From Candidatus Xenobia bacterium (GTDB lineage Bacteria; Vulcanimicrobiota; Xenobia; Xenobiales; QWHO01): DNA of 64,000 bases. Where the stretch lies: NCBI GenBank assembly GCA_045863235.1, contig BTUM01000006.1:96001-160000 (forward strand). Direction: 5' to 3'. Every line of letters starts with the position of its first letter. Within the stretch, counting starts at the first letter, position 1. The position numbers and the translations under genes were made by a program. The notes under the pieces are model-generated. The model did not search any database. It had not been told where the DNA came from and saw nothing but the letters and a program-made list of their open reading frames with translations. Shown here piece after piece: positions 1 through 64,000 of this stretch.

Positions 1-1845
1 GCCCATCAACTCGCGGGCTCCATGGGAACGTTCGGTCTCCCGACCGCCTCCCTGCTTGCCCGTGAGCTTGAGACAGGCTTCGCCGGCAGTCTCCCGGTGA
101 GCGTCGAGCAGGGACTTCGCATGTCCGGACTTGTGCTTCGCCTCGAAAGCGAGTTCCTTCAGCACGACCCCGCCGTCGTCCCCGCCTCCAGTGGCCCTGG
201 CGACCGGGTCGTACTGGTTGTGTCCGACGAAGGGCCCTTGTTGACCGACCTTGTTTCCCTGAAGGGACAGTTGCGGATCAACATCACTCCCCTTCCTTCC
301 GATGTCCGCCAGGTGATGAGCACCGTTTCAATCGGTGGAGTCATCGTCGACCTTCCCGACGACGAGCAACTGATCGAGGAGCGGATGGCCCTGCTCCAGG
401 AGTTATCCGCTCGGAGCCCCCACCTTGTCCTGGTCGCGATCATTCCCGAGGACACGCTGCAGTGGAGAGTTCGGGCCTCTGAAGGGCACGAGCGCATCGT
501 TCTGGCCCGGCCGGTGACAGCGGTCCAGGTCATGGAGGCGCTGGAGTCGCGTCTGAGCACCATCCAGGCCGAGAGTCGCATCCTGGCCGTGGATGACGAC
601 CCCATGGTGCTGGCCTGCCTGGAATCGCTTCTGCAGCCGCTGAAGTACCAGCTGACCACCCTGAGCGATCCCCTCGATTTCTGGGAGAAGCTGGAAGTGG
701 TGGCCCCGGACCTGTTGATCCTGGACATCGACATGCCTCATGTGTCCGGTGTCGAGCTGTGTCGAGCGGTACGCAGCGACCCGCGCTGGGCCGACCTGCC
801 CATCATGTTCTTGAGCTCGTACAACGACAGCAGCGTGGTGCATCGGATCTTCCAGGCTGGCGCCGATGACTTCGTTTTCAAGCCGGTCGTGGGACCCGAG
901 CTTCTGACCCGCATTGGGAATCGTCTGGCGCGCACCCAGGTTTACCGCACCGCCGCGGACACCGACGCCCTGACCGGAGCCATGACGCGGGGTCGCGGCA
1001 GCCTGGCCATACGGCATCACCTGGCCATGGCGAGCCGCCGCGGGCAGATCGTATCGCTGGCCTTGATCGACCTGGACAGGTTCAAGCAGATCAACGATCG
1101 GCACGGCCACGCCGTGGGCGACGAGGTGTTGCGGCGGGCTGCTCGCCTGCTGTGCGAGAGCGTGCGAGGCGAGGATCTCGTCGTGCGTTGGGGCGGCGAG
1201 GAATTCGTGGTGGCCTTGTACACTATGCCCCGTTCGGGGGCCAGCAAGCGTCTGCAATCGGTTCTGACCAGGCTTTCCCAGCAGTACTTCGCTGGAGCCG
1301 ACCAGGAGCCGTTTCAGGTCACGTTCTCGGCCGGCGTGGCGGAGTTTCCTCACGACGGGCTCGACCTCAGCAGCCTGGTAGAGGTCGCCGATCAAGCGCT
1401 CTACACGGCCAAGGCCGAGGGACGCAACAGGATTGTCCTGGCAGGGGCAGCCAACGGCTCCTGCCCACGTTCGGCCGATCTGGTGCTGGTTGAGGACGAC
1501 CACCCTCTGGCCGAGGCCATCATCGGCGCAGCCGAAAGCCGCGGTTATCGAATCGAGTGTTTCTCCAGCGCGGAGGTGGCGCTGTCGGCCCTGACCGGCC
1601 CTGAGGCGCAGCTTCGAGGCCGTGTGCTGGTGGTGGACCAAAATCTGCCCCAGATGAGCGGATTGGAGATGTTGAGACAGTTGCAGCCGCTCATCCCCCG
1701 GCAGCGAGTCGTGCTCTTGTCTGGACAGATGCAGGAGGCCCAGGTTCTAGAAGGGCTCGACCTGGGAGCCGTCGACTACGTTCCCAAGCCGTTCATTCTC
1801 TCGGCCCTGATGCGCAAGCTGGAATACCTGCTGCTGAGCGCTTGA
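1..1845 (+). CDS. Hpt-REC-REC-GGDEF-REC response regulator / diguanylate cyclase (5'-truncated by window)
   Basis: Frame 1 is open from base 1 and reads AHQLAGSMGTFG (Hpt histidine motif). REC motifs ILAVDDD...LLILDIDMP...KP; GGDEF domain DLDRFKQIND...RGED(I-site)LVVRWGGEEF; C-terminal REC LVEDD...VDQNLP...PKP. Confidence 0.93.
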   Translation, partial: AHQLAGSMGTFGLPTASLLARELETGFAGSLPVSVEQGLRMSGLVLRLESEFLQHDPAVVPASSGPGDRVVLVVSDEGPLLTDLVSLKGQLRINITPLPSDVRQVMSTVSIGGVIVDLPDDEQLIEERMALLQELSARSPHLVLVAIIPEDTLQWRVRASEGHERIVLARPVTAVQVMEALESRLSTIQAESRILAVDDDPMVLACLESLLQPLKYQLTTLSDPLDFWEKLEVVAPDLLILDIDMPHVSGVELCRAVRSDPRWADLPIMFLSSYNDSSVVHRIFQAGADDFVFKPVVGPELLTRIGNRLARTQVYRTAADTDALTGAMTRGRGSLAIRHHLAMASRRGQIVSLALIDLDRFKQINDRHGHAVGDEVLRRAARLLCESVRGEDLVVRWGGEEFVVALYTMPRSGASKRLQSVLTRLSQQYFAGADQEPFQVTFSAGVAEFPHDGLDLSSLVEVADQALYTAKAEGRNRIVLAGAANGSCPRSADLVLVEDDHPLAEAIIGAAESRGYRIECFSSAEVALSALTGPEAQLRGRVLVVDQNLPQMSGLEMLRQLQPLIPRQRVVLLSGQMQEAQVLEGLDLGAVDYVPKPFILSALMRKLEYLLLSA

Positions 1846-1868
1846 GCCCTGCGTCGGGAGCTGACGGT

Positions 1869-4178
1869 TTAGAACATGCCCTTGATCTGCTCGGCATAGC
1901 GCTCGAGCACCACCGGTCGCTTCACCTTGAAGCTGGGCGTCATCTCGTCGGCCTCTACGGTGAACTCGCGACCGAGCAGAGCCACCGCGCGCACGCGCTC
2001 GTGGTTGGCGTGGCCGGAGCTGCGCTGCATGGCCTCCTCGCGCATCATCTTGAGCACGTCGGGATGCTTGATCATGTCGGCCGGCTCGGTGGGCAGGCCT
2101 TTGGAGCGGGCCCAGGTCGCCAGGTTGTCGAACTTGGGCACGATCAGGGCTCCCACCATGTCTTTGTCGGTGGCGCCCACCACCACGGCCTCCTGGATGT
2201 AGGGGCTGCCTTTCAGGCTCTCCTCGATCGGCTCGGGGGCCACGTATTCCCCGCCTGGAAGCTTGAACTGGCTCTTGATGCGGCCGCAGATCGCATAGTA
2301 GTCCTCCCGCACCTGGTTGGCGATCAGCGCTCCCGCCCCCGCCATAGCCGCCAGACCCAACGCGGCGCCCAGCACCGGCGAGCCCACCAGGCTGCCCAGA
2401 ACGCCGCCGGCGACGCCACCGGCCAGGCCGGCCCAGCCGCCCACCTTCCAGGGATTGTAGACGGGGACGCTGACCAGCTTGCCCTTGTCGCCGGTGCGGT
2501 ACCAGCCGTCGGAGGTAAAGCTTTCGGCTGTCTTGTCGGGCTTGCCCAGGTAACCGCCGGTGAAGACGTTGGGTCCGCGCAGCTGGATCTCGTCTGCTTC
2601 GCCCAGGCGTGCCTCCACGCCCTGGAGAGGCTTACCCACGGTGCCCAGCTTGGCGTCGTTGGGGTCGTTCATGATGGCCGCGCCGGCCGTTTCGGAGAGC
2701 CCGTAACCCTGGGCGATCTTGTAGCCAGCCGAGCGGAACATGCCCTCCACCTCAGGCTCGAGGGCCGCGCCCCCGCTCATCATGATGCGGATGCGCCCGC
2801 CGGTGTTCTGGTCGATCCCCTTGCGGACCTCGGGGAAGATGAATTTCTCGGCCACCGCCTGCTTGATCCGGGTGCCCAGAGGCACATTGCCGTGGTGCTC
2901 GTGGAAATTTCGCGCGTTGCCGACGGCCCACTGGAAGGCGTCGGCCTTGGTGGTCTCGGCCGCCTTCTTGCTGGCCAGGCGGGCCATCACGCGGCCGCCC
3001 AGAGCCGCGCCTCCCGCAGCCAGTCCGGCCGCCAGCAGCCAGGGGGCGCCCACCAGACCCAGGGCCACGCCTCCCAGCGCGGCCACGCCGGCGGTTGCGA
3101 GCTGAGCGTAGCGCGCCGCGCGGGCCGGCTCCAGGGCGGGGTCGGTGTTCTTCAGAGCCTTCTTCTCGGCTTCGTCGTAGATTTTCTTGAAGAAGAGCGG
3201 GGTGACGGCCAGGATGGTGGGCTTGATGATCTTCATGTCCTTTTTGAAGGCCAGCAGGCCGTCCGGGTAGGCGATGGCGCCGCCCTCCGCGGTGATGGCG
3301 TAAGAGGCCGCCCGGCCCATCACATGGCCTTCCGGGAGCACGGCCGCGTAGACGTCATCCTGGCGGATGTCCTTGAGGGAAAGCTCGTTGTCGGAGTTGA
3401 TCTTGCGCATGATCCCCTCCACGTCGGACACCCAGTTGCCCTGCGACAGCAGCACACCCTTGGGGTCGCCCGTCGAGCCGGAGGTGTAGACCATGCCGCC
3501 AAAGTCGGTCGCTTTGGTGTCGGCGATGCGCTTCTCCATCTCGGCTTTGTTTTGCGGCAGGCTGGCACTGCCTCGGGTCAGCAGGTCTTTCCAGGAGATC
3601 AGCTGTTTAGAGGTCTGGAACTGAGCAAGGTCCATGTCGTCGGTGACGATGATGGTCTTCAGGTCGGGCAGATTGGCTTCGGACTTGAGCACCTGAGCCA
3701 GCTTGTCCTTGTCGTCCACCACCAGCACGCTGGCGGCGGAATCCTTCAGGATGTACTCCACGTTGCGGTCGGAGAGCTGATTGTAGAGTGGGGCGTGCAC
3801 CCCGCCGGCATACGAGATGCCGAAGTCGGCAATGCGCCACTGGGGCGAGTTGTCGGCGAATGTGGCCACCCGGTCGCCCGGCTTGAGGCCCAGGTCGAGC
3901 AGAGCCGAGCCGAACTGCTCCACCTGCCCCTCGACCTGTTTGTAAGTCTGGTACTCGTAGGCATCGCCGACCTTGACGCCCAGATAGGGCCCGTCGGGAT
4001 TCTTGGCCACTGCCATCCGGAAGAGAGCCGGCACCGACGCGATCTCCGCGCTGCCCGCCCAGGCGTCCAGGGGCTGGGTGTGAGAAGCCACGACCTGCTC
4101 GGGCTGCGAGGAAGCCCGGCTGGAGCTCAGACCCCACGGTTGTTGCGCGACGGAGACCTGCATGACCATACCCTCCAA
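1869..4178 (-). CDS. Long-chain acyl-CoA synthetase (AMP-dependent ligase) with two Gly/Ala-rich hydrophobic insertions
   Basis: YTSGSTGDPKGV (AMP-binding), GYGLSET, WYRTGDKG, GRIK...GGEYVAPEPIE, EMTPSFKVKR. Exact start among the N-terminal codons is uncertain. Confidence 0.9.
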   Translation of the reverse strand: MEGMVMQVSVAQQPWGLSSSRASSQPEQVVASHTQPLDAWAGSAEIASVPALFRMAVAKNPDGPYLGVKVGDAYEYQTYKQVEGQVEQFGSALLDLGLKPGDRVATFADNSPQWRIADFGISYAGGVHAPLYNQLSDRNVEYILKDSAASVLVVDDKDKLAQVLKSEANLPDLKTIIVTDDMDLAQFQTSKQLISWKDLLTRGSASLPQNKAEMEKRIADTKATDFGGMVYTSGSTGDPKGVLLSQGNWVSDVEGIMRKINSDNELSLKDIRQDDVYAAVLPEGHVMGRAASYAITAEGGAIAYPDGLLAFKKDMKIIKPTILAVTPLFFKKIYDEAEKKALKNTDPALEPARAARYAQLATAGVAALGGVALGLVGAPWLLAAGLAAGGAALGGRVMARLASKKAAETTKADAFQWAVGNARNFHEHHGNVPLGTRIKQAVAEKFIFPEVRKGIDQNTGGRIRIMMSGGAALEPEVEGMFRSAGYKIAQGYGLSETAGAAIMNDPNDAKLGTVGKPLQGVEARLGEADEIQLRGPNVFTGGYLGKPDKTAESFTSDGWYRTGDKGKLVSVPVYNPWKVGGWAGLAGGVAGGVLGSLVGSPVLGAALGLAAMAGAGALIANQVREDYYAICGRIKSQFKLPGGEYVAPEPIEESLKGSPYIQEAVVVGATDKDMVGALIVPKFDNLATWARSKGLPTEPADMIKHPDVLKMMREEAMQRSSGHANHERVRAVALLGREFTVEADEMTPSFKVKRPVVLERYAEQIKGMF

Positions 4179-4274
4179 GCTCGTTTGATCTACAATGCAC
4201 CATGGGCGTGACAGAAATCTGAAAACTTCAAGCCGTCGACAACTTCTCGCGGAGCGGCTCTTGTCCTGAACAAC

Positions 4275-4304
4275 AAAAAGGCCCGGGTCCTTGCGACCCG
4301 GGCC
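4275..4304 (-). terminator. Rho-independent terminator
   Basis: Perfect 10-bp stem ggcccgggtc (4280-4289) / gacccgggcc (4295-4304), 5-nt loop, followed on the minus strand by TTTTT, just downstream of the stop at 4328. Confidence 0.85.
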
Positions 4305-4327
4305 CTGGTTCTGCCGATGTGTTGAGC

Positions 4328-5779
4328 TTACCAGCCGATGCCACCGTCCGGCAGCGGCTCTTTCTTCTTGGCGGGCGGCTCGACGCCCGTGTGGGCGTTG
4401 AGGTCGCGGAAGCGGTCGGCCACGTCCGCTGGCGTCTCTCCGGTCTCGCGCTGGTGCTTCTTGGCCCAGTCATTCCAGAACTCCTTGGGCTCCTGGTTGA
4501 AGCCCTGCGGGGCGGTGGGGCGGCTCTGGTCGCGACCGGTCACCAGGCTTCCGACGTAGTCGCCGTCCTCATAGACCTTGTTGATCTTGGCCGCCGCATC
4601 GTCCACGTCGGAGGCGGTCACGTTGCCGTCGGTGGCCTTGTAGAACTGCACCGTGACCCGGATGGGCAGCTCTTCGTCGCGCACCAGGCTCTGCTTGTCG
4701 ATCTCGGTGAAGTCGCCCTCGGCCTTGCCGTGGGTGATATAGGCGTCCTCGGTAGACCGCATGGAGCGCATCGCGCCCTTGGGAGCCATCGAGAACGAAG
4801 CCGCTTCCAGGAAGCCGAAGTTCTGGGGGTTCTTCTGCTTGAGCGGAACCTGGATGATCATTACCATGTTCTCGCCTGCGGTGGCTTCGCCCGAGGCGAC
4901 CGCGCCGCCCAGCTCATCGGGCCGCTCGCTGATGCGTCCGCCCACCAGGCTGGCCCGCTTGCCGTTCTCGTTGAAGAAGAGCGGCTGGCCCCAGCTCTGG
5001 CCGCCGAACTTGTCGCGCTGGTTGTCGATGACGGTGGCGCTGGTGCCTTCCGGGGTGCACAGGATGGTCAGCACGGCCGGGTCGTCCTTGACCGACTGGT
5101 AGTTGTAAACGGTCGGGTTGAACTTGACCGTCTCCCCCTCGCCCTGGGGCACGGGCAAGAAGCAGGCCTGGGCGCTGCCCAGCACGTGCGTCTCGTCGGC
5201 CTTGAGCAGCGACTTCGTGTCGCCGGCAAACGAGCTGGGGTCGGAAAGGTACTGGCGGATATCGCCCAGATACTCGCGCAGGGTCACCCGCTGGGGCTCG
5301 CCACCCTTCTCGTTGCCTACCAGAACGAAGAACTTGTCCAGGCTGATGTCCACCGTCTTGTCGGCGAAGTTGGGATTGCGCAGCACCGGCAGCAGGCTGA
5401 CCTTGCTCTCGCCGCGCTTGCCCTCTTGCTGCACGGCCAGGGTCATGTCGGTGATGTTGCGGCCGCCGGAAGAGTTGTCGAAGCGATGGGTGTCCTCCCA
5501 CATCACGTTGACCACGTCCATGCCGTGCTTCTTAGCGGCCCGGCCGATCTCTTGATTGTCGACCAGGTTGAGCGTGCGGCTCACGACTTCGTCGTAGCTC
5601 GGCTTCTGGGGACGCTGCTTCTTGAGCTGCTCGTCCCAGTCTTTCTCAGGAATGGTCACGGGCGGGCCCAGGCCGTCCTGGGGGTCGGGCAGCCAGCAGC
5701 CGCCGGGCGCGATGCCCATGGGCTGCTTGCCCGACGAATGTACAGGGGTCGATAGGGAACTGGTGCTGGTGGTGATCAC
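4328..5779 (-). CDS. Hypothetical protein (about 483 aa) with Ser/Thr-rich N-terminus
   Basis: Long ORF with GC3-biased codons and its own terminator. Start re-assigned to GTG at 5779, preceded by GGGGAGG; the ORF-track start at 6022 overlaps the divergent gene. Confidence 0.75.
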   Translation of the reverse strand: MITTSTSSLSTPVHSSGKQPMGIAPGGCWLPDPQDGLGPPVTIPEKDWDEQLKKQRPQKPSYDEVVSRTLNLVDNQEIGRAAKKHGMDVVNVMWEDTHRFDNSSGGRNITDMTLAVQQEGKRGESKVSLLPVLRNPNFADKTVDISLDKFFVLVGNEKGGEPQRVTLREYLGDIRQYLSDPSSFAGDTKSLLKADETHVLGSAQACFLPVPQGEGETVKFNPTVYNYQSVKDDPAVLTILCTPEGTSATVIDNQRDKFGGQSWGQPLFFNENGKRASLVGGRISERPDELGGAVASGEATAGENMVMIIQVPLKQKNPQNFGFLEAASFSMAPKGAMRSMRSTEDAYITHGKAEGDFTEIDKQSLVRDEELPIRVTVQFYKATDGNVTASDVDDAAAKINKVYEDGDYVGSLVTGRDQSRPTAPQGFNQEPKEFWNDWAKKHQRETGETPADVADRFRDLNAHTGVEPPAKKKEPLPDGGIGW

Positions 5780-5878
5780 GGAATGCCTCCCCGAGTTCTG
5801 GTCTGGTGTGTGTGTCGATGTGCACATTAGGGTCAGCCCCTGAAGGAATCCTGAAAATCTCCTCGCGAAGCTTCCCTG

Positions 5879-7066
5879 GTGAAGTTCTGGATCCGTCTCA
5901 TTGTTGGGCTTGTGTTCCTGGCCCTGATCGCCTGGCTGGCCATCCCTGTCCCCGCTTTGAAAGCCCCTCGACCCGAGTGGAAGGTGGTCAGCGATGCTGA
6001 CAACGCCTGGCTCGAGTATCACGAGCTGGGCAAGGAGGCTCGTAAAGCGGAGACCTTTCCCGACGATGTGCTGCCCGCACCCGGCAAGAACGCCCAGGTG
6101 GACTCGGTTCGTCCGGTCTTCGACCGCCTGGTCAAGGCAGCTGCCCGGTCCGGCTCGCAGCGCTTCGAGGAGCCTCCCTCGGTGAGATCGACCGACCTGA
6201 TGTACGTCTATAAGGACGAAAAGACCCTGGTGCGGTTGGCCCTGGCCGAATCCCGACGGTTGGCTGGCGCCGGCCAGCTCAAGCAGGCCCTGGAGCTTTC
6301 ATTAGCCTGCTACGAGATGGGAGCCGATCTGTCCGAGCCCGGGGCCGACCTGACGCCCACGCTGGTGGGCGCCCAGATCCGGCGCCGGGCCAGCCTGGTT
6401 CTCTTCGAGCTGCTGCAGGAGCCCGCCCTGACTCAGGCCCAGGCGCGGGCGGCGCTGGCCGTCGTGGAGCGCTGCAACCAGCGCATTCCTTCTCCGGGCG
6501 AGGCGGTGGCCTGGGACCGCGAGGCGGTGGCCCGCGGCCTGGAGGACACGCTGGAGGATGATGCGCCGCCTTTGCCCGGGCTCAAGGCTCGCCTGCAAAA
6601 TTCGGTTCAGCAGCGAGTAGCCGCCCAGCAGAAGCTGCTGGTGGAGGCCATGCAAACCTGGGACCCGACTCTGGTCCAGCAGGCCCAGGAGCAGGCCGAG
6701 AAACTGCGCACGGGCGGTCTTTTGATGCGGGACGCTGTCCCGGAGATGAAGATCAGTTTAAGCAACAGCCTGCGCCAGATGTACCTCGACCGGGTCAACG
6801 CCCTGGCTCTCGAGTGCCTGGCGGCGGTGGCGGCGTACGCTCGCCAGCACAAGCGCCTGCCGGCGCGGCTGGAGGATGCTCTGGCAAAGCCTCCGGTCGA
6901 CCCCCGCACGGGTAAGGCTCCCGGTTACCGCGTGGAAGGCCGCGAGGCCGTTCTCTGGTATCCCGGACCCGATGGTCGAGACGACCAGGGAAAGAAGGTG
7001 GTCAGTTTCGATCAGCGCGACCAGGATGACGGGGCGGACGTCGTCTACCGCTACCAATTGAGGTAG
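5879..7066 (+). CDS. Membrane-anchored hypothetical protein with a GspG/pilin-like C-terminal motif
   Basis: N-terminal TM helix (FWIRLIVGLVFLALIAWLAI); C-terminal LPARLEDAL...PVDPRTGKAPGYR...LWYPGPDGRDDQG. Confidence 0.65.
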   Translation: MKFWIRLIVGLVFLALIAWLAIPVPALKAPRPEWKVVSDADNAWLEYHELGKEARKAETFPDDVLPAPGKNAQVDSVRPVFDRLVKAAARSGSQRFEEPPSVRSTDLMYVYKDEKTLVRLALAESRRLAGAGQLKQALELSLACYEMGADLSEPGADLTPTLVGAQIRRRASLVLFELLQEPALTQAQARAALAVVERCNQRIPSPGEAVAWDREAVARGLEDTLEDDAPPLPGLKARLQNSVQQRVAAQQKLLVEAMQTWDPTLVQQAQEQAEKLRTGGLLMRDAVPEMKISLSNSLRQMYLDRVNALALECLAAVAAYARQHKRLPARLEDALAKPPVDPRTGKAPGYRVEGREAVLWYPGPDGRDDQGKKVVSFDQRDQDDGADVVYRYQLR

Positions 7067-7069
7067 CCG

Positions 7070-8326
7070 GTGGACGCTCTCAACGCGCCTGAGGCCGCCT
7101 CCATTCGAGCCATTCGGGCCACCTGGTGCGACCTGGGCAACCAGATTCGAGCCAAGGCCGTGCACCGAGAAGGTTGGGCCAGCGGATTCGAGGTCTTCAT
7201 CGCGGCCGGGGCTCAGGGGGCGCCGGCCACGGCCGACATGGTGCTGCCCGAGAGCGGGTTGACGCCCGTGGGCGAGGTGGCCCTGGTGCCCGACTGGTCC
7301 ACGCTGCAGGCCCTGCCGTACGCCCCCGCCCACGCCCGGGTGCTCACCGACATGCACCACCGGGGGCAGCCCTGGAGCCTCTGCCCGCGAGGCTTCGTCC
7401 GCCGCCAGCAAGAGCGGTTGCACGAGCGTCACGGCCTGAAGCTGACGGCCGCGTTCGAGAACGAGTTCTACCTGCACCACCCCGATGGCTCCCTGGTCGA
7501 TGAGAGCAATTTCGCCTCGGTTTACGCGCTCAACCGCAGCCGTCCGGTGCTCGACGAGCTGCTCGAGGCCCTGGTGGCCCAGCGGATGAGCGTGCAGCAA
7601 TTCCATGCCGAAGCCGGCCCCGGCCAGTTCGAGGTCTCCATCGGCCACGCCGAGGGACTGGCGGCGGCCGACCACCAGGTTGCCCTGCGCGAGACGGCGC
7701 ACGCCGTGGCCGAGCGCCACGGTCTGCGGGCCAACTTCCTGCCCAAGCCGTTCCCCGCCCAGGCCGGCAGCGGCTGCCACCTGCACCTTGGCCTGGAAGG
7801 CCTGGCGGCCGATGATCCGCGCTTTCGTCACTTCATGGCGGGCATTTTGCAGCACCTGGAGGCCCTGCTGGCCATCACTGCAGGGCTGCCCAACTCGCAC
7901 CAGCGCCTGGTGCCCAACTCCTGGAGCGGAGCCTTCCGCTGCTGGGGTATCCAGAATCGCGAAGCGGCCCTGCGCCTGCCCGCCAGCCCGGGACACTTCG
8001 AGGTGAAGGCGGTGGACGCCACCGCCAACCCCTATCTGGCGATGGGAGCCATGATCGCCTGCGGGCTGGATGGATTGGATCGCCGGTTGGAGCTGCCCCC
8101 AGGCGTGGAGTCGGATCCGGCCACTTTGCCCGAGGCGGATCGCCCCCCTCGTTTGCCCGCCAGGGCCGGTCAGGCTTTGCAGGCGCTCGAGCGCGACGAG
8201 GTCCTGGCTGAGTCCCTCGGGCCCGACCTGCACCGGGCCTTTCTGGCCGTGCGCCGGGCCGAAGTGGCCCGTCTCGAGGAGCTGGGCCCGGAGGGCGAGG
8301 TGCGCTTGTTGGCGGGTCGTTTCTGA
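7070..8326 (+). CDS. Glutamine synthetase-like gamma-glutamyl ligase (FluG C-domain-like)
   Basis: AFENEFY, HAEAGPGQFE, FLPKPF...AGSGCHLH, WGIQNREAALR, FEVKAVDATANPYLA. Confidence 0.9.
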   Translation: MDALNAPEAASIRAIRATWCDLGNQIRAKAVHREGWASGFEVFIAAGAQGAPATADMVLPESGLTPVGEVALVPDWSTLQALPYAPAHARVLTDMHHRGQPWSLCPRGFVRRQQERLHERHGLKLTAAFENEFYLHHPDGSLVDESNFASVYALNRSRPVLDELLEALVAQRMSVQQFHAEAGPGQFEVSIGHAEGLAAADHQVALRETAHAVAERHGLRANFLPKPFPAQAGSGCHLHLGLEGLAADDPRFRHFMAGILQHLEALLAITAGLPNSHQRLVPNSWSGAFRCWGIQNREAALRLPASPGHFEVKAVDATANPYLAMGAMIACGLDGLDRRLELPPGVESDPATLPEADRPPRLPARAGQALQALERDEVLAESLGPDLHRAFLAVRRAEVARLEELGPEGEVRLLAGRF

Positions 8327-9381
8327 CCCCCCACGCCCTGGACCTGAGCGGCTACCCCCTGCTCGACAGCCACTGTCATCCTATCTATCGCGAGCAACCT
8401 GCCGATTATGCCGAGTGCTTCACCGAGGCGCATCAATCCGGGGGCCACGCCCGCAACAGCCTGTTCTTCTTGCGCAGCCAGCGCGACCTGGCCGCCTTGC
8501 TCGGCTGTGCCAGCGATGAGGTGGAGCAGGCTCGCAGTCTTCTGAGCTCCGAGGAGCTCTTTCAGCGGTGCCTGCCCGGGGTGGACGAGCTGTTGCTCGA
8601 CGACGGCCTCAGCCCTGATCGCTGCCAGCCTCTGGAATGGCACGCCCGTTTCGTGCCCGTGCGGCGACTGGTGCGCCTGGAGCAGGTGGCCGAGCAGATT
8701 TTCGAGGGAGGGCCCTTCGCAGTCTTCCGGGAGCGCTATGTCAGCTACCTCGAGAGCACCCCCGCGGCCGGCTTCAAGAGCATTGCGGCCTACCGAACCG
8801 GTCTTGCCATCGGAGAGGGAGAGCAGGCCGAGGCCGCCTACCGTTCCTGGACCGGAGGAAGGCTGGCCCTCAAGCCTCTCAACGACCACCTGGTGAGGCT
8901 GGGGCTGGAGGTGGCCGCCCGGCGGGGCCTGCCGGTGCAGTTCCACACCGGCTTTGGCGACCCCGACCTGGACCTGGCGACGTCCAACCCGCTGGCTCTG
9001 CGTCCCTTGATCGAGCGATTTTCCTCGACAAAGCTGGTCTTGCTCCACGCGAGCTATCCTTTCGCCCGTGAAGCAGGCTTTCTGGCCAGCGTTTATCCCA
9101 ATGTCTACCTGGATTTCGGCCTGGCGGTGCCCTTCCTGAGCGTGCGGGGCATGGTCGAGGCGGTGGCTATGCTGCTCGAGCTGGGCCCCCTCTCCAAGCT
9201 GACCTGGTCGAGCGATGCCAGCCGCATCAGCGAGCTGTTCTATCTGGGTGCCCTGTGGGGGCGGCGGGTGCTGGGTCAGGTTCTGGGGCAGGCGGTGACG
9301 GATGGCGATCTGAGCGCGAGGCAGGCCGAGCAAGCCGCCCGGCAGATCCTGCAGGGGAACGCCGCCGCTCTCTACTCCTGA
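8323..9381 (+). CDS. Amidohydrolase family protein (FluG/NodGS N-domain-like)
   Basis: In-frame upstream of the ORF-track start lies LDLSGYPLLDSHCHP (DxHxH metal motif); also FKSIAAYRTGL, QFHTGFGDPD, LLHASYP, WSSDA. Probable start is CTG at 8323 overlapping the upstream TGA. Confidence 0.85.
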   Translation: MTPHALDLSGYPLLDSHCHPIYREQPADYAECFTEAHQSGGHARNSLFFLRSQRDLAALLGCASDEVEQARSLLSSEELFQRCLPGVDELLLDDGLSPDRCQPLEWHARFVPVRRLVRLEQVAEQIFEGGPFAVFRERYVSYLESTPAAGFKSIAAYRTGLAIGEGEQAEAAYRSWTGGRLALKPLNDHLVRLGLEVAARRGLPVQFHTGFGDPDLDLATSNPLALRPLIERFSSTKLVLLHASYPFAREAGFLASVYPNVYLDFGLAVPFLSVRGMVEAVAMLLELGPLSKLTWSSDASRISELFYLGALWGRRVLGQVLGQAVTDGDLSARQAEQAARQILQGNAAALYS

Positions 9382-10368
9382 GTGACGAAGGGAACCGAGC
9401 GCGACAGCGAAGCACCTTCCATGCTGCTAGATTCCCGACCGGTTTGGCTCTACGACGGCCCCATGGAAACCCGCATCCAGTTCGGCACCGACTTCAAGCT
9501 CGACCCGGAGATGTCGATTTTTACCCTGGTGGAGTCGGCCTCAGGTCGCAGCGCCCTGAGCGCGCTCTATGAGCGCGATGCCCGCGCGGCCGCCCGCTAC
9601 CGGCTTCCCATCGTGCTCAACGCTCCTATCTACCGCGCCAGCCCGGCGCACCTGGCCAGACTCTCATTCACGGCCCCGGGTGACCTCGTGCGGATCAACC
9701 GCGACTGTCTCGACCTGGTCCGCGACCTCGTCTCCCGCCTCGACCGACCCCAGGACACGCTCATCACCGCTCCCATCGGCCCTCGATTTGCCGCCTACCA
9801 GCCCGATCGTCAATCCACCCTGGCCCAGGCCATCGACTACCATACCCCCCAGATCGAAGCGGTCGCAGCCTGGGGAGTCGAGCTGATCTCGATCGCCGCC
9901 ATGCACGGCGGGGTCGAAACGGTCGCTGCCGCCACGGTGGCCGCCCGGACCGGCGTCCCCTACACGGTCGGGTTCGTCCTCACGGCCGACGGCAAGATGC
10001 TGGACGGAACGCCGGTCTGGACGCTGATCGCCGAAATCGACGCCACCGTCGCGCCTGGCCCCGAGCTTTACGTCATCGGGTGCACCCATCCCACCGTCTG
10101 CGAGCAGGTTCTGGCCCTCGAGCACGCGGAGCTGGCTCGCATTCGCGGCGTCAAGGCCAACGGCTCGAGCAAGCCTCCGGAGGAGCTGCTCGAGCTGCGC
10201 CGGGCCGAGGCCGACCCTCCCGAGGAGTTTGCCGATGAGCTCCTGGCCCTGGGCCGCCCGCGGGGATTTCGTCTTTACGGCGGGTGCTGCGGAACGGACA
10301 CGGCCTTGATCGACAGTCTGGGGAAGCGTCTCACCGAAAAGAATCGCCAGGCCAGGGGGGAACCATGA
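9382..10368 (+). CDS. Homocysteine S-methyltransferase family protein
   Basis: LYDGPMET, GCTHP and GGCCGT Zn-binding motifs. Start may be ATG 9421. Confidence 0.85.
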   Translation: MTKGTERDSEAPSMLLDSRPVWLYDGPMETRIQFGTDFKLDPEMSIFTLVESASGRSALSALYERDARAAARYRLPIVLNAPIYRASPAHLARLSFTAPGDLVRINRDCLDLVRDLVSRLDRPQDTLITAPIGPRFAAYQPDRQSTLAQAIDYHTPQIEAVAAWGVELISIAAMHGGVETVAAATVAARTGVPYTVGFVLTADGKMLDGTPVWTLIAEIDATVAPGPELYVIGCTHPTVCEQVLALEHAELARIRGVKANGSSKPPEELLELRRAEADPPEEFADELLALGRPRGFRLYGGCCGTDTALIDSLGKRLTEKNRQARGEP

Positions 10369-10562
10369 AGCTGGTCAAGACGCGAATCCACAGCGTGAGC
10401 GGCAATCCTCGCCCTCGCTGACCCACCCCTGGATTGATCCCGAAGCCACATCAAGAGCAGCAGGCCCACGTGCGCCCTGACCGAAACCGTCATCCTCAGG
10501 GTGACGGTGCCGTCTGGCTGACGACTCCCAGCAGAAAGAATCTTCAAGAGAGTCGACTCGTG

Positions 10563-11975
10563 ATGCTGACACCTCTCTGCGATTGGTTGGCCGACCCGCC
10601 CCCGGCGGGACCGGCTGCTTACAACTATCAGGGCTATTGTCCGAGTACCGGCCGGCTGCTCACGCTGGAGCGCACACCGATGGCCGAGGCTGTGGCGAGA
10701 GCTCTGATGCGGCGGCTGGGCCCTCTGGAAAAGGGCCGGATGTATGGCGTCTTGCTCACCGACCAGGGCGTCCTCATCGGCTTTTCGGGCCAGGAGCAGA
10801 GCGAGGGCTGGGTGCCGCCCATCCGGCCCCACGACCTCCCCGAGGTGGAGCTGGCCGAGCTGGCGCAACTCAAGGCCGAGTTGGCGGAGCTGCCCTTGCC
10901 GCTGGCCCGCCACGCGCTCGAGCTCTTGCAACAAGAGCGCGCCAGCATGAGCGAGCGCCATCGTATCAACAAGCAGATGCGCGCTCTAAAGCGTCAGGAA
11001 GGCGGCGACATCGAGCTGCTGCGCCAGGAGAGCCTGGCCGACGAGCGTGAGCTCAAAGCTCATAAGGCGCGGGTCCGTGACCTGGTCGCGCGGTTGAAGG
11101 CGCTCGAGGAGCGCCGCGTGCAAATCGTGCGGCGGCGTCGGGCGCTGTCGCGCCAGATGCACCGGGATCTGCAGCAGCGCTTCCAGGCCAGCTTGTTCCC
11201 GGGCCAGGCCTGGTCGCTGGCGTCGCTGTTCGCGGGCAACGCCCCGGGCGGCACGGGAGAGTGCTGCGCTCCCAAGCTGCTGCACTACGCCGCCCGCCAC
11301 GGGCTAACGCCGCTGGGGCTGGCCGAGTTCTGGTGGGGACCGGGTCCCCGCACCGCAGGTGAATTCTATCCGGCCTGCGCCGAGCGCTGCCAGCCGCTCC
11401 TGGGGGCTCTGTTGAGCCGGCAGGAGCTGCGTCTGCTCTACGAGGACGAGTTTCTGATCGCGGTCGACAAGCCTCCCGGCGTCCTGAGCGTTCCCGGGCG
11501 GGGTCCGCTGCAGCAAGACTGCATGCTGAGCCGCATGCAGCGCCTTCGTCCCGAGGTGCTGGGGATCCACCGCCTGGACCTCGAGACGACCGGCGTGCTG
11601 CTGTTCGCGCGCAACCGCGAGACCCAGAGCGAGCTGAACCGGCTGTTCCGAGACCGGCTCGTGAGGAAGATCTATATGGCCGAGCTCACCAGGAGCCCTG
11701 ACTGCCAGGAGGGCACCATCGAGCTGCCCGTCAGGGACAGGCCCGCAGTCACGCACTACCGCGTGCTGGGTGGCGCGAGGGTGGAGTTTCGCCCCGTCAC
11801 GGGCCGCACCCACCAGCTGCGTGTGCACGCCGCGCTGGGCCTGGGAGCGCCCATCCGTGGCGACCGTCTGTACGGCCCCGAGGGTCCGCGGCTCTACCTG
11901 CACTGCAGCGCCCTGGCCTTCGAGTTGGGAGGCCGTCGGATCGAGATCGCGTCCGATCCGCCCTTTTGGAGATGA
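10563..11975 (+). CDS. rluA: RluA-family pseudouridine synthase, long form with N-terminal coiled-coil and Cys-containing extension
   Basis: VDKPPGVLSVPG, HRLDLETTG (catalytic Asp), GRTHQLRVH, GDRLYG, LYLH. Start estimated. Confidence 0.88.
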   Translation: MLTPLCDWLADPPPAGPAAYNYQGYCPSTGRLLTLERTPMAEAVARALMRRLGPLEKGRMYGVLLTDQGVLIGFSGQEQSEGWVPPIRPHDLPEVELAELAQLKAELAELPLPLARHALELLQQERASMSERHRINKQMRALKRQEGGDIELLRQESLADERELKAHKARVRDLVARLKALEERRVQIVRRRRALSRQMHRDLQQRFQASLFPGQAWSLASLFAGNAPGGTGECCAPKLLHYAARHGLTPLGLAEFWWGPGPRTAGEFYPACAERCQPLLGALLSRQELRLLYEDEFLIAVDKPPGVLSVPGRGPLQQDCMLSRMQRLRPEVLGIHRLDLETTGVLLFARNRETQSELNRLFRDRLVRKIYMAELTRSPDCQEGTIELPVRDRPAVTHYRVLGGARVEFRPVTGRTHQLRVHAALGLGAPIRGDRLYGPEGPRLYLHCSALAFELGGRRIEIASDPPFWR

Positions 11976-12014
11976 GACTCTCACTCGAAGTGGTTCCCGG
12001 CATGGGCCAGGCGA

Positions 12015-12488
12015 TCACGAAGGATGAGTAACGCCTGGCTCTTCCTGACTGCGAAGCTCCCGGGCCTGCCGAAAGCGAGCGTCGCACTCTGCTTCTAGAA
12101 CCCCGCCGAGCAACCGGCAGCCTTGCTTGGACAGGGCGGCCAGGGCGGCGGCCCGCAGCTCGATCTGCTCCCACCCGATGGATTGCAGGAAGGGCATCGA
12201 GCTGCCGTAGACCACCTGCGGGATGCCCGCGAACAAAATGGCTCCCTGGCACATCGGACAGGGCTCAGCCGTGGTGTAGAGCACGCATTCGGTGAAGGGA
12301 GCCTCGCGGTCGAGGTTGGACAGGGCGTCCATCTCCCCGTGCCAGATGGGGCTGTCATGCGTGTGATTGCAGCCCGAGGCCAGCACGGACTGGCTGGGGG
12401 CGTGCACGATCACCGTTCCAAAGGGTGAGCGCGGGTTGTTGCTGGCCATTTCCAGGGCCTGCCACATCCAGTGCTTGTGATCGCGCAT
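12015..12488 (-). CDS. Cytidine/guanine-type nucleoside deaminase
   Basis: PFG...HGEMDAL...TTAEPCPMC Zn-deaminase motif. Confidence 0.9.
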   Translation of the reverse strand: MRDHKHWMWQALEMASNNPRSPFGTVIVHAPSQSVLASGCNHTHDSPIWHGEMDALSNLDREAPFTECVLYTTAEPCPMCQGAILFAGIPQVVYGSSMPFLQSIGWEQIELRAAALAALSKQGCRLLGGVLEAECDARFRQARELRSQEEPGVTHPS

Positions 12489-12569
12489 CGCCGGCCATTC
12501 TACAAGTCCTTGCCAACTCCATCCTCAGCGCGCAGGATCCTCCCCACCCTCGACGGAAACCTGCCAGCC

Positions 12570-14090
12570 ATGCCCCCCCAGGCTGACCTGCTGAAAACCG
12601 GAGCAAAACATCTGCGTGCGCTGGAAACGGTGCGCGCTCTTTCGGCGTTTCGCAAGGCTCTGAACCGGGCCGTCAAGGACGGCGACCGCGAGCGCGAGGC
12701 CCGGGCCCGCAACTTCTGCTCGGAAGCGGCCCTGATCCTGGGCCGCTGGGCCCAGGCCGAGCTGGATGCTCGCACCGTGCTCGACCTTGCCGGTCAGCCT
12801 GAGGACGTGACCGCCCGGGCCCACTTCCTGCTGGGCGAGGTGATGGCCAGCCGGGGCGACCCCGAGGCCGCCTTCGCAAGCCTGCAGCGAGCGCTCAACC
12901 TGGCCCCGGCGAAGGGCGTTCTGAGGGGTCAGATCCTCTGCCGTCTGGCCGCTCTGGCCGGGCGCACCGGCTCGGCCGACGAGGCCCAGAGCCTGGTCGA
13001 CGAGACCATGGCCGGCCTCAAGCCGAAGACCCCGGAAGAACGCGAGCTGCTGGCCGGGTTGATCATCCAGTCGGGCCTGTGTCACCTTCGTCGCTCTCAA
13101 CTTCAGGCCGCCGAGGAGTCCTTCGAGAAGGCCATCGCGGCCCTGAAGGGCGAGAGCAGTCTGGAGGAGGCCAACGCCCAGCGCTACCTGGGCGTGGTCA
13201 ACAGCCTGCGAGGCCGCCATCGCACCGCTCTGCTCTACCATCTGGCCGCTTACGACCTGTTCCAGAAGGCCGGTTGCCGCTACGGGCTGGCCCGCACCTA
13301 CGAGAGCATCGGGCGCACCTATCTGGTGTTCAATCGGCTGGAAGAGTCGCTCTTTTGTCTCAAGCGCAGCGCCGGCATGTGCGAGAAGCTGGGGGCCGAG
13401 GCCGAGCTGGCCACGATCTACGGCAAGCTGGGACACGTCCACTTCGTGCGCGAGGAGTATGAGAAGGCGGCCTCCTACTTCCGACGCGACCTCAAGACCT
13501 CGACTCGCTTCAAGAACGACTATGCGCTGGGCTTTGCTTTGCGCAACCTGGGCCGCTGCGAAGCGGCGCTGGGCCTGATGGCCTCGGCCGTGCAGCACCT
13601 GGAGGCCAGCTTGAAGCTGTTCGAAAAGGTGCGCGACGCCCTCAACCTGGGCCGGGTGCAGATGGACCTTTGCCAGGCCTACACTCGCTATGGCAAGCTG
13701 GAAGAGGCCCAGGAGGCCTGCGAGCGGGCCCGCAGCTTGATGGCTCAGCTGGGAATGGACCGCGAGGTCGCTTTCTTGAACCTCTTGATGGGTCAGGTGG
13801 CGCGCAAGTCAGGGCGGGAGCGCGAAGCCGAGAAGTTGCTCAAGCAGTCGGTCGAGCAACTCACCGACATGCCCAGCCCGGCCTGGCTGGCCGAGGCCTA
13901 TTATGAGCTGGGCGAGTTGTATCGCTTCGCTCGTCCCCAGGCTGCCCTGGAAGCGTATCAGCACGCTTTTCGCACCGTGCGGCGAGCCGGCCTGGCGCGC
14001 GAGGAGGGCCGCTATCTCGCGGCCCTCGAGCGCTTCGACCCCCATGCCCTCTTCGCAACGCTCATGGACAACGTTTCCGACGTTCGCTGA
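12570..14090 (+). CDS. Tetratricopeptide-repeat protein
   Basis: Many tandem helical repeats (e.g. ATIYGKLGHVHF, FALRNLGRCEAALG, AEAYYELGELY). ATG at 12570 avoids overlap with the divergent gene. Confidence 0.85.
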   Translation: MPPQADLLKTGAKHLRALETVRALSAFRKALNRAVKDGDREREARARNFCSEAALILGRWAQAELDARTVLDLAGQPEDVTARAHFLLGEVMASRGDPEAAFASLQRALNLAPAKGVLRGQILCRLAALAGRTGSADEAQSLVDETMAGLKPKTPEERELLAGLIIQSGLCHLRRSQLQAAEESFEKAIAALKGESSLEEANAQRYLGVVNSLRGRHRTALLYHLAAYDLFQKAGCRYGLARTYESIGRTYLVFNRLEESLFCLKRSAGMCEKLGAEAELATIYGKLGHVHFVREEYEKAASYFRRDLKTSTRFKNDYALGFALRNLGRCEAALGLMASAVQHLEASLKLFEKVRDALNLGRVQMDLCQAYTRYGKLEEAQEACERARSLMAQLGMDREVAFLNLLMGQVARKSGREREAEKLLKQSVEQLTDMPSPAWLAEAYYELGELYRFARPQAALEAYQHAFRTVRRAGLAREEGRYLAALERFDPHALFATLMDNVSDVR

Positions 14091-14274
14091 CCTTTCAGAG
14101 CCCTTTCAGCTGATTGGCCCAAGATGACCGTGATCAGCTCTTGAAGAACCAGGCCGTGTTGAGGGAACCCAAAACTGCTCTTCAGCGGTCTTGAGAGCAG
14201 GAGTCAGATTGAAGCAAGCAGTATAATCGGGAACGCCCATCCCGGGTCGGAAGGACACCGGGAGGGCCTGGAGG

Positions 14275-14640
14275 GTGGACATGGGGACTTTCGAGGCGCC
14301 GCAGACGTTCCAGCCGGTCGCGCCGGACTCTGACGCTCTGGCGGAAGAGAACAAGAAGCTTGCCAAGAAGAACTTCGAGCTGGCTCGGGCCCTGGCTTCG
14401 GCCCAGCGCCGGATCTCCGAGCAGAATGCCCAGCTCGAGCAGCTGCGCTCGCGTCACAATCAGTGGGTGGAAGCGGTTCAGCTGGATCTGAACTTCCTCT
14501 ACGCGCAGCTCGTGGAGGCTTCCGAGGCCTGGGCCTGGTATCAGGCCAGCGCTCCCGAGCGGCACCGTTACGAGGAGGTGCGTGGCGATCTGGAGGAGAG
14601 GTTGTTCAACAGCAACAGCCTGGAGGAAGCTCCCGAATAA
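14275..14640 (+). CDS. Small coiled-coil hypothetical protein
   Basis: GGAGG RBS upstream; heptad pattern LAEENKKLAKKNFELARALASAQRRISEQNAQLEQL. Confidence 0.65.
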   Translation: MDMGTFEAPQTFQPVAPDSDALAEENKKLAKKNFELARALASAQRRISEQNAQLEQLRSRHNQWVEAVQLDLNFLYAQLVEASEAWAWYQASAPERHRYEEVRGDLEERLFNSNSLEEAPE

Positions 14641-14754
14641 GGGGCCGCGCGCTGACATCTTCAGGAATTGACGCGGCGCCGTTCACCGCTTTCTAATGTG
14701 CTCGCACAGGTCAAAGGGCAGGAGTGTCTACGGCCGGCTCGGAACTGCGCCGGC

Positions 14755-15378
14755 ATGAAGAAGACCGTTCTGCTCACGCTCGTGGTGCTGCTGGCTCCCC
14801 TGGTGCTGGCCCAGAATTCCACCCTGCACAACTACACCTGGAAGAGCCGAACCCAGGTCGAAATGGGTGGCGAGGTGAAGAGCGTGGTCCTCGAGCAGGT
14901 CCGCACCGACGCCAGCGGTCAGGTTCAGAAGACCCCTCTCAGCGCGCCTCCCGCCGCTCCCAGCCAGAGGGGTCCCGTCCGACGCCGCCTCGCCCAGCGC
15001 AAGACGGAGCGCACCAAAGAGTGGATGCAGGGTTTGCAGGCGACCCTGGCTCCCTATCAGAGCCTCCCCCCAGAGAAGCTGAAAGCCTTTGCGGAAGGCG
15101 CCACAAAGCAGCCGGTCGGGGACGGCCTGGTGCAGCTGCAGGGGCGGGGGCTGGTGCAACCGGATGATCAAGTGGTTTTGACCGTGGAGATGGTTTCCCA
15201 TCAACCCCGCAAGATGCAGGTCAAGACCACCTACGACGGTTCCCCGGTCGAGCTGCAGGTGGAGCTGAGCGCCATCGCTCCCAATGTCACGGCGCCCATG
15301 AAGGTGGTCACGACCGTGCCTGACGACGGCCTGAACATCACCACCGACAACTACGACTATCAGCAACTCAGGAACTGA
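14755..15378 (+). CDS. Secreted hypothetical protein
   Basis: Sec signal MKKTVLLTLVVLLAPLVLA-Q from ATG 14755; beta-strand-rich body. Confidence 0.75.
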   Translation: MKKTVLLTLVVLLAPLVLAQNSTLHNYTWKSRTQVEMGGEVKSVVLEQVRTDASGQVQKTPLSAPPAAPSQRGPVRRRLAQRKTERTKEWMQGLQATLAPYQSLPPEKLKAFAEGATKQPVGDGLVQLQGRGLVQPDDQVVLTVEMVSHQPRKMQVKTTYDGSPVELQVELSAIAPNVTAPMKVVTTVPDDGLNITTDNYDYQQLRN

Positions 15379-15552
15379 GCAAAATTTGTAACCTGGGTCC
15401 AGGGCAGTCATCAAGCTGTTTTTTCCGCGTTTGTCCCGATCGGGCGCGAGAAAACTTTCACACCATTAACAAACTTTCAACACAAACTCTGAGCGCGAAG
15501 GCCATCCGTCCCTCTACAGTGGGTTCAAGAGATTCCCACCAGGAGGACGGTT

Positions 15553-17772
15553 GTGAGCCAGACGTCCCAGAAAAGCGCACCCAGCGTGGCCCCGGTTTCC
15601 AGTGCCAGCTCGTCCAGCTCCTCGAGCTCGAGCAGCAGCACCAGCTCAACGGGAGGGAGCCTTGGGGCAGCCGCCTCGCGGGCCACGCAGGGCAGCTCGT
15701 CCAGCAGCTCGAGCTCCTCGAGCTCGTCCACCGCGTCCAGTTCGTCCAGCACCTCCGACTCCTCAAGCTCGAGCGGAAATGGCACCTATGACAGCAGCCG
15801 CCTCCAGGGTTCGTCAAACAGTTCCGCCGAAGCCCTCGAGTGGGGGGGCGAAGAGGAGCGCACCTCCGGCCACACCAGTGCCCTGCTGGCAGCCTGGGGC
15901 AAGGTTGACCCCAAGGTGGAGCGCCGGAAGATCGAAGAGGATCGCCAGAGCCTGAGCGCTTATGAATCTCAGGCCGCTACTTTTCAGCCGGCCCGCAACC
16001 CGGGTCCGGGTCAGAAGGAGGAGGCTCGCCGTCTGGTCGATCAGCTCGAGGCTTTGAAAGCCGATTCCGCCGCCGACTCGAGGGGGATGAAGCCGGGCCG
16101 CCAGCGCGAAGCTCTCAATCAGGACCTGGAAGTGAAGAGCCGCGAGGCCCAACAGCGCCTGGCCGAGGCCCAGGCCACCCCTACGGGCCAGGTCAGTCCC
16201 ACCGGTCAGGTTGGCCCGACGGGGCAGGTCACCCCAACGGGTCAGGTGGACCCCACAGGCCAGGTGAGCCCTACCGGTCAGGTGAGCCCCACGACCCAGA
16301 ACCCGCCTGCCAAAACCGACGCCGTGTCTCAGGCGCGTCAGAAGTTCCTGGACACGATGCGCGGCAAGCTCGACGACGAGCGCATGAAGCGGCTGGAGAA
16401 CATGTCCCGCGAGATGGAGCGGCGCATGGCCGCGCGAGGCTACGCCCGCATTCTGGCTGGCAAGGACCGCGCCGAGACGGCCCAGATGATCCGTCAGCAG
16501 CTGGTGGACACCTACGGTCAGCTCGACCAGCTGGCCGGCACTCCGGATGCCACCGGACAGTATTTCGACCAGAATATGCGCGCCCAGCTGGCCGAGAACT
16601 TTCTCTTCCACGCCGCCGACCCCACCAACGTGGATCAGGGCGGCAACGGCACTTGCTGGCTCGAGTCGGGCTACATTGCGGGCGGTTTCGTCAACCACCC
16701 CGAGCACATGGCTCGCTTTCTCAAAGAGGTCTCTCTCACCGGCTCGTTCAACACGCTCAGCCGGGGTGAGAACGACCCCACCCCCACCAACATCAAGTTC
16801 CCTCCCCACCTCTTCCGCTTCGGGGCCAACGACGAGGAGGGGCGCTGGACTGTCGGCAGCGCCAATCAGAATGGCCGACGCAGTCCGGTGGGCTTGATCT
16901 TCGACGAAGGCATGAGCTACATGGTTGGCCGTCGCCATCCCGACGCCGGCTCCTACGGCGGCAGCGTGGGCGTGCGCCGCATCATGCACATGGTGACCGG
17001 CGACATCGTGCACGACTCGAGCCACCTGCTCAACGGCTCGGCCCGCCAGACCCTGCTCGAGAAGGGTGCTTACATCGTCTACCAGCCAGGTCACATGCGC
17101 ACCGTGCAGATGCGTCTGGACGGCGACTTCCAGCTCGGCGAGAACGACATCACCAGGCCGGGCGGCGGGCCCACTCAGGGGGCTATCATTCAAGACAACC
17201 AGTGGGGCGAGTACAACGACCACATCGACATGGTGGTGCACGATCTGGAGAACAACCGCATCGTGGACATCCGCAACACGCGCAACACGCCCTACAATCC
17301 CTTGAGCGTGACCGGCGAGCGCCCCCTGCCGCCCTACTCGCCCGATGGCAGCCTGCCCGATTGGGACCGGCACATCGGTGGGGGCGACGACGGCGGCGGC
17401 TTCGTCCCCTGGGGCCCCGATTGGCCCGGCCCGGGCCCGAGCCCCGACATCAGCCCCGATTTCGTGGTGGATACCATCGGGGACATCCTCGACTCGGTGA
17501 GCGACACCGACGACGAGGCCAAGAAGGCGGAGGTCAAGAACCTGATGCGCACCCTCACCGCCTCGGCTGAGGGCGAGCTGCAACTGGGCAAGCCGGGAGC
17601 CAACTTCCAGAAGCTCAAGGAAGCCTACGAGAAGGTCAAGAAGAAGAACATCCTCGATCCGGAGCTGAAGGCAAAGGTCGAGCAGGTTCTCACCCGGGGC
17701 GGCGCACCGCCTGCGCCCGAGCCCAAGCCTCCGACCCCGACTCCAACGCCGAGCCCTACGCCCAGTCCTTAA
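15553..17772 (+). CDS. Large Ser-rich protein with putative papain-fold cysteine protease domain
   Basis: AGGAGG RBS; poly-Ser N-terminus; PTGQVx repeats; DQGGNGTCWLES, PGHMRTV and DNQWG motifs; Pro/Thr-rich C-terminus. The CDS is solid; the function is inferred. Confidence 0.7.
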   Translation: MSQTSQKSAPSVAPVSSASSSSSSSSSSSTSSTGGSLGAAASRATQGSSSSSSSSSSSSTASSSSSTSDSSSSSGNGTYDSSRLQGSSNSSAEALEWGGEEERTSGHTSALLAAWGKVDPKVERRKIEEDRQSLSAYESQAATFQPARNPGPGQKEEARRLVDQLEALKADSAADSRGMKPGRQREALNQDLEVKSREAQQRLAEAQATPTGQVSPTGQVGPTGQVTPTGQVDPTGQVSPTGQVSPTTQNPPAKTDAVSQARQKFLDTMRGKLDDERMKRLENMSREMERRMAARGYARILAGKDRAETAQMIRQQLVDTYGQLDQLAGTPDATGQYFDQNMRAQLAENFLFHAADPTNVDQGGNGTCWLESGYIAGGFVNHPEHMARFLKEVSLTGSFNTLSRGENDPTPTNIKFPPHLFRFGANDEEGRWTVGSANQNGRRSPVGLIFDEGMSYMVGRRHPDAGSYGGSVGVRRIMHMVTGDIVHDSSHLLNGSARQTLLEKGAYIVYQPGHMRTVQMRLDGDFQLGENDITRPGGGPTQGAIIQDNQWGEYNDHIDMVVHDLENNRIVDIRNTRNTPYNPLSVTGERPLPPYSPDGSLPDWDRHIGGGDDGGGFVPWGPDWPGPGPSPDISPDFVVDTIGDILDSVSDTDDEAKKAEVKNLMRTLTASAEGELQLGKPGANFQKLKEAYEKVKKKNILDPELKAKVEQVLTRGGAPPAPEPKPPTPTPTPSPTPSP
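16180..16293 (+). repeat. Six tandem 18-bp coding repeats (PTGQV[S/G/T/D])
   Basis: ccNacNggNcaggtN-NNN x6 with synonymous third-position variation. Confidence 0.9.
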
Positions 17773-17899
17773 TGTGATCGCCCGTCTTCTGAAAAAGGCC
17801 GGAAACTACATTCCAGCGTTGCAAACACACAGGCCTTGCACTTTAGAAATCCGGCCGCATCCGCCTTCAGGCCGAGATTGACTTGGGCGGAGAACGATT

Positions 17900-18724
17900 T
17901 CAGACGCGGTAGGCGAACGCGCACCAGTAGGGCTCCCGGTCGTGGAAGCGGACGTCGCGTAACCCGGCATTCAGCATCATCTGGCGGATCTCCTGGCGCG
18001 TGAAACGATGCTCTATCCTGGTTCCGAAGCGGTCCAGGGCGTCGTTGCGCATCAGGTAGAAGCTCTTGTCGCGATAGGCCGAGAGCGGAATGTTGCCCAC
18101 GGGTAGCCCCAGGCGCTCGAGCAGCCAGGCGCCGCGCGCCAGTGGCCAGTAAACGACCGCGGCCAGCACGTCGCAGGCGAGGTGCTTGACCGGGCGAGGA
18201 AGCTGGCAGAGCGCGCGGCGCGCGAAGTCGGTCAGCTTCCAGACGGCGCGGAACCAGGCCGGGCGGTTGTCGAACGCATAGTAGAGGTATACCAGGAAAG
18301 GCGCCCCGGGCCGTAGCTTGCGCACGCAGCCCTGCAGGCCCAGTTGCGGGTCGGGCAGGTGGTGCAGGACCCCCAGCGCGTAGCCGAAATCCATGCTAGC
18401 GTCAGCGAGCGGAATGCACGAGGCGTCCGCCTGGTGGAAGCGGCAGTTGGGCTGCTCGGCCAGGTTGCGGCGCGCCACCGCCAGGGCCGACGCCGCGGGG
18501 TCGATGCAGTGGAGCTCACGCACGCGGGGCGCCACGAAACGGGCCCAGCGGCCTGTGCCGCAGCCGAGATCGAAGCCGCGCGCTTCTGGGGCAAGCTCGG
18601 ACCACGGGAAAACCGCGAAATATTCCTCGAATTGGCGAGCCAGCTCCTCCCGGGTGGCCGCGGACTGGTCAAAGCGTGACCATTCCTCGCCGAAGTCGTC
18701 CACCAGCTCAGGATCGACGTTCAT
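17900..18724 (-). CDS. Class I SAM-dependent methyltransferase (glycan-locus type)
   Basis: GFDLGCGTGRW motif I, GVLHHLPD, LYYAFDNRP; start at ATG 18724. Confidence 0.9.
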   Translation of the reverse strand: MNVDPELVDDFGEEWSRFDQSAATREELARQFEEYFAVFPWSELAPEARGFDLGCGTGRWARFVAPRVRELHCIDPAASALAVARRNLAEQPNCRFHQADASCIPLADASMDFGYALGVLHHLPDPQLGLQGCVRKLRPGAPFLVYLYYAFDNRPAWFRAVWKLTDFARRALCQLPRPVKHLACDVLAAVVYWPLARGAWLLERLGLPVGNIPLSAYRDKSFYLMRNDALDRFGTRIEHRFTRQEIRQMMLNAGLRDVRFHDREPYWCAFAYRV

Positions 18725-18995
18725 GAATGTTCCAAATCTCCTGCTTCTCGCGCAGCCCAGCACCCTAAAGCCCGGAGCGTGGTCGCCGTGAGACCGAGCT
18801 TCTCATTGACCAGGTCTTTGCTCTGACCTGGTGCATCTCGAAGCTTCGGGCTCGGGCCCCAGGTGACAGGGGGCTTTGCTCCAGGTCCGGGAAACCCTTG
18901 TGAAGGTCGGGAGAAGCTCTTCTCACTGGGTCAGGAACACCTCCGGGCTTGCCGTCGGAAGGGAAATCCTCACCCCGTGCGCTAAATGGGCCAAC

Positions 18996-19601
18996 ATGAC
19001 CGTCATCGTGGACTACCAGATGGGGAATGTGGGGTCCATCATGAACATGCTCAAGAAGGTGGGCGCCGAGGCCGAGATTTCCGGAGATCCCGAGGCGCTG
19101 CGCCGCGCTACGCGACTGATTCTGCCCGGCGTGGGCGCCTTTGACACTGGCATGCGGCACCTCTCCGACTCTGGCCTCATCGACGTCCTCAACGACCGGG
19201 TGCTGAATGACAAAGTGCCCGTGCTGGGGATCTGCCTGGGAATGCAGCTCCTGACGCGCCGCAGCGAGGAGGGCTCCCTGCCTGGCCTGGGCTGGATCGA
19301 GGCCGACACGATTCGCTTTCAGCTCGAGGACCTGCGCGTGCCCCACATGGGCTGGAACACGCTGCGGGCGGTGAACGGCTCGCCTCTCTTTCAGGGCTAT
19401 CAGGAAGAGCCCCGTTACTACTTTGTGCACTCCTACCACGTAGTCTGCGACAACCCCGAGGACGCGGCTGGCACGACCGAATACGGCCTTCAGTTCGTCT
19501 CGGCGGTCCACCGCGGTAACGTGATGGGGACCCAGTTCCACCCCGAGAAGAGCCACAAATTCGGCATGCAGCTCCTCAGGAACTTCGTCGCCCTCAACTG
19601 A
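18996..19601 (+). CDS. hisH: HisH-like glutamine amidotransferase (glycan-modifying HisH2/WbuY type)
   Basis: IVDYQMGNVGS, LPGVGAF, GICLGMQ, PHMGWN, YFVHSY, QFHPEKS. Paralogous role inferred from context. Confidence 0.92.
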   Translation: MTVIVDYQMGNVGSIMNMLKKVGAEAEISGDPEALRRATRLILPGVGAFDTGMRHLSDSGLIDVLNDRVLNDKVPVLGICLGMQLLTRRSEEGSLPGLGWIEADTIRFQLEDLRVPHMGWNTLRAVNGSPLFQGYQEEPRYYFVHSYHVVCDNPEDAAGTTEYGLQFVSAVHRGNVMGTQFHPEKSHKFGMQLLRNFVALN

Positions 19602-19603
19602 CC

Positions 19604-20371
19604 ATGCTCAGGACCCGCGTCATCCCCTGCCTGTTGCTCAAGGACGGCGGTCTGCACAAGTCGGTCAAGTTCAAGCTGCCGGCAAGCTCGTACGTCGGCG
19701 ATCCGATCAATGCCGTCCGGATCTATAACGAGAAGGAGGTCGACGAGCTGCTCTTCGTTGACATCACGGCCACGGTCGAGGGGAGAGAGCCTGGCTTCAA
19801 GCTGGCCGAGGAGATCGCCTCGGAATGCTTCATGCCGGTAGCTTTCGGCGGGGGAATTCGAGAGATCGATCACGTCAGGCAACTCTTCACTCTCGGCATC
19901 GAGAAGGTCGTCGTCAACAGTTATGCCCTGGAGCGCCCCGAGTTCATCACCGAGGTCGCCCGGTACGCGGGCAGCCAGAGCCTGGTCGTGTCGATCGATG
20001 TGAAGAAAAGCTTCTTCGGCAAGTATAAGGTTTTTGGACGAGGCGGCCGTCAGAGGACCGGGCGCGATCCCGTAGACTGGGCCCGCGAGGTAGAGCGTCT
20101 TGGAGCGGGAGAGATACTCCTTACCTCCATGGACCGGGACGGCACCGGCCAGGGCTACGATCTCGAGCTGCTCGGCCAGGTTACGCGCGCGGTTCGAATC
20201 CCGGTGATTGCCTGTGGCGGAGCCGGAACCGTCGAGCACTTCGGGCAGGCGGTGAGGGAGGGTGGAGCGTCCGCTGTAGCGGCTGGTAGCATGGTGGTTT
20301 ACTACGGCCGCAACCGCGCCGTGCTGATCAACTTTCCCGAGCGCTCGGCTCTAGAGAGCGTCCTGGGCTGA
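19604..20371 (+). CDS. hisF: HisF-like cyclase (HisF2/WbuZ type, acetamidino modification)
   Basis: [28 protein letters not shown] (HisF2-type), [21 protein letters not shown]...AVLINFP. Confidence 0.92.
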
Positions 20372-20471
20372 TATGCTCGCACTTTGGTCTTGCACATCTG
20401 TCCCTTCCAGCCTTCTTCGCTCTTGAGCCCGAGCAGGTGTCCGAGTTTGCTCGCAGAATTACCGGACCCTC

Positions 20472-21890
20472 GTGGATCTTTGGAGCATTCAAGCCGCGAT
20501 CAAGCGGCGCAAGTGGTTCTTTTTGATGACGTTTTGCGCGGCGCTGCTGGTGGCGGTGCTGGTCCCGCGGGGCAGTACGGAGACCGTCTATGTCTCGATG
20601 GCCAAGGTCCTTCTCACCCCTCCGTCCGGGGCCACGTATGAGGGAGATGGACGCGGCACGACCCGCTGGTGGTTTACCGACGAAGCCACCCTGAACGAGT
20701 TGGTGACCAGCGAGGAGCTGCTCCGTCGCGTTATCGCCAAGCTCAAGCTGAAGACCGAGTGGACCGAGCTGAAGGAGCACATCACTCTTTCGCCGGTCGT
20801 GGCGGAGTCAGGAGTGGGAATGTACCGCTACGGCCAGAGCTCGAGCTTGTTTCAGATCACCGTGTCGGCCTCGGAGCCGCAGTTGTCTCGCGAAATCGCG
20901 ACGGTGGTGGTCGAGGAGTTCATGACCTCGATTCAGGACCTGTCGGCCCGCGAGTTCGCCAACACGCGCCGCTTTCTCGAGGACCTGGTGCGAGAGGCCA
21001 ACCAGAACGCTGAGAAGGCCGGCAGCAAGCTCGCGGCGATTACGTCCAAACGGAACACCACCAGCGACGAGCGCGATGTCATGTCAACTCTCAACGAGCT
21101 CGAGGCTCAACGGCTGAGCACGCGCGAGCAGCTGACCAAGCTCGAGGCAGAGCAAGACTCGGTCAACAGTTTTCTGGGCGACCCGGCGGGCACTCCGCCC
21201 TGGTCCCTCCTGCGCGAGCAGGGCGCTATTCAGAATCTCGAGCAAACCGTGGCTGAGAACCGGGTCAAACTGGCCGAGGCTCAGCAATATTACACGCCCG
21301 ACAGCCCTGAGGTCCGCGAGCAGACCACACGGCTCGAGAAGATTCAGCAGCTGTACACGGCCCAGGTCGTCAAGGCCGCCCAATCCGTGGTCAGCGAGAA
21401 GTCGACTCAGTCCGGAGCCCTGCAATCTCAGCTCGCGCAGATCGAGGAGCAGATTGACAACCTGCGGGCTACCCAGCTTACTCCCGAGGAGAGGCGCGAT
21501 GTGGCCCAGTTGGAGCGCGAGCTGGCGGTTTGGGAAGAGAACCGCTTGGCGCTCATCAAGCAACTCTATCAGGCGCGCGTCGTTGAGCAAAGCAGTCGGC
21601 GCCAGGGAGCAATTTCTATCCTGCTCCGTCCCACTGACGGCGTCCTGCCTCGTGACAAGCGCCTGCCGAGCCTTCTCCGCTCGCTGGCGGTCGGGATCCC
21701 GTTCGCACTGGTCGTGAGCCTGGGACTGCTCATCCTGGCCGACTTCATGTCCCGCTCGTTGCAGCTTCTGCCCCGCGTGGAGGAGGCTCTGGAAGCCCCG
21801 ATCCTGGTGGTGGTTCCACGCTTTCCGAAGGGCTTCAGCGAGGAGTGGGACATGGTCAAATCGGGCCTGGAGCCCAGAGTCAAGAAGTAG
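20472..21890 (+). CDS. Polysaccharide co-polymerase (Wzc membrane/periplasmic part, GumC-like) #1
   Basis: N-terminal TM after IKRRKW, long coiled coil with YTPDSPEV, C-terminal TM, then EEALEAPILVVVP; no kinase domain. Confidence 0.8.
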   Translation: MDLWSIQAAIKRRKWFFLMTFCAALLVAVLVPRGSTETVYVSMAKVLLTPPSGATYEGDGRGTTRWWFTDEATLNELVTSEELLRRVIAKLKLKTEWTELKEHITLSPVVAESGVGMYRYGQSSSLFQITVSASEPQLSREIATVVVEEFMTSIQDLSAREFANTRRFLEDLVREANQNAEKAGSKLAAITSKRNTTSDERDVMSTLNELEAQRLSTREQLTKLEAEQDSVNSFLGDPAGTPPWSLLREQGAIQNLEQTVAENRVKLAEAQQYYTPDSPEVREQTTRLEKIQQLYTAQVVKAAQSVVSEKSTQSGALQSQLAQIEEQIDNLRATQLTPEERRDVAQLERELAVWEENRLALIKQLYQARVVEQSSRRQGAISILLRPTDGVLPRDKRLPSLLRSLAVGIPFALVVSLGLLILADFMSRSLQLLPRVEEALEAPILVVVPRFPKGFSEEWDMVKSGLEPRVKK

Positions 21891-22998
21891 GCGCGGCCAG
21901 TCTCAGAACGCGGCCATATTCCCTGGCAATCGGGCCCACGTCGTACGCGGTCGCCCGGCGAAAGGCGCGGTCGGCGTAGTCCGCCCGTACCTGCGGCTCC
22001 CTCAGGAAGCGTTCCAGAGCCCTGCGCAGGGACTCTACGTCCTGCGGCGGGACCAGCACGCCGTGACGACCTTCTTCGAGGATCGAAACGGGCCCCGAGC
22101 CACTCCGCGTGCTCACCACGGCAAGACGGCAGGCCATTGCCTCGACCAGCGCCAGCCCGAAGCCCTCCGACCTCGAGCTCAGGGCGAAGATGTCGCTTTG
22201 ACGAAGGTAGGGGAATGGGTTGGGCTGACTTCCCAAGAACCTTACGCGATCGGGGACGCCCAACTCGTGACTGAGCCGGACGAGTTTCGGGCGCGAAGGG
22301 CCATCCCCAATGACTATCAACTCGGCATCGTAGCGTTCGAGCACAGGAGCGGCGGCTTGCAGCAGTGTTGCCTGGTCCTTCCCCTCGACCAGTCGCCCCA
22401 TGTGCGCGATGCGGGGCCGACGAGGAGCGGGGTTCGGCGGACCCGCCAGCCTCTCGATCTCCTCCAGATCGATCGGATTGGGAATCACGGTGATTTTTCC
22501 GGGGTCGAGACCCCAATCCACCAGGCAAGAGGCGGCGTCCTGGGAGACCGCGATGCAACCCTCGGCCCTGGAATAGGTCTGCCGCACCAGCCACTTGAGC
22601 AGCCGACCGGTGGGTTGCTCGGGCGGAAATTCTTGCTCGAGGCGGCAGTGCTCGGAGGCCCAGTTGCCACGGGTGGATTGTCCCAGCATCGCGAGTCCCC
22701 GCACCAGATTCGGGCGCAGGAGCAAACTCATGACCACGTCGGGCCGATGGGCCTGCAATCTCTTGCGTAGCTCCCACGCCTGGGGCATCAGGAACAGGTT
22801 ACGCCACCGGGTCCCGGGCGCGCTCAACCGGAAGCGCTCGATCTTGATGTCAGCGTCGAGCTCGTAGGCGCTCTCCCCTTCCTCGAGGGTCCAGATTGCG
22901 ATCTGGTGACCCCATCGGCTGAACCGGTTGGCCAGGAGCTGGACCAGCCGCTCTGCGCCACCGACTGCCAGGTTATTGATCAGGAAGACGATCTTCAC
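21880..22998 (-). CDS. GT4 glycosyltransferase (PglJ-like)
   Basis: GTG start at 22998 (VKIVFLINNLAVGGAER); IPNP, GRLVEGKDQ, SRSEGFGLALVEAMA. Confidence 0.9.
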   Translation of the reverse strand: MKIVFLINNLAVGGAERLVQLLANRFSRWGHQIAIWTLEEGESAYELDADIKIERFRLSAPGTRWRNLFLMPQAWELRKRLQAHRPDVVMSLLLRPNLVRGLAMLGQSTRGNWASEHCRLEQEFPPEQPTGRLLKWLVRQTYSRAEGCIAVSQDAASCLVDWGLDPGKITVIPNPIDLEEIERLAGPPNPAPRRPRIAHMGRLVEGKDQATLLQAAAPVLERYDAELIVIGDGPSRPKLVRLSHELGVPDRVRFLGSQPNPFPYLRQSDIFALSSRSEGFGLALVEAMACRLAVVSTRSGSGPVSILEEGRHGVLVPPQDVESLRRALERFLREPQVRADYADRAFRRATAYDVGPIAREYGRVLRLAAPTS

Positions 22999-24112
22999 AG
23001 AGGCCCAGCCCACGATATACCTCGAGGATCTGCTCCACGATGCTCGCTGTTGAGCGGGTCTCCGCCAACTGGCGCCCGGCGACGGCGAGTTTGGAGCGGA
23101 GCTCGGGGTCGCCGGCCAGGCGAAGGATCGCTCGGGCCAGCGATCGCGAATCCCGGACCTCGGCCAGGAGCCCCGTCTGACCATCCAGCACGACCTCGCG
23201 GACCCCGGGCACGTCGGTACCAACGACGGCCCGCTGACAGGCGCACGCTTCCAGCAAAGCCTTCGGGAAGCCCTCGCGGTAGGAGGGCAGCACCACAATG
23301 TTGGCGCTGGCGAATATCGCCGGCATGTCGCTCTGGAAGCCGAGCCAGCGCACCCAACCCTGGTCGACCCAGGATTGGATTTCGCCGGGATTGATGGCCG
23401 TCGGGTGGGCCGGGTCGGTATCGCCGACCAGGATCATCTCGATTTCCGGGCGCTCGCTGGCCACGAGTCGAGCCGCTTCCACGAACTCGTGCACGCCCTT
23501 GTCCTTCAGAATGCGACCCGGCAGCACGACGCGCACGGACTGCCCGGTGGGCTCGGGCGTGGGAGAGAAGCGCCGGCAATCTACCCCGGACCCCGGGATC
23601 AACCCCAGGGCCTCTCTGCGTACCCAGCCCGCGGAGAGGACGAAATCGTAGTCGTCCGGATTCTGCACGATCGTAAAGGTCTTGCCAAGAGCCAGCCGGT
23701 ACAAGCTGCTTACCAACCAGCGCAGAAAGTGAGCCCGGTCCTTCTCGGTAAAAAGGTATCCAAGGCCGGTGATGCTGTTGACCGTCGCAATTCCCCCAAC
23801 GATCCGGGCCGCCAGCGAGCCGAAAAGGACGGGCCGCAAAGTGAAGTGGTGCACCAGTTGGGGCCGCAACCGCCAATAGAGCCTCACCATGAAGAGCAGA
23901 GCCTCGACCTCAGCCAGGAGGTTGCGGCGGCCGCGGACCGACTCGGGCAGTGCCGCAAAATGGAAACCTCTGGCGCGGATCTCGCAGGCGGCGTCCGATT
24001 CGGAGGCGACTGCCCAGACCTCGTGGCCTCGCTCGAGCAGAGCCTCTCCGAGCGGCGCCCGGTTGAGTAGAAAGTAGCGGTCGAGACCTTCAACCAGGAT
24101 AATCCGGGCCAT
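22973..24112 (-). CDS. GT4 glycosyltransferase (PglA/CapM-like)
   Basis: TGLGYLF, QNPDD, PGSGVD, RILKDKGVHEF, PSYREGFPKALLEA. Confidence 0.92.
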   Translation of the reverse strand: MARIILVEGLDRYFLLNRAPLGEALLERGHEVWAVASESDAACEIRARGFHFAALPESVRGRRNLLAEVEALLFMVRLYWRLRPQLVHHFTLRPVLFGSLAARIVGGIATVNSITGLGYLFTEKDRAHFLRWLVSSLYRLALGKTFTIVQNPDDYDFVLSAGWVRREALGLIPGSGVDCRRFSPTPEPTGQSVRVVLPGRILKDKGVHEFVEAARLVASERPEIEMILVGDTDPAHPTAINPGEIQSWVDQGWVRWLGFQSDMPAIFASANIVVLPSYREGFPKALLEACACQRAVVGTDVPGVREVVLDGQTGLLAEVRDSRSLARAILRLAGDPELRSKLAVAGRQLAETRSTASIVEQILEVYRGLGLCEDRLPDQ

Positions 24113-24188
24113 CCGCGTGCGTTCTACGGTCGAATGCTGAAACCTACCGAGAAGGTGACACTTACCCGCTCAGACAACTTATCGCCAA

Positions 24189-25445
24189 ATGTCTGCGACG
24201 TTGCTGGACCTGCTGCGCGATCTTCCCGGCTGGATGGTCATGTCATTGACCTTCGCGCTGCCGGTGCTGTTCGCTCCCATCCGGCGGAGTCAGTCCTTGC
24301 TGCTGGCTATCTGGTTTACGCTTGGGCTGCACCATGCGGCGGCCATCGTCAACTGCTACCTATTTCTCTTGCCGGGCGCCGAGGAGGACGCTCGGGCGAT
24401 GGATGCCACGGCGATGGGGGCAGACTACGTCCACCTTCTGCGCAACCCTTATGTCTTGATGCTGAGGGCGTTCTACCAGTCGTTCGGTCGTTCGCACTTG
24501 TTGGGATGTGAGTTGTCAGTGCTGGCTTACTCCGCGAGCGTGGTGGTGCTGGTCTACCTGATCCGCTACCTGGGCTCGGAGCGCTGGCAGGCCCCCATGG
24601 TTTTGCTGTTCGGCTCCCTTCCCGGCGCGGTCTTCAACTGCTCGGTCACCTTGCGCGAGTCGTATCAGACTCTGGGAATCTTGCTTGTGATCTGGTGTCT
24701 TGTCCAGGTGCGGGAAGGCCGCCCGTGGTACTATCTGGGGATGTTGGTATGCGTGGTCGCTCTCGCCCAGCTCCACAACGGCCTGGCTTTATTCTCACTG
24801 GGAGTGACCGCGGTGTCGGTGATCTGGGGGCTGCGCGGCAGTTCCGCCGTAGCCGGCCTGCTCATCATCCTGGTCGTGTTGGGCGCCCTGTGGCAACGGG
24901 CCAGGATCCTGGACGCCCTGGCCCAGCATTCCGCTGCCGTCAACTCCCTGGCGCAGGGTCGTTTGATTCAGGATGCGGCAAGCTACCGCGACTTCCAGGC
25001 TCAGGACCGAGCGACCTATCGGGCTCGCCTGGACACCTCCTCGGTCTTTGGATTTCTGACCACCTTTCCGCGCGTGTTGTTCCTTTACATGTTCTCGCCG
25101 CTTCCCTGGCAGGCCCGTGGCCTGAAGGACCTCTACGCGGTCGCCGAGTCGTTGCTTCGGATGGCGCTCTGCCTTGGGGCCCTCGTGAACGTGAGGCAGA
25201 GTTCGCGGGAGCGTAGAGTCAAACTGCTGGGAGTGCTGATTTTCTTCTTGACCCTGGAAGCTCTCTGGTCGATTGGAACGGGCAACTGGGGCCAGGCCAT
25301 TCGCCATCGCGTCGTGGGATGGGGCCTGCTCGTCATCTGTGGAGCCGAGCCCTGGTTGAAGCTGGCAAGCAGCGGTCGCCGCCGCGGTGCTCGGAAGGTC
25401 GCTCAGCCTTCCCCGCCTTCCCCCGAGCCTGCGCTGGCGTCCTGA
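24189..25445 (+). CDS. Polytopic membrane protein, probable Wzy polymerase
   Basis: About 10 hydrophobic segments; late loop with YMFSPLPW and NWGQAIRHR; location between glycosyltransferases. Confidence 0.65.
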   Translation: MSATLLDLLRDLPGWMVMSLTFALPVLFAPIRRSQSLLLAIWFTLGLHHAAAIVNCYLFLLPGAEEDARAMDATAMGADYVHLLRNPYVLMLRAFYQSFGRSHLLGCELSVLAYSASVVVLVYLIRYLGSERWQAPMVLLFGSLPGAVFNCSVTLRESYQTLGILLVIWCLVQVREGRPWYYLGMLVCVVALAQLHNGLALFSLGVTAVSVIWGLRGSSAVAGLLIILVVLGALWQRARILDALAQHSAAVNSLAQGRLIQDAASYRDFQAQDRATYRARLDTSSVFGFLTTFPRVLFLYMFSPLPWQARGLKDLYAVAESLLRMALCLGALVNVRQSSRERRVKLLGVLIFFLTLEALWSIGTGNWGQAIRHRVVGWGLLVICGAEPWLKLASSGRRRGARKVAQPSPPSPEPALAS

Positions 25446-26749
25446 CCTTCGAGCAACTTTCGGTAGGTTGCCCTCTCGTGCTCGCTCAGCCTCTCTGGCT
25501 CCATCATGCTCAGGGCAAGCTCGCGCAAGCGTTGGCCGCAGGCGCGAGCGCGCTCCGGGTCCTGGAGGAAGCCGGCCACCGCTGCCGCCATGGCCTCCAC
25601 ATCTCCCGCCGGGACCAGCTCGCCAGTACGACCGCTCACGATCAGCTCGCGTTGCCAGTCCAGGTCGTAGCTGACGACAGCGGCCCCGGCCAGGGCTGCT
25701 TCAGTGAGCGCCCGGCCGGTCACGAACGAGACCACCACCTCACATTCGGGCAGGGCCCGGGCCAGCCACTCCTGGTCGCGGTTGCCAACCATGATCAGTT
25801 GGGATTCGACTTGCAGGCGCCGCGCCAGCTCCTGTATCTCGCCGCGCATGGTCCCATCACCCACGACGAGGCCGCGAGCCCTTATCCCGCGTTCCCGCAG
25901 CGCCCCCAACAGGAGCACAATGTGCTCTGGCATCTTCACCGGCTCGAGCCGAGCCACGGACGCCAGGATGGGGCCTTCGCCCGGCAGATCGGCGAGGACC
26001 CCCTTCGGGCGCTGTTTCGGAGGTAAAAAGTGGTCAGGGTGGATCAGATTGCCAAGTCGGAAGATCGTCGCGCGCTCCCGGCGCGCACCGCTCCAGAGAG
26101 CGTAGTCCAGGTTCTCCTGGTTGAGCGCAGCCACGAGGTCGGTCCGTGGGAAGACGATCCACTCAACCAGTTTCTCGACCCATCGCCATTTGAAGAGGCG
26201 GGGCATCACAGGTCGCCCCGTGTCGCGGTAGAGCCGGTCGTGGTTGGCCGCGAGTCGCATGGCGAGCGGGACCCCTGTCAGGCGGCTCAGGCTCAATCCG
26301 AGCAGGCCTAGATAGTAAGGATCTCCTACCCGGATCAAAGAGATGCGTTCGTCTCGGATCAGGCGCTCGAGCTTGTGAAACAACCGGACCTGCTCGAGCG
26401 CGAATCGGGTCCAGGGGAGAGCCCCCCCACCCACAGTGCCCTGGATGAAAACGTGCCTCTCGCTCAGGACGGACTCCTCGATCACGGACGCTTCTTCAGC
26501 CGGGCCGAGTGGATGCACGGACCAGACCTTTTCGAAAAATCCATCCAGGTCCCGGGCCAGCACGGGCGTCAGGAGTTTTCGCTCTCGAATGGCCTTGAGG
26601 GTGTAGGACATGTCCAGTACGAGAAGCCGTCGGCCCCGCCCCCGGGGAGCGGTTTTCCGCACCTGACAGCGCAAGGCCCCCAGAACCAGAGCCGGGCCGA
26701 GCACCGTCGCGGCGAGTCCGGCGTCTAGAAGACTCTTCAATTTGCGCAT
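25403..26749 (-). CDS. GT4 glycosyltransferase
   Basis: VARLEPVK, VGDG, GRALTEAALAG, ELIVSGRTGELVPAGD. Confidence 0.85.
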   Translation of the reverse strand: MRKLKSLLDAGLAATVLGPALVLGALRCQVRKTAPRGRGRRLLVLDMSYTLKAIRERKLLTPVLARDLDGFFEKVWSVHPLGPAEEASVIEESVLSERHVFIQGTVGGGALPWTRFALEQVRLFHKLERLIRDERISLIRVGDPYYLGLLGLSLSRLTGVPLAMRLAANHDRLYRDTGRPVMPRLFKWRWVEKLVEWIVFPRTDLVAALNQENLDYALWSGARRERATIFRLGNLIHPDHFLPPKQRPKGVLADLPGEGPILASVARLEPVKMPEHIVLLLGALRERGIRARGLVVGDGTMRGEIQELARRLQVESQLIMVGNRDQEWLARALPECEVVVSFVTGRALTEAALAGAAVVSYDLDWQRELIVSGRTGELVPAGDVEAMAAAVAGFLQDPERARACGQRLRELALSMMEPERLSEHERATYRKLLEGQDASAGSGEGGEG

Positions 26750-26872
26750 CGGGGAGCCCTCCCGGGTCGGTTGGCAGGAACGTGCGTGGTGGTGTCAAAC
26801 ATCCGTGCCATGTTTTTGAGTGCTCAGGCAATAGAGGTCAATCGGATTTCAATAGACTCCCAAGAGGTTTGT

Positions 26873-27493
26873 ATGCCTGAGTCTTTCCAACTGAAGCCTG
26901 CGCAGCTCCATTATGTTCGAATCAAGGCAATTCTAGAGCCGCTCTTCGTTTTGCTGATCGCACCTGTTCTCCTTCCTGTGCTCCTCTTGATCGCGCTGGT
27001 GATCCGGTTGAGCTCACCCGGCCCGCTCTTGTTCGCCCAGACCCGTATCGGTCACCGAGGCAGGCCTTTTGTGATGCATAAATTTCGAACGATGAGCGTC
27101 AACTCGGAGAAGAACGGCGCCCGAATGACCGCTGTCAAGGACGAGCGCATCATCCCCTTTGGGAACTGGTTGCGGGCCCACCGCCTGGACGAGCTTCCTC
27201 AGCTCTGGAACGTCCTGGCGGGGGATATGAGTCTGATCGGCCCTCGACCCGAGCAGCCCGTGTTTGTCGAGGAGTTCTCCCGCGCGATTCCTGGTTACAA
27301 GAGTCGCCTTGCAGTTCGGCCCGGCATCACGGGTCTGGCCCAAGTGCTGCAGGGCTATGCTGCCAACATCCCTGAGACTCGCCGTAAGCTCCAACTCGAC
27401 CTGACGTACATCCGGCGTCTTTCGCCCGCGATGGATGGCTTCGTGTTCTTCTTGACGCTCTGGACAATTCTTTTCGGCTACCGGGCCCGCTGA
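26873..27493 (+). CDS. Priming undecaprenyl-phosphate sugar phosphotransferase (small PGT)
   Basis: FAQTRIG, KFRTM, RLDELPQLWNVLAGDMSLIGPRPE, RPGITGLAQV; GAGG RBS. Confidence 0.95.
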   Translation: MPESFQLKPAQLHYVRIKAILEPLFVLLIAPVLLPVLLLIALVIRLSSPGPLLFAQTRIGHRGRPFVMHKFRTMSVNSEKNGARMTAVKDERIIPFGNWLRAHRLDELPQLWNVLAGDMSLIGPRPEQPVFVEEFSRAIPGYKSRLAVRPGITGLAQVLQGYAANIPETRRKLQLDLTYIRRLSPAMDGFVFFLTLWTILFGYRAR

Positions 27494-27551
27494 CTGCGTC
27501 CGACAGACGGCAGGACGGCGCTTGCGCCGAGCAGAATTGCCCGAGTCAATC

Positions 27552-29510
27552 GTGTGCGGTATTTGTGGGTATGTTGACGCGTCCGCGCTCCTCGCGCCGG
27601 GGTCCCTTGTGCCCATCCTTGAGAGGATGCTCGCCCGGCTGAAGCATCGCGGTCCGGACGACCGGGGCACCTGGACCGAGCCCCAAAGGGGCGTGGCACT
27701 GGGCCAGACTCGTCTGTCCATCCTGGACCTCTCGCAGAACGGCCATCAACCGATGGAGTCCGCCTGCGGCCGCTACGTCATCACCTATAACGGCGAAATC
27801 TATAATTTTCCAGCTCTGCGCGCCGAGTTGGAGGCGAAGGGGGCTCGTTTTCGCGGCACGTCCGACACCGAGGTATTGCTGGCTGCAGTCACGACCTGGG
27901 GGCTCACCGAGGCGCTGCGTCGCAGCGTCGGTATGTTTGCTTTCGCGCTCTGGGACCGCCGCGCCGCCAAACTGCACCTCGTGCGCGATCGGGTGGGCAA
28001 GAAGCCCCTTTATTATGGCTGGTGCGGCGATACGTTCTTGTTCGGCTCCGAGCTCAAAGCGTTGCGCGCTCACCCTCATTTCAGGGCCGATCTGAACCGC
28101 GACGCCATCACCTTGTATCTTCGCCATAGCTGCATTCCCGCCCCCTACTGCATCTATCGGGGGATCAGCAAGCTCACGCCAGCGACGATCCTAACGCTGG
28201 AGGGCAGGAACCTGACTCAGGAGTGTTACTGGAGCGCCCGGAGTGTTGCTCTTGAGGGTTTGCGCCATCCCGTCGCGGCGCGAGACGGGGAGACGCTGGA
28301 CCGTCTGGACACGTTGCTGCGCGAGGCTACACGGCAGCGGATGAACTCGGACGTGCCGTTGGGCGCCTTTCTTTCGGGGGGAGTGGATTCGTCGCTGGTT
28401 GTTGCGCTCATGCAAGCCCAATCGTCGCGGCCCGTGCGAACCTTCAGTATCGGCTATCATGACCCGGCTTATGACGAAGCGGACAGCGCGCGGGCGGTCG
28501 CACAGAGCTTAGGCTCAGAGCACACCGAGCTGTACATCTCCTGGGAGGAGGCGATGAATGTTGTTCCCTTGCTTCCGACTCTTTATGATGAGCCCTTTTC
28601 GGACTCGTCCCAGATTCCCACCTACCTCGTTTCGCAGCTCGCTCGCACTCAGGTGACCGTCTGCCTGACCGGAGATGGGGGAGATGAAGGCTTTGGGGGG
28701 TACAATCGCTATGTCTGGGCGACGCGCGTCTGGCGCAGGATGGGGCGTCTTCCGACGGGCCTGCGCAGGATTTTGGCCGGACTTTTGAGTTTGCTCCCCC
28801 CGAATACCTGGAACGACTTGTATCGCCGGCTCGCGTTTCTCTTGCCCGCGCGCTGGAGCCAGAGGCTTCCGGGCGACAAGCTGCAGAAGCTGGCAGCCGT
28901 GCTGTCGGCGAGCGGACCCAAGGAGCTTTATCGTGGCATTGTCTCTCACTGGTCCGAGCCGACTTCGGTCGTGCTCGACGCGGAAGAGCCGGCCTCGGCC
29001 CTGACGGCGGGGAGCAGGCTGGAGGTGGAACTGCCCAACTTTGGTCTCTGGATGATGTACATGGACCTGGTGACCTACCTGCCGGACGACATCTTGACGA
29101 AAGTGGACCGCGCCACTATGGGCGTGAGTTTGGAGGCGCGCAATCCGTTGCTTGACCATCGTGTGCTCGAGTTTGCCTGGCGCCTCCCAATGGACTGGAA
29201 GATCAGGAACGGAGTGGGGAAATGGGTCCTGCGCCGGCTGCTCCGGCGTTATCTGCCGGCTTCGCTGTTCGAGCGGCCGAAGATGGGTTTCCAGGTTCCG
29301 ATCGACCGCTGGCTGCGAGGGCCTCTCCGCTCCTGGGCCGAGGAGTTGCTCGAGCCAGGTCGTCTCAGGCGTCAGGGCCTGCTGCGTCCCGAGCCGATTC
29401 AGGTGCGCTGGCGGGAGCATCTGTCCGAGCGCCGCAACTGGGCGGAATCTCTGTGGGATGTTCTCATGCTTTGCGCCTGGCTGGAGCAGAGGCGGGAAGT
29501 GGCGTCATGA
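27552..29510 (+). CDS. asnB: Asparagine synthase (glutamine-hydrolysing) family amidotransferase
   Basis: N-terminal (M)CGICG, HRGPDD, RLSILDLS, YNGEIYN, FLSGGVDSS, LTGDGGDE, KVDRATM. Confidence 0.95.
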   Translation: MCGICGYVDASALLAPGSLVPILERMLARLKHRGPDDRGTWTEPQRGVALGQTRLSILDLSQNGHQPMESACGRYVITYNGEIYNFPALRAELEAKGARFRGTSDTEVLLAAVTTWGLTEALRRSVGMFAFALWDRRAAKLHLVRDRVGKKPLYYGWCGDTFLFGSELKALRAHPHFRADLNRDAITLYLRHSCIPAPYCIYRGISKLTPATILTLEGRNLTQECYWSARSVALEGLRHPVAARDGETLDRLDTLLREATRQRMNSDVPLGAFLSGGVDSSLVVALMQAQSSRPVRTFSIGYHDPAYDEADSARAVAQSLGSEHTELYISWEEAMNVVPLLPTLYDEPFSDSSQIPTYLVSQLARTQVTVCLTGDGGDEGFGGYNRYVWATRVWRRMGRLPTGLRRILAGLLSLLPPNTWNDLYRRLAFLLPARWSQRLPGDKLQKLAAVLSASGPKELYRGIVSHWSEPTSVVLDAEEPASALTAGSRLEVELPNFGLWMMYMDLVTYLPDDILTKVDRATMGVSLEARNPLLDHRVLEFAWRLPMDWKIRNGVGKWVLRRLLRRYLPASLFERPKMGFQVPIDRWLRGPLRSWAEELLEPGRLRRQGLLRPEPIQVRWREHLSERRNWAESLWDVLMLCAWLEQRREVAS

Positions 29511-31033
29511 CCCTGCCCGAGCTCAGGCGAGCCATTCGTCGCAGGTGGCTGCTCGTGCTTCTCACCATGGTGGCGGTCGAGTACCTCGTGACGATGGTTC
29601 GACCAGACCTGCTGCCGGGCCGAGCCAAGCTGGTGGTGTCTTCTTACGTGTCCAGCGCGAAACTCTTGCTGCGGCCGACATCGCCCAGGGTGACCGCCTT
29701 CGGTCGGAGCCTGGACGTGAACCCGCACGACTCGGAGACAGGCGAGCTCTGGTTTACCGACTTTCGTGGCGTGCAGGAGATTCTCGAGGATGCGGAGTTC
29801 CTGGCCAAGGTGTCTCAGGGTTGCCCCGGCTACAAGGCCGAGGACATTCGGGTGCGCGTTTTCGCCTACCCGAGCTCGATCGGATTACAGGACCTGAGCT
29901 CGATTCACGAGGAGACGGCACGAGAGGGCGCTGTGCAGGCCCTGGAGGGCTACGAGCAACAGATGGCCGAGCGTCTTGGCAAGAGGAAGCAGCGGCGGCT
30001 GCAATTGATCACTCTTTCCGTGGCTGAGACTTCCCCGGAGAAGGCGGAACGCTTGGCGCGAGTGGCCGTGGACGAGTTCCTGGTCGCGGCCCGAAAGAGG
30101 GCGGCGGGTGAGTATACCCAGCGCCGCGAGCAGCTCGAGGCGATGATGCTCCAAAACCGCCGGCAGACTGAAGCCGAGCTGAAGAAGTTCCGCCAGCTCG
30201 GAGGCGCTGTCGCGGCCGAGAATGCGGCTCTCGACGGCCCGCTGCACAAGCAGCTCATAGCGCTTGGGGCGCGCCGAGCCGCGGTGACCATAGAGCGTGC
30301 CACGCTGGCAAGCCGATTAGCGGACCTGAAGGCCTCGCAGCAGCCGAACAATACCGGGGTCTTCCCGACCTATTCCTACGTCGTCCAGAAGTCTCAAGAC
30401 CACGAACTGGAATTGCTGGCCCTGGCCAAGATTTACAAGCCAGACGACCCGATACTTGTGGATGCCCAGAACCGCCGGAACGCCTTCCAGGCGCTCATCA
30501 CGCAAGCGAGCGGAGACCTGCTGGCCTCTGAATGGAGCGAGGCAGAGAGCTCCCTACGGGGCCTGGATCGCGAGCTGGCCAGGTTGGAAGAGGAGATTGC
30601 GGCCATTCAGCGCAAGATTCCCAATGATACCCGCGCCAGCGCTCTGCGCCAGAGCGTCCTGCGGCTCAAGCTCTGGGATGCCACCCGCCTCGAGCTGATC
30701 GGCGCCACCTACCGCGCTCGGCTCCAGGAACGCCAGGCTGAAGCTCAGGGGACACTCGTCATGCTGCAGAGACCTCAGCTGGGCTCCCTGGCTGCTGGCC
30801 CCCGCGCTTCCAGCGGAGCAGCTTTGATCGCGATGCTGCCGGTAGGATTCTTCCTCGGAGTCGTGCTGGCGGGAATGGTTGAGAAATATTATCAGGTTAG
30901 CTACGCAGCGGATAAAATCGCCTCGCAGCTTGGAATCGAGCTTCTCGCAGCGGTTCCCGGGCATCCACGCGGGCGCAGCCGCTCCTGGCTTGCGTGGAAG
31001 CGAGGATTGGGAAGGAACAAGCGACCGGGGTAA
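29507..31033 (+). CDS. Polysaccharide co-polymerase #2
   Basis: ATGA overlap with the asnB stop; AIRRRW plus TM, coiled coil with YKPDDP, TM, LGIELLAAVP; visibly paralogous to 20472-21890 (AKLLLRP/AKVLLTP, WFTD). Confidence 0.8.
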   Translation: MTLPELRRAIRRRWLLVLLTMVAVEYLVTMVRPDLLPGRAKLVVSSYVSSAKLLLRPTSPRVTAFGRSLDVNPHDSETGELWFTDFRGVQEILEDAEFLAKVSQGCPGYKAEDIRVRVFAYPSSIGLQDLSSIHEETAREGAVQALEGYEQQMAERLGKRKQRRLQLITLSVAETSPEKAERLARVAVDEFLVAARKRAAGEYTQRREQLEAMMLQNRRQTEAELKKFRQLGGAVAAENAALDGPLHKQLIALGARRAAVTIERATLASRLADLKASQQPNNTGVFPTYSYVVQKSQDHELELLALAKIYKPDDPILVDAQNRRNAFQALITQASGDLLASEWSEAESSLRGLDRELARLEEEIAAIQRKIPNDTRASALRQSVLRLKLWDATRLELIGATYRARLQERQAEAQGTLVMLQRPQLGSLAAGPRASSGAALIAMLPVGFFLGVVLAGMVEKYYQVSYAADKIASQLGIELLAAVPGHPRGRSRSWLAWKRGLGRNKRPG

Positions 31034-31785
31034 GGAATCCTCAGTCTCTCATGTCCGACTGGGAAAAGCACCTCATTGTGTTGCGGGAGCCTCATTCTCC
31101 TCCGTCCGAGGCCCTGCGCAGCTTGCGCGCCCGCCTTTCGCGTAACCTGGCCTCGGGCAAACGCCGGTTGGCCATCCTCAGCAGTTGGCCCGGCGAAGGC
31201 AAGTCTCAGGTCAGCATCAATGTTGCCGCGTTGCTGGCCCAGCTCAGTTTGAAGACCGTGCTGGTCGACGGTGACCTGCGTAAACCGACCTTGACCAGTG
31301 TTTTCAGCCTGGAGGATCGCCTGGGCCTCTCAGACGTGCTTGAAGGTCGATGTACACTGGCCCAGGCCACCGTGCCGACTGGCTATGACAATCTGTTCGT
31401 CATTCCGCGGGGTCAGGCTCGGGGCAACCCCGCCAATATTCTCGGACGCGAGATCATGGGTCCGGTGTTCGACGAACTCAAAGAGTTCGGGTGCGCCCTC
31501 GTCGATACGCCCCCGCTGTCAGCCTGCGGTGACGCCCAGTTGATCGCCACCCATCTCGATGGGGCGGTGATCGTCGTGAATCCGGACAGATGGCAGGGAG
31601 AGGCCGAGAGGCGGTACCTGCGGCAAGTCCGGGAGATAGGGCTCGAGATCCTGGGTGTGGTCATCAATGGGGCCGACAACAAGCACTTTGCCCAAGGTTA
31701 CGGCTACGGTTATGGTTATGGGTATGGTTATGGGTATGGTTATGGCGACAACGGACGGTCTTCGGAAAATGGCAAGAAGGGATAG
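30994..31785 (+). CDS. CpsD/CapB-family bacterial tyrosine kinase
   Basis: EALRSLR, Walker A SSWPGEGKS, Walker A' VDGDLRKP, Walker B VDTPP, ILGVVIN, C-terminal (GY)8 tyrosine cluster. Confidence 0.93.
   Translation: MEARIGKEQATGVRNPQSLMSDWEKHLIVLREPHSPPSEALRSLRARLSRNLASGKRRLAILSSWPGEGKSQVSINVAALLAQLSLKTVLVDGDLRKPTLTSVFSLEDRLGLSDVLEGRCTLAQATVPTGYDNLFVIPRGQARGNPANILGREIMGPVFDELKEFGCALVDTPPLSACGDAQLIATHLDGAVIVVNPDRWQGEAERRYLRQVREIGLEILGVVINGADNKHFAQGYGYGYGYGYGYGYGYGDNGRSSENGKKG
31696..31746 (+). repeat. Hexamer repeat ggNtay encoding (GY)8G autophosphorylation tail
   Basis: ggttacggctacggttatggttatgggtatggttatgggtatggttatggc. Confidence 0.9.
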
Positions 31786-31789
31786 ACCC

Positions 31790-32593
31790 TCAGAGTCTGG
31801 AGGCGACGATGAGCGCCAAGTTGTCCTGGCCTCCGGGAAAGCCGCGCACTCCTCGGAGGGCGCTTTGGGTCACCTCGCGACAAACCGCCGCCGGGGAGGG
31901 CCCGGACCTCAGGGCGTTGACAAGGTCATCCGCTCCAACGGAGGTCAGGGGCGACTGGTAGTGACACTCGTTCACGCCGTCGGTAAAGGCGAGCAAGAGC
32001 TCATCTGGAGATACCTGGAAACTGAGCGCCTCGCCCCAGGTGGGCTCGCAGGGCGCGTCACCACGAAGAAACTTGTCGTTTCCCCGGGTCAGGAAGCGGG
32101 CCCCGGCAGGCCCGACCAGGCACAGGCTGGAATCACCCCAAGCCAACCCGAAGCCCTCCCCACTGCGGGGGTCAAAAACGGCCAGCAACAGGCTGGTGCC
32201 AGACCGGCCGGGCCACGGCGGCTCCGTCAGCCCGGTGGAGAGAAGCGCCAACTCACCCCTGTTGGCCGGGACCCGGGGCCAGTCTGCTACCCGCGCGAGG
32301 ATCAGGTGGCTGCTTGCCTGGCCTCGGTGGCCGTCGGCGACCGCCAGCAAGATCCTGGACTCTTCCCATCCGACCAGCAGGCCGTCCTCGTTTGGCTGAG
32401 CCCGATCGCCCTTGAAAGCGAGCGAGGGGGCGTCTGGATCGGATCCGACGCTGAGCGCGCAGGCGACCCCTTCCACCGGCTCGACCAGCGAGAATTCTCC
32501 ATAGCGGCTTTCATCCCGGCCCAGCATGACATGGGTCTTCACGCAAAGGACTTGACCACGCTTTTGCCCACCTCCTTCCGAACGGCCGGTCAT
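31790..32593 (-). CDS. PP2C/PPM-family Ser/Thr protein phosphatase
   Basis: NED, AVADGHRG, WGDSS, FTDGV, GQDNLA. True start is probably 32542 or 32527. Confidence 0.85.
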   Translation of the reverse strand: MTGRSEGGGQKRGQVLCVKTHVMLGRDESRYGEFSLVEPVEGVACALSVGSDPDAPSLAFKGDRAQPNEDGLLVGWEESRILLAVADGHRGQASSHLILARVADWPRVPANRGELALLSTGLTEPPWPGRSGTSLLLAVFDPRSGEGFGLAWGDSSLCLVGPAGARFLTRGNDKFLRGDAPCEPTWGEALSFQVSPDELLLAFTDGVNECHYQSPLTSVGADDLVNALRSGPSPAAVCREVTQSALRGVRGFPGGQDNLALIVASRL

Positions 32594-34838
32594 GGCTGAC
32601 CCCAGCTACGATACCCAGCTGACCTGGAGCCTGCGGCTCGCGCTGATCCTGGTGTTGGGTATCTCTGTGGTGGAGACGCCCGGAGTCACAGCGCCCCCGC
32701 CGGCGTTGACGCTCATGGCGGCCGCCTCGCTGACGGTCCTATCTGGCCTGGCGATGATCAGTCTGCGGCTTTGCCGGGTCAGCCTTGCCGGCTTGATTAT
32801 CGGGCTCTGCCTGGCGGGATGGTCGGCGCTTGCCTCCCGCGAATCTTACGACCCGTTCCTTTCGCAATTGGGCTTTGCCAGCTGGGTGGCGGGCGCTGGA
32901 GTCCTGTCGACAGTCCTGCTGACAGCCAGCAGCGGTCGGACAGCCTGGCGCGAGACAGCCCACGCCATACTGGCCCTGATCCTGGCCATCTCGTGCTACG
33001 GACTTCTTCTGTCTCTGCGCGGAGGAGGCTGGGCCCGGGCCACGTTCACCAACTCCGATTGCTTCTCGCTGCTGCCTTTGCTGGGTCTGCTGCTCGTGTT
33101 TGGCCTCCTGCCCCGATCCACAGGTGGCGAGCAGAGCTACCTGCTGGTCGTCAGCGGAGCTCTGGCGATCGCAGTCTTCTTGTCCGGCTCGCGGGCCGGC
33201 GCGCTTGGCCTGATGGCCGGCATCGGCTGCTACGTTCTGCTCTCGCTGGGAAGACAATGGGGAACTCATCGCATCCTGGTGGTCATGCTGATTCCTCTGT
33301 TGATGGGCGGAATGCTGGTCATTCTGATGAAGGGGCCGGCGGCTCTCTCAAAATGGACCAGCCTGGCAAGCGGCAATGACACGCTGGGGGTTACTTCCCG
33401 GCTGAGCATCGTCAAAGTGGGCGTGCCGCTGGGTCTGGAGCACCCAATCTTCGGGACCGGGCCCGGCACCTTCCACCTGGCCTATCAGTCCCGTCGGCCG
33501 CCCACCCGAGGCGAGGACTACATGAACGTCGCTCACAACGACTATGTGCAGATTCTTGTTGAGATGGGCGTTCCGGGTTTGCTCCTGTGGCTCGGGTTGG
33601 TCGGCCTGGCGGCCGGGATTGGAGTTTATGTCACCCGCCACGAGTCGAGCTCCGAGCACGCCGGAGCCACTGCCGGCATCATCGCCATGGGCGTTTACGC
33701 GCTGGGAAATTTTGCGGTGCCGGTACCGGCGGACCTCATGTTCAGCCTGGCAGTCGTAGGGCTGGCACTGACTCACACAGCCCATCCGCCATCGCGCTAT
33801 CTCCCTCAGATTGTGGTGGCCGTGGCTCTCGTTTTACTGGGAGCGAGCAGTCTTCGCACTGGCCTCGCCGTCTGGCAGAATAACCGCGCTCTGGCTCGAG
33901 CCCAGATCCTGGAGGGTCGGTTGGACTGGCCGGGCGGAATCGAGGCGCTGAACCAGGCCGGGTCCAGAGATGACATCCGCATTTTGCTCGCCCAGGCCCA
34001 CCTGTGGGAACGTCAGGGCCTTCTCACGGAAGACAGGTCCCGGCTGGATCGAGCTGGGGAGACGCTCCGTCGGGCCCGCGCCCTTAGTCCGCTCAATCTG
34101 CTGGTCATACTCCGTTTGGCTGACGTCGAGGAGGCGCGCGGCCATCTGGCGGAGGCTGCCCTTCTCCTGGAGCAGGCCAATCGCCAGGCTCCCCATACCG
34201 AGTATGTGCGACTGGCCATGATCCGCAATCAGGTCTTGCGTGGCGACCTGGCGGGAGCAGCGGAGGGATTGTCGGGCTTGACCAGTCACCCGAGCCCGGG
34301 TGCTCTGGGTGAGATCCTCGCCCTGCTCGAGCTGAGCGAGTCTGGGCGCGGCCTGGAGCTGCTCAAGAGTCGGCAACCGCTCACGCCCGGGCTGGCTCGG
34401 GCGGCCAGAAGGGCAGGCACTTTCTGCCTGGAACGAAAGGACCTTCAGGCTGCCCGGGCGTTCTTCGAGTTGGCCGCCCCCATCGATCGAGCCAGCCGGT
34501 TGGCTCTTGCCAAGCTGGAAACGGACCCTGCCAGGCGCCTGACGATGCTGGCTGAGCTCCTAAACGGCCCAGACAGCGAAGAGACGCAGGAAGCTCGCCT
34601 GCTTTGGGGGCACGAGGCCCTGACGCGGAAAGAGTTTGATCAGGTCGTTGCCGTGCTCGAGCCGGTGCTCGTGTCGGAGCCCGAGAGTGTGCGCTTACGG
34701 TTGTTGCTGTCCCAGGCCTATGTCGGTCAGAAGCGGATCAGCGAAGCATCCAGGGTTCTCGAGGATGGATTCGACTTTGATCAAGGTTCGCGGCTGCATG
34801 ACGCGCACAAGCGACTGAGCGTCACGGCCTCTCCCTGA
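32592..34838 (+). CDS. O-antigen ligase (Wzy_C) family protein with C-terminal TPR region
   Basis: Multiple TMs, ATFTNSD, SGSRAG, HPIFGTGPGTF, AHNDYVQILVEMGVPG; helical repeats after the last TM. Confidence 0.88.
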   Translation: MADPSYDTQLTWSLRLALILVLGISVVETPGVTAPPPALTLMAAASLTVLSGLAMISLRLCRVSLAGLIIGLCLAGWSALASRESYDPFLSQLGFASWVAGAGVLSTVLLTASSGRTAWRETAHAILALILAISCYGLLLSLRGGGWARATFTNSDCFSLLPLLGLLLVFGLLPRSTGGEQSYLLVVSGALAIAVFLSGSRAGALGLMAGIGCYVLLSLGRQWGTHRILVVMLIPLLMGGMLVILMKGPAALSKWTSLASGNDTLGVTSRLSIVKVGVPLGLEHPIFGTGPGTFHLAYQSRRPPTRGEDYMNVAHNDYVQILVEMGVPGLLLWLGLVGLAAGIGVYVTRHESSSEHAGATAGIIAMGVYALGNFAVPVPADLMFSLAVVGLALTHTAHPPSRYLPQIVVAVALVLLGASSLRTGLAVWQNNRALARAQILEGRLDWPGGIEALNQAGSRDDIRILLAQAHLWERQGLLTEDRSRLDRAGETLRRARALSPLNLLVILRLADVEEARGHLAEAALLLEQANRQAPHTEYVRLAMIRNQVLRGDLAGAAEGLSGLTSHPSPGALGEILALLELSESGRGLELLKSRQPLTPGLARAARRAGTFCLERKDLQAARAFFELAAPIDRASRLALAKLETDPARRLTMLAELLNGPDSEETQEARLLWGHEALTRKEFDQVVAVLEPVLVSEPESVRLRLLLSQAYVGQKRISEASRVLEDGFDFDQGSRLHDAHKRLSVTASP

Positions 34839-34841
34839 GCG

Positions 34842-35495
34842 TCAGGCTTTGAGCCCCAGTCCCGTCAGGATGCGATCCAGAGTCGAGCGGGGAGGAGGCC
34901 CGTTCAGCAGTGCGCTCTCATGGGTCACGATGACGCCCAGAATCTCGGTCCCCTGTAAAAGGAACATCCCGGGTAGATCGTCGATTCCCTTGTCTCGAAA
35001 AGCTCGCTTGGAAACGATCAAGATGACTCCATCGGCCATGGAGGCCAGAGGGAAGGCTGCGCTCGAGGCTGACAGGGCGGGGGTATCGATCAACACGAGG
35101 TCATAGTGCTCCACACAATCCCTGAAAAAAGCTCGGGCTTCCTGGCTCGGTTGCAGATTGAGCGTGTGGTCGGCCCGCTCCAGCCCCAGCAGGTCCAGGT
35201 TCGGTTGGATGGCTTGAAATAGGGGTCTTTTTCGCTGTAGGCAATCGCGAAGGGCGTAACCGCTACACTCGAAGTGGCGGCTCAGCGCCGGGCAGAGGAA
35301 ATCGCCGTCTACGAGCAGTACCTTCTGACCCGCGTTGGCCGCCATGCGGCCAAGATCGATGCAGATACTCGTCTTGCCCTCGTGGGGCCAACTGCTGGCC
35401 AGGAGGAAGGTGGTTTTCCTGTCCCGGCGCCAAGCCGCCAGACGCGGGAGCAGCGAGGCTAACTGCCAGGAAGGTTCATATTCTGTTAAATACAC
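34842..35495 (-). CDS. Second CpsD/CapB-like kinase lacking the Tyr tail
   Basis: SSWPHEGKT, LLVDGDFLCP, LIDTPAL, ADGVILIV, ILGVIV; no Tyr in the C-terminal region. Confidence 0.82.
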   Translation of the reverse strand: MYLTEYEPSWQLASLLPRLAAWRRDRKTTFLLASSWPHEGKTSICIDLGRMAANAGQKVLLVDGDFLCPALSRHFECSGYALRDCLQRKRPLFQAIQPNLDLLGLERADHTLNLQPSQEARAFFRDCVEHYDLVLIDTPALSASSAAFPLASMADGVILIVSKRAFRDKGIDDLPGMFLLQGTEILGVIVTHESALLNGPPPRSTLDRILTGLGLKA

Positions 35496-35534
35496 AGGGA
35501 AGGATTAATTTTGACCCGCTCGAAGTCCTGCCCC

Positions 35535-36359
35535 ATGTTGAACCGGATACCGCATACGCTGTTGGTCCTCTCCCTTACCCTCGGTAGCATGCCGATGGTG
35601 ATCGGCAAGCCCGACGCGCCCGAACAAGCGATTCAATTCGCACAGGTGAAGGAGGGGCCGTGGCAGGCGACGCCTGTCGAGGGCGCTAACTGGGTGCGGT
35701 GCCAGAGCGCATCAGGTGCCAGCGTGGAAGTCAGTCCGGAAGTCAAGCTCCGCCTCTCCAATGGCACGCTCGCTCGCTACTGCGCTGATGACCATGGCGG
35801 CTATCGGGTCACCGATGTTCAGGGTCGTCTTTTCGTGCGGATCGACGGCAAGGCTCCTGTAGTCGTCCAGGCCTCCGGAACGACGACGAGCGCGACCAGT
35901 GGTGAGTTCATGCTGGTCAGCAAGGACGAGAAGACCCAGTTCATGGTCTTTTCCGGCGACGCAGCCCCCGTTTCGGGCGATACCACGGTGGCAGAGGCTA
36001 CGGTCCAGGTTCCGGCCGTCACAGATAACGGTGAGTTACTGGCGGGACCGGATATTCGTGATCGCGATGACGGCACTGACGAGGGCGGTCGCGATCGTGT
36101 GCGCGGCACCAAAACGTCGACACCCCCAGCCCCGCCGCCGCCAGGTCCGGTGACGCCGCCGCCGCCCGCCATTCCGCCGGCCCCCCCGCCCAACGTGACG
36201 CAGCCCCCGCCTCCCTCGCCTCCGCAGCAGGTTGCCGATCCTGGCGGTGGGTTCGATGCCGCGTGGTTGGCGATTCCTCTGGTCGCTGGTGGTTTAGCTG
36301 CGCTTCTTGCCGGCGGCGGTGGGGACAACAACGTTCCTCTCGCTCCTGCCAGCCCCTAG
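35535..36359 (+). CDS. Exported FecR-like beta-domain protein with Pro-rich stalk and C-terminal TM anchor
   Basis: Signal-like N-terminus; LRLSNGT...QGRLFV...FMVFSG FecR-like pattern; poly-Pro linker; AWLAIPLVAGGLAALLAGGGGDNNVPLAPASP terminus. Confidence 0.65.
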   Translation: MLNRIPHTLLVLSLTLGSMPMVIGKPDAPEQAIQFAQVKEGPWQATPVEGANWVRCQSASGASVEVSPEVKLRLSNGTLARYCADDHGGYRVTDVQGRLFVRIDGKAPVVVQASGTTTSATSGEFMLVSKDEKTQFMVFSGDAAPVSGDTTVAEATVQVPAVTDNGELLAGPDIRDRDDGTDEGGRDRVRGTKTSTPPAPPPPGPVTPPPPAIPPAPPPNVTQPPPPSPPQQVADPGGGFDAAWLAIPLVAGGLAALLAGGGGDNNVPLAPASP

Positions 36360-36369
36360 CATGCCTGAC

Positions 36370-37134
36370 TCAGCGCACGGCAATCGATAGAATGTGTGAG
36401 GCGGCTTCGGCCGCCTCCTCGCGTACGCCCCGAAAGTGGGGACCACCGGAGTCAGTCACCTGTCCGAGCTGGTGGAGGGCTCTCGCCCCAAGCCGCTTGG
36501 CGGCCACGGCGTTGCGAAAGAGCTCGAGTGTGGCTTGACCGGCTGTAAGCTCTTCCAGGCGGAGTCCGGCCCCCGCTTCGAAGCGAATGGCCAGGACCGA
36601 GATGCTGGTCGCATGCTTGGACCCGGGAGGGGGCAAAGCCCAGTGTGTCCGTTCCGGGAGCCGCATCATCAGGGGTCGGGGGAACGGAAGTAAGCGTCCG
36701 TGCTCGTCGAAAACGGCGTATTCATCCGAGTAGTACTCGGCCCCGGCCTCGACCAGGGCCTTGACCAGGCTGGACTTGCCCTGGCCCGATCGGCCCGGAA
36801 TGACGATTCCCCGTCCGCGCCAGCAGACCGAGCCTGCATGCACAAAGATGAATTCGCTGCGGGTGGCCATCGTTAGATGAACGTGTCTTCCCAGGGCTTC
36901 CCCTAGAGAGTCCTCATCGGGGCCCGACAGGAGGTGCTCGCCGTCCAGCGTTGCGCAAAACATCGTTTCGCCAGGTCCAGGGCGGAGAACTCGATAGTCT
37001 TCGACCCCGGTTCGAGCTGGACGCGCTTGCCAGTCAGGCAGCATGATCCACGGGCGTATCTTTTCCAGCAGGGAGTCGCAGTCCGACCTCAAGCTCAACG
37101 CCACCCCAAACTCTTCCACGTTCACGGATCCCAC
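36370..37134 (-). CDS. HPr kinase-related P-loop kinase
   Basis: FVHAGSV...GIVIPGRSGQGKSSLV...YYSDEYAV...PFPRPL, the HprK-related signature. Confidence 0.88.
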   Translation of the reverse strand: MGSVNVEEFGVALSLRSDCDSLLEKIRPWIMLPDWQARPARTGVEDYRVLRPGPGETMFCATLDGEHLLSGPDEDSLGEALGRHVHLTMATRSEFIFVHAGSVCWRGRGIVIPGRSGQGKSSLVKALVEAGAEYYSDEYAVFDEHGRLLPFPRPLMMRLPERTHWALPPPGSKHATSISVLAIRFEAGAGLRLEELTAGQATLELFRNAVAAKRLGARALHQLGQVTDSGGPHFRGVREEAAEAASHILSIAVR

Positions 37135-37176
37135 GGAGAGAGGGTTTTGTTCGAGTTTTGCGAACTCCTGCGCACC

Positions 37177-37983
37177 ATGTCTCTAATTCCCAAACATCGT
37201 GAACGCTCATCGTGTGCTGACAAGCATGACACCCTCAAGTGGACCTGCGGATTCTCGGTTAGCGCGGAAGGATTTCGCATTCAAGTTGAGGGGATCGAGC
37301 GTGCCGCCCTGATTGGGGTAAGGACGAACGATGCGGGGCTGTTACCGGTTCTGCGCTCTTTCTTGCCTCCTCATTGGCAGGAGGTCGAGGTAGAGGAGGT
37401 GGATCTTCTCTACTCCTTCTTGGCGGGCGGCGAAGGTCAGCGCAGGGGGGTTCGCAACTACAACCTTTCCTACGTGAACTGCACCATGATGGGTCGCGAG
37501 CTGGATCCAGATCAGGCTCTCAGCGGCTTTCGCTTGCTGATGTATGTCCAGACCCTCTACAAGCTTCCGATCCTCGAGAAGTCCGTCATCGTCCGCGCCA
37601 GTCTCGCCGGCGATTCGAGACGGATCGTCGCCCTGGTGGCGGAGCAAGAGCCCGGTGAGACTTGGAAGTCGAATCTTCAGAAGACGGGTTTGAAGCCTTT
37701 GACTTGCCCCTACCTGCTCCTGGACAAGGACGGGCAGCTCGTCGAGCCTTTTGCTCGCATCATGGGACTGCCCGGCCCTTTGACGGATATCGTCTTTATC
37801 GCCTCTGAGCCCTCGAGCTTTACGCCGGGCCAGGGCGTGCTGAGCCTCTTTTCCCATTCTCTCGGGACCAGTGAGAGCGTTCACGGCCAGGAGAGACTCG
37901 GGGCGCTCGCCAAAGCGATGCAGTCGACGCGCATTCACAACGTCTCCGATCCAAAGGAGCTCGTGGGCGCCCTGGCACTTTGA
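37177..37983 (+). CDS. Degenerate HPr-kinase-like paralog (no Walker A)
   Basis: Parallels the divergent kinase along its length: IGVRTND...LPPHWQ vs LSLRSDC...LPDWQ; YLLLDKDGQLVEPFAR vs YAVFDEHGRLLPFPR; FTPGQGVLSLFSHS vs LTAGQATLELFRNA. The P-loop is replaced by VAEQEPGETW. Start estimated. Confidence 0.65.
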   Translation: MSLIPKHRERSSCADKHDTLKWTCGFSVSAEGFRIQVEGIERAALIGVRTNDAGLLPVLRSFLPPHWQEVEVEEVDLLYSFLAGGEGQRRGVRNYNLSYVNCTMMGRELDPDQALSGFRLLMYVQTLYKLPILEKSVIVRASLAGDSRRIVALVAEQEPGETWKSNLQKTGLKPLTCPYLLLDKDGQLVEPFARIMGLPGPLTDIVFIASEPSSFTPGQGVLSLFSHSLGTSESVHGQERLGALAKAMQSTRIHNVSDPKELVGALAL

Positions 37984-39032
37984 CCGGTTGCAGTCCCGCG
38001 CTCCGGCGCTTGTTCCTTGCCTACGCTCGGGACGAGCCTTTTGCCCTGGTGCCCCCCGATCATGAGAAGTTTCTGGCCGAATGTCGCTATCACGGCCTGA
38101 TGGGCTGTCTGGCCGATCTGGTCGAGCGCCATGGCCATTCGAGTCGCGAGTTTGCTTCGTTGTGCCGCGAGGCTTTCAAAGCAGAGTTCTTCAAATGGGC
38201 GCGTTACCAGGCTCTGCAAAACCAGCTGGAGGAGGCTTTGGACAGAGCCGATCTGGACGCTCTGCTGCTGAAGGGGGCGGCGCTCAGGATGACCGTCTAT
38301 CGAAGACCGGGTCTGCGTCCACTTTCCGACATCGATCTCCTCGTCCGGCCGGAAGCCTTCGATGAGACGGCGCGGGCCCTGGTGGGAATCGGACTGCTTT
38401 CCTCTCCGCACGGGAACCGGTTCTCCGACTTCCAGGGTCGGAACGTGGATTTGCACGGTCCTGAGCTTGGCCGAGTCGAGGCTGGCTGCGGGCTGCGGAG
38501 CCAGGATTTGTGGGCGGGCAGCCAGCCCGTTCCGGGCTCGCGCGTGTGGAGAGTGCTCGAGCCGCGCACGAATCTGGCGCATCTGGCCGTGCACGCGCTG
38601 AAACATTCTTACAGTCGCCTGGGATGGCTGATGGACATCGAGCTGGTGGCGCGAGAAGCAGGGGTGCGGCAAATCGAGCACGTGGCAGCCGCTCGCGCCG
38701 TTCAGTCTGCGCTCTATGTTTGTGGAGAGCTGGTGGGACGGCGTGCCGACCCCCCCGGGCGCTTCCAGGGCAGGATTCTCCTGGGAATGCTGGCGCGGGA
38801 TCTGCACCCCCTGGGCCAGATGTTGCTGGCCTGGCATCAGCCCCGCTGGCGCGACCGCTTCGATTTTCTTCGGGAGTCGGCGAGCGAAGCTCCGGCATAC
38901 GAGACCACCGATTCCGTGACCAGCCGAATGGTACGCCTGAGCATCAGGCTGGTCAGGCTTCTGGTCGAGCAAGTTCTTCCCAGGGGCAGGAAATCCATGA
39001 GTCGGGACGAAGCCCGTGCACCTGATGATTGA
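37980..39032 (+). CDS. Nucleotidyltransferase (NTP_transf_5-like)
   Basis: LLKGAAL...YRRPGLRPLSDIDLLV, VDLH, HLAVHALKH, WLMDI; TTGA overlap with the upstream stop. Confidence 0.9.
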   Translation: MTGCSPALRRLFLAYARDEPFALVPPDHEKFLAECRYHGLMGCLADLVERHGHSSREFASLCREAFKAEFFKWARYQALQNQLEEALDRADLDALLLKGAALRMTVYRRPGLRPLSDIDLLVRPEAFDETARALVGIGLLSSPHGNRFSDFQGRNVDLHGPELGRVEAGCGLRSQDLWAGSQPVPGSRVWRVLEPRTNLAHLAVHALKHSYSRLGWLMDIELVAREAGVRQIEHVAAARAVQSALYVCGELVGRRADPPGRFQGRILLGMLARDLHPLGQMLLAWHQPRWRDRFDFLRESASEAPAYETTDSVTSRMVRLSIRLVRLLVEQVLPRGRKSMSRDEARAPDD

Positions 39033-39735
39033 AAAATTGCCGCGTATCAGAGCAGGTGTGTTGCCCACGGAACTGGGTGACGAGTTACTGATTTATTCTC
39101 CCGAGACCGAGACGGCGCACTGTCTGGGTGTCGTTGGAAAGGTCGTCTTTCATGGTTGCCAGTCCGGAATGGAGCCTGGCGATCTGGTCGCGCGGGTCAC
39201 CCAGATGGGGATTGAGGACGGCGAAGCTGCCATGCTGGGAATGCTGGAGCAACTGGCTGAAAAGGGCATTACGGAGCCAGCTCCCATTGCGTCCGAGTTC
39301 GACCGACGGCGGTTTCTCGCGTTGACCGGCCGCTGGGCCTCAGCGATGGTCGTGGCTTCGGCTATCGCTCCCAGGCCTGCGGAGGCCGGTACTTGTTATG
39401 AGTGCTTGACGGTTGGCGCTCCTACCTTCGCTCCCGTGAACTGTAACACGTGCAGTCAGATCTGTAAGTTTACCGCGGCCGGGGCCTGCCAGGCCACAGC
39501 CGTTTGCTGTTTCGAGTATCGTCTCTCGAACACCACCATCGACCCGACCGGGGCCTGCAATCTCGCCGAGGCTCTCGGCCTCTACGGGTGCCGATCGATT
39601 CCCGCCGCCCCGAGCGTTTTCCATTCTCACTGCGGGACCGCTCGGACCAACTGCATCAGTGCCGGAGGAACCCCGGGAACCCTCTACTATTGCTGCGCCT
39701 GCGCCGGTAACGCTCCGACCTTTAGCTGCACCTAG
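39025..39735 (+). CDS. PqqD/RRE-domain protein fused to a twin-arginine-like signal and a Cys-rich core (RiPP-like precursor)
   Basis: ELGDELLIYSPETETAHCLGVVGKVVFHGC...LEQLAEKGI (PqqD pattern); FDRRRFLALTG...APRPAEA; 115-aa C-terminal region with 16 Cys. Confidence 0.82.
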   Translation: MIEKLPRIRAGVLPTELGDELLIYSPETETAHCLGVVGKVVFHGCQSGMEPGDLVARVTQMGIEDGEAAMLGMLEQLAEKGITEPAPIASEFDRRRFLALTGRWASAMVVASAIAPRPAEAGTCYECLTVGAPTFAPVNCNTCSQICKFTAAGACQATAVCCFEYRLSNTTIDPTGACNLAEALGLYGCRSIPAAPSVFHSHCGTARTNCISAGGTPGTLYYCCACAGNAPTFSCT

Positions 39736-39757
39736 GAGTTCCATCCGAGGATTCCAG

Positions 39758-39792
39758 AAAGGCCGGCTCTTTGGCCGGCTTTGTGTGTTTTG
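39758..39792 (+). terminator. Possible terminator after the Cys-rich precursor gene
   Basis: ggccggc-tctttg-gccggct stem (one G-U pair), followed by ttgtgtgtttt. Confidence 0.45.
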
Positions 39793-39867
39793 ATCGTCAG
39801 GACAGGGTGAAGGTGTTTGCTCTGTTCGTCGAAAGGAAGTTGGGCCGGGCAAACGAACGCACGAGCG

Positions 39868-41232
39868 GTGAAGGATGGCGTCATTTCGGCCCTGCGTTCG
39901 AGACTGAGCGTACCTGAAGCCTGGGGGCCGGCCAGTAAGGCGCTAAAGCTCTCGATCCTTACGTTCGCCGCTCAGATCGTCGCGATGGCCGCCTCCCCCA
40001 TCCTGACCCGCCTGTTCACCCCGAGCGATCTGGGCATTCTCGGCGTATTCGGTGCTACCGTCACGCTCATCAGCTTGCTGAGCTTTTTTCGCTACGAGCA
40101 AGCCATCCCGCTGGCCGAAGGCGACGAAGGTGGCGCCGGAATCTTGCAGCTGTGCCATCTTTGCCTGCTCGTCAGCGTTCTTCTCCTGAGCGGCGCGGTC
40201 TGGATGGGAGGGCCGGAGTTGATGGAGCTCATGCTCATCCCCAGCCTGGCTCCCTACCGGGTCCTCCTGCCGCTGGGCGTCCTGGGGGCGGGGATCTACA
40301 CCTTAAGCGAGTTCTGGCTGATTCGGCAGCGGCGCTACAGTTTCTTCGGCCTGACGCGGATCATCCAGATCGTTGTCATGATCGCCCTGCAGATCGTCGC
40401 CGGTATCTGCGGTGTCGGCGTGGTCGGACTGCTGGCCGGACAGGTGATCGGAATGGCCTTCGGGGGGGTACTGGTGTTGGCTCAGCTCTGGTTCCGTCGC
40501 CCGGTGGGCTGGCGTCAGATATCCTACCAGGCCCATCGCTATCGCCACTTCGGCTTCTACACCAGTTGGTCGACCATGATCAAGGCGGCCGCTTTGCAGG
40601 GGCCCATTCTCCTCATCGCTCACTTCTACGGTACCCAGGTCACCGGCTGGTTCAATCTTGCCCTCCGGGCCGTCACGATTCCGGGCGACATCTTCGCCAA
40701 GGCACTCTCTCGCGTCTTCCTGGGCGAGGCCGCTCGTCTTCAGCACGAGAATCGTCGGGGTCTGCTCTCCCTCTTCTGGCCGATTTTACGGCTGCAGGCG
40801 ATGATCGGAGTCGGTATCGCGATTGGAACCGTGGTCGCGGCCCCGCTTGCCTTCAAACTGGTCTTCGGCGCAGCCTGGACCCAGTCCGGGGTGTACGCCC
40901 AGTATCTCAGTTTGGCCATGCTGGCGCAGTTCATCGTCTCACCGATCGAGAACTTCCTGACCGTGGCCGAGCGGCAGGGCCTGTATGCATTCCGCGAGGT
41001 GCTGCGCGGGCTCCTGTCCCTGGGGCCGTTATGCGTGGCTTTCTGGATGAAGGCCAGCCCGAATGTAGCGATTCTTTGCTTCAGCCTGGGGGCCGCCAGT
41101 TTCGAGCTGGTCAGCCTGGCCCTGGCCACACTGGCTCTTCGCAGCGCCACGCAGAGCCCAATGCAGAGCGAAGGAAATTCCGAACCATCCCCGAGCTCGT
41201 CGGATCGATCAGAAGACTCCCCCCAAACGTAA
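39868..41232 (+). CDS. wzx: Wzx-type oligosaccharide flippase
   Basis: SPILTRLFTPSDLG, RYEQAIPL, about 12 TMs, LVFGAAW..SG. Start estimated. Confidence 0.9.
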   Translation: MKDGVISALRSRLSVPEAWGPASKALKLSILTFAAQIVAMAASPILTRLFTPSDLGILGVFGATVTLISLLSFFRYEQAIPLAEGDEGGAGILQLCHLCLLVSVLLLSGAVWMGGPELMELMLIPSLAPYRVLLPLGVLGAGIYTLSEFWLIRQRRYSFFGLTRIIQIVVMIALQIVAGICGVGVVGLLAGQVIGMAFGGVLVLAQLWFRRPVGWRQISYQAHRYRHFGFYTSWSTMIKAAALQGPILLIAHFYGTQVTGWFNLALRAVTIPGDIFAKALSRVFLGEAARLQHENRRGLLSLFWPILRLQAMIGVGIAIGTVVAAPLAFKLVFGAAWTQSGVYAQYLSLAMLAQFIVSPIENFLTVAERQGLYAFREVLRGLLSLGPLCVAFWMKASPNVAILCFSLGAASFELVSLALATLALRSATQSPMQSEGNSEPSPSSSDRSEDSPQT

Positions 41233-42718
41233 TCGAGCCTACGCTCAGTACGCCGCCGCGCGTTCCCTGCGGCTCGCGCACGACGATCTCGGCTCCGGCA
41301 TACCAGCTTTTTCCCCGCGCCACGACCGTGAAATCTGCGGGAGTCTCCGGCTGCGTGCAGTCGATCTCCCAGCCGGCTGCGCCCTGGCCGTTCAGGATCC
41401 CCGCGCTGCCCCCATACTCATGCCCAGGACCGCGGGGTAGAGGCTGATTCAACGAGCTGTTTCCGAAGCTAGTCTGACCCGGGTAGGTCGCTTCCCCGTA
41501 GATCCAGTGGTTTGGAGCCGTGATTTCATAGCCGGCGGCCCGGCCCATGCCTCCCAGGCGGACCCCCAGCAGCTTGCCTTCGTTGGCGCAGCTCTGAGCA
41601 AAAACCATGCTGACGCAACGGATGCTGCCGTCCGGGAAAAGCTCGATCTCCCTGAAGATGCTGTTGGCGCCCAGACAGCAGATCCAGGCTCCCTGGTCAT
41701 GGGCCTGCAACAGGACCTGGTACATGGCCCGCGACCAGTACTCCGAGTGGGTCGAGAGCACCACTACTCGGTAGCCATCGAGGACTTTTGGTCGCTGCTC
41801 GAGCTCGGCCTGGGAGATCAAGTCATAGGGGATCCCCTGTTTCTCCAGCCAGGCCAGGACACGCCATTCCCCGGCCGCCAGATGGTTCTCGAAGGGCGCC
41901 ATCAGCTCGTCCGACTCAAGCCCGCTGTTGAGGAAGGGACGATGAATGGAGAGCTTCCCGAACCGCCACGGATCGTCCAGTTCCCGCTCCGCCGGAAGAA
42001 AGCGGCGCAGCCACTTGCGCCACCCGCCTGGAATCAGGTCGCGCGGTGTCCAGGCTGGCTCGCGCGGTGTGGGAGGGGGCGGGACGTCGCCTTCATAATT
42101 GCGATAGCGGCTCCGCCCTCCAAACGGGTTGTAGGCCAGCCAGGTCGTGGTAGAGGCCAGTACCAGCACGTCGCTGCGGCGTCTCGAGCCAGAGCTCACC
42201 ACCAGTGGCAGGGCGTAGGCCGGATGGCCCTCGGACTCGAGCAGCCAGCTGTACAGACCTGGTTCGTTCGGAGCGCTGTAGCGCAGGACCGGTTTCCAGT
42301 CCAGGCCCTCGGCTACGAAGGGAGCGTCCGGAACCACTTGAGGGCTGGGCTCGGCTAGCGCTCGTCGGTCCACGACCGAGAGTTCGGCGCCATGCCGACG
42401 CAGGGTCAGTCGACAGGGAGTCGTGGTGTGCAGATGCAAAGTGGCATCTTGACCGGGATCCAGCGAAAGGCGGTCGCCGTATCCGAGCGGTCTATCCCCC
42501 AGCAGGCGCACGTGTTCGGGCACCTGGTCGCGTGGGTAACGCTTGGAGCCGTAACCCGGCAGGTTGAATTCGAGCTCATCGCCCGGCTCCAGGCGCCAGC
42601 GGCCGTCGGAATTGGTTTCGGTCGAGCCCAGCACGTCTCCCCGGGCGCTGAGGGACCGGACCTGGACGCCTGCCAGCGGCCAACACAACTCGGCACATGA
42701 GACTCTTCCCGATTTCAT
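41111..42718 (-). CDS. N,N-dimethylformamidase beta-subunit-like protein
   Basis: STTTWLAYNPFGGRSRY, LSIHRP, WLEKQGIPYD, LSTHSEYWSRAM, LGANSIF, GWEID, VGSITF; ATGA-coupled to the sulfotransferase stop. Confidence 0.78.
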   Translation of the reverse strand: MKSGRVSCAELCWPLAGVQVRSLSARGDVLGSTETNSDGRWRLEPGDELEFNLPGYGSKRYPRDQVPEHVRLLGDRPLGYGDRLSLDPGQDATLHLHTTTPCRLTLRRHGAELSVVDRRALAEPSPQVVPDAPFVAEGLDWKPVLRYSAPNEPGLYSWLLESEGHPAYALPLVVSSGSRRRSDVLVLASTTTWLAYNPFGGRSRYRNYEGDVPPPPTPREPAWTPRDLIPGGWRKWLRRFLPAERELDDPWRFGKLSIHRPFLNSGLESDELMAPFENHLAAGEWRVLAWLEKQGIPYDLISQAELEQRPKVLDGYRVVVLSTHSEYWSRAMYQVLLQAHDQGAWICCLGANSIFREIELFPDGSIRCVSMVFAQSCANEGKLLGVRLGGMGRAAGYEITAPNHWIYGEATYPGQTSFGNSSLNQPLPRGPGHEYGGSAGILNGQGAAGWEIDCTQPETPADFTVVARGKSWYAGAEIVVREPQGTRGGVLSVGSITFGGSLLIDPTSSGMVRNFLRSALGSAWRCEEPVWPGPG

Positions 42719-43689
42719 GAGTAACCGTAGCGCTCGCGGATCCGCGCCGTCAGTTCGTTGGCGATGTCCGCCTCGATGCGAGTAAGGTCCTTCTGCCAGC
42801 GCCCGATCTGCCGTTGGGAGAGCTTCACATCGTACAAGCCCGGGTGAGGCTCCAACTCCCAGAACCGACAGACTTCCGCCGTCGCCCGTTCGCGCTCGCA
42901 AATCAGGTCTTCGAGACGAATCTCCAGTACGCGCTCGGCCGGAACTCTGGCCTTGATTTCCTGCCAGCGATCGAGCAGGTCGTTGAGCACGCGGGCACAC
43001 TTTTCGGCAGTATCCGGCATCCAGGATTGTTGTTTGAAGGAGGCGATAACATCCCGAGGGTCGCGCACGATGTGAACCAGCTTGCTCTCGGGCAAAATCT
43101 GCAGGATGCGGTCGAACCAGAGGATGTTCCAGGTATTCTTCTCCAGATAGCAGGTGGCGTTTTGGCGGGCCAGCACCCCATCGATGAAGTCGCCCATGAA
43201 GGTCTGGAGCAGCGAAGCCACCTCGGCCGGCTGGGGCCTGCCGTAGAACATTCTCTGCGGCTCGAGCAGGGGTTGGCCGACCCACCCGCCCGGGAACGAG
43301 AAGCTGGAAAGGCGACCGAGCAGATCATCGACGAGTTGGAAGTAGCCTGGCAGGTAAACACTGGCCGATACCCCACTGTAACGCGGCGTGATCTTGAAAG
43401 GGAGCCTGCGCAAAGGTCCCAGGCGGCTCGCGCGCAGCAGAATCTTGTCCAGGAGTGGCGCCCGCCCGGCGCTCAGAAGAACGGCCCGTAATCGTTTCAG
43501 ACGGCAGTCGTAGTGAAACGGCGACCAGCCTTCGAGAGCCTGGAGGAAGTCCAATAGCCCGTCCGGATCGATGAGGAAGCGCAGCTCTCCGATATCGCAC
43601 ACCGCAGGGTGGCGGGCGAAGACCTCTCCCATGACGGTCGTACCGCTTCGCCCGCTGCCACCGATGAGGCAGATTCTCCGGCTACCCAC
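42715..43689 (-). CDS. Sulfotransferase family protein
   Basis: IGGSGRSGTT (5'-PSB), LEKNT, HIVRDPRDVIAS (3'-PB), RLEDL, IGRWQ. Confidence 0.92.
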   Translation of the reverse strand: MGSRRICLIGGSGRSGTTVMGEVFARHPAVCDIGELRFLIDPDGLLDFLQALEGWSPFHYDCRLKRLRAVLLSAGRAPLLDKILLRASRLGPLRRLPFKITPRYSGVSASVYLPGYFQLVDDLLGRLSSFSFPGGWVGQPLLEPQRMFYGRPQPAEVASLLQTFMGDFIDGVLARQNATCYLEKNTWNILWFDRILQILPESKLVHIVRDPRDVIASFKQQSWMPDTAEKCARVLNDLLDRWQEIKARVPAERVLEIRLEDLICERERATAEVCRFWELEPHPGLYDVKLSQRQIGRWQKDLTRIEADIANELTARIRERYGYS

Positions 43690-44812
43690 TTCCGAGAAGC
43701 CTGAGCTTGGCGTTGCGGATCATGCGATAGAGCTTGATGTCACTGGCATAGGTTTCGTGAGGCACCGGTGGGGTCTGCATAATCGCTTCGAATTCTCCCT
43801 CCGAGAAGCCCAGTTTTTTCAAAACGAACGGCCGGTCGATCTTGAGCTCTTCGGAGTCGTAGGGTGGACTCTGCAACGTCTCCAGAGCCGCCTCACGGGT
43901 AATCTCTTGATTGTTGATCAGGCTCGAAAAGTGAATGCGACGCTTGTCGATACCCCACTTACGAGGCAGCACATAACCTTGATAGAACTTGGTGAAGATC
44001 GATTCGTAGTGCTTGTAGCCGTAGGAGCGGAACCCGTACTCGCGGTTGAGGGTTTCCAGGGCCATGTCGCGACGGTAGAGCATGTTGTCCAGAAGGTAGA
44101 CCGGTCGGCACCAGAACGCCAGACGGCGCGAGAGCAAGTAGCTAAAGAAGCTCATCTGGGGAAACGTCCGCAGGCGCACCGTACCAAACTTGCGGTGAAT
44201 CCCCCGCAGGTTGCGCAAGTCGCTCTTGATCCAGTTCCAGGAGGGAGGCATGTGGGACTCGGTCGCGGTATTGTTGCCCGCCAGCGAATAGCGTATGTTG
44301 TATTTGCGTGCAACGCGGAAATTGGTTGCGAACTGGGCGTGGTCGGTAAGTAGCTCGATGTCCAGGACCGACGCTTTGAGAAACGCCCTCTGGAGGTCAC
44401 GGAACTCCTCCCAGTTGATCACCAGGCTATGGAGATCGAAATTGCACTTTTCCAGGATATTCTTGATATTCGTGACGGCGACTTCGGAGTTCCAGCCGTT
44501 ATCCAGGTGAACGACCAGGGGGCGCAGACCGTGTACTCGGGCCAGATGCGCCGTGAAGGCGCTGTCCACGCCCCCACTGATTCCTAGCACGCAATCATAG
44601 CGCCGGCCGCGCCCGTCCCGCTTGATCCGATTCACCAGGCGGGCGACCCGCTCGTCCGCCTCGGCCTGCGTAGTGGGGAGTTTGGCGCGCATCGTATCCA
44701 CATGATGGCAATAGTTGCAGATGCCCTGCTCGTCGAAGGTGATGTCGCGGTCGGTCGTGTCCATGACGCAGCGGACGCAAATCTGATAACTCAAGGCTCT
44801 TCCTCCGGCCAA
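43682..44812 (-). CDS. N-acetyl sugar amidotransferase (WbuX/PseA-like)
   Basis: CVRCVMDTTD...GICNYC, YDCVLGISGGVDS, HLDNGWNSE, KHYESIFTKFYQ, DKRRIHFSSLI. Confidence 0.93.
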   Translation of the reverse strand: MAGGRALSYQICVRCVMDTTDRDITFDEQGICNYCHHVDTMRAKLPTTQAEADERVARLVNRIKRDGRGRRYDCVLGISGGVDSAFTAHLARVHGLRPLVVHLDNGWNSEVAVTNIKNILEKCNFDLHSLVINWEEFRDLQRAFLKASVLDIELLTDHAQFATNFRVARKYNIRYSLAGNNTATESHMPPSWNWIKSDLRNLRGIHRKFGTVRLRTFPQMSFFSYLLSRRLAFWCRPVYLLDNMLYRRDMALETLNREYGFRSYGYKHYESIFTKFYQGYVLPRKWGIDKRRIHFSSLINNQEITREAALETLQSPPYDSEELKIDRPFVLKKLGFSEGEFEAIMQTPPVPHETYASDIKLYRMIRNAKLRLLGSG

Positions 44813-45714
44813 CCGAGGCGTCGCGCCACCTCTTGCTCCACGGGTTCCTTGCGAGCGACCTCGACCGGAAAACCCAGGGCGAGCGCGGCCACATCATCGA
44901 AGTTGCGGCGGCCGGGTGGCCCCACGCCCAAACGCGCCAGGGTCTGACGCAAAGTTTTGACAGGGTCCTGGCGTCTGTACACGTCCGGGAAGGTTACCGC
45001 CACGATCTGGCCGTCCAGAGTCTTGCCGACCTTGGCTGTCTCATATTCGATTCGCACTGGCCAGCCCACAGAGACCGCGTCATAAACCTCAGTCAGGAGC
45101 TCAGGGTACATGCGCATGCATCCGTGCGTCAGGCTATTGCCGACGTTGAGCGGGTCGTTGGTGCCATGGATCCCGGTGCGCGGCAAGGAAAGACCGATCC
45201 AACGCTCCCCCAGAGGATTTTTGGGCCCCGGACCAACCGGAGTCCGGTCCCTGGCCCACGAGGGCGGGTACCAGGTTGGATTCTTGATCTTCTCGATGAT
45301 CGTGAACTGCCCGGTGCGTGTCGAGAAACGCCCTCCTTCGGCGGCCTCGTCACCGATCGAAATCGGATAGAAGTTGCGGAATTTCCCGCCCTGGAAAAGG
45401 TAGAAGCCTCTTTCAGGCAGATTCACCACGATTCCGTTGACGGGGGGGTTGGCCGGCAAGATTCGCCAGGTCGGGATAATGAGTCGGGTTCCGGGTCGCA
45501 CGCGCAGAGTCGTGACGGGGAATCCGTTGGCGAAGGCCACATGGTCGATCGCCAGCCGGAACCGGCGCGAGATGGACAGCAGATCTTCCCCTTCCACCGC
45601 GACGTGCGTTTTGAGCTGGCCGACGCACCCGCGAGCGGTCTCGGCGCGTCCGGGGGCCACGAGGCAGAGGAACAGGCACAGGCACAGGCACAGGCACAAG
45701 AAGAGGAGCCTCAC
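44791..45714 (-). CDS. L,D-transpeptidase (YkuD family) with LysM-like N-domain
   Basis: IVVNLPE, NPTWYPP, GPGPKNPLG, GIHGTN...THGCMRM. Confidence 0.93.
   Translation of the reverse strand: MRLLFLCLCLCLCLFLCLVAPGRAETARGCVGQLKTHVAVEGEDLLSISRRFRLAIDHVAFANGFPVTTLRVRPGTRLIIPTWRILPANPPVNGIVVNLPERGFYLFQGGKFRNFYPISIGDEAAEGGRFSTRTGQFTIIEKIKNPTWYPPSWARDRTPVGPGPKNPLGERWIGLSLPRTGIHGTNDPLNVGNSLTHGCMRMYPELLTEVYDAVSVGWPVRIEYETAKVGKTLDGQIVAVTFPDVYRRQDPVKTLRQTLARLGVGPPGRRNFDDVAALALGFPVEVARKEPVEQEVARRLGWPEEEP
45673..45696. repeat. (caggca)4 hexamer repeat encoding (CL)n in the L,D-transpeptidase signal peptide
   Basis: Four perfect caggca units; protein reads LFLCLCLCLCLFLCL. Confidence 0.85.
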
Positions 45715-46250
45715 GACTCTTCCCCGCCTTCGAGCGCCTGCGGTTGCCAGCGAACCGAGGACAGGATTCCCAGGAAGACACTGGCCTGACCGGCGTAACC
45801 AGCACTGAGACAGCGGCAGTGAACGATCAACTCCTGGCCGTCGCGCACAGCGACGACCCGCACATGGCGCTCCACGGCGCCGTCTTCATTGGTTGCCTCG
45901 AACACCAGCCGACGGCCCGCCACTCCGGCGATTGTGAACGGCTTATCCTCCAGGATACAGCCACCCAGGCGCACGACCACCGCGTAACGTAGGCCGGTCC
46001 AGATTCCGCGCTGCGTTCGGCCCTGGACCGGCTCAACGAAGACCGCAGCAGCCGATGACTTGTCGGGCGACCAGAGCTGAAAGGCCTGGTCCGCTTCCAG
46101 ACCGGAGGTTTCGACAACCCAATCGGCGGGCGGAGTCAGGGTCAGGCCGAGCTCCTCGTTGCTCACGGGCTCCGCGCCATAGACGGGTCCCCAGACCAGC
46201 CAGGCGACAAGCAAGCGCAGAGCCAAAGAAGTGAGGGCCCGTGACAACAA
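45711..46250 (-). CDS. Secreted hypothetical protein (possibly PsbP/DcrB-like fold)
   Basis: Signal peptide; GLTLTPPADW, TIAGVAGRRLVF, FLGILSSVRW pattern. Confidence 0.55.
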   Translation of the reverse strand: MLSRALTSLALRLLVAWLVWGPVYGAEPVSNEELGLTLTPPADWVVETSGLEADQAFQLWSPDKSSAAAVFVEPVQGRTQRGIWTGLRYAVVVRLGGCILEDKPFTIAGVAGRRLVFEATNEDGAVERHVRVVAVRDGQELIVHCRCLSAGYAGQASVFLGILSSVRWQPQALEGGEES

Positions 46251-47039
46251 CTAAGGTCGGGCCTCTTTCTTGAATAGCAAAACGGTTCCGAAGCCCATCT
46301 GCGGGCAAACCCCGCGCTTGAACCACCACCGATTGAGCTGAAGCAGGATGCGCCGGAGCCAGGGCCAGCGGACCCGCGTATACTGCTCGGTCAGAATGCC
46401 ACGACGCTCGATCAGGCGCAGCCCCAGGGCAGGCGTCTGCCGAAGCAGGAAGCCCACGTCCAGCCGCCGAGTGCAGAGCTGCCCGCTCTTGTGCTCGCTC
46501 CAAAACTCCAGACCCCACGGGGTGGCGACCATGCGTGGGCTCTTCTTGCGCAGCAGCCGGCGCATCCAGACATCGAGACGCGACTCCGGGGAGCGAAGCG
46601 AGATCTCGCTCAAAGCCAGCAAACCTCCCGGCCTGAGAACCCGCACCAACTCGTGGAGCGCCTGCGCAACATCGGGGATATGCATGAGCACGCCACAAGC
46701 CACCGCGTGGTCCATTGAAGAGCTGGCCAGGGAGAGTCGTGTCAGGTCGTCCTGGCGCAACGAGATTCGCGTCTCCAGGCCAGCCTCCGCTACGACTCGC
46801 TGCCCCTCGGCCAGAACCCATTCCGAGGCGTCCACCCCGGTGACCTGAAGCCCCTGGCGAGCTAAGATCACGGACTTGTTGCAACTGCCGCAACCCGCAT
46901 CCAGCACCTGGGTTCCGCCAGCCGTTTTGAAGCGGCCGGCCAGGTGCTCGAAGATGGCAATATCGACGATCTGGCGGTCAGCCTGCCGGTAGGTTGCGAT
47001 CCAATTTCGGTGGATCTGGCCATCGTTCCAGAAACTCAT
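46251..47039 (-). CDS. Class I SAM-dependent methyltransferase
   Basis: VLDAGCGS, GVDAS, VLMHIPD, RVLRPGG. Confidence 0.9.
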   Translation of the reverse strand: MSFWNDGQIHRNWIATYRQADRQIVDIAIFEHLAGRFKTAGGTQVLDAGCGSCNKSVILARQGLQVTGVDASEWVLAEGQRVVAEAGLETRISLRQDDLTRLSLASSSMDHAVACGVLMHIPDVAQALHELVRVLRPGGLLALSEISLRSPESRLDVWMRRLLRKKSPRMVATPWGLEFWSEHKSGQLCTRRLDVGFLLRQTPALGLRLIERRGILTEQYTRVRWPWLRRILLQLNRWWFKRGVCPQMGFGTVLLFKKEARP

Positions 47040-48181
47040 CAGGGCACGATGCTGCGAACCAGGAACAGGAGATTGAACAGGCCCATGCTGTCAAAGATTC
47101 CCTTTCCGCGCTGAGGCACGAAGACGACATCCCCGTCATTGATTTTTACGGAAGCGGCGGCGTCGGAGGGATTGCCACTCGTCAAGGCCTCGGTGACGTC
47201 ATACGTTTCGTGCTTGTTCTGACCGGCCTGGACATCTTCGGCGCGCACGACGATGATCTGGCCCAGATCGGCTTCCCGAGCCACGCCACTGGCCGTCAGG
47301 ACGTCGAGAAGCTTCTCGCCGCCCTGGAGTGGAATCGGGCCTTGTTTGGAGATCTCTCCCAGGACCATGGCCTGGCGCTCCGGAACGACCAGAGTATCCC
47401 CGTCCTGCAAGCTCAGAGCCTCGGATTGCATACCGCCCTGCGCGTCGGGGACTACGCGGATGACCAGCGGCTCCGGCAGGGTGGCGCGTTGCAGCTTGAC
47501 CCGATGGACGGCAGCGGTGCTCTTGACGCCGCCGGCCGCCTTGATGGCGTCCGCCACCGGATTCTGAGACGTCCGGCTTACCGCGTAGATTCCCGGTTTT
47601 TGGACTTCGCCTGCGACGCTGATCCGATTGCCTGCATAGACGTACAGAATGTCACCAGGCAGGATTGGGATGGGCTGCGCGGTTCCGCTGGGAGGGCCAA
47701 GGTCGACGATAACATTCTTGTCTCGTCTTTGTAGCAGGGCGTTGTGAGGGTCCGCCTTCTCCGACAGCCCGCCAGCCAGAGCCAACACATCCAGGACCGT
47801 AGCCCCTCGTTCAATCGGGTAGCGGCCTTGAGATCTTACCTCGCCAAGGACCGCAACCTCACTCTTGGCGTAGGTCAGCAGTCCGACCTCGAAGCTGGGA
47901 TTGTTGATGCGTTTGGTCAAGCGCCGCCGGATTTCGGCACGGATGTCATCCAGGGTCTTCCCCGCCACGGGTAACGCGCCCATGAGAGGGTGATACAGCA
48001 TACCATCTGCGCGGACGGTGTATTTTCTCTCTTGTTGAGGCAGCGAAAAGATGGAAATCTCGATCTCATCACCGGGTCGAATGCGGTAGGTCGACTGATC
48101 GAGCTCCTGAGCGGCCACCAGTTGGGCAAGCATCGTCAAGGCCAGCCAGAAAAGGGTTGTGCGGGAGCGGAGGAGCCACAT
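47039..48181 (-). CDS. wza: Polysaccharide export protein (Poly_export + SLBB domains)
   Basis: YRIRPGDEI, VRADG, VAGKT, repeated V.GEV..PG.Y / AGG / GD.(L/V).VP units; amphipathic C-terminal helix. Confidence 0.9.
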   Translation of the reverse strand: MWLLRSRTTLFWLALTMLAQLVAAQELDQSTYRIRPGDEIEISIFSLPQQERKYTVRADGMLYHPLMGALPVAGKTLDDIRAEIRRRLTKRINNPSFEVGLLTYAKSEVAVLGEVRSQGRYPIERGATVLDVLALAGGLSEKADPHNALLQRRDKNVIVDLGPPSGTAQPIPILPGDILYVYAGNRISVAGEVQKPGIYAVSRTSQNPVADAIKAAGGVKSTAAVHRVKLQRATLPEPLVIRVVPDAQGGMQSEALSLQDGDTLVVPERQAMVLGEISKQGPIPLQGGEKLLDVLTASGVAREADLGQIIVVRAEDVQAGQNKHETYDVTEALTSGNPSDAAASVKINDGDVVFVPQRGKGIFDSMGLFNLLFLVRSIVP

Positions 48182-48262
48182 GCCAGGGGATTCTGCTGTC
48201 CAGGAGCATCTCCTCCGGACAAACTGACAGGATCTGGTCCGCCACCTGCGGGCTACTTTCTT

Positions 48263-49276
48263 TCAGGCGGGTCGCCAACGCGCGCGCCACCTCTGGAGTG
48301 GGACTTCGACCAGGCGATAGGAGAGCATTGTGGCCAGTCCCACGGCCACCCAGGACTGCCAGCCGTGGGGCAGCGGGCCATCGTGTGCTTGCAGGAATAG
48401 CGGGTGCCAGAGGTAGAGGCTGTACGAGATGGCCCCCAGCCCAACCATCCACGGCGTGTCCAGCACCCGGACCAGGGGATGCCCCGGGTTGGACACGCAC
48501 CACCAGACAATCCAGGCCAGACAGAGGTCTCGCACGGTAGGAATCAGCACCGCTAAGCTCTCAGGGATGAAAGCTTGCCCTGCATACATCCCCAGGATCA
48601 GGCCCACGGCTGCCAGCATTGTCAAAGCCGTCCGTCGGCCGGGTCGCTGGTCAGCGGTCAGGAGAGCCAGGCTGCTCCCCATCATGAGGGTATCGAAGGC
48701 CGTGGATTGCAGCATGAGCGCCGGGCTGAACGCCAGGTGGCCGGCCTTCAAGATCCGCAGGATCGGCCAGCCAACCACCACTCCGAGCGCCAGAAACGTG
48801 GCGCGGCGCTTTCCGAGGAGGAGCAGCGCCGCCGGCCAGAAGAGGTAGTACTGCTCCTCGTAACACAGGGACCAGGTGTGTTCGATATTGTGGTCCCGGT
48901 GAGCGGACGTCAGGTTGAGACAGTAGCTAGCCGCGAGCAGCAGGCCGATCGGATCGGTGGGCCGGGCTCCCAGAAAGGGGATCAGCACCAGGACGAGCAG
49001 GTAGAGGTAGTAGGGCGGAAAGATGCGCAGGCATCGGCGTATGTAGAACTTCTTCAGGTCGATGCGGCCGTGCCGCTCTGCTTCCTGGAGCAGTAGGCGG
49101 GTGATGAGGTAGCCACTGAGGACGAAGAACAGACTGACACCCAGCCGTCCCGAGTAGGGGAACCACCAGGGCGCGGTCAGGTAGCCCGCGTAGCAAGCGT
49201 GCAGCCAGAGCACCAGCAGCACTGCGATCGCGCGCAGACCGTCCAGGCCGGCCCAGCGGGGGGAGTCGTCGGTCAA
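48263..49276 (-). CDS. Acyltransferase 3 family (OafA-like O-acyltransferase)
   Basis: LDGLRAIA, GVSLFFVLSGYLIT, FYIRRCLRIFP, HTWSLCYEEQYY, ISYSLYLWH. TTG start at 49276 estimated. Confidence 0.92.
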   Translation of the reverse strand: MTDDSPRWAGLDGLRAIAVLLVLWLHACYAGYLTAPWWFPYSGRLGVSLFFVLSGYLITRLLLQEAERHGRIDLKKFYIRRCLRIFPPYYLYLLVLVLIPFLGARPTDPIGLLLAASYCLNLTSAHRDHNIEHTWSLCYEEQYYLFWPAALLLLGKRRATFLALGVVVGWPILRILKAGHLAFSPALMLQSTAFDTLMMGSSLALLTADQRPGRRTALTMLAAVGLILGMYAGQAFIPESLAVLIPTVRDLCLAWIVWWCVSNPGHPLVRVLDTPWMVGLGAISYSLYLWHPLFLQAHDGPLPHGWQSWVAVGLATMLSYRLVEVPLQRWRARWRPA

Positions 49277-49596
49277 ACGATCCTGGTTTGGCCTCCGCGG
49301 AGGATGTCCTCCAATCCATGCGCTGACACAGACCCGCCTGTAGTGCCGACCCGGCGAGCTGCAATCGCGGCGACGAATGGTGATCAACCAACACTTCCGA
49401 CTCGCGGGCCTCGCTTCCACCTGGATCGGATCGCCGGCTGGAGGCGCAGCTCACTGGCACAAGCTGCCCGTGCGCCCCCCTGGCCCGCATTGGCTGGCAA
49501 TTTCGTTTGGAGAGGTTGTCCGGGTCCATCGTCCTGCCGAGCAGGCCATGACCGTCGCGGGAGGGTCCGCTTTGCCGTAATCAGAAAACTGCTCGA

Positions 49597-50517
49597 GTGC
49601 AGCGTCTTGTGTTTCGAGTCCTGATCCTGATCGGTCTGAGCGATGCTCTATTGGTCCTGGCCGTCAAGCGCGATTTCAGCCTTCTGCAGAAGGTCTGCCG
49701 CAGCGGGCTCTCGGGTTGTGCCAGCACGTTGCACGGACCTTACCAGCGCCTTTTGGGGGTGGACCTTGCGTACTGGGGAATTGGTTTCTTCCTGGTGTTG
49801 CTGGCTCTGGAGCTTCTCGGCCCTGGAAGGAGAAGATGGCAGACAATGCTTCTCTTTCCAGGTCTTGCGGTAGCACTGGGCTTGACCTGGATCCAGGTGT
49901 TCTGGCTGAGCACCCTCTGCACATTGTGCCTTTTGACTGTCGGCGTCACTCTCGCTCTTGTCTTGACTCTGGTCATCCGACGCCCGAGCGGACAATTGAC
50001 GCTGCTGGCTCTCCCCTTCTTGCTGGCCCTGTCTGGCTTGCATCAGGACCCGCCCAACGCCCCTGAGCGGTTGGCCCTGCCACCGGCAGTTGCCCCGTAC
50101 CTGATGATCTGGCAGCCTGGTCGGCCCGGTGGAGGGCATGTGCTCGTGCTGTTCGACTACGCATGCAGCCATTGCCGTCAGCTGCTGCCGGACCTGACCA
50201 GGCTTTCCAGAGACCGTCCCGACCTGCGAATTGAAATGCTCTATCTGCCCATTCTCACCAGTTCGAAGTCCGAGCAGTCTGCCCGAGTCGCGCTGGCGGC
50301 TCAGCAGAGGGGAGACTTTCCCCGTGTCCACCGGCGGTTGTGCCTCGAATTCGATTCCCCCGGCTCTTCCTCCGACCGCGCTGAGCGGACGATGGCTCCA
50401 GGTCAGACAGACCCCCTGCCCGCCCTGCGCAAGCTCGGGGCGGAACTGAAGGTCTACAGCGTCCCTCACGTTTATCTCCAGGGGCGCCGAAAAGGGAGCC
50501 AGCTTCGAGAGCTGTGA
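49597..50517 (+). CDS. VKOR-DsbA (thioredoxin-fold) fusion
   Basis: Loop cysteines CRSGLSGC, TM CTLC motif, then FDYACSHC and a cis-Pro SVP loop. Confidence 0.82.
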   Translation: MQRLVFRVLILIGLSDALLVLAVKRDFSLLQKVCRSGLSGCASTLHGPYQRLLGVDLAYWGIGFFLVLLALELLGPGRRRWQTMLLFPGLAVALGLTWIQVFWLSTLCTLCLLTVGVTLALVLTLVIRRPSGQLTLLALPFLLALSGLHQDPPNAPERLALPPAVAPYLMIWQPGRPGGGHVLVLFDYACSHCRQLLPDLTRLSRDRPDLRIEMLYLPILTSSKSEQSARVALAAQQRGDFPRVHRRLCLEFDSPGSSSDRAERTMAPGQTDPLPALRKLGAELKVYSVPHVYLQGRRKGSQLREL

Positions 50518-50674
50518 ACCGTCGGAGAATCGCTGGACGATGGCCCTCAAGCTCGTGGCTCGAGAATCAACTGGAGCCAGCCACGCCCTGCAGCAAACCT
50601 GGTAGCACGGACGGGCCGTCTTCCGCCAGGATGACAATCAGCACTCCTCCCCACACTTTTACTCTCCTCACGTC

Positions 50675-51247
50675 ATGCTGTATACTGCTGTCATGAAGAA
50701 CATGCGAGTGGTCGCCTTTGTCGGGGTCTTGATTGCTCTTGGCGTGTGGGCGTTCCTCGGTTCGCCGAGCCCGATCGAAACGCTGTTGAACGGAGGACAG
50801 GCATCTCTGACCGGTCCTCAAGATACTTACCCTCCTGCTCAAATCGAGGCCGAAATTGTCGAGTTGGCCAATCAGGAGCGGACAGCGAAGAACCTGCCGC
50901 CGTTGCAGGTCGTGGACCAGCTGTCCGTGGCCGCGCGCCTGCACTCGCAGGAGATGCTCGACAAGGACTATTTCGACCATGATTCTCCCACGGCTGGCCT
51001 GACCACCCCCGCTGAGCGCGTTAAGGCTGCTGGTGTCTCGGTTCGGACGGTGGGCGAGAACCTCTATGAGTGCGAGGGCTACCGGGCAAAGGACGTCCCT
51101 GCCAGGACCGTGCAAGCCTGGATGAACAGCGAAGTGCATCGCAAGAACCTGCTCGATCCAGATTTTCGGTGCGTGGGAGTCGGGATTTCAGTCCAGGGGA
51201 AGCATGTTGTCGTCACCCAGGTTTTGTCGGGACCGGCTGACCAATAG
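50675..51247 (+). CDS. CAP/SCP domain protein
   Basis: NQER, AARLHSQEM, YFDH, GENL, WMNSEVHRKNLL, VGVG. Confidence 0.92.
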   Translation: MLYTAVMKNMRVVAFVGVLIALGVWAFLGSPSPIETLLNGGQASLTGPQDTYPPAQIEAEIVELANQERTAKNLPPLQVVDQLSVAARLHSQEMLDKDYFDHDSPTAGLTTPAERVKAAGVSVRTVGENLYECEGYRAKDVPARTVQAWMNSEVHRKNLLDPDFRCVGVGISVQGKHVVVTQVLSGPADQ

Positions 51248-51406
51248 CCATTGACCCGCCGCTCAGGACGACCCGGAATTCATTCCGCCGCGGGGAAGGT
51301 CTGGGTGAGCGGGCCAGGCTGGCAGGCTGGCAGGCATTGGTGCTGACCCAGGCTACCCGACGTGCTTATGAAAGGGCCGCTGGTCGGTTTGCGCCGAAGC
51401 GATGGC

Positions 51407-51436
51407 GAACCTGACCTGAGTGACTCAGTCAGGTTC
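51407..51436. terminator. Hairpin between convergent genes, possible terminator
   Basis: gaacctgac(c)tgag / ctcagtcaggttc 13-bp stem with one bulge, 3 nt past the epimerase stop; U-tract weak. Confidence 0.45.
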
Positions 51437-51439
51437 TTC

Positions 51440-52546
51440 TCAGCTCTCCAAACAGGCTGTATCCGGACTCAGGGCCAGGCTCGCAGGCCTCAATGCTTCA
51501 AGGCTCTGGTCTTTCTCCAAGACAGCCTTTCGGTACCATTGCCAGAATCGTTCGATCCCCTCCTCCACATCGACTCTGGGCTGGTATCCGAGCAACTCGC
51601 CAGCCCTGGTAATGTCTGCGAAAGTGTAGGGGATGTCCGCCTCCATCATCCGTTCAGGGGTAAGTTTTGCTTTGCGCCCCGTCTTCTCCTCAACGATTCT
51701 GACAAAGTCAGAGAGTTTCAGGGGTTGGCCGCGGCCCAGGTTGATCAACGCATAGCCCAATTGACGCTCAGTCGCCGCAATCACGCCGGATACGATGTCT
51801 TCGACATAGGTCCAATCGCGGAACATCTCGCCCTGGTTATAGAGCGGTGTCTCTCGGCCGAAGAAGATGTTGTCGAGAACCCGGTAGGCCATCATGTCCG
51901 GCCGTCCGCGCGGCCCGTAGACGGTAAAGAACCGCAGACTCGTGAAGTTGAGTCCATAGAGGTGGTGGTAGCTGTGAGCCAGGAGCTCGGCGGCTCGTTT
52001 CGTTGCTGGATAGGGGGCCAGGGGTCGATCGCACGGATCCGACTCATTGAAGGGCGTCACCTGGGTGTTGCCATACACCGAAGAAGTCGAGGAGAAGACG
52101 AAATTCTTGACCTGGTAGTCCCGGGCCTTGTCCAGAAGGTTCAGAGTCCCCTTCAAATTGATGTCGATATAGAGCGCTGGGTCCTCGATTGAGTTACGAA
52201 CCCCGGCCATGCCAGCGAGATGGACGACCTTGTCGATCTGGTGTTCTTGGAACAGCCGCTGTAGCAGGCCCGAATCTCGGATATCTCCTTCGACAAACTG
52301 AAAATGCTCAGGACTGGAGTTCTCTTGTTGTATCTCCTGAAGATTTCTACTCTTGCGGGTGGGAGAATAGTAGTCATTCAGGTTATCGATGCCGATAACC
52401 CGCTTGCCCGCTTTCAATAACTTGGTGGCGGCGTGGCTTCCAATAAAACCAGCCGAACCGGTCAGGAGTATTGTCTCCGGCCCTGGCAAGAGTCCTCCTA
52501 CGAATTCGAGCAACTCGACCCCCCACTGCCGTGGCCGCTCTGTCAC
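51440..52546 (-). CDS. NAD-dependent nucleotide-sugar 4-epimerase (UDP-glucuronate epimerase-like)
   Basis: TGSAGFIGSH, HLAGMAGVR, SSTSSVYG, YPATK (YxxxK), RFFTVYGPRGRPDM. Confidence 0.93.
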   Translation of the reverse strand: MTERPRQWGVELLEFVGGLLPGPETILLTGSAGFIGSHAATKLLKAGKRVIGIDNLNDYYSPTRKSRNLQEIQQENSSPEHFQFVEGDIRDSGLLQRLFQEHQIDKVVHLAGMAGVRNSIEDPALYIDINLKGTLNLLDKARDYQVKNFVFSSTSSVYGNTQVTPFNESDPCDRPLAPYPATKRAAELLAHSYHHLYGLNFTSLRFFTVYGPRGRPDMMAYRVLDNIFFGRETPLYNQGEMFRDWTYVEDIVSGVIAATERQLGYALINLGRGQPLKLSDFVRIVEEKTGRKAKLTPERMMEADIPYTFADITRAGELLGYQPRVDVEEGIERFWQWYRKAVLEKDQSLEALRPASLALSPDTACLES

Positions 52547-52702
52547 TTGCTCCTAATCCGGGAGCTTTCTCCGTCCGTCTCTTAGAAGCCTCTCACGACG
52601 TTCACGATTTGTCTTTTGGCGAATTGGCATCCGCCGGGCCAAGGACCCACCGCGCGCCGATGTCGTTCGTAGGTAGGTAGTTGATCAGAGGCAGAAACCG
52701 AG

Positions 52703-53449
52703 CTACCCGACGCTCCGTCCCTTCAAGAGGTGCACCACGTACTTCCCCACCTGCTTGACGTCCCGAGGCTTGAGGGTGGAGAACTGGATCGAGTGCAGAT
52801 AACACCCCTCGTCCTCGTCGTAGCGCGTGTTCAGGTTCTTGGCCGAGATGGAGAGGGTGGGGTAGTTGGAGTAAGGGCCGATCAGGCAGAGCACCTGGGC
52901 CCCATCCTCCACCGTGTTGGCTGACTGCACCAGGGCCCCCCCCACGCTCAGGTTGAGCACCTTGCCATCGGTGAGGTAGTGTCCGGTGCGCAGGTCGCGC
53001 ACTTCGCAACGCAGGGTGGTGGCGATGCGCAGGTGCTTGCGGCGCTGGAAGGCGTTCTCGTCGGCCAGGCCCAGCTCTTGCAAGATCACTTTGACCCAGC
53101 TGCCCTTGAGGTTCTCCTCGGTCTCCACGTAGCGGATGCCTGCGCTCCAGTCGGCGCCCTTCTGGCGGCACCACATGACCTCGCACTGCAGCTTGTTTTT
53201 CTCCAGGCCCGGATAGGCCGAGGCGACGAAGATGAAGTCGCCCTTCTTGAGCTTCTGCACGCCCTCGAGGCGCATGCCGCTGATGCCGATGTCGACCACG
53301 TAGGCTCGATGCTGCTCTACCGAGCCCTCCTGGTTGTAGAGCACGGGGTAGCGGCACAGCACCCGGGTGCGGCTGCGCCCGTCGTGCCCCGACTTGCTGG
53401 GAGGACCCAGAACGATCTGCTTCAGGCCATCGAGAAACCTGGCAAACAT
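52703..53449 (-). CDS. Tandem (double) PilZ domain protein
   Basis: RSRTR...DIGISG and RRKHLR...NLSVGG motif pairs; GGAGG RBS within the upstream gene end. Confidence 0.88.
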   Translation of the reverse strand: MFARFLDGLKQIVLGPPSKSGHDGRSRTRVLCRYPVLYNQEGSVEQHRAYVVDIGISGMRLEGVQKLKKGDFIFVASAYPGLEKNKLQCEVMWCRQKGADWSAGIRYVETEENLKGSWVKVILQELGLADENAFQRRKHLRIATTLRCEVRDLRTGHYLTDGKVLNLSVGGALVQSANTVEDGAQVLCLIGPYSNYPTLSISAKNLNTRYDEDEGCYLHSIQFSTLKPRDVKQVGKYVVHLLKGRSVG

Positions 53450-53453
53450 GGCC

Positions 53454-54821
53454 TCAGACCTCCACGGCCTGGTCGTGCAGAGCGTGCAAAACCTCGTCTA
53501 CGTCCTGGCCGGAGCTGGCGAAGTCGGCCGTAGCCACCTTCACCTTGAGCGAGCCGTTCAGCGAGCTGCCCAGACCCTGCTTGAGACTGGTCACCATCGC
53601 ATCGCGCAACTTGGGCCCCCAATTCGGATCGCGCCGGACCAGCAGCGCGTAATGGCCGTCCTGAAGCATGCCCAGTATGTCCCCGTGCAGCATGCACTGC
53701 TTGAGCGCGGTGTACAGGTTCCTGCGCAGCTCCTTCTGCTCGCGCACCGGCAGCTCGTGCAGCCCCTGCACTCGAACCGAGACCAGCCCCTGGCTGCCGT
53801 CGCGCTGGACGGCCATCTGGGTCAGGCGATCACGGAACACGATCGGGGGCAGGCAGTCCTCCATCAGATCGTCGCCGGCCAGCTGTGAGGTCACCCCCCG
53901 GAACAGGCTGGCGTTGTAGAACGAGTCGCCGGCCCAGCGGGCGATGACTCCCAGCACCTTGACCGAGAGACTGTGAAAGCGTGCAAAGGGAAGAGCGTCT
54001 ACCGAGATGACCCCGATCACGTTGCCGTTGCCCGGGTTGATGATGGGGGCGCAGATCAGCCTTCGGTAACGGCGCTCGGGATCGGGCCCGTCCGGCGGAG
54101 GCGATTCGAGATCGCGCGCGGTCACGGTCTGCTTCTTCTGAACCGCCGACCAGAGCAGGTCGTTGCCGGGGGCAAGGCTGGCTGCTTCCTCGCTCACCGA
54201 GTCCCAGCCTCGAGTGGCGGCCAGGTTCAGCTTCTGGCCCTTGAGCAGGTAGAGCGAGCTCTCGCTGGCGCCCAGGTAGTCGCAGACCAGCTCACAGATC
54301 GCCGGGTTGAGGTCTTTCTCATCCAGCACCGAGAGGCGCCTGGCCAGCTCGGAAAACGACTGGACGGTCGAGACCTCGCCCAGCACCCGGTCGTTCAGCT
54401 CCCGGTTGGCGGCCGTGAGGACGTTGACCCGCTGGCGCTGGCGCTCGCTCTCCGCGCGCAGCTCCTCGAGCTCGGCCCGAGCCTGGGAGAGCTGACGGTT
54501 GCGGGCCTGCTGGGTGGTGCCCAGCACGAAGCCGGTGGCCACCAGCGTGAAGATGATGACGGCATCGGTGGAGCGATCCACGTGCAGCGTCTGCCCCACC
54601 GACATCATGCCGGCGATGTAAGCGGCCACCCCCACGAAGGATGCGAAGAGGGCCTCGGTGCGTCCGTAGTGGATCGCCTCGAGCACGATGACCAGGAGAT
54701 ACGGGTGCAGCATGAGGCCCAGGAACGCAAAGTCGTGGGCCGGGGTGAAGACCGCCCCGATAAACCACAAGACCAGGTACAAGAGCAGGGTCTCGGCGAC
54801 GTATCCATATCGTTGAAGCAT
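53454..54821 (-). CDS. pelD: PelD-like protein (TM + coiled coil + GAF + degenerate GGDEF-like domain)
   Basis: N-terminal TMs with HPY...HYG, coiled coil, GAF region (LICAPI...GVISVDALPF), C-terminal GGDEF-like pattern; stop/start overlap with pelG. Confidence 0.72.
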   Translation of the reverse strand: MLQRYGYVAETLLLYLVLWFIGAVFTPAHDFAFLGLMLHPYLLVIVLEAIHYGRTEALFASFVGVAAYIAGMMSVGQTLHVDRSTDAVIIFTLVATGFVLGTTQQARNRQLSQARAELEELRAESERQRQRVNVLTAANRELNDRVLGEVSTVQSFSELARRLSVLDEKDLNPAICELVCDYLGASESSLYLLKGQKLNLAATRGWDSVSEEAASLAPGNDLLWSAVQKKQTVTARDLESPPPDGPDPERRYRRLICAPIINPGNGNVIGVISVDALPFARFHSLSVKVLGVIARWAGDSFYNASLFRGVTSQLAGDDLMEDCLPPIVFRDRLTQMAVQRDGSQGLVSVRVQGLHELPVREQKELRRNLYTALKQCMLHGDILGMLQDGHYALLVRRDPNWGPKLRDAMVTSLKQGLGSSLNGSLKVKVATADFASSGQDVDEVLHALHDQAVEV

Positions 54822-56332
54822 CAGGCTTTCTTGCCTCCTCGTTGGGGCTGGGCCTCGACCATCTGGCCATTCTTGCGGGTGTAGGTCCCGAAGCGGCCAT
54901 CGGTCATCATGTCGCTCTGGAAGGGGATCTCCTCGGCGACGGGTTGGCTCATGAAGGTGAGATACTCAAGGTGCTGCAGCTTCTTGAACAGCCACAGGGT
55001 GCCCAGGACCAGGCCGGTGGTGCAGCCCACGAAGAGCCCCAGACCGTACCACTCCATGCCTGCCTGCAGGGTCCACAGAGCGGTCAGGAAGGCGACCAGG
55101 AAGGTGACCAGGGACGTGATCAGAGCCTGGCGGTAGAACTGGAAGTAGTAGGTGATCACCAGCACGAACAGGAGCATCGCCTGGGGAGCGGCGCCCAGCG
55201 CACAGATGCGGAACAGGTGGATCTTGTAGGCGTCAAAGTCGTAGAAGCCCTCCAGGAACGGGGCGAATACCAGCGCGCCCAGGGTGCACACCAGCTGCAC
55301 CACCATGATGGAGTAGAGCGCGTCCTTGAGGTTCTGGGTGAGCTTCTGGCGCCGCTGGATGACGATGTCCAGGCCCTTGCGAGCCAGCACGGCGTTGTAG
55401 AAGCCGCGGTAATCTTCGTAGAAGTCCGTCTCGGTGTGCACGAAGAAGACGATCACCGCCGGCAGGATGCTCATCTGAGCAAAGAAGGCGGCCAGGTCGA
55501 TGGGCGGAAAAGCCCACAGATACTCGCCTCGCATTAGCTCGCGGCCGGGCCCGGGGACGAACCAGTAGACGAAGCTCGAGATCCAGAGGGCCAGGTAGTA
55601 GAAAAAGCCCGAGGCGGCCATGGCTGGATAGCGCTTGGCATAGGGCCACCAGTCGAAGTTCCAGCGCGCGTGGAACTCGAACTCGCGGGCCAGGGCCGTG
55701 AGCGTAATGGCCAGGATGGTCACCTGGCCCAGGATCAGGGCCACCAGGTAGGCCAGCACCGGCTCCTGGGTCTTGTGCAGCCAGGTGAAGCGCAGCAGGT
55801 AGGCCATCACCACCGTGACGATCATGCCGCTGGTAAACGCGCTGCCGACCAGGTGATGGGCTCGCACGGCCCCGATGAAGGCCATGATCACCCAGACTTC
55901 GGCCACCAGCACGAACAGGCAGACGGCGCCCAACCGGTAGGCCCAGGTGGTGTCGATGCCGAGCATGAAGACGAAGCCCACGATGGCGTGGAAGACCACG
56001 TTGACCATGGTCACCGAGACCAGGGCGGGAAAGTGCGAATCGAGCCGCAGCGCGTCGAGCTGGTCGGCCAGGTAGCGTATCACCGCCAGCTGCAGCGGCG
56101 CGGTGGTGATCAGGGAGAAGGCGAAGATGTAGATCACCGTCTCCATCAGGAACTGGCTGTAGATGTGGGCCAGGCCCGTGCGGGCGATGAGCAGCTGACA
56201 GACCACCAGGCTGATCACCGTCAGGACCCAGGGGCCGGAAGCCACCAGGGTGGCGTGGATGTAAGCCTTGGTGAAGCCCAGGAAGGTGCCTTCCTGGGTG
56301 TAGGCGCGCAGTTTGAAGCCGATGCCTGCCAT
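54821..56332 (-). CDS. pelG: Pel exopolysaccharide transporter PelG
   Basis: MAGIGFKL N-terminus, SGPW, RYLAD, ETDFYEDYRGFY; about 12 TMs. Confidence 0.95.
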   Translation of the reverse strand: MAGIGFKLRAYTQEGTFLGFTKAYIHATLVASGPWVLTVISLVVCQLLIARTGLAHIYSQFLMETVIYIFAFSLITTAPLQLAVIRYLADQLDALRLDSHFPALVSVTMVNVVFHAIVGFVFMLGIDTTWAYRLGAVCLFVLVAEVWVIMAFIGAVRAHHLVGSAFTSGMIVTVVMAYLLRFTWLHKTQEPVLAYLVALILGQVTILAITLTALAREFEFHARWNFDWWPYAKRYPAMAASGFFYYLALWISSFVYWFVPGPGRELMRGEYLWAFPPIDLAAFFAQMSILPAVIVFFVHTETDFYEDYRGFYNAVLARKGLDIVIQRRQKLTQNLKDALYSIMVVQLVCTLGALVFAPFLEGFYDFDAYKIHLFRICALGAAPQAMLLFVLVITYYFQFYRQALITSLVTFLVAFLTALWTLQAGMEWYGLGLFVGCTTGLVLGTLWLFKKLQHLEYLTFMSQPVAEEIPFQSDMMTDGRFGTYTRKNGQMVEAQPQRGGKKA

Positions 56333-57849
56333 CAGAGCATTCCCACCGCGGTGCGGTCATGGGCCTTGCGGCACTCTTCATACACCTCGCGGTAGCGGGC
56401 GAAGAGTTGCTCCTGGCGATAGTACTTCTCCACTCGAGCTCGTCCCGAAGCCCCCATGGCTTTGCGAAGGTCGGGGTCCTGATACAGTTGCACGAGCGCA
56501 TCGGCAGTCTGGTTGGGGTTGCCCACCCAGGTCAGCACGCCGGCCGGGCCCAGGGCCACGTCCTCGGCTTCCCCTCCGAGCAGCAGCTCGCCGCAGGAGC
56601 CGACATCGGGCGCAATGCAGGGGAGGCGGGCGGCGAAGCCTTCCAAGATGACCATGGGCTGACCTTCCGAGATGCTGGTGAGCACCTGCACGTCGAAGAC
56701 GGGATAGTACTTGCGCACATCCACCCGGCCCATGAAACGGACGATGTGACCGAGATCCAGGGCTTCCACCATGGTCCTCACCTCGGCATAGTAGCTGGGG
56801 TCCTCATCGGTGGGTCCGCACAGGAAGACCTCCAGCCCGGGAATGCGCTCCTCGGCCAGCTTGACGGCCTTGATCAGGGTCTTGAGGTCCTTGATGGGCA
56901 CGATGCGGCCCACGAACCCGACCCGGAATTTGCTCTCGTCTCTGGGCATCGCCAGCTCGCTGGTCTGCTCCAGGGCTTTCAGATCGACCCCGTTGGGGAT
57001 GAGCTTGATCTTGCTGCCGTCGGCCCCGAACTGGATCTGCAACTCCTTGTTCTCGCGGTGCAGGGTGTAGATGAAGTTGGCATTCTCGTAGCAGGCCTTG
57101 CCCAGTCCCACGAAGAGGTTGATCCAGATCTGCTTGAAGGTGCCCAGCCCTGACTCGAGGTTGACCGAGGAGGCCTTGTCCACGTAGATCCAGTCGGCCT
57201 GGGTGATCTCGATGCGGCGCTCATTCACGTAGAGCCCGTGCTCGGTCAAAATCAAAGGCCGCCGGTAGCGGATAGCCGCGATGACCCCCATGAAGCCGCT
57301 CCAGCCGGTGGTCACGGCGTGGTAGACGCGAGCTCTGGGAATCTCCGCCGTGAACAGCTTGAAGAGGGGAAAGTAAGCGTAGCGCCAGGTCCAGAAGAAA
57401 TCGGTGAAGGACACGCGCGGTCCGAAGTCTTGATACATCTGAGTCAGCACATTCCAGGACTCGAGCGAGAAGGCCAGGTCGCGAAACGAGAGGGCGGGGG
57501 GGATGTTGTCGGTGCCGCACAGGTGAGGGAAGGCCCGGGCGAAACCTCGCCCGTGGCCGTTGATCAGCCCCCCCAGGAAGGGTCCGGCTTCGCGCCAGGC
57601 TTTCTCTTTGTCTCCGAAGGTGGTCTGAGGGAACCTGGTGATCACGTCGTAGAGGTTGAACTCGCACATGTCCATCAGGTTGGGGGGCAGCTTGTAGCGC
57701 ATCCGCCTCTCGGTGCTGGCCGACGGAGCCAGGTAGACCAGGCCGAACTTCAGGTCGGGCATTCCCTCGATCAGCTGGTGGATCCAGGTGGAGACCCCAC
57801 CCGGGACATAAGGATAGGTGCCTTCGCAGAAGTAGCAGACGTCAAGCAT
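56332..57849 (-). CDS. pelF: Pel GT4 glycosyltransferase PelF
   Basis: EGTYPYVPGGVSTW, TEHGLYVNERRIEI, GRIVPIKD, TSISEGQP. Confidence 0.95.
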   Translation of the reverse strand: MLDVCYFCEGTYPYVPGGVSTWIHQLIEGMPDLKFGLVYLAPSASTERRMRYKLPPNLMDMCEFNLYDVITRFPQTTFGDKEKAWREAGPFLGGLINGHGRGFARAFPHLCGTDNIPPALSFRDLAFSLESWNVLTQMYQDFGPRVSFTDFFWTWRYAYFPLFKLFTAEIPRARVYHAVTTGWSGFMGVIAAIRYRRPLILTEHGLYVNERRIEITQADWIYVDKASSVNLESGLGTFKQIWINLFVGLGKACYENANFIYTLHRENKELQIQFGADGSKIKLIPNGVDLKALEQTSELAMPRDESKFRVGFVGRIVPIKDLKTLIKAVKLAEERIPGLEVFLCGPTDEDPSYYAEVRTMVEALDLGHIVRFMGRVDVRKYYPVFDVQVLTSISEGQPMVILEGFAARLPCIAPDVGSCGELLLGGEAEDVALGPAGVLTWVGNPNQTADALVQLYQDPDLRKAMGASGRARVEKYYRQEQLFARYREVYEECRKAHDRTAVGML

Positions 57850-58987
57850 CGCGCGCTCCCAACCAGAAATGAGCCAGCTCGCTGATGGCGTGGCCCTCGC
57901 GCTTGCGGGGCAGCTTCACGGCCCAACCGCTTTCGAGTGCCCGCTTGCGCACGGCGCGAACGAAACCGAGCTGGTCATTCTTCTGGCCTTCTTCAAAGAG
58001 GTCTTCCAGATAGAGCAAGAGCGAGCCCAGGTCGCCCGGGTGCCGGGTCATGGTCGATTCCAGCAGGGTCAGCGACTCCTTGTGCAGCCCGCGGTCCCGG
58101 AACAGGGCGGCCAGGAGCACGGGTAGCTTGAGGTTCTTGGGGTCGGCCGCCATGGCTTCCAGAGTGTGAGCCACCGCCAGTTCCCAGTAGTAGGGCTCAA
58201 GCCCCTCTTCCATCAAGCCCGACTTCATGTATTCGTGGTAGAGCGATGCCAGGGAGGCCTGCAGGCCGGCCGTCTCGGTGCGATAACGCAGCTGCTCGGT
58301 CATCTGGTAGATGCGCACGACGTAGGAGCGCTGCAACTCGTTAATCTTGCTCATGGCATACTGGAAGACCTCGGGGCGCTGGTCTCCCGCCATCCGGTTG
58401 AGCAGGCGTCGCTGGCGCGGGTCGTCGGATTCGGCCAGCCGGTCCACGATGGCCAGGGCGGTGGCCACGTCGGCATAGGGGATGATGTCCACGATCGGCT
58501 CGGTGCGGATCTCCTCGCGGAACTGGACCTCGAGAGGAGCCGAGAAGTCGCGCTCGGGGGGCGCGTTGGATTGAATCCACATTTCAGCCCGCACCACGTC
58601 CACCAGGGGGGTCTCCTTGGGCTGGCCGCGCGACAGGAGGTAGACCAGCATGCTGATCAGGCTGCCGTAGACGCCGCCGAAGAGGCAGAAGACCAGCGTG
58701 ACGATGGCCCAGCCCAGCGCTGCCGGGCTGACCGGGCTCTTGGCCATGTACGTACCAAAGCTGATGGCCAGTGCCCCCACCACGTAAAAGAAGAAGCTGG
58801 CCGTGGGGAAGCTCTCCTCGGCTCGCAGGACTCCCAGTGTTCCAGCCAGGCTGGCCACGAAGCCCAGAATCCAGCACAGCCAGGAGACGATGTTGGGGAG
58901 CGGCTCGTGAGGTCGGGGAGGGCGCTCGAGGTAGCCCGGGACGGTCTGGTCCACGCTGGTGTCGATCCGAACGGTGTCGGCGATCAC
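57842..58987 (-). CDS. pelE: PelE-like membrane protein with helical-repeat/TPR region
   Basis: N-terminal TMs, EPIVDII...DQRPEVFQYA, LASLYHEYMKSGL; directly upstream of pelF. Confidence 0.7.
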   Translation of the reverse strand: MIADTVRIDTSVDQTVPGYLERPPRPHEPLPNIVSWLCWILGFVASLAGTLGVLRAEESFPTASFFFYVVGALAISFGTYMAKSPVSPAALGWAIVTLVFCLFGGVYGSLISMLVYLLSRGQPKETPLVDVVRAEMWIQSNAPPERDFSAPLEVQFREEIRTEPIVDIIPYADVATALAIVDRLAESDDPRQRRLLNRMAGDQRPEVFQYAMSKINELQRSYVVRIYQMTEQLRYRTETAGLQASLASLYHEYMKSGLMEEGLEPYYWELAVAHTLEAMAADPKNLKLPVLLAALFRDRGLHKESLTLLESTMTRHPGDLGSLLLYLEDLFEEGQKNDQLGFVRAVRKRALESGWAVKLPRKREGHAISELAHFWLGARDA

Positions 58988-59355
58988 GTGCCCTCCCGCT
59001 TGACGGCGGCGATGCCGGTAGCCAGGTCGAAGTAGTCGGGAATGAGCCGGGCCACCAGCCGCTTCTCCATCTCGTCGCGCAGGTCGGGGTTGGCCCCCAC
59101 CAGGCAGAGGGCCCCCGGTGGGCTCTGCGATCGGATGCGGGCATAGGCCGCGAACAGGCTGGCCAGGGCGTAGCTGTCGATGGAGGTGACCTCGGTGAGA
59201 TCCAGCACGATGCGGCTCGCGCCCTGTCGCACGAGGTTGGAGGCGGCGGCTCGAAAGCCGTCGTTGTTGCCCTTGCCCCAGCCGCCTTGAAGCGACAGCA
59301 CGGCCACACCATCCTGTCGATTCTCCTGTGACTTGACCAGGGGCAGATCCGGCAT
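58984..59355 (-). CDS. STAS domain protein (anti-sigma factor antagonist-like)
   Basis: IVLDLTEVTSIDSYAL (phosphoacceptor DS motif); GTGA overlap with the pelE-like start. Confidence 0.88.
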   Translation of the reverse strand: MPDLPLVKSQENRQDGVAVLSLQGGWGKGNNDGFRAAASNLVRQGASRIVLDLTEVTSIDSYALASLFAAYARIRSQSPPGALCLVGANPDLRDEMEKRLVARLIPDYFDLATGIAAVKREGT

Positions 59356-59363
59356 CGACGTCC

Positions 59364-61139
59364 TCAGAACTGGATGTGCAGCTGGGTGCGCAGCGACTGG
59401 TTGTTGTTGTTCACGATGCCTCCGGTCAGGGGAATGCGGCCGAAGGGGGCAGCGCCGTACTCGTAGTCGACTCGGAAAAACGAGGTCTCGGTAAACTTGA
59501 CGTCGGTGCCCACCTGGTAGGTCTGACCGCTGGTGCTGTCGTTGAAGAAGCTCTGATAAAAGCCGAGGTAGTAACGCCAGCGGTCGGTGGGAGTATGGGT
59601 GAAGCGGGTTCCGATCGAGTCGCCCTGGAAGTCGGCCGGCCCGAAGCGGTCGAGAATGTTCTGGGGGGGGCTGTTGGCGTTGCCGCCGTGGGTGTAGCTG
59701 ACCACCCAGTCGTAGACGTCTTCCTGGCGCATCACCGTGAAGTAGGGACCGATGTTGTAGATGAATTGGTGCGAGTTATCGATGTAGTTGGCATTCAGGA
59801 AGTTGCCGCCGATTCCGATCCATTCATTGATCTGGCCATCCAGGAAGCCCTCCTGGCCGAAGTACTTCAGGCCGTTGGCCAGGGCGAAGGGGGTATCGTA
59901 GTTCATGTCGCGCACGAGATAAAAGCCGCCCTGCACGTTGGGGCCGTCGTAGCGCCCACCCACGCGGAACAGGCCCTCGGTGCCGTACCAGCCGGTAAAG
60001 ATGGCGTCCATGTCGACGGCGCGATACTCCAGACCCAGCTTGCCGAAAGTCCGTTCCGCGGTGCCGACGCCTGGATTGTTGGTGCTGACCGAGCGATAAT
60101 CGTGCCAGCCCTGGACGTAGAGATCCGAGTCGCTGACCGGGATGCTCAGCCGGTTGATGACCCGGTTGCCGAAGTTGCCGGCAAAGGACGTGTACTCGTA
60201 GAAATTGTCGAAGTACGGGCCGCGCAGGTCTTCGGCCTTCTGGATGCGCTCATCGAGGGAGGTGGCCAGTGAGCCGCCCGCCGGGGCCATCTCCCTGGCC
60301 TTCAAATACCAGTCGCGGGCAGCCATGTATCCCTCTCGTGACAGGGCGTGGTCGCCCCGGGCCACGTAGAGGTCGGTCATCTTGTCCTTCAGCCCCAGGG
60401 CCTGAGGGTTCTCGGCCTGCAGGCGGGTCAGAAGCTCTTCGCTGGCATCATAGTCGCCGGCCTGGGTGTAGAGGTCGGCCAGCATGGCCTGAATCTCCAG
60501 GTTCTTGGGGTCGAGCTTGGCCGCCTTCTCCAGGACGCGAATGGCGGCCCTGACGTCACCCACGTCGTAGTAGGCCCGGCCAGCCTCCCAGTAAGGCTTT
60601 GGGTCGGAGGCTTTGGCCAGGGCCATGCGCTCGAGCATGCGGGCCCGTTCCTGGTCGAGATCGTTGCGCCGGTAAAGCTCGGCCAGCTTTTCCATCAGGG
60701 CCACGTCGTCCGGCCGCAGTTTCAAGAGCTCCTCGCCGGTTATGGCGGCCGCGCGCGGTTGGTCGTAGGTGGACTGGAGCTCCATCAGGATCTCTTTCCA
60801 CTCCGCCTTCTGGGGCTCGAGCTCACTCAACTTGCTGTAGATGGTGATGGCGTAAGCCGTGTTGCGACTGGCCAGCAGGATGGTGCCCAGCTCGGAATAG
60901 GCCTCCACCAGGTTGGGGTCGAGCTCGATGGCCTTGCGCAAGCTGACGATGGCCGACTCGGTATAACCCTGCTTGTTGAGCTCAATGCCCTTGCGTAATT
61001 CCTCGCGCGCCTGCTGCTCGGAGCTCTGGGTGGCGGCCGCCTCGGGGGACGCAGCAGCCTCGGGAGTCTGTGCCTGCACCGGAGTCACGCTCAGGCCCAC
61101 CACGCAGATCAGGGCCAGGATTCGGCTGGTAAGGTTCAC
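59364..61139 (-). CDS. pelB: PelB-like TPR + outer-membrane beta-barrel protein
   Basis: Sec signal (AQA), about 280 aa of TPRs, aromatic-rich beta-strand C-domain ending in F; directly after pelA. Confidence 0.7.
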   Translation of the reverse strand: MNLTSRILALICVVGLSVTPVQAQTPEAAASPEAAATQSSEQQAREELRKGIELNKQGYTESAIVSLRKAIELDPNLVEAYSELGTILLASRNTAYAITIYSKLSELEPQKAEWKEILMELQSTYDQPRAAAITGEELLKLRPDDVALMEKLAELYRRNDLDQERARMLERMALAKASDPKPYWEAGRAYYDVGDVRAAIRVLEKAAKLDPKNLEIQAMLADLYTQAGDYDASEELLTRLQAENPQALGLKDKMTDLYVARGDHALSREGYMAARDWYLKAREMAPAGGSLATSLDERIQKAEDLRGPYFDNFYEYTSFAGNFGNRVINRLSIPVSDSDLYVQGWHDYRSVSTNNPGVGTAERTFGKLGLEYRAVDMDAIFTGWYGTEGLFRVGGRYDGPNVQGGFYLVRDMNYDTPFALANGLKYFGQEGFLDGQINEWIGIGGNFLNANYIDNSHQFIYNIGPYFTVMRQEDVYDWVVSYTHGGNANSPPQNILDRFGPADFQGDSIGTRFTHTPTDRWRYYLGFYQSFFNDSTSGQTYQVGTDVKFTETSFFRVDYEYGAAPFGRIPLTGGIVNNNNQSLRTQLHIQF

Positions 61140-61158
61140 TTTCGCTTGCTCCTCCGAT

Positions 61159-64000
61159 TCAACGGCTGACCTCGACCGGATAGGTGCCTCGGAATGCGGT
61201 CAGGGTCCCTCTCCAGGTCAGCCTTCCCTGAGCGTCGGATTTCAGAGTCTGGCTACCCAGACCGCCAACCGACACCCTGTAGGAGGCGTTCGGAGCCAGG
61301 TTGGCCAGCGTGAAGAAGGCCGGACCCGTCCCCTGGAACCGGAAAGAGACCCCCTGATTCGTCAGGCGCCATCCGTCGATATAATGACTCCCCTTGACCA
61401 AATACGTTTTCGAAGGGGCCGGATCCTGCAAAAAAATTCTATGTTTTGAACCTTCCTCCAGGTGCACGTAGAGGCTGTTTCCCTCGACCACAAAGCCAAT
61501 CACGCCTTGAGAGCGGTTCAAGTCCACAGCTTGCTTGACCCCATCGAGTCGGATGGTCCGCAAGGGCCCCTGATTGTGAACCACCAGGGAGCCGTCCACG
61601 GCTCGACCGTAGCGCATGGTGATGAAGTCCTTCACGATGGGCACGTAGTCGGCCGCGAAGATGGGGGCGAAGTCCTGCTTGAGCACGTAGTCGAAGGCAG
61701 CTTTCAAGCCGTCGAGACCGGGTTGTTTCTCGGCCAGGTAGAAGTGGAAGTAAGCGTTCATCGGGCGCAGCCGATAGGGCTTCTCGGTCTTCTGGTAGTA
61801 GTCGACCAGCTCTTTCATGCCGTCGAAGTTCCTGGTCCAGGAGTGGGTGTAGTAGAAGTCGCCCGCAGCCGCGGTGTGATACTGGATGCGGCCTTCTCCG
61901 ACGTCGGAGTAGACCGGGTAGACCCCGGCGATGTAGGGCAGGTTGGAGTCGTAGATGGGGTTGCCCCCGTTCATGTTGGCGATACCCAGAGCATCGGTCA
62001 GAGCTACCGCCTCGGGAGTGGGATTGCAGAGGCCCGTCCAGAGCAACAGTCGGGTCGGCTTCTCACGGGGCGTGATCAGCTGGTTGGTGAAGTCGACCGC
62101 GGCCGTGATCTCGCCTGGAATGGAGGGAGGCTGGCGGGCCAGCTTCCTGTCGGGGGTGAGGAAGTTGTCGCCCTTGACCCAGTCGAAGGGGTGGGCTGTG
62201 GTGTGGCTGGCCGTATCCACGTTGGGCAATGATTGGATGCGGCGGGCGGCATCCAGGTCGCGAGCATAGTAAGGCTTGGCTCGCTTGAGCATGTCATCGG
62301 AGATGTAACTGACCGTGAAGGGCAGGCTGTACTTGGTGAAGATCTCCCGGTAGAGCATCTCCGAGTTGAGGGTCGAGCGGTCGATGTGGGACATACCGCC
62401 GGCCGCGTCGCCATCCACGTGGGCCCAGAACAGGCGGCTGCCGTTCAAGGTCGAGAGGTCGGGCTTGGGCAGTTCATCGGTCTGGAAAGCGGCGGCAAAG
62501 AAGATGAAGGGGTCGATCTGCCAGGTCGTGGCCTGCGACCGCTCGGCGGCCGCGTACTGAGAGGCATTGGCGTCGGGAGGAAGCGACTCCGAGCGAAGCG
62601 GCTGGGCGATCGGAGCATAGCAGGGGAAGTTGCCCATGGCCACGCCGCCGCGCGAGGAGACGGCCACCACGTCGCTTTCTCCGCGGGGGTCCTTGACCCG
62701 GAGATAGGTCTTGCCGGCCGGGTCTTCCAGCTTCAAAATGGGCCAGTCCAGCTTGCGCAGGTCCTCGTTGTTTTGAGTCAGGGAGCGCTCGTAGTTGCAG
62801 ACTTTCGGGTCCATGAAGGTGATCTCGCCGGTTCTGGCCGGGAGGCCCAGCTCGGAGTTCCCGGCTCGGACCGCCGACTGGGTGGCCGACGGGGTCAGCT
62901 TGAATCCCAGTGCGGCCAACGCCGGCCCCGGGTCGGCCTGGCCTTTCAGCGTGCTGTCCGCGGTCGAGCCGATGCCACCCATCAAGACGACCTTCCGTCC
63001 GGCCTGGATCTGGCGCAGCAGCCACTCGTTGTAGGCCTGGGCGTCGGGCAGAGAGCTGCCGCTCCACCAGGTCAGGATACCGCGGTAGGGCTCCATCTCG
63101 GCATCGCCCGGCAGGCCGTCCTCGATGGCCCGGTAGTCGACCACCAGGCCCAGGTAGTTCAAGACCGTCTCGCCCTGTTGATGGAGCGCGTTGACCACCG
63201 AGGTCTCCCGGTTCGAGCGCTGGTAGAAGCACAGCACGCGCCGCTTGAGCTCGGTCACCTCGGCTGGGAGGGGAGGCGGCTGGGGCAGGGCCGCCGGCGG
63301 CGCTGCCCCCACCTGGGTGGGGGTGACCGCCAGCGAGCGCTTCTCGGGAAGTTTCTGGGGCCGGTAGGTGAGCGTCTCCTCCAGGAATCTTTTCAGATCG
63401 ATGTGAAACTGGTTCTGCTTACCGTCGAAGCGCACGATGTAATTTTCGAGGGCCAGCCCGCCGTAGGGAGTGCGCACCACCACGGCGCTCTCGCCCTCGG
63501 GCAGGTCGGTGCGACCCAGCCGCAGGAACACCTTGTCCTCGGGACTGGCCGGACGGAACAGAAAGTAGTGATTCAGGTGGGCCTTCTCGAGCCACGGGAC
63601 CATGGCCGGATCGCGCCCCTGCTCGGTGATCTTGCTGGCGTCGTTGGTCCAGGTTCCCTTGAACTCCAGGCCAAACGGGTAGAAGAAGTTGTTGTACTCC
63701 TCGCTGAGGAGCCAGCGGTCGAGCCCATCGTTGAGCTGCTCCTGGAAGGCGCCGTAGTTGCCGAAGACGACCACCTTGCGGCCGGCCACGATCTGGTCGG
63801 TGAGCCAGTTCGCATAAGCAGCCGCGTTGCGCGTGGCCGGGCTGCGATACCAGGTGATGATGCCCACGTACTGCTTCATGTCCGCCTCGGAGGGCAGGCC
63901 GTCCTCGAGGTTGCGGTAATCCACCGTGTAGCCCAGCTCCTTGAGAGGAGCGGCCAGGAACAGCTTGATCTCGTTGTTGTCCGCGCTGGTTCCCTCCGAG
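61159..64000 (-). CDS. pelA: PelA-like polysaccharide deacetylase-containing protein (5'-truncated by window)
   Basis: PKPDLSTLNGSRLFWAHVDGD, ASHTTAHPFDW, LWTGLCNP, NMNGG, RLRPMNAYFHFY; frame open to the window end. Confidence 0.9.
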   Translation of the reverse strand, partial: SEGTSADNNEIKLFLAAPLKELGYTVDYRNLEDGLPSEADMKQYVGIITWYRSPATRNAAAYANWLTDQIVAGRKVVVFGNYGAFQEQLNDGLDRWLLSEEYNNFFYPFGLEFKGTWTNDASKITEQGRDPAMVPWLEKAHLNHYFLFRPASPEDKVFLRLGRTDLPEGESAVVVRTPYGGLALENYIVRFDGKQNQFHIDLKRFLEETLTYRPQKLPEKRSLAVTPTQVGAAPPAALPQPPPLPAEVTELKRRVLCFYQRSNRETSVVNALHQQGETVLNYLGLVVDYRAIEDGLPGDAEMEPYRGILTWWSGSSLPDAQAYNEWLLRQIQAGRKVVLMGGIGSTADSTLKGQADPGPALAALGFKLTPSATQSAVRAGNSELGLPARTGEITFMDPKVCNYERSLTQNNEDLRKLDWPILKLEDPAGKTYLRVKDPRGESDVVAVSSRGGVAMGNFPCYAPIAQPLRSESLPPDANASQYAAAERSQATTWQIDPFIFFAAAFQTDELPKPDLSTLNGSRLFWAHVDGDAAGGMSHIDRSTLNSEMLYREIFTKYSLPFTVSYISDDMLKRAKPYYARDLDAARRIQSLPNVDTASHTTAHPFDWVKGDNFLTPDRKLARQPPSIPGEITAAVDFTNQLITPREKPTRLLLWTGLCNPTPEAVALTDALGIANMNGGNPIYDSNLPYIAGVYPVYSDVGEGRIQYHTAAAGDFYYTHSWTRNFDGMKELVDYYQKTEKPYRLRPMNAYFHFYLAEKQPGLDGLKAAFDYVLKQDFAPIFAADYVPIVKDFITMRYGRAVDGSLVVHNQGPLRTIRLDGVKQAVDLNRSQGVIGFVVEGNSLYVHLEEGSKHRIFLQDPAPSKTYLVKGSHYIDGWRLTNQGVSFRFQGTGPAFFTLANLAPNASYRVSVGGLGSQTLKSDAQGRLTWRGTLTAFRGTYPVEVSR

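Follow-up and report, generated by a model that had tools for sequence, protein, structure and literature searches.

The window, a DNA stretch of 64,000 nucleotides, carries a cassette of four genes inside a glycan locus that spans about 35 kb around it. The products are a kinase of the HprK type, a pseudokinase paralogous to it, an NTP_transf_5 protein and a 236-residue precursor. All four open reading frames were confirmed at the coordinates of an earlier note on this DNA, whose description of a kinase gene divergent from three coupled + strand genes proved accurate. The kinase gene (36370..37134, - strand) starts 42 bp from the pseudokinase gene (orf2; 37177..37983, + strand), which is followed on the same strand by a nucleotidyltransferase-fold enzyme (37980..39032), with a TTG start overlapping the orf2 stop, and by the precursor; the two overlaps measure 4 and 8 nt. 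A terminator-like hairpin of 10 pairs lies 3' of the precursor (39759..39782, + strand); like promoters, such sites are no commoner in the region than in shuffled sequence.

The kinase has intact Walker A (GRSGQGKS), HAG (VHAG) and SDE (YYSDE) motifs and lacks the N-terminal DRLGW-type motif typical of single-kinase systems. Among solved structures its profile matched only HprK 1ko7 (E 0.088). Its similarity to TIGR04352 (E 7e-15, 54.8 bits) falls under the cut-off of 200, TIGR04352 being the best NCBIfam match for 15/15 family kinases. The orf2 product, without any Pfam or NCBIfam match, is homologous to the kinase across 230 columns (hhalign 99.3%) and has none of the Walker A, HAG and SDE motifs, in keeping with its first reading as a degenerate kinase paralog. 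Its gene is conserved beside precursors in relatives. The protein retains DxLxW and GxRxYxLxY motifs at its N-terminus, where the active kinase of this cassette has lost its own, and may have a docking role. A complex prediction of kinase, pseudokinase, precursor residues 1-135 and ATP scored 0.46, compared with 0.00 and 0.00 for unrelated partners and 0.67 with the pseudokinase replaced, values that are taken as evidence neither for nor against binding. The third enzyme was rightly called NTP_transf_5-like: it matches PF14907 (E 1.7e-29), with its DxD motif intact in the context KG...SDID.

Two neighbours are associated with the cassette. A secreted FecR-like protein (35511..36359, + strand), with a Pro-rich linker and a C-terminal membrane segment, is encoded near the cassette in three relatives as well, in one of them (G004) directly upstream of the pseudokinase gene. 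Homology of this protein to an acidobacterial secreted neighbour was considered and is not claimed, the hhalign value being 17% over the C-terminal segment only. A Wzy_C (O-antigen ligase-like) and TPR protein (32592..34838, + strand) has homologs at five further precursor loci from relatives; it gave no match to the acidobacterial Wzy_C proteins at E 1e-4, so that link holds at family level only. Neither radical SAM, YcaO or lanthionine enzymes nor an ABC exporter were found among the 36 window ORFs scanned, which are part of the window's ORFs. A lasso B2 peptidase is absent from the contig: PF13471 matches twice in the genome, on contigs C46 and C2. The product of the asparagine-synthase gene at 27.5-29.5 kb retains its glutaminase domain and starts with a CGI motif, which marks an ordinary amidotransferase rather than a lasso cyclase. 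The cluster thus has no B2 peptidase or cyclase, which supports the proposal of a non-lasso system. No convincing unfused YxxP/RR precursor was found in the genome.

The precursor has three parts. Residues 1-88 (39025..39288, + strand) form a PqqD/RRE domain. The window protein itself has no Pfam match; its model (pLDDT 85-97 for residues 1-90) displays the RRE topology of three strands then three helices in a winged-helix arrangement, with TbiB1 as best structure (Z 10.3, rmsd 1.6, 81 aligned) and Foldseek in agreement. Across the family, PF05402 matches 78/103 members and TIGR04353 is the best NCBIfam match for the RRE in 61/103, so the PqqD fold suggested for this domain stands on both structure and family. 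RRE and precursor are one open reading frame, fused in all close relatives.

Residues 89-121 (39289..39387, + strand) carry a twin-arginine signal (DRRRFL), an h-region with conserved V(-12), S(-10), P(-6) and P(-4), and a predicted signal-peptidase site, AEA; the earlier reading of a PqqD-domain precursor with its own signal and a 16-Cys core is therefore upheld. The arginine pair, at residues 94-95, stands behind the RRE and not at the N-terminus, and a folded domain of 90 residues preceding a Tat signal is unusual. Nevertheless, the features of a Tat substrate are present, namely RRxFL, AxA, a TatC gene in the genome and, in the family, an uncharged h-region. The two arginines are conserved in 99/98% of 284 aligned members, the h-region is free of charged residues in 235/284, Ala occupies -1 in 93% of the family, and TIGR01409 matches 19/103 members; the same module precedes a vWA/YfbK protein in locus L037. 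The window signal is weaker, with one Arg in the h-region and a hydrophobicity of 1.05, where the family median is 2.1.

The model further predicts a strand at residues 110-114, that is, positions -12 to -8, where RRE-bound leaders form their strand. Its alignment to NisB with the NisA leader (4wd9_A) extends to residue 117 (Z 8.6, rmsd 3.5, 97 aligned), with a model confidence of only 60-63 at residues 101-120. The predicted role of the RRE is to bind, in cis, the signal of the chain to which it belongs, which would also delay export until modification is complete.

The predicted mature core of 115 residues (39388..39735, + strand) begins with the residue pair that contains Thr123, at +2. Counting gap-free from P(-6) in 276 members, we found Ser or Thr at +2 in 250, in an alignment built from members cut at AxA, whose related sequences are not independent. 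The same position holds Ser or Thr in 18/140 heuristically chosen signal-peptide proteins of the same genome, and these residues make up 17% of the remainder of the cores. Thr, as in the window protein, occurs at +2 in 30% of members, and the Ser/Thr is preserved even in Thr-rich and Gly-rich cores that lack the Cys pattern. Upstream, P(-14) is conserved in 84% and V/I(-12) in 93% of the 276 members (the window protein has Met in place of P(-14)), while -17 is A/V/I in 85%; the family does not match YxxPxVL and retains PxV/I. This register resembles that of LPP (Popov et al. 2026, PMC13381572), non-lasso RiPPs of Bacillota whose capsule loci encode the same set of enzymes; the LPP leader has P-13 and V-11 and the LPP kinase phosphorylates S+3, so that the distance from Pro to Ser/Thr is 15 steps in both. 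The likely site of modification is therefore a single residue, Thr123, rather than the whole Ser/Thr-rich core. S/T(-10), as conserved as +2 (94%), could be the true modified residue instead.

The precursor family comprises 3,506 cluster representatives, with up to 21 matches in one genome. Neighbourhoods were scored from all ORFs because a simple gene caller missed the cassette genes. The expected co-location with kinase or nucleotidyltransferase was found beside the precursor in 18/21 loci of relatives, setting apart the multi-copy genome G013, and in 38/79 mostly acidobacterial loci. It failed in the remaining 41/79 acidobacterial loci and in 17/19 loci of G013, where 2/19 have an enzyme nearby. 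When linked, the enzyme is close (<1 kb from the precursor by ORF limits in 54/58 loci); gene order varies among relatives and the cluster persists. Moreover, of the 61 genomes searched, 18 have a fused precursor, and every one of these also has the kinase family.

On balance, we favour a system that works like LPP but is distinct from it, building on an established gene set, RRE fold, signal motifs, family-wide Ser/Thr at +2 and co-location. Mechanistically, with the signal held by the RRE, the neighbouring kinase would likely phosphorylate Thr123 in the cytoplasm, as the LPP register suggests, and the nucleotidyltransferase would likely cap the phosphate with a hexose or nucleotide, by analogy with PsmN. 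The core would then probably be exported by Tat, cut after AEA and disulfide-folded beyond the cytoplasm, and the product may act in the surface glycan layer. Our trust in these steps is highest for export and cleavage and falls through disulfide folding, phosphorylation at +2, cis binding by the RRE, capping and pseudokinase docking to the glycan-layer role. Phosphorylation or nucleotidylation had been proposed from the start: relatives of the enzymes do modify the core, but PsmN, the only NTP_transf-type relative that has been tested, is required to add a hexose, rather than a nucleotide, to the phosphate (PMC6993621). Among the points that speak against the account are Thr at the window site, when LppK does not phosphorylate an S3T variant; the lack in every family class of the Tyr/Trp at -17 that LPP RRE binding needs (PMC13381572); and the weak window signal, with Met for P(-14) and Arg in the h-region.

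An unlikely alternative, albeit the strongest, is that the RRE-plus-signal unit is an export chaperone acting in cis, comparable to the separate Tat proofreading chaperones, with kinase and nucleotidyltransferase switching export via S-10 or the RRE and the mature core left unmodified. The conservation of S/T(-10) would fit, as would the many copies far from any enzyme and the diversity of cargos sharing the unit, which include Thr-rich and Gly-rich proteins and a 480-residue vWA protein; Tat-signal-binding chaperones are known from the accessible parts of PMC3316669 and PMC3712460. However, such a chaperone leaves unexplained both the excess of Ser/Thr at +2 over the control proteins and the match to the LPP register, and where relatives of the two enzymes have been tested, it is the core that they modify.

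Somewhat less probable again is a broader version of the favoured mechanism, in which RRE, signal and x-Ser/Thr form a portable address tag, giving any cargo (knottin-like peptides, new Cys-rich domains, Thr-rich tails or vWA proteins) a phospho-sugar handle at +2, Tat export and tethering to surface polysaccharide via the neighbouring Wzy_C ligase-like protein. If true, this would be an unknown protein-display pathway through which soil and sludge bacteria, seldom cultured, present libraries of up to about 20 miniproteins in a single genome. For any joining of precursor to glycan, which the earlier note had entertained, co-location is the sole basis.

More doubtful than either is the idea that the arginine-containing segment is an RRE-binding leader or a membrane anchor rather than a Tat signal, the modification being LPP-like and the product either cut by an unlinked peptidase or staying anchored. 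The signal does lie 93 residues inside the chain, its h-region is conserved beyond the needs of export alone, and a C25 peptidase gene occurs in 26/79 acidobacterial loci. On the other hand, the near-invariant RR with FL-like residues and the Ala at -1 and -3 point to Tat, and the paired cysteines indicate an oxidising compartment. Peptidase genes of the SipW, B2 and C25 types are also absent at the window cluster: the only genome match to SipW-like TIGR02228 is below cut-off and on another contig, and C25 was not found in the genome by a search that gave no match in any control genome either.

We consider it improbable that kinase, pseudokinase and nucleotidyltransferase modify the glycan pathway's own sugars or lipid carriers, with the precursor a co-regulated surface protein instead of a substrate. 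The position of the cassette within the glycan locus is what such a role would predict; glycan genes flank 22/38 enzyme-linked acidobacterial loci versus 3/41 orphan loci, and NTP_transf_5 genes are commoner than the precursor (28/61 genomes). The glycan surroundings noted at first are thus frequent, but about half of the enzyme-linked loci, 9/18 in relatives and 16/38 in acidobacteria, lack any visible glycan gene within the flank that was fetched, and there (for instance at G000:C10) the enzymes still adjoin the precursor. An RRE carried on the substrate likewise favours enzyme recruitment.

The core itself bears 16 of the 18 cysteines of the precursor, 14 of which are conserved in close relatives. 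Cysteine counts are even in 232/258 Cys-containing cores and odd in 15/21 of the closest relatives, where parity tracks a single variable column, C162, in 21/21; because it follows C162 alone, the remaining cysteines appear paired. The disulfide-rich cargo first envisaged therefore agrees with mostly paired cysteines, but Cys-richness is not required in the family, as the Thr-rich, Gly-rich and vWA cargos show. The core is confidently modelled as one folded domain (pTM 0.81); the model retrieved no chain with Z >= 2 among 48,161, no Foldseek match at E <= 0.001 and no usable Atlas match, which does not establish a new fold. Tat exports cofactor-loaded proteins, and a core binding Zn or Fe-S in the cytoplasm through its two CxxC and one CCxC motifs, with the RRE aiding loading, would accommodate the odd counts, but it is very improbable given that these trace to one column in a family with even counts, that 15/121 cores have six-Cys knottin-like spacing, and that kinase and nucleotidyltransferase would have no role.

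Returning to the LPP-like reading, the enzymes of the phosphorylated RiPPs would here act at one predicted site of a folded substrate that is likely exported, so that four genes expressed in E. coli would suffice to test what such phosphorylation is for; that role, and the placement in capsule loci, are called unknown for phosphorylated lasso peptides and LPPs (PMC13381572). A chain that unites an RRE with the substrate and signal it serves would be a novel design for RiPP precursors and Tat substrates alike, and, if true, would account for some of the PF05402 proteins, 21% of the total, described as overlong without other annotation in the accessible part of PMC12710340. The family is also a large and so far unexploited reservoir of disulfide-rich miniproteins from bacteria. 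A literature search found no paper on twin-arginine precursors with a fused RRE, nor on the precursor family; the accessible portions of PMC7470986, PMC12710340 and the LPP supplements describe RREs as enzyme-fused or discrete only. The claim of an undescribed system is accordingly narrowed: it may hold for the family, but LPP is a described non-lasso family with the same enzyme set (PMC13381572).

Among known systems, the signal-peptide RiPPs with RRE partners (bufferins, DUF2063/DUF2282; accessible parts of PMC12710340 and PMC11626156) share a precursor with an export signal and RRE-aided cytoplasmic modification, whereas they have a Sec signal, a separate RRE protein and iron-dependent oxidative chemistry in place of a kinase and a nucleotidyltransferase. 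The HPr-rel-A system, on which the literature search found no paper, provides the best NCBIfam matches for kinase (TIGR04352) and RRE (TIGR04353), but TIGR04353 is a PqqD-family chaperone without fused signal or core, and the window kinase scores below the TIGR04352 cut-off. Phosphorylated and phosphoglycosylated lasso peptides (paeninodin, PadeK; pseudomycoidin, PsmK/PsmN, PMC6993621) have the same kinase and NTP-transferase types, the lasso-type RRE fold, with TbiB1 the closest structure, and the PxV/L leader register. They differ in having a B2 peptidase and cyclase and a C-terminal Ser as site; the window protein has its site near the N-terminus of a 115-residue core, with Leu, Thr and Val at core positions 7-9, where lasso peptides require Asp/Glu.

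LPP is the nearest relative, and its description in 2026 gives the kinase and nucleotidyltransferase chemistry a precedent, although lppN deletion had no effect in a heterologous host (PMC13381572). Both systems lack a cyclase, combine an HprK-like kinase, an NTP transferase and an RRE in capsule loci, and have a conserved leader before a variable C-terminus, a signal-peptidase-type cut, predicted for the window protein, and near the core start a Ser, or here also Thr. LPP alone, encoded as lppA-K-B-S-D-N (PMC13381572), has a discrete RRE and the YxxP motif, and its cluster supplies both a dedicated SipW-like peptidase and an exporter of the MsbA type. The window system, in contrast, has its RRE fused to the substrate, an aliphatic residue at -17, a twin-arginine signal with AxA, a folded Cys-rich core with Thr common at the site, and an added pseudokinase.

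All four open reading frames of the cassette described in the earlier note are present where it had placed them. The HprK-like kinase (36370-37134, minus strand) carries Walker A, HAG and SDE motifs and matches TIGR04352 below the family cut-off. The pseudokinase orf2 (37177-37983, plus strand) gave no match in the library search and has lost all three motifs; its alignment with the kinase family covers 230 columns (99.3%). The plus strand continues with the NTP_transf_5 gene, or NTase (37980-39032; E 1.7e-29), with its DxD motif retained, and the precursor gene (39025-39735), whose 236-aa product has 18 Cys, 16 of them C-terminal to the AEA site. Neighbours among these three genes share 4 and 8 nt. 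RNA-library contigs partly cover the precursor gene in 4/4 runs from three studies, one contig of 683 nt spanning almost all of it, although this signal is weak, the runs having been matched by this stretch and possibly holding DNA.

The surroundings, from about 18 to 52 kb, encode glycosyltransferases, a priming transferase, Wzc-type kinases, a Wzx flippase, an export protein, a Wzy_C-TPR protein, a WbuX-type amidotransferase and a sulfotransferase. The same region holds a free-standing tyrosine kinase of Wzc type whose long tail is made of Gly-Tyr repeats (30994-31785, plus), its shorter paralog (34842-35495, minus) and a SpoIIE/PP2C-type phosphatase (31790-32593, minus). Pel-type exopolysaccharide genes with PelG and DUF3492 glycosyltransferase matches follow the glycan locus (53454-63924, minus), and a 561-aa ORF of repeated PTGQV units (16087-17772, plus) had no match in a Pfam search. 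Beside the cassette lies a secreted beta-rich protein that has a linker rich in Pro or Gly, a membrane segment at its C-terminal end and a short tail closing on (N/A)xSP (35511-36359, plus). Proteins of this make-up adjoin cassettes in three loci of relatives (L021, L023, L025) and in 15 acidobacterial loci (e.g. L061:2054-2716), only the tails aligning between the two groups (17%); such proteins may form another component of the surface.

The precursor opens with an RRE (residues 1-88; model from 103 sequences, mean pLDDT 84.8) whose closest structures are lasso RREs, TbiB1 (Z 10.3, rmsd 1.6, 81 aligned) and 6jx3 (Z 10.2). Among the 103 aligned members, 78 match PF05402 and 19 the Tat signal model TIGR01409. 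A profile built from five sequences found 3,506 representatives at E <= 0.001, of which the best 150 were inspected. The N-terminal 125 residues are conserved while the cargo varies: six-Cys knottin-like peptides make up 15 of 121 parsed cores (30/151 proteins fell outside the parsed set), and other cargos are Cys-rich domains of larger size, tails rich in Thr or Gly, and a vWA/YfbK protein of 480 aa. This last lies in a related genome (L037:4883-6847, G007:C11), with an NTP_transf_5 gene following it. Three precursors have a tandem pair of RRE domains (L025:8261-9361, L027:8353-9378, L035:7532-8551), and another related genome, G013, has 21 matches dispersed over it (L041-L059), with cargos of 1 to 24 Cys.

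The signal defines a register for a predicted modification site. The twin arginines are kept in 99 and 98% of 284 distinct aligned members. In the 276 members having P(-6), from which positions were counted ungapped, we found P(-14) in 84%, V/I(-12) in 93%, S/T(-10) in 94% and A(-1) in 93%, with P(-14) and P(-6) spaced by 8 in 233/234. Position +2 is S/T in 250/276, versus 17% S/T in the remainder of the cores and, as a rough control, 18/140 signal-peptide proteins of this genome; the alignment was made from members cut at AxA, hence some circularity, the +2 count itself being ungapped. The window precursor has Thr123 at +2 and Met at -14.

The precursor often lies near kinase-family or NTase genes. 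A profile match occurs in 19/61 related genomes, one being a stand-alone RRE (L040), which leaves 18 with fused precursors (14 established from sequences, four from match span). The kinase family is present in 18/18 of these, three other genomes have the kinase only and 40 lack a kinase match, a count affected by the non-independence of kin and by small genomes, which lack both. An enzyme gene (kinase family or NTase) stands at 18/21 precursor loci of relatives other than G013; in G013 2/19 loci are enzyme-linked, with a kinase-family neighbour, and its five kinase-family matches lie elsewhere or nearby. An acidobacterial-type pattern, run on a single genome of each species, yielded 225 relatives and 79 retained loci, nearly all from Acidobacteriota, a share that the pattern biases; 38/79 have an enzyme and 25/79 combine a motif-intact kinase with an NTase, many loci ending early. 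One recurring order runs GT4, Wzy_C, TPR, secreted protein, TPR, kinase, precursor, NTase and often a C25 peptidase. Large C25-peptidase proteins adjoin precursors, with or without kinase and NTase, in 26/79 loci (L061-L139). Glycan genes, labelled by recurring clusters only, occur at 9/18 enzyme-linked loci of relatives and 22/38 acidobacterial ones, and at 3/41 acidobacterial orphan loci. This genome has a second fused precursor with a six-Cys core, immediately followed by an NTP_transf_5 gene (G000:C10:48367-49929; L024:8320-9929), set among genes of fatty-acid or polyketide type, where no glycan gene was seen. A separate lasso-type cluster (G000:C46:45284-50920) holds NTP_transf_5, an ABC transporter, a discrete RRE, a B2 peptidase, an Asn-synthase-like protein and a short YxxPxL precursor.

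The pseudokinase is not a locally decayed gene copy. In a quick 61-row tree with long-branch warnings, 13 rows from relatives that lack the motifs cluster together (SH-aLRT 98), within a larger group (SH-aLRT 99) that takes in the single active kinases from Acidobacteriota and from contig C29 of this genome. Most of this larger group shares an N-terminal DRLGW-type motif, absent from the active kinase of the window and from the group to which that kinase belongs. The simplest reading is that one kinase split into two partners, one catalytic and one for docking. The C29 kinase (G000:C29:13692-14516) is motif-intact, of the DRLGW type and alone, with no precursor seen beside it, and could serve precursors in trans. 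A second type of degenerate paralog comes from the active kinase's own group (L023:10851-11627, L025:7351-8223, L028:6676-7443).

Modelled alone, the core is one domain (pTM 0.81, pLDDT 87.3), and 14 Cys are each kept in at least 21 of the 22 close sequences. Family-wide, the Cys count is even in 232 cores, odd in 26 and zero in 18. An odd number in 15/21 closest relatives at first counts, taken alone, against full pairing. However, Cys162 is present in all 15 of these and absent from all six even-count ones; parity thus tracks position 162, and the remaining Cys come in pairs with one thiol spare. C210, an extra Cys unique to the window precursor, may pair with C162. At another locus, a MauE/DoxX-type membrane protein, a disulfide-handling candidate, lies between kinases and a Cys-rich precursor (L028:7414-8379).

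Mechanistically, the RRE is predicted to grip the h-region of its own chain. A strand is modelled at 110-114 of the precursor (positions -12 to -8; local pLDDT about 60), and the model's alignment with 4wd9_A extends as far as its residue 117 and residue 1020 of the chain, such high numbers probably belonging to the NisA leader. The kinase would then phosphorylate Thr123 in the cytoplasm, the NTase would probably cap the phosphate, and Tat, whose tatC is found in this genome, would export the core while the RRE remains inside; signal peptidase would cleave after AEA and disulfides would form outside. Attachment of a bulky group before export would account for the use of Tat. We hold the chain up to export (binding of the own signal, Thr123 phosphorylation, capping, Tat export) to be slightly likelier right than wrong, and trust the tie to the glycan less. 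The prediction concerns a single residue, and four genes suffice for its test.

The enzymes are known; the precursor design, carried by a very large family, appears undescribed. Our literature search, with subscription journals and bioRxiv supplements outside its coverage, returned no account of an RRE-twin-arginine-core fusion. RRE-Finder (PMC7470986) and its 2025 update (PMC12710340) list enzyme-fused RREs, and substrate-fused ones are not described in their available text, although the supplements may include such clusters; the available text of the update gives 21% of PF05402 proteins as over-long and unannotated (PMC12710340). In pseudomycoidin, the NTP transferase PsmN is needed for the phosphate to carry one or two hexoses (PMC6993621); the accessible text of another paper notes no in vitro activity (PMC11912497).

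The closest comparison is with the Linear Polyphosphorylated Peptides (LPP) of Bacillota, whose capsule loci, in the text available (PMC13381572), hold a kinase, an NTP transferase, a discrete RRE, a SipW-like peptidase and an exporter. The same source reports that an S3T variant is unphosphorylated, that lppN deletion has no effect and that RRE binding depends on Y-16, all of which count against a simple transfer to the window system (PMC13381572). Tethering of the RRE to its own signal would be a reason why the window system can do without the Tyr/Trp of YxxP. Membership in LPP fails, with no discrete RRE, YxxP motif, peptidase or exporter, yet by analogy the window system would work like an LPP: LppK phosphorylates S+3 behind a leader with P-13 and V-11, and P-13 to S+3 there and P(-14) to +2 here are both 15 steps (PMC13381572, available text).

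Follow-up and report, generated by a model that had tools for sequence, protein, structure and literature searches.

A single gene on the forward strand of the analysed DNA (the window, 64,000 nucleotides in all) encodes a protein, P0001, in which an RRE, a linker, a twin-arginine-type leader and a Cys-rich core follow one another in one chain. We propose, with a probability of about 0.5, that P0001 is a self-docking, Tat-exported and disulfide-rich relative of the linear polyphosphorylated peptides (LPP), for which we infer export, cleavage and modification. The analysis found an RRE fold, a conserved leader with twin arginines, a hydrophobic stretch and an AxA site, a bias towards even Cys numbers, a conserved Ser/Thr and a recurring linkage to kinase and nucleotidyltransferase genes.

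The gene occupies 39025..39735 (+ strand) as one ORF of 236 residues, with an alternative GTG start at 39016. It is divided into an RRE/PqqD-fold domain (residues 1-86, 39025..39282), supported by an AF2 model, a fold match to TbiB1 and the family match to PF05402; an internal leader (residues 92-121, 39298..39387), supported by conservation and by covariation with the RRE strands; and a core of 115 residues (39388..39732), supported by composition, ortholog alignment and an AF2 model of the core. A sequence-only reading of this DNA had proposed one polypeptide with an RRE, an RR segment and a Cys-rich core, and the ORF bears this out. Misassembly does not account for the fusion, because orthologs have it as well and one RNA-library contig matches 39050-39732 with zero differences, which shows the contiguity of the three parts rather than transcription or its level. 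The RNA-library runs X2-X4 gave short pieces only. A hairpin at 39759-39782 was rejected as a signal, as four hairpins were found against 3.4 expected by chance.

A phmmer search returned 347 cluster representatives at E <= 0.001. The family set consists of 150 of these (the matches listed) plus one further sequence; alignment A3 (143 rows) leaves out eight long or tandem-RRE forms, the 142 sequences counted below are those with Ala(-1) aligned, and conservation and covariation were computed on a pooled set of 379 sequences (effective number, 241). P0001 itself gave no Pfam or NCBIfam match, PF05402 included, and a PDB sequence search with it returned one weak match to a dehydrogenase and otherwise only designed repeat proteins. 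PF05402 was matched by 100 of the 143 aligned members (E <= 0.01). The AF2 model of P0001 from the 143-row alignment (pLDDT 88.5) contains three strands followed by three helices (E13-17, E20-25, E30-34, H36-47, H51-60 and H66-79), with His32 on the third strand, beta3. Its residues 6-86 are closest in structure to the lasso B1 RREs TbiB1 (5v1u; Z 10.3, rmsd 1.6, 81 aligned residues) and 6jx3 (Z 10.2); lasso RREs were the best matches among 48,161 chains, and Foldseek ranked the same entries top (E 0.005). The domain called PqqD-like from sequence is thus confirmed through its family and its structure match. A match to NisB-NisA extends to model residue 117; it was discounted as a sign of leader docking because a match to TigE reaches residue 114 too. 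Weak matches to TIGR04353, the HPr-rel-A PqqD family chaperone, occur in 89 of the 143 aligned members (best E 4e-9) and a neighbouring gene weakly matches the TIGR04352 kinase; P0001 differs in having no match, and the models cover neither leader nor core. According to parts of PMC12710340, 21% of PF05402 proteins exceed the length of a discrete RRE without other annotation, and the passages on RREs in the RRE-Finder papers do not describe RREs fused to a precursor.

The leader opens with FDRRRFL (from residue 92; DRRRFL, 93-98), which places the twin arginines at residues 94-95 (39304-39309), and closes with AEA at 119-121 (positions -3 to -1) before G122, the candidate cleavage site. Such an order of twin-arginine motif, uncharged h-region and AxA c-region is the usual anatomy of a Tat substrate. 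Across the pooled set, 374 of 379 sequences retain both arginines, and conservation reaches 97% for both S/T112 and P116, 96% for Ala(-1), 88% for P108 (where P0001 has Met) and 80% for Ala(-3). The sequence-only reading had staked its case on conservation of the RRxF and AxA motifs in homologs; RR and AxA are conserved across the 379 sequences, beyond what chance would give. The Phe of the RRxFL Tat consensus that it saw is weakly conserved, at 20 to 33% across the family; its position is hydrophobic, occupied by Met in 41%, Phe in 20% and Leu in 16% of the 379 sequences. At least 13 uncharged residues follow RR in 140/142 sequences, the spacing from RR to AxA is near-fixed (mostly 27-32 residues), and a TatFind-style pattern fits 127/142. 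A Met occurs within 25 residues before RR in only 30/142 sequences, and from this scarcity we conclude that the signal is internal and not a second start; a hidden start at the leader was rejected. TatC is encoded in the window's genome, but as 55 of 61 genomes have it, its co-occurrence is uninformative.

The low share of Phe at the Tat +2 position also fits a purely cytoplasmic RiPP leader, in which RR would be a recognition motif for an enzyme or a protease and the product would exit otherwise or stay inside. TIGR01409, the Tat signal model, matches just 21 of the 143 aligned members, and a gene for peptidase C25 was detected in 13 of the 23 distant loci that were scanned, alongside TPR, DUF4214 and O-antigen-ligase genes. 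The C25 family cuts after Arg or Lys. A search of the window's genome for such a peptidase gave no match, and its positive control was silent too. However, the uncharged stretch and the AxA at near-fixed spacing after RR count against a purely cytoplasmic leader, the Cys parity described below indicates an oxidising compartment, and among the 53 window genes scanned (heuristic calls, which small genes may escape) no leader peptidase, dedicated SpI, ABC/MsbA-like exporter or radical SAM enzyme was found. We regard a solely cytoplasmic leader as improbable. The two alternatives of the earlier reading, an export signal or a RiPP leader, are probably both true: one segment looks like an RRE-bound leader as well as an export signal.

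An internal Tat-like motif behind a folded domain had been called atypical, and it is less so than claimed. In passages of PMC13673990 and PMC12036975, class V Tat substrates, exemplified by E. coli FecR, are described as having an internal, non-cleaved signal, with a folded cytoplasmic domain preceding the RR of FecR at 79-80; the median RR position in the family is residue 96, and here as well the C-terminal domain is predicted to be exported. P0001 could therefore be pictured as an uncleaved, membrane-anchored class V substrate like FecR, with the Cys-rich part as a periplasmic sensor and the RRE as a cytoplasmic output on the kinase or polysaccharide machinery, and the conserved context of cell-envelope genes agrees with that picture. 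Three features speak against it. The hydrophobic stretch of P0001 is weak (peak 13-residue KD 1.5) and includes Arg103, the AxA and its preceding prolines are strongly conserved, and the segment that would have to anchor it in the membrane covaries with the RRE; an uncleaved anchor is thus distinctly unlikely. Unlike the class V signals in those passages, that of P0001 ends in a conserved AxA, which argues for cleavage of the leader, and its cis domain is an RRE that apparently binds the signal.

Indirect support was obtained for docking of leader residues 105-116 on the RRE beta-sheet. Mean-field covariation on the 379 sequences recovered plausible intra-RRE contacts, and 11 of the 20 top inter-domain couplings joined the RRE strands to leader 105-116, a box that was drawn after the first coupling list and for which 1.55 were expected. 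In 15 runs each, random shuffling of leaders yielded 1.3 such couplings on average (max 3), and resampling restricted to the 30 nearest neighbours by RRE yielded 4.7 (max 8). The top RRE-leader pair was H32-S112 (rank 8 overall, z 4.4), although its rank was unstable, from 1 to 48 of 2480 across 12 subsamples. Sequences with His32 carry Ser/Thr112 in 339/339 cases, and those with other residues at position 32 in 30/39. His32 sits on beta3, the canonical leader-binding strand, and the beta3/alpha3 cleft is given as the canonical leader-binding site of RREs in parts of PMC12710340. The AF2 model also predicts a strand at 110-114 of the leader, a candidate docking segment. Modelling RRE(1-86) and leader(90-123) as a complex, with a median of 0.27 against a mark of 0.32, counts neither for nor against docking. 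The earlier suggestion that the RRE may bind its leader in cis is therefore strengthened as to binding, with couplings above both controls and the predicted strand, but covariation cannot separate cis from trans.

The family leader, with P-x-V/I followed by a strand, resembles the PxL half of the motif [W/Y/L]xxPx[L/I] given in passages of PMC12710340. It differs from lasso systems in its fused architecture, in lacking an aromatic residue at P-3 and in having no cyclase or B2 peptidase at the locus; the AsnB protein of the window scores 474 bits to TIGR01536 (over the cut-off) and 215 bits to the lasso cyclase model (cut-off 525), which marks it as the glutamine-hydrolysing type. Paeninodin-type lasso tailoring, with its kinase and nucleotidyltransferase enzymes, is counted with the lasso systems among the closest known.

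The core of P0001 contains 16 Cys, 15 Thr and 7 Ser, with two CC pairs, APTF twice, a CxxCxxxC spacing and two separate CxxC motifs. All of the composition listed in the sequence-only reading is present, and a third CxxC lies inside CCAC. The APTF motif was rejected as a signal, being absent from 4/4 closest homologs and private to P0001. Of its Cys residues, 14 are conserved in orthologs, C162 is found in 17/23 and C210 in 1/23, namely P0001 alone. The even number of 16, correct for P0001, was likewise dropped as a signal, as parity is not kept in orthologs and 16/23 of them have an odd count. At the level of the family, however, Cys numbers are even in 65/65 short cores (<=60 residues, >=4 Cys), in 106/127 of all cores with at least 4 Cys and in 15/16 long cores of one relative genome, G013, over a range of 12-22 Cys. 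This parity favours disulfides over metal sites, with the reservation that related sequences are not independent.

A core that binds metal (Zn, Cu or Fe-S) and is loaded in the cytoplasm would account for the choice of Tat as the route. Proteins carried by Tat are normally folded already, and disulfides normally form after export, so that a Tat cargo needing disulfides stands in tension with the usual Tat folding control; a metal site would resolve this tension, and the CxxC and CxxCxxxC spacings and the odd counts in orthologs are compatible with it. Even counts without exception in the short cores and nearly so in the long G013 cores, the C-C-CC-C-C framework in 21/142 family sequences and a His content of 0.9% of core residues across the family point the other way, and make a metal-binding core very improbable.

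The cargo after AxA is hypervariable in the family and ranges from six-Cys frameworks and longer Cys-rich domains to Cys-free Thr/Glu tails and an occasional VWA domain. An AF2 model of the P0001 core alone (pLDDT 75) shows a small sheet and one helix; it matched 0/48,161 chains at Z >= 2, had no Foldseek match at E <= 0.001 and no usable Atlas match, which does not prove a new fold. A profile search with the core only returned five proteins, each with an RRE and RR ahead of the core. At core position +2, a Ser or Thr is present in 126/142 sequences, as compared with 16% elsewhere in the cores, and usually stands right before the first Cys; the exact cut site could move by one residue, and the +2 register with it. 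Residues that follow a signal peptidase site are often small in any case. Judged by its conservation, the Ser/Thr at +2 is a likely acceptor of modification, and Thr123 (39391-39393) is the corresponding candidate phospho-acceptor in P0001.

Enzymes that could act on such a residue are encoded next to the gene. An NTP_transf_5 nucleotidyltransferase with an LKG...DID motif (37980..39032, + strand; PF14907, E 1.7e-29, over the cut-off) shares 8 nt with the gene of the RRE fusion, its stop overlapping the start of the latter. Upstream of it lie an HprK-like paralog without a P-loop, a candidate pseudokinase (37177..37983, + strand) that is kept in 4/4 orthologous loci, and a divergent HprK-related kinase with an intact P-loop, GRSGQGKS (36370..37134, - strand), which matches TIGR04352 with E 7e-15 and 55 bits, below the curated cut-off of 200. 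Kinase, pseudokinase and nucleotidyltransferase flank all four full-length orthologs (the window, G004, G023 and G019), in differing gene orders. The fusion sits within a Wzx/Wzy-type polysaccharide locus (22973..48181), a context in which functional membership is putative; its genes encode glycosyltransferases, a sugar transferase, an AsnB-type amidotransferase, tyrosine autokinases, an O-antigen-ligase/TPR protein, a flippase, a sulfotransferase, a WbuX-like protein and an export protein. A VKOR-DsbA gene 10 kb away was rejected as a conserved partner (0/4 relatives).

The linkage recurs in a distant short subfamily. Among the best 80 of 554 metagenome loci, 48 have a nucleotidyltransferase according to local HMMs and 23 have a kinase, the figures for the 24 longer loci being 19 and 9, and PF14907 was confirmed in 2/2 distant nucleotidyltransferases tested. 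For the relatives, 66 family matches were considered (71 rows minus four RRE-only rows and one fragment). A nucleotidyltransferase lies within 5 kb of 15/66, which comprise 15/41 outside G013, a figure lowered by short contigs, and 0/25 in G013. No G013 copy (0/25) is within 15 kb of one, and 17 G013 loci have varied housekeeping neighbours; a kinase is present at one locus and a pseudokinase likewise at one. Because most G013 copies lack an adjacent nucleotidyltransferase or kinase, the enzymes are either dispensable for these orphan copies or act in trans; the orphans also keep a Ser/Thr near +2.

The orphan copies lend weight to an explanation with no modification at all, in which P0001 is an exported disulfide-rich protein, the RRE is a built-in chaperone for the signal peptide, and the kinase and nucleotidyltransferase serve other substrates of the polysaccharide locus. 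A cargo that spans six-Cys peptides to a VWA domain fits this explanation, and REMPs, in passages of PMC13673990, likewise bind twin-arginine signals during cargo maturation, the role that would fall to the RRE here. REMPs are there separate proteins for redox cofactor enzymes, and none was among the fold matches listed for P0001. Against an unmodified product stand the linkage of kinase, fusion and nucleotidyltransferase in two distant lineages, the 8-nt overlap in the window and the modification of LPP precursors by the same enzyme pair, as given in parts of PMC13381572. We consider it unlikely that modification is absent, and take the HprK-like kinase and the NTP_transf_5 enzyme as candidate enzymes for the modification that, on the sequence-only reading, may have to be complete before the RRE lets export proceed.

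The comparison with LPP (lppA-K-B-S-D-N, Bacillota) rests on parts of PMC13381572, where LppK phosphorylates core Ser3 and LppN has no detectable activity. Both systems combine an RRE, an HprK-like kinase and an NTP transferase in polysaccharide loci, and both have a conserved leader ahead of a variable C-terminus, signal-peptidase-type cleavage and a Ser/Thr acceptor just past the cut, the last two being predictions for P0001. The LPP of those passages has a discrete RRE, a YxxPxVLxHQxIxFETxxS leader, a dedicated SpI and an MsbA-like exporter, whereas here the RRE is fused, the leader reads DRRRFL...AEA and neither SpI nor exporter was found in the window; a 115-residue Cys-rich core, an extra P-loop-less kinase paralog and diderm hosts are further differences. 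The P0001 system is most like LPP in its working, yet it is not a member of LPP, because the discrete RRE, YxxP leader, dedicated SpI and exporter were not found.

On the reading as a self-docking, exported LPP relative, the N-terminal domain would fold in the cytoplasm as an RRE, as the model and the structure match indicate, and would grip the leader's hydrophobic half (roughly residues 105-116), which would join its sheet as an added strand, in the manner of lasso B1 proteins, as suggested by covariation. Thr123 would then be phosphorylated by the adjacent HprK-like kinase and may be extended by the NTP_transf_5 enzyme, which could add a nucleotide or a sugar; gene linkage and the biochemistry of LPP point to both reactions. 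Once released, the segment would act as an internal twin-arginine signal and Tat would export the core, in keeping with motif conservation and the FecR precedent. Housekeeping signal peptidase I would presumably cut after AxA, with RRE and leader staying behind. Outside the cell or at its surface, the core would make about seven disulfides, a number suggested by Cys parity, and its context hints at a link to the polysaccharide layer. We count against this reading the G013 orphans, the odd Cys numbers of orthologs, the missing Pro108, the unstable rank of H32-S112, the late drawing of the strand-by-leader box, the tension between Tat and disulfides, the small residues usual after signal peptidase sites and the silent LppN.

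Family matches occur in 22 of 61 genomes (that of the window and 60 relatives), with 26 in G013, and the genome of the window encodes one more member next to a nucleotidyltransferase gene (C10, L001 8365-8826). The nearest Atlas clusters are mostly from Acidobacteriota. A profile of 21 short members matched 3,447 of 8,000 candidates, a count of profile matches and not of leaders, and the source names of matches include 'PqqD family' proteins of Blastocatellia and Pyrinomonadaceae. Judging by these alignments, P0001 belongs to a large family built on the same design of RRE, leader and variable cargo. The literature searched, whose scope stopped short of subscription papers and of the PMC12710340 and PMC7470986 supplements, where such proteins may be listed, contained no description of this architecture.

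More tentatively, and at clearly less than even odds, the leader may be read twice, once by the cis RRE, which would present the Ser/Thr to the kinase-nucleotidyltransferase pair, and afterwards by Tat, for which it would be an internal signal that can be cleaved. This would be an undescribed, widespread class of precursor and a sixth class of Tat substrate, a self-gating export cassette for hypervariable disulfide-rich miniproteins with up to 26 copies per genome in Vulcanimicrobiota and Acidobacteriota, whose products are possibly phosphate-bridged to a surface glycan. If this is true, RiPP leader binding and Tat targeting, which have been thought separate, would merge, and a cleavable internal class would be added to the five Tat substrate classes. 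An RRE-fused precursor with a single candidate acceptor would also offer a compact test system for the NTP_transf_5 reaction, silent in the LPP study. The family would further constitute a large reservoir of bacterial disulfide-rich miniproteins, mis-annotated as 'PqqD family protein' and including a core without a match among solved folds.

The RRE of the window protein P0001 (39025..39735, forward strand, 236 aa) itself carries two conserved Cys, residues 33 and 45 (window 39121-39159). Among 151 sequences, conservation reached 88% for C45 and 69% for C33, and covariation analysis placed C33-C124, a pair joining the RRE to the core, among the top inter-domain couplings.

The family is greatly expanded in a relative's genome, G013, which gave 26 matches over seven contigs, most of them orphan members. 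These proteins contain 12-22 Cys and have a C..AR...Y.CC.C end in common with the P0001 core. A different form was observed at L033:5065-9855 of the same genome, where two members lie in tandem, their cores of 14 and 26 aa lacking Cys and being rich in Thr, Ser and Glu. Next to them are genes for an HprK-like kinase, a methyltransferase and three sulfotransferases; this is the most RiPP-like family locus among those seen. As judged from sequence, the members at L008, L010, L031 and L041, together with the family proteins P0028, P0040 and P0150, appear to have two tandem RRE domains before a single leader.

The genome of the window, G000, encodes a second family member of 153 aa whose core has six Cys, and an NTase (NTP_transf_5) gene comes immediately after it (L001:8365-9929, contig C10); a fatty-acid/polyketide-like gene cluster neighbours this pair. 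A second HprK-like kinase of G000 lies on contig C29 (L124:5693-6517), and no RRE fusion was found near it at that locus. A separate lasso-type cluster on contig C46 (L125:5285-11838) comprises NTP_transf_5, an ABC exporter, a PqqD-type B1 that is a discrete protein, a B2 scoring over the cut-off, a cyclase-like protein with 433 bits against a cut-off of 525, and an HprK-like kinase. This set of lasso-type genes, kinase and NTP_transf_5 recalls the LPP/paeninodin co-occurrence.

Within the window, a conserved HprK-like paralog without a P-loop (37177-37983) may act as a scaffold for the kinase or regulate it. Also encoded are a protein with a signal-like N-terminus and a Pro-rich tail (35511-36359), whose homolog in the relative G004 matches a FecR domain (E 1e-6), a tyrosine autokinase with a tail of GY repeats (30994-31785) and its shorter second homolog (34842-35495, -). 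Pel-like exopolysaccharide genes (PelG, DUF3492 glycosyltransferase, PilZ, GAF and TPR) span 51440-63924. A VKOR and DsbA-like fusion (49597-50517), the sole VKOR match in G000, was looked for in four relatives and not found.

In the long metagenome loci of the distant, short-subfamily lineage (among L045-L123), the cassette is accompanied by TPR proteins, peptidase C25, DUF4214 proteins and O-antigen ligase. Peptidase C25 occurs in 13 of 23 distant-lineage loci, in one case with SLH domains. The neighbours of this cassette suggest a surface-attachment system.
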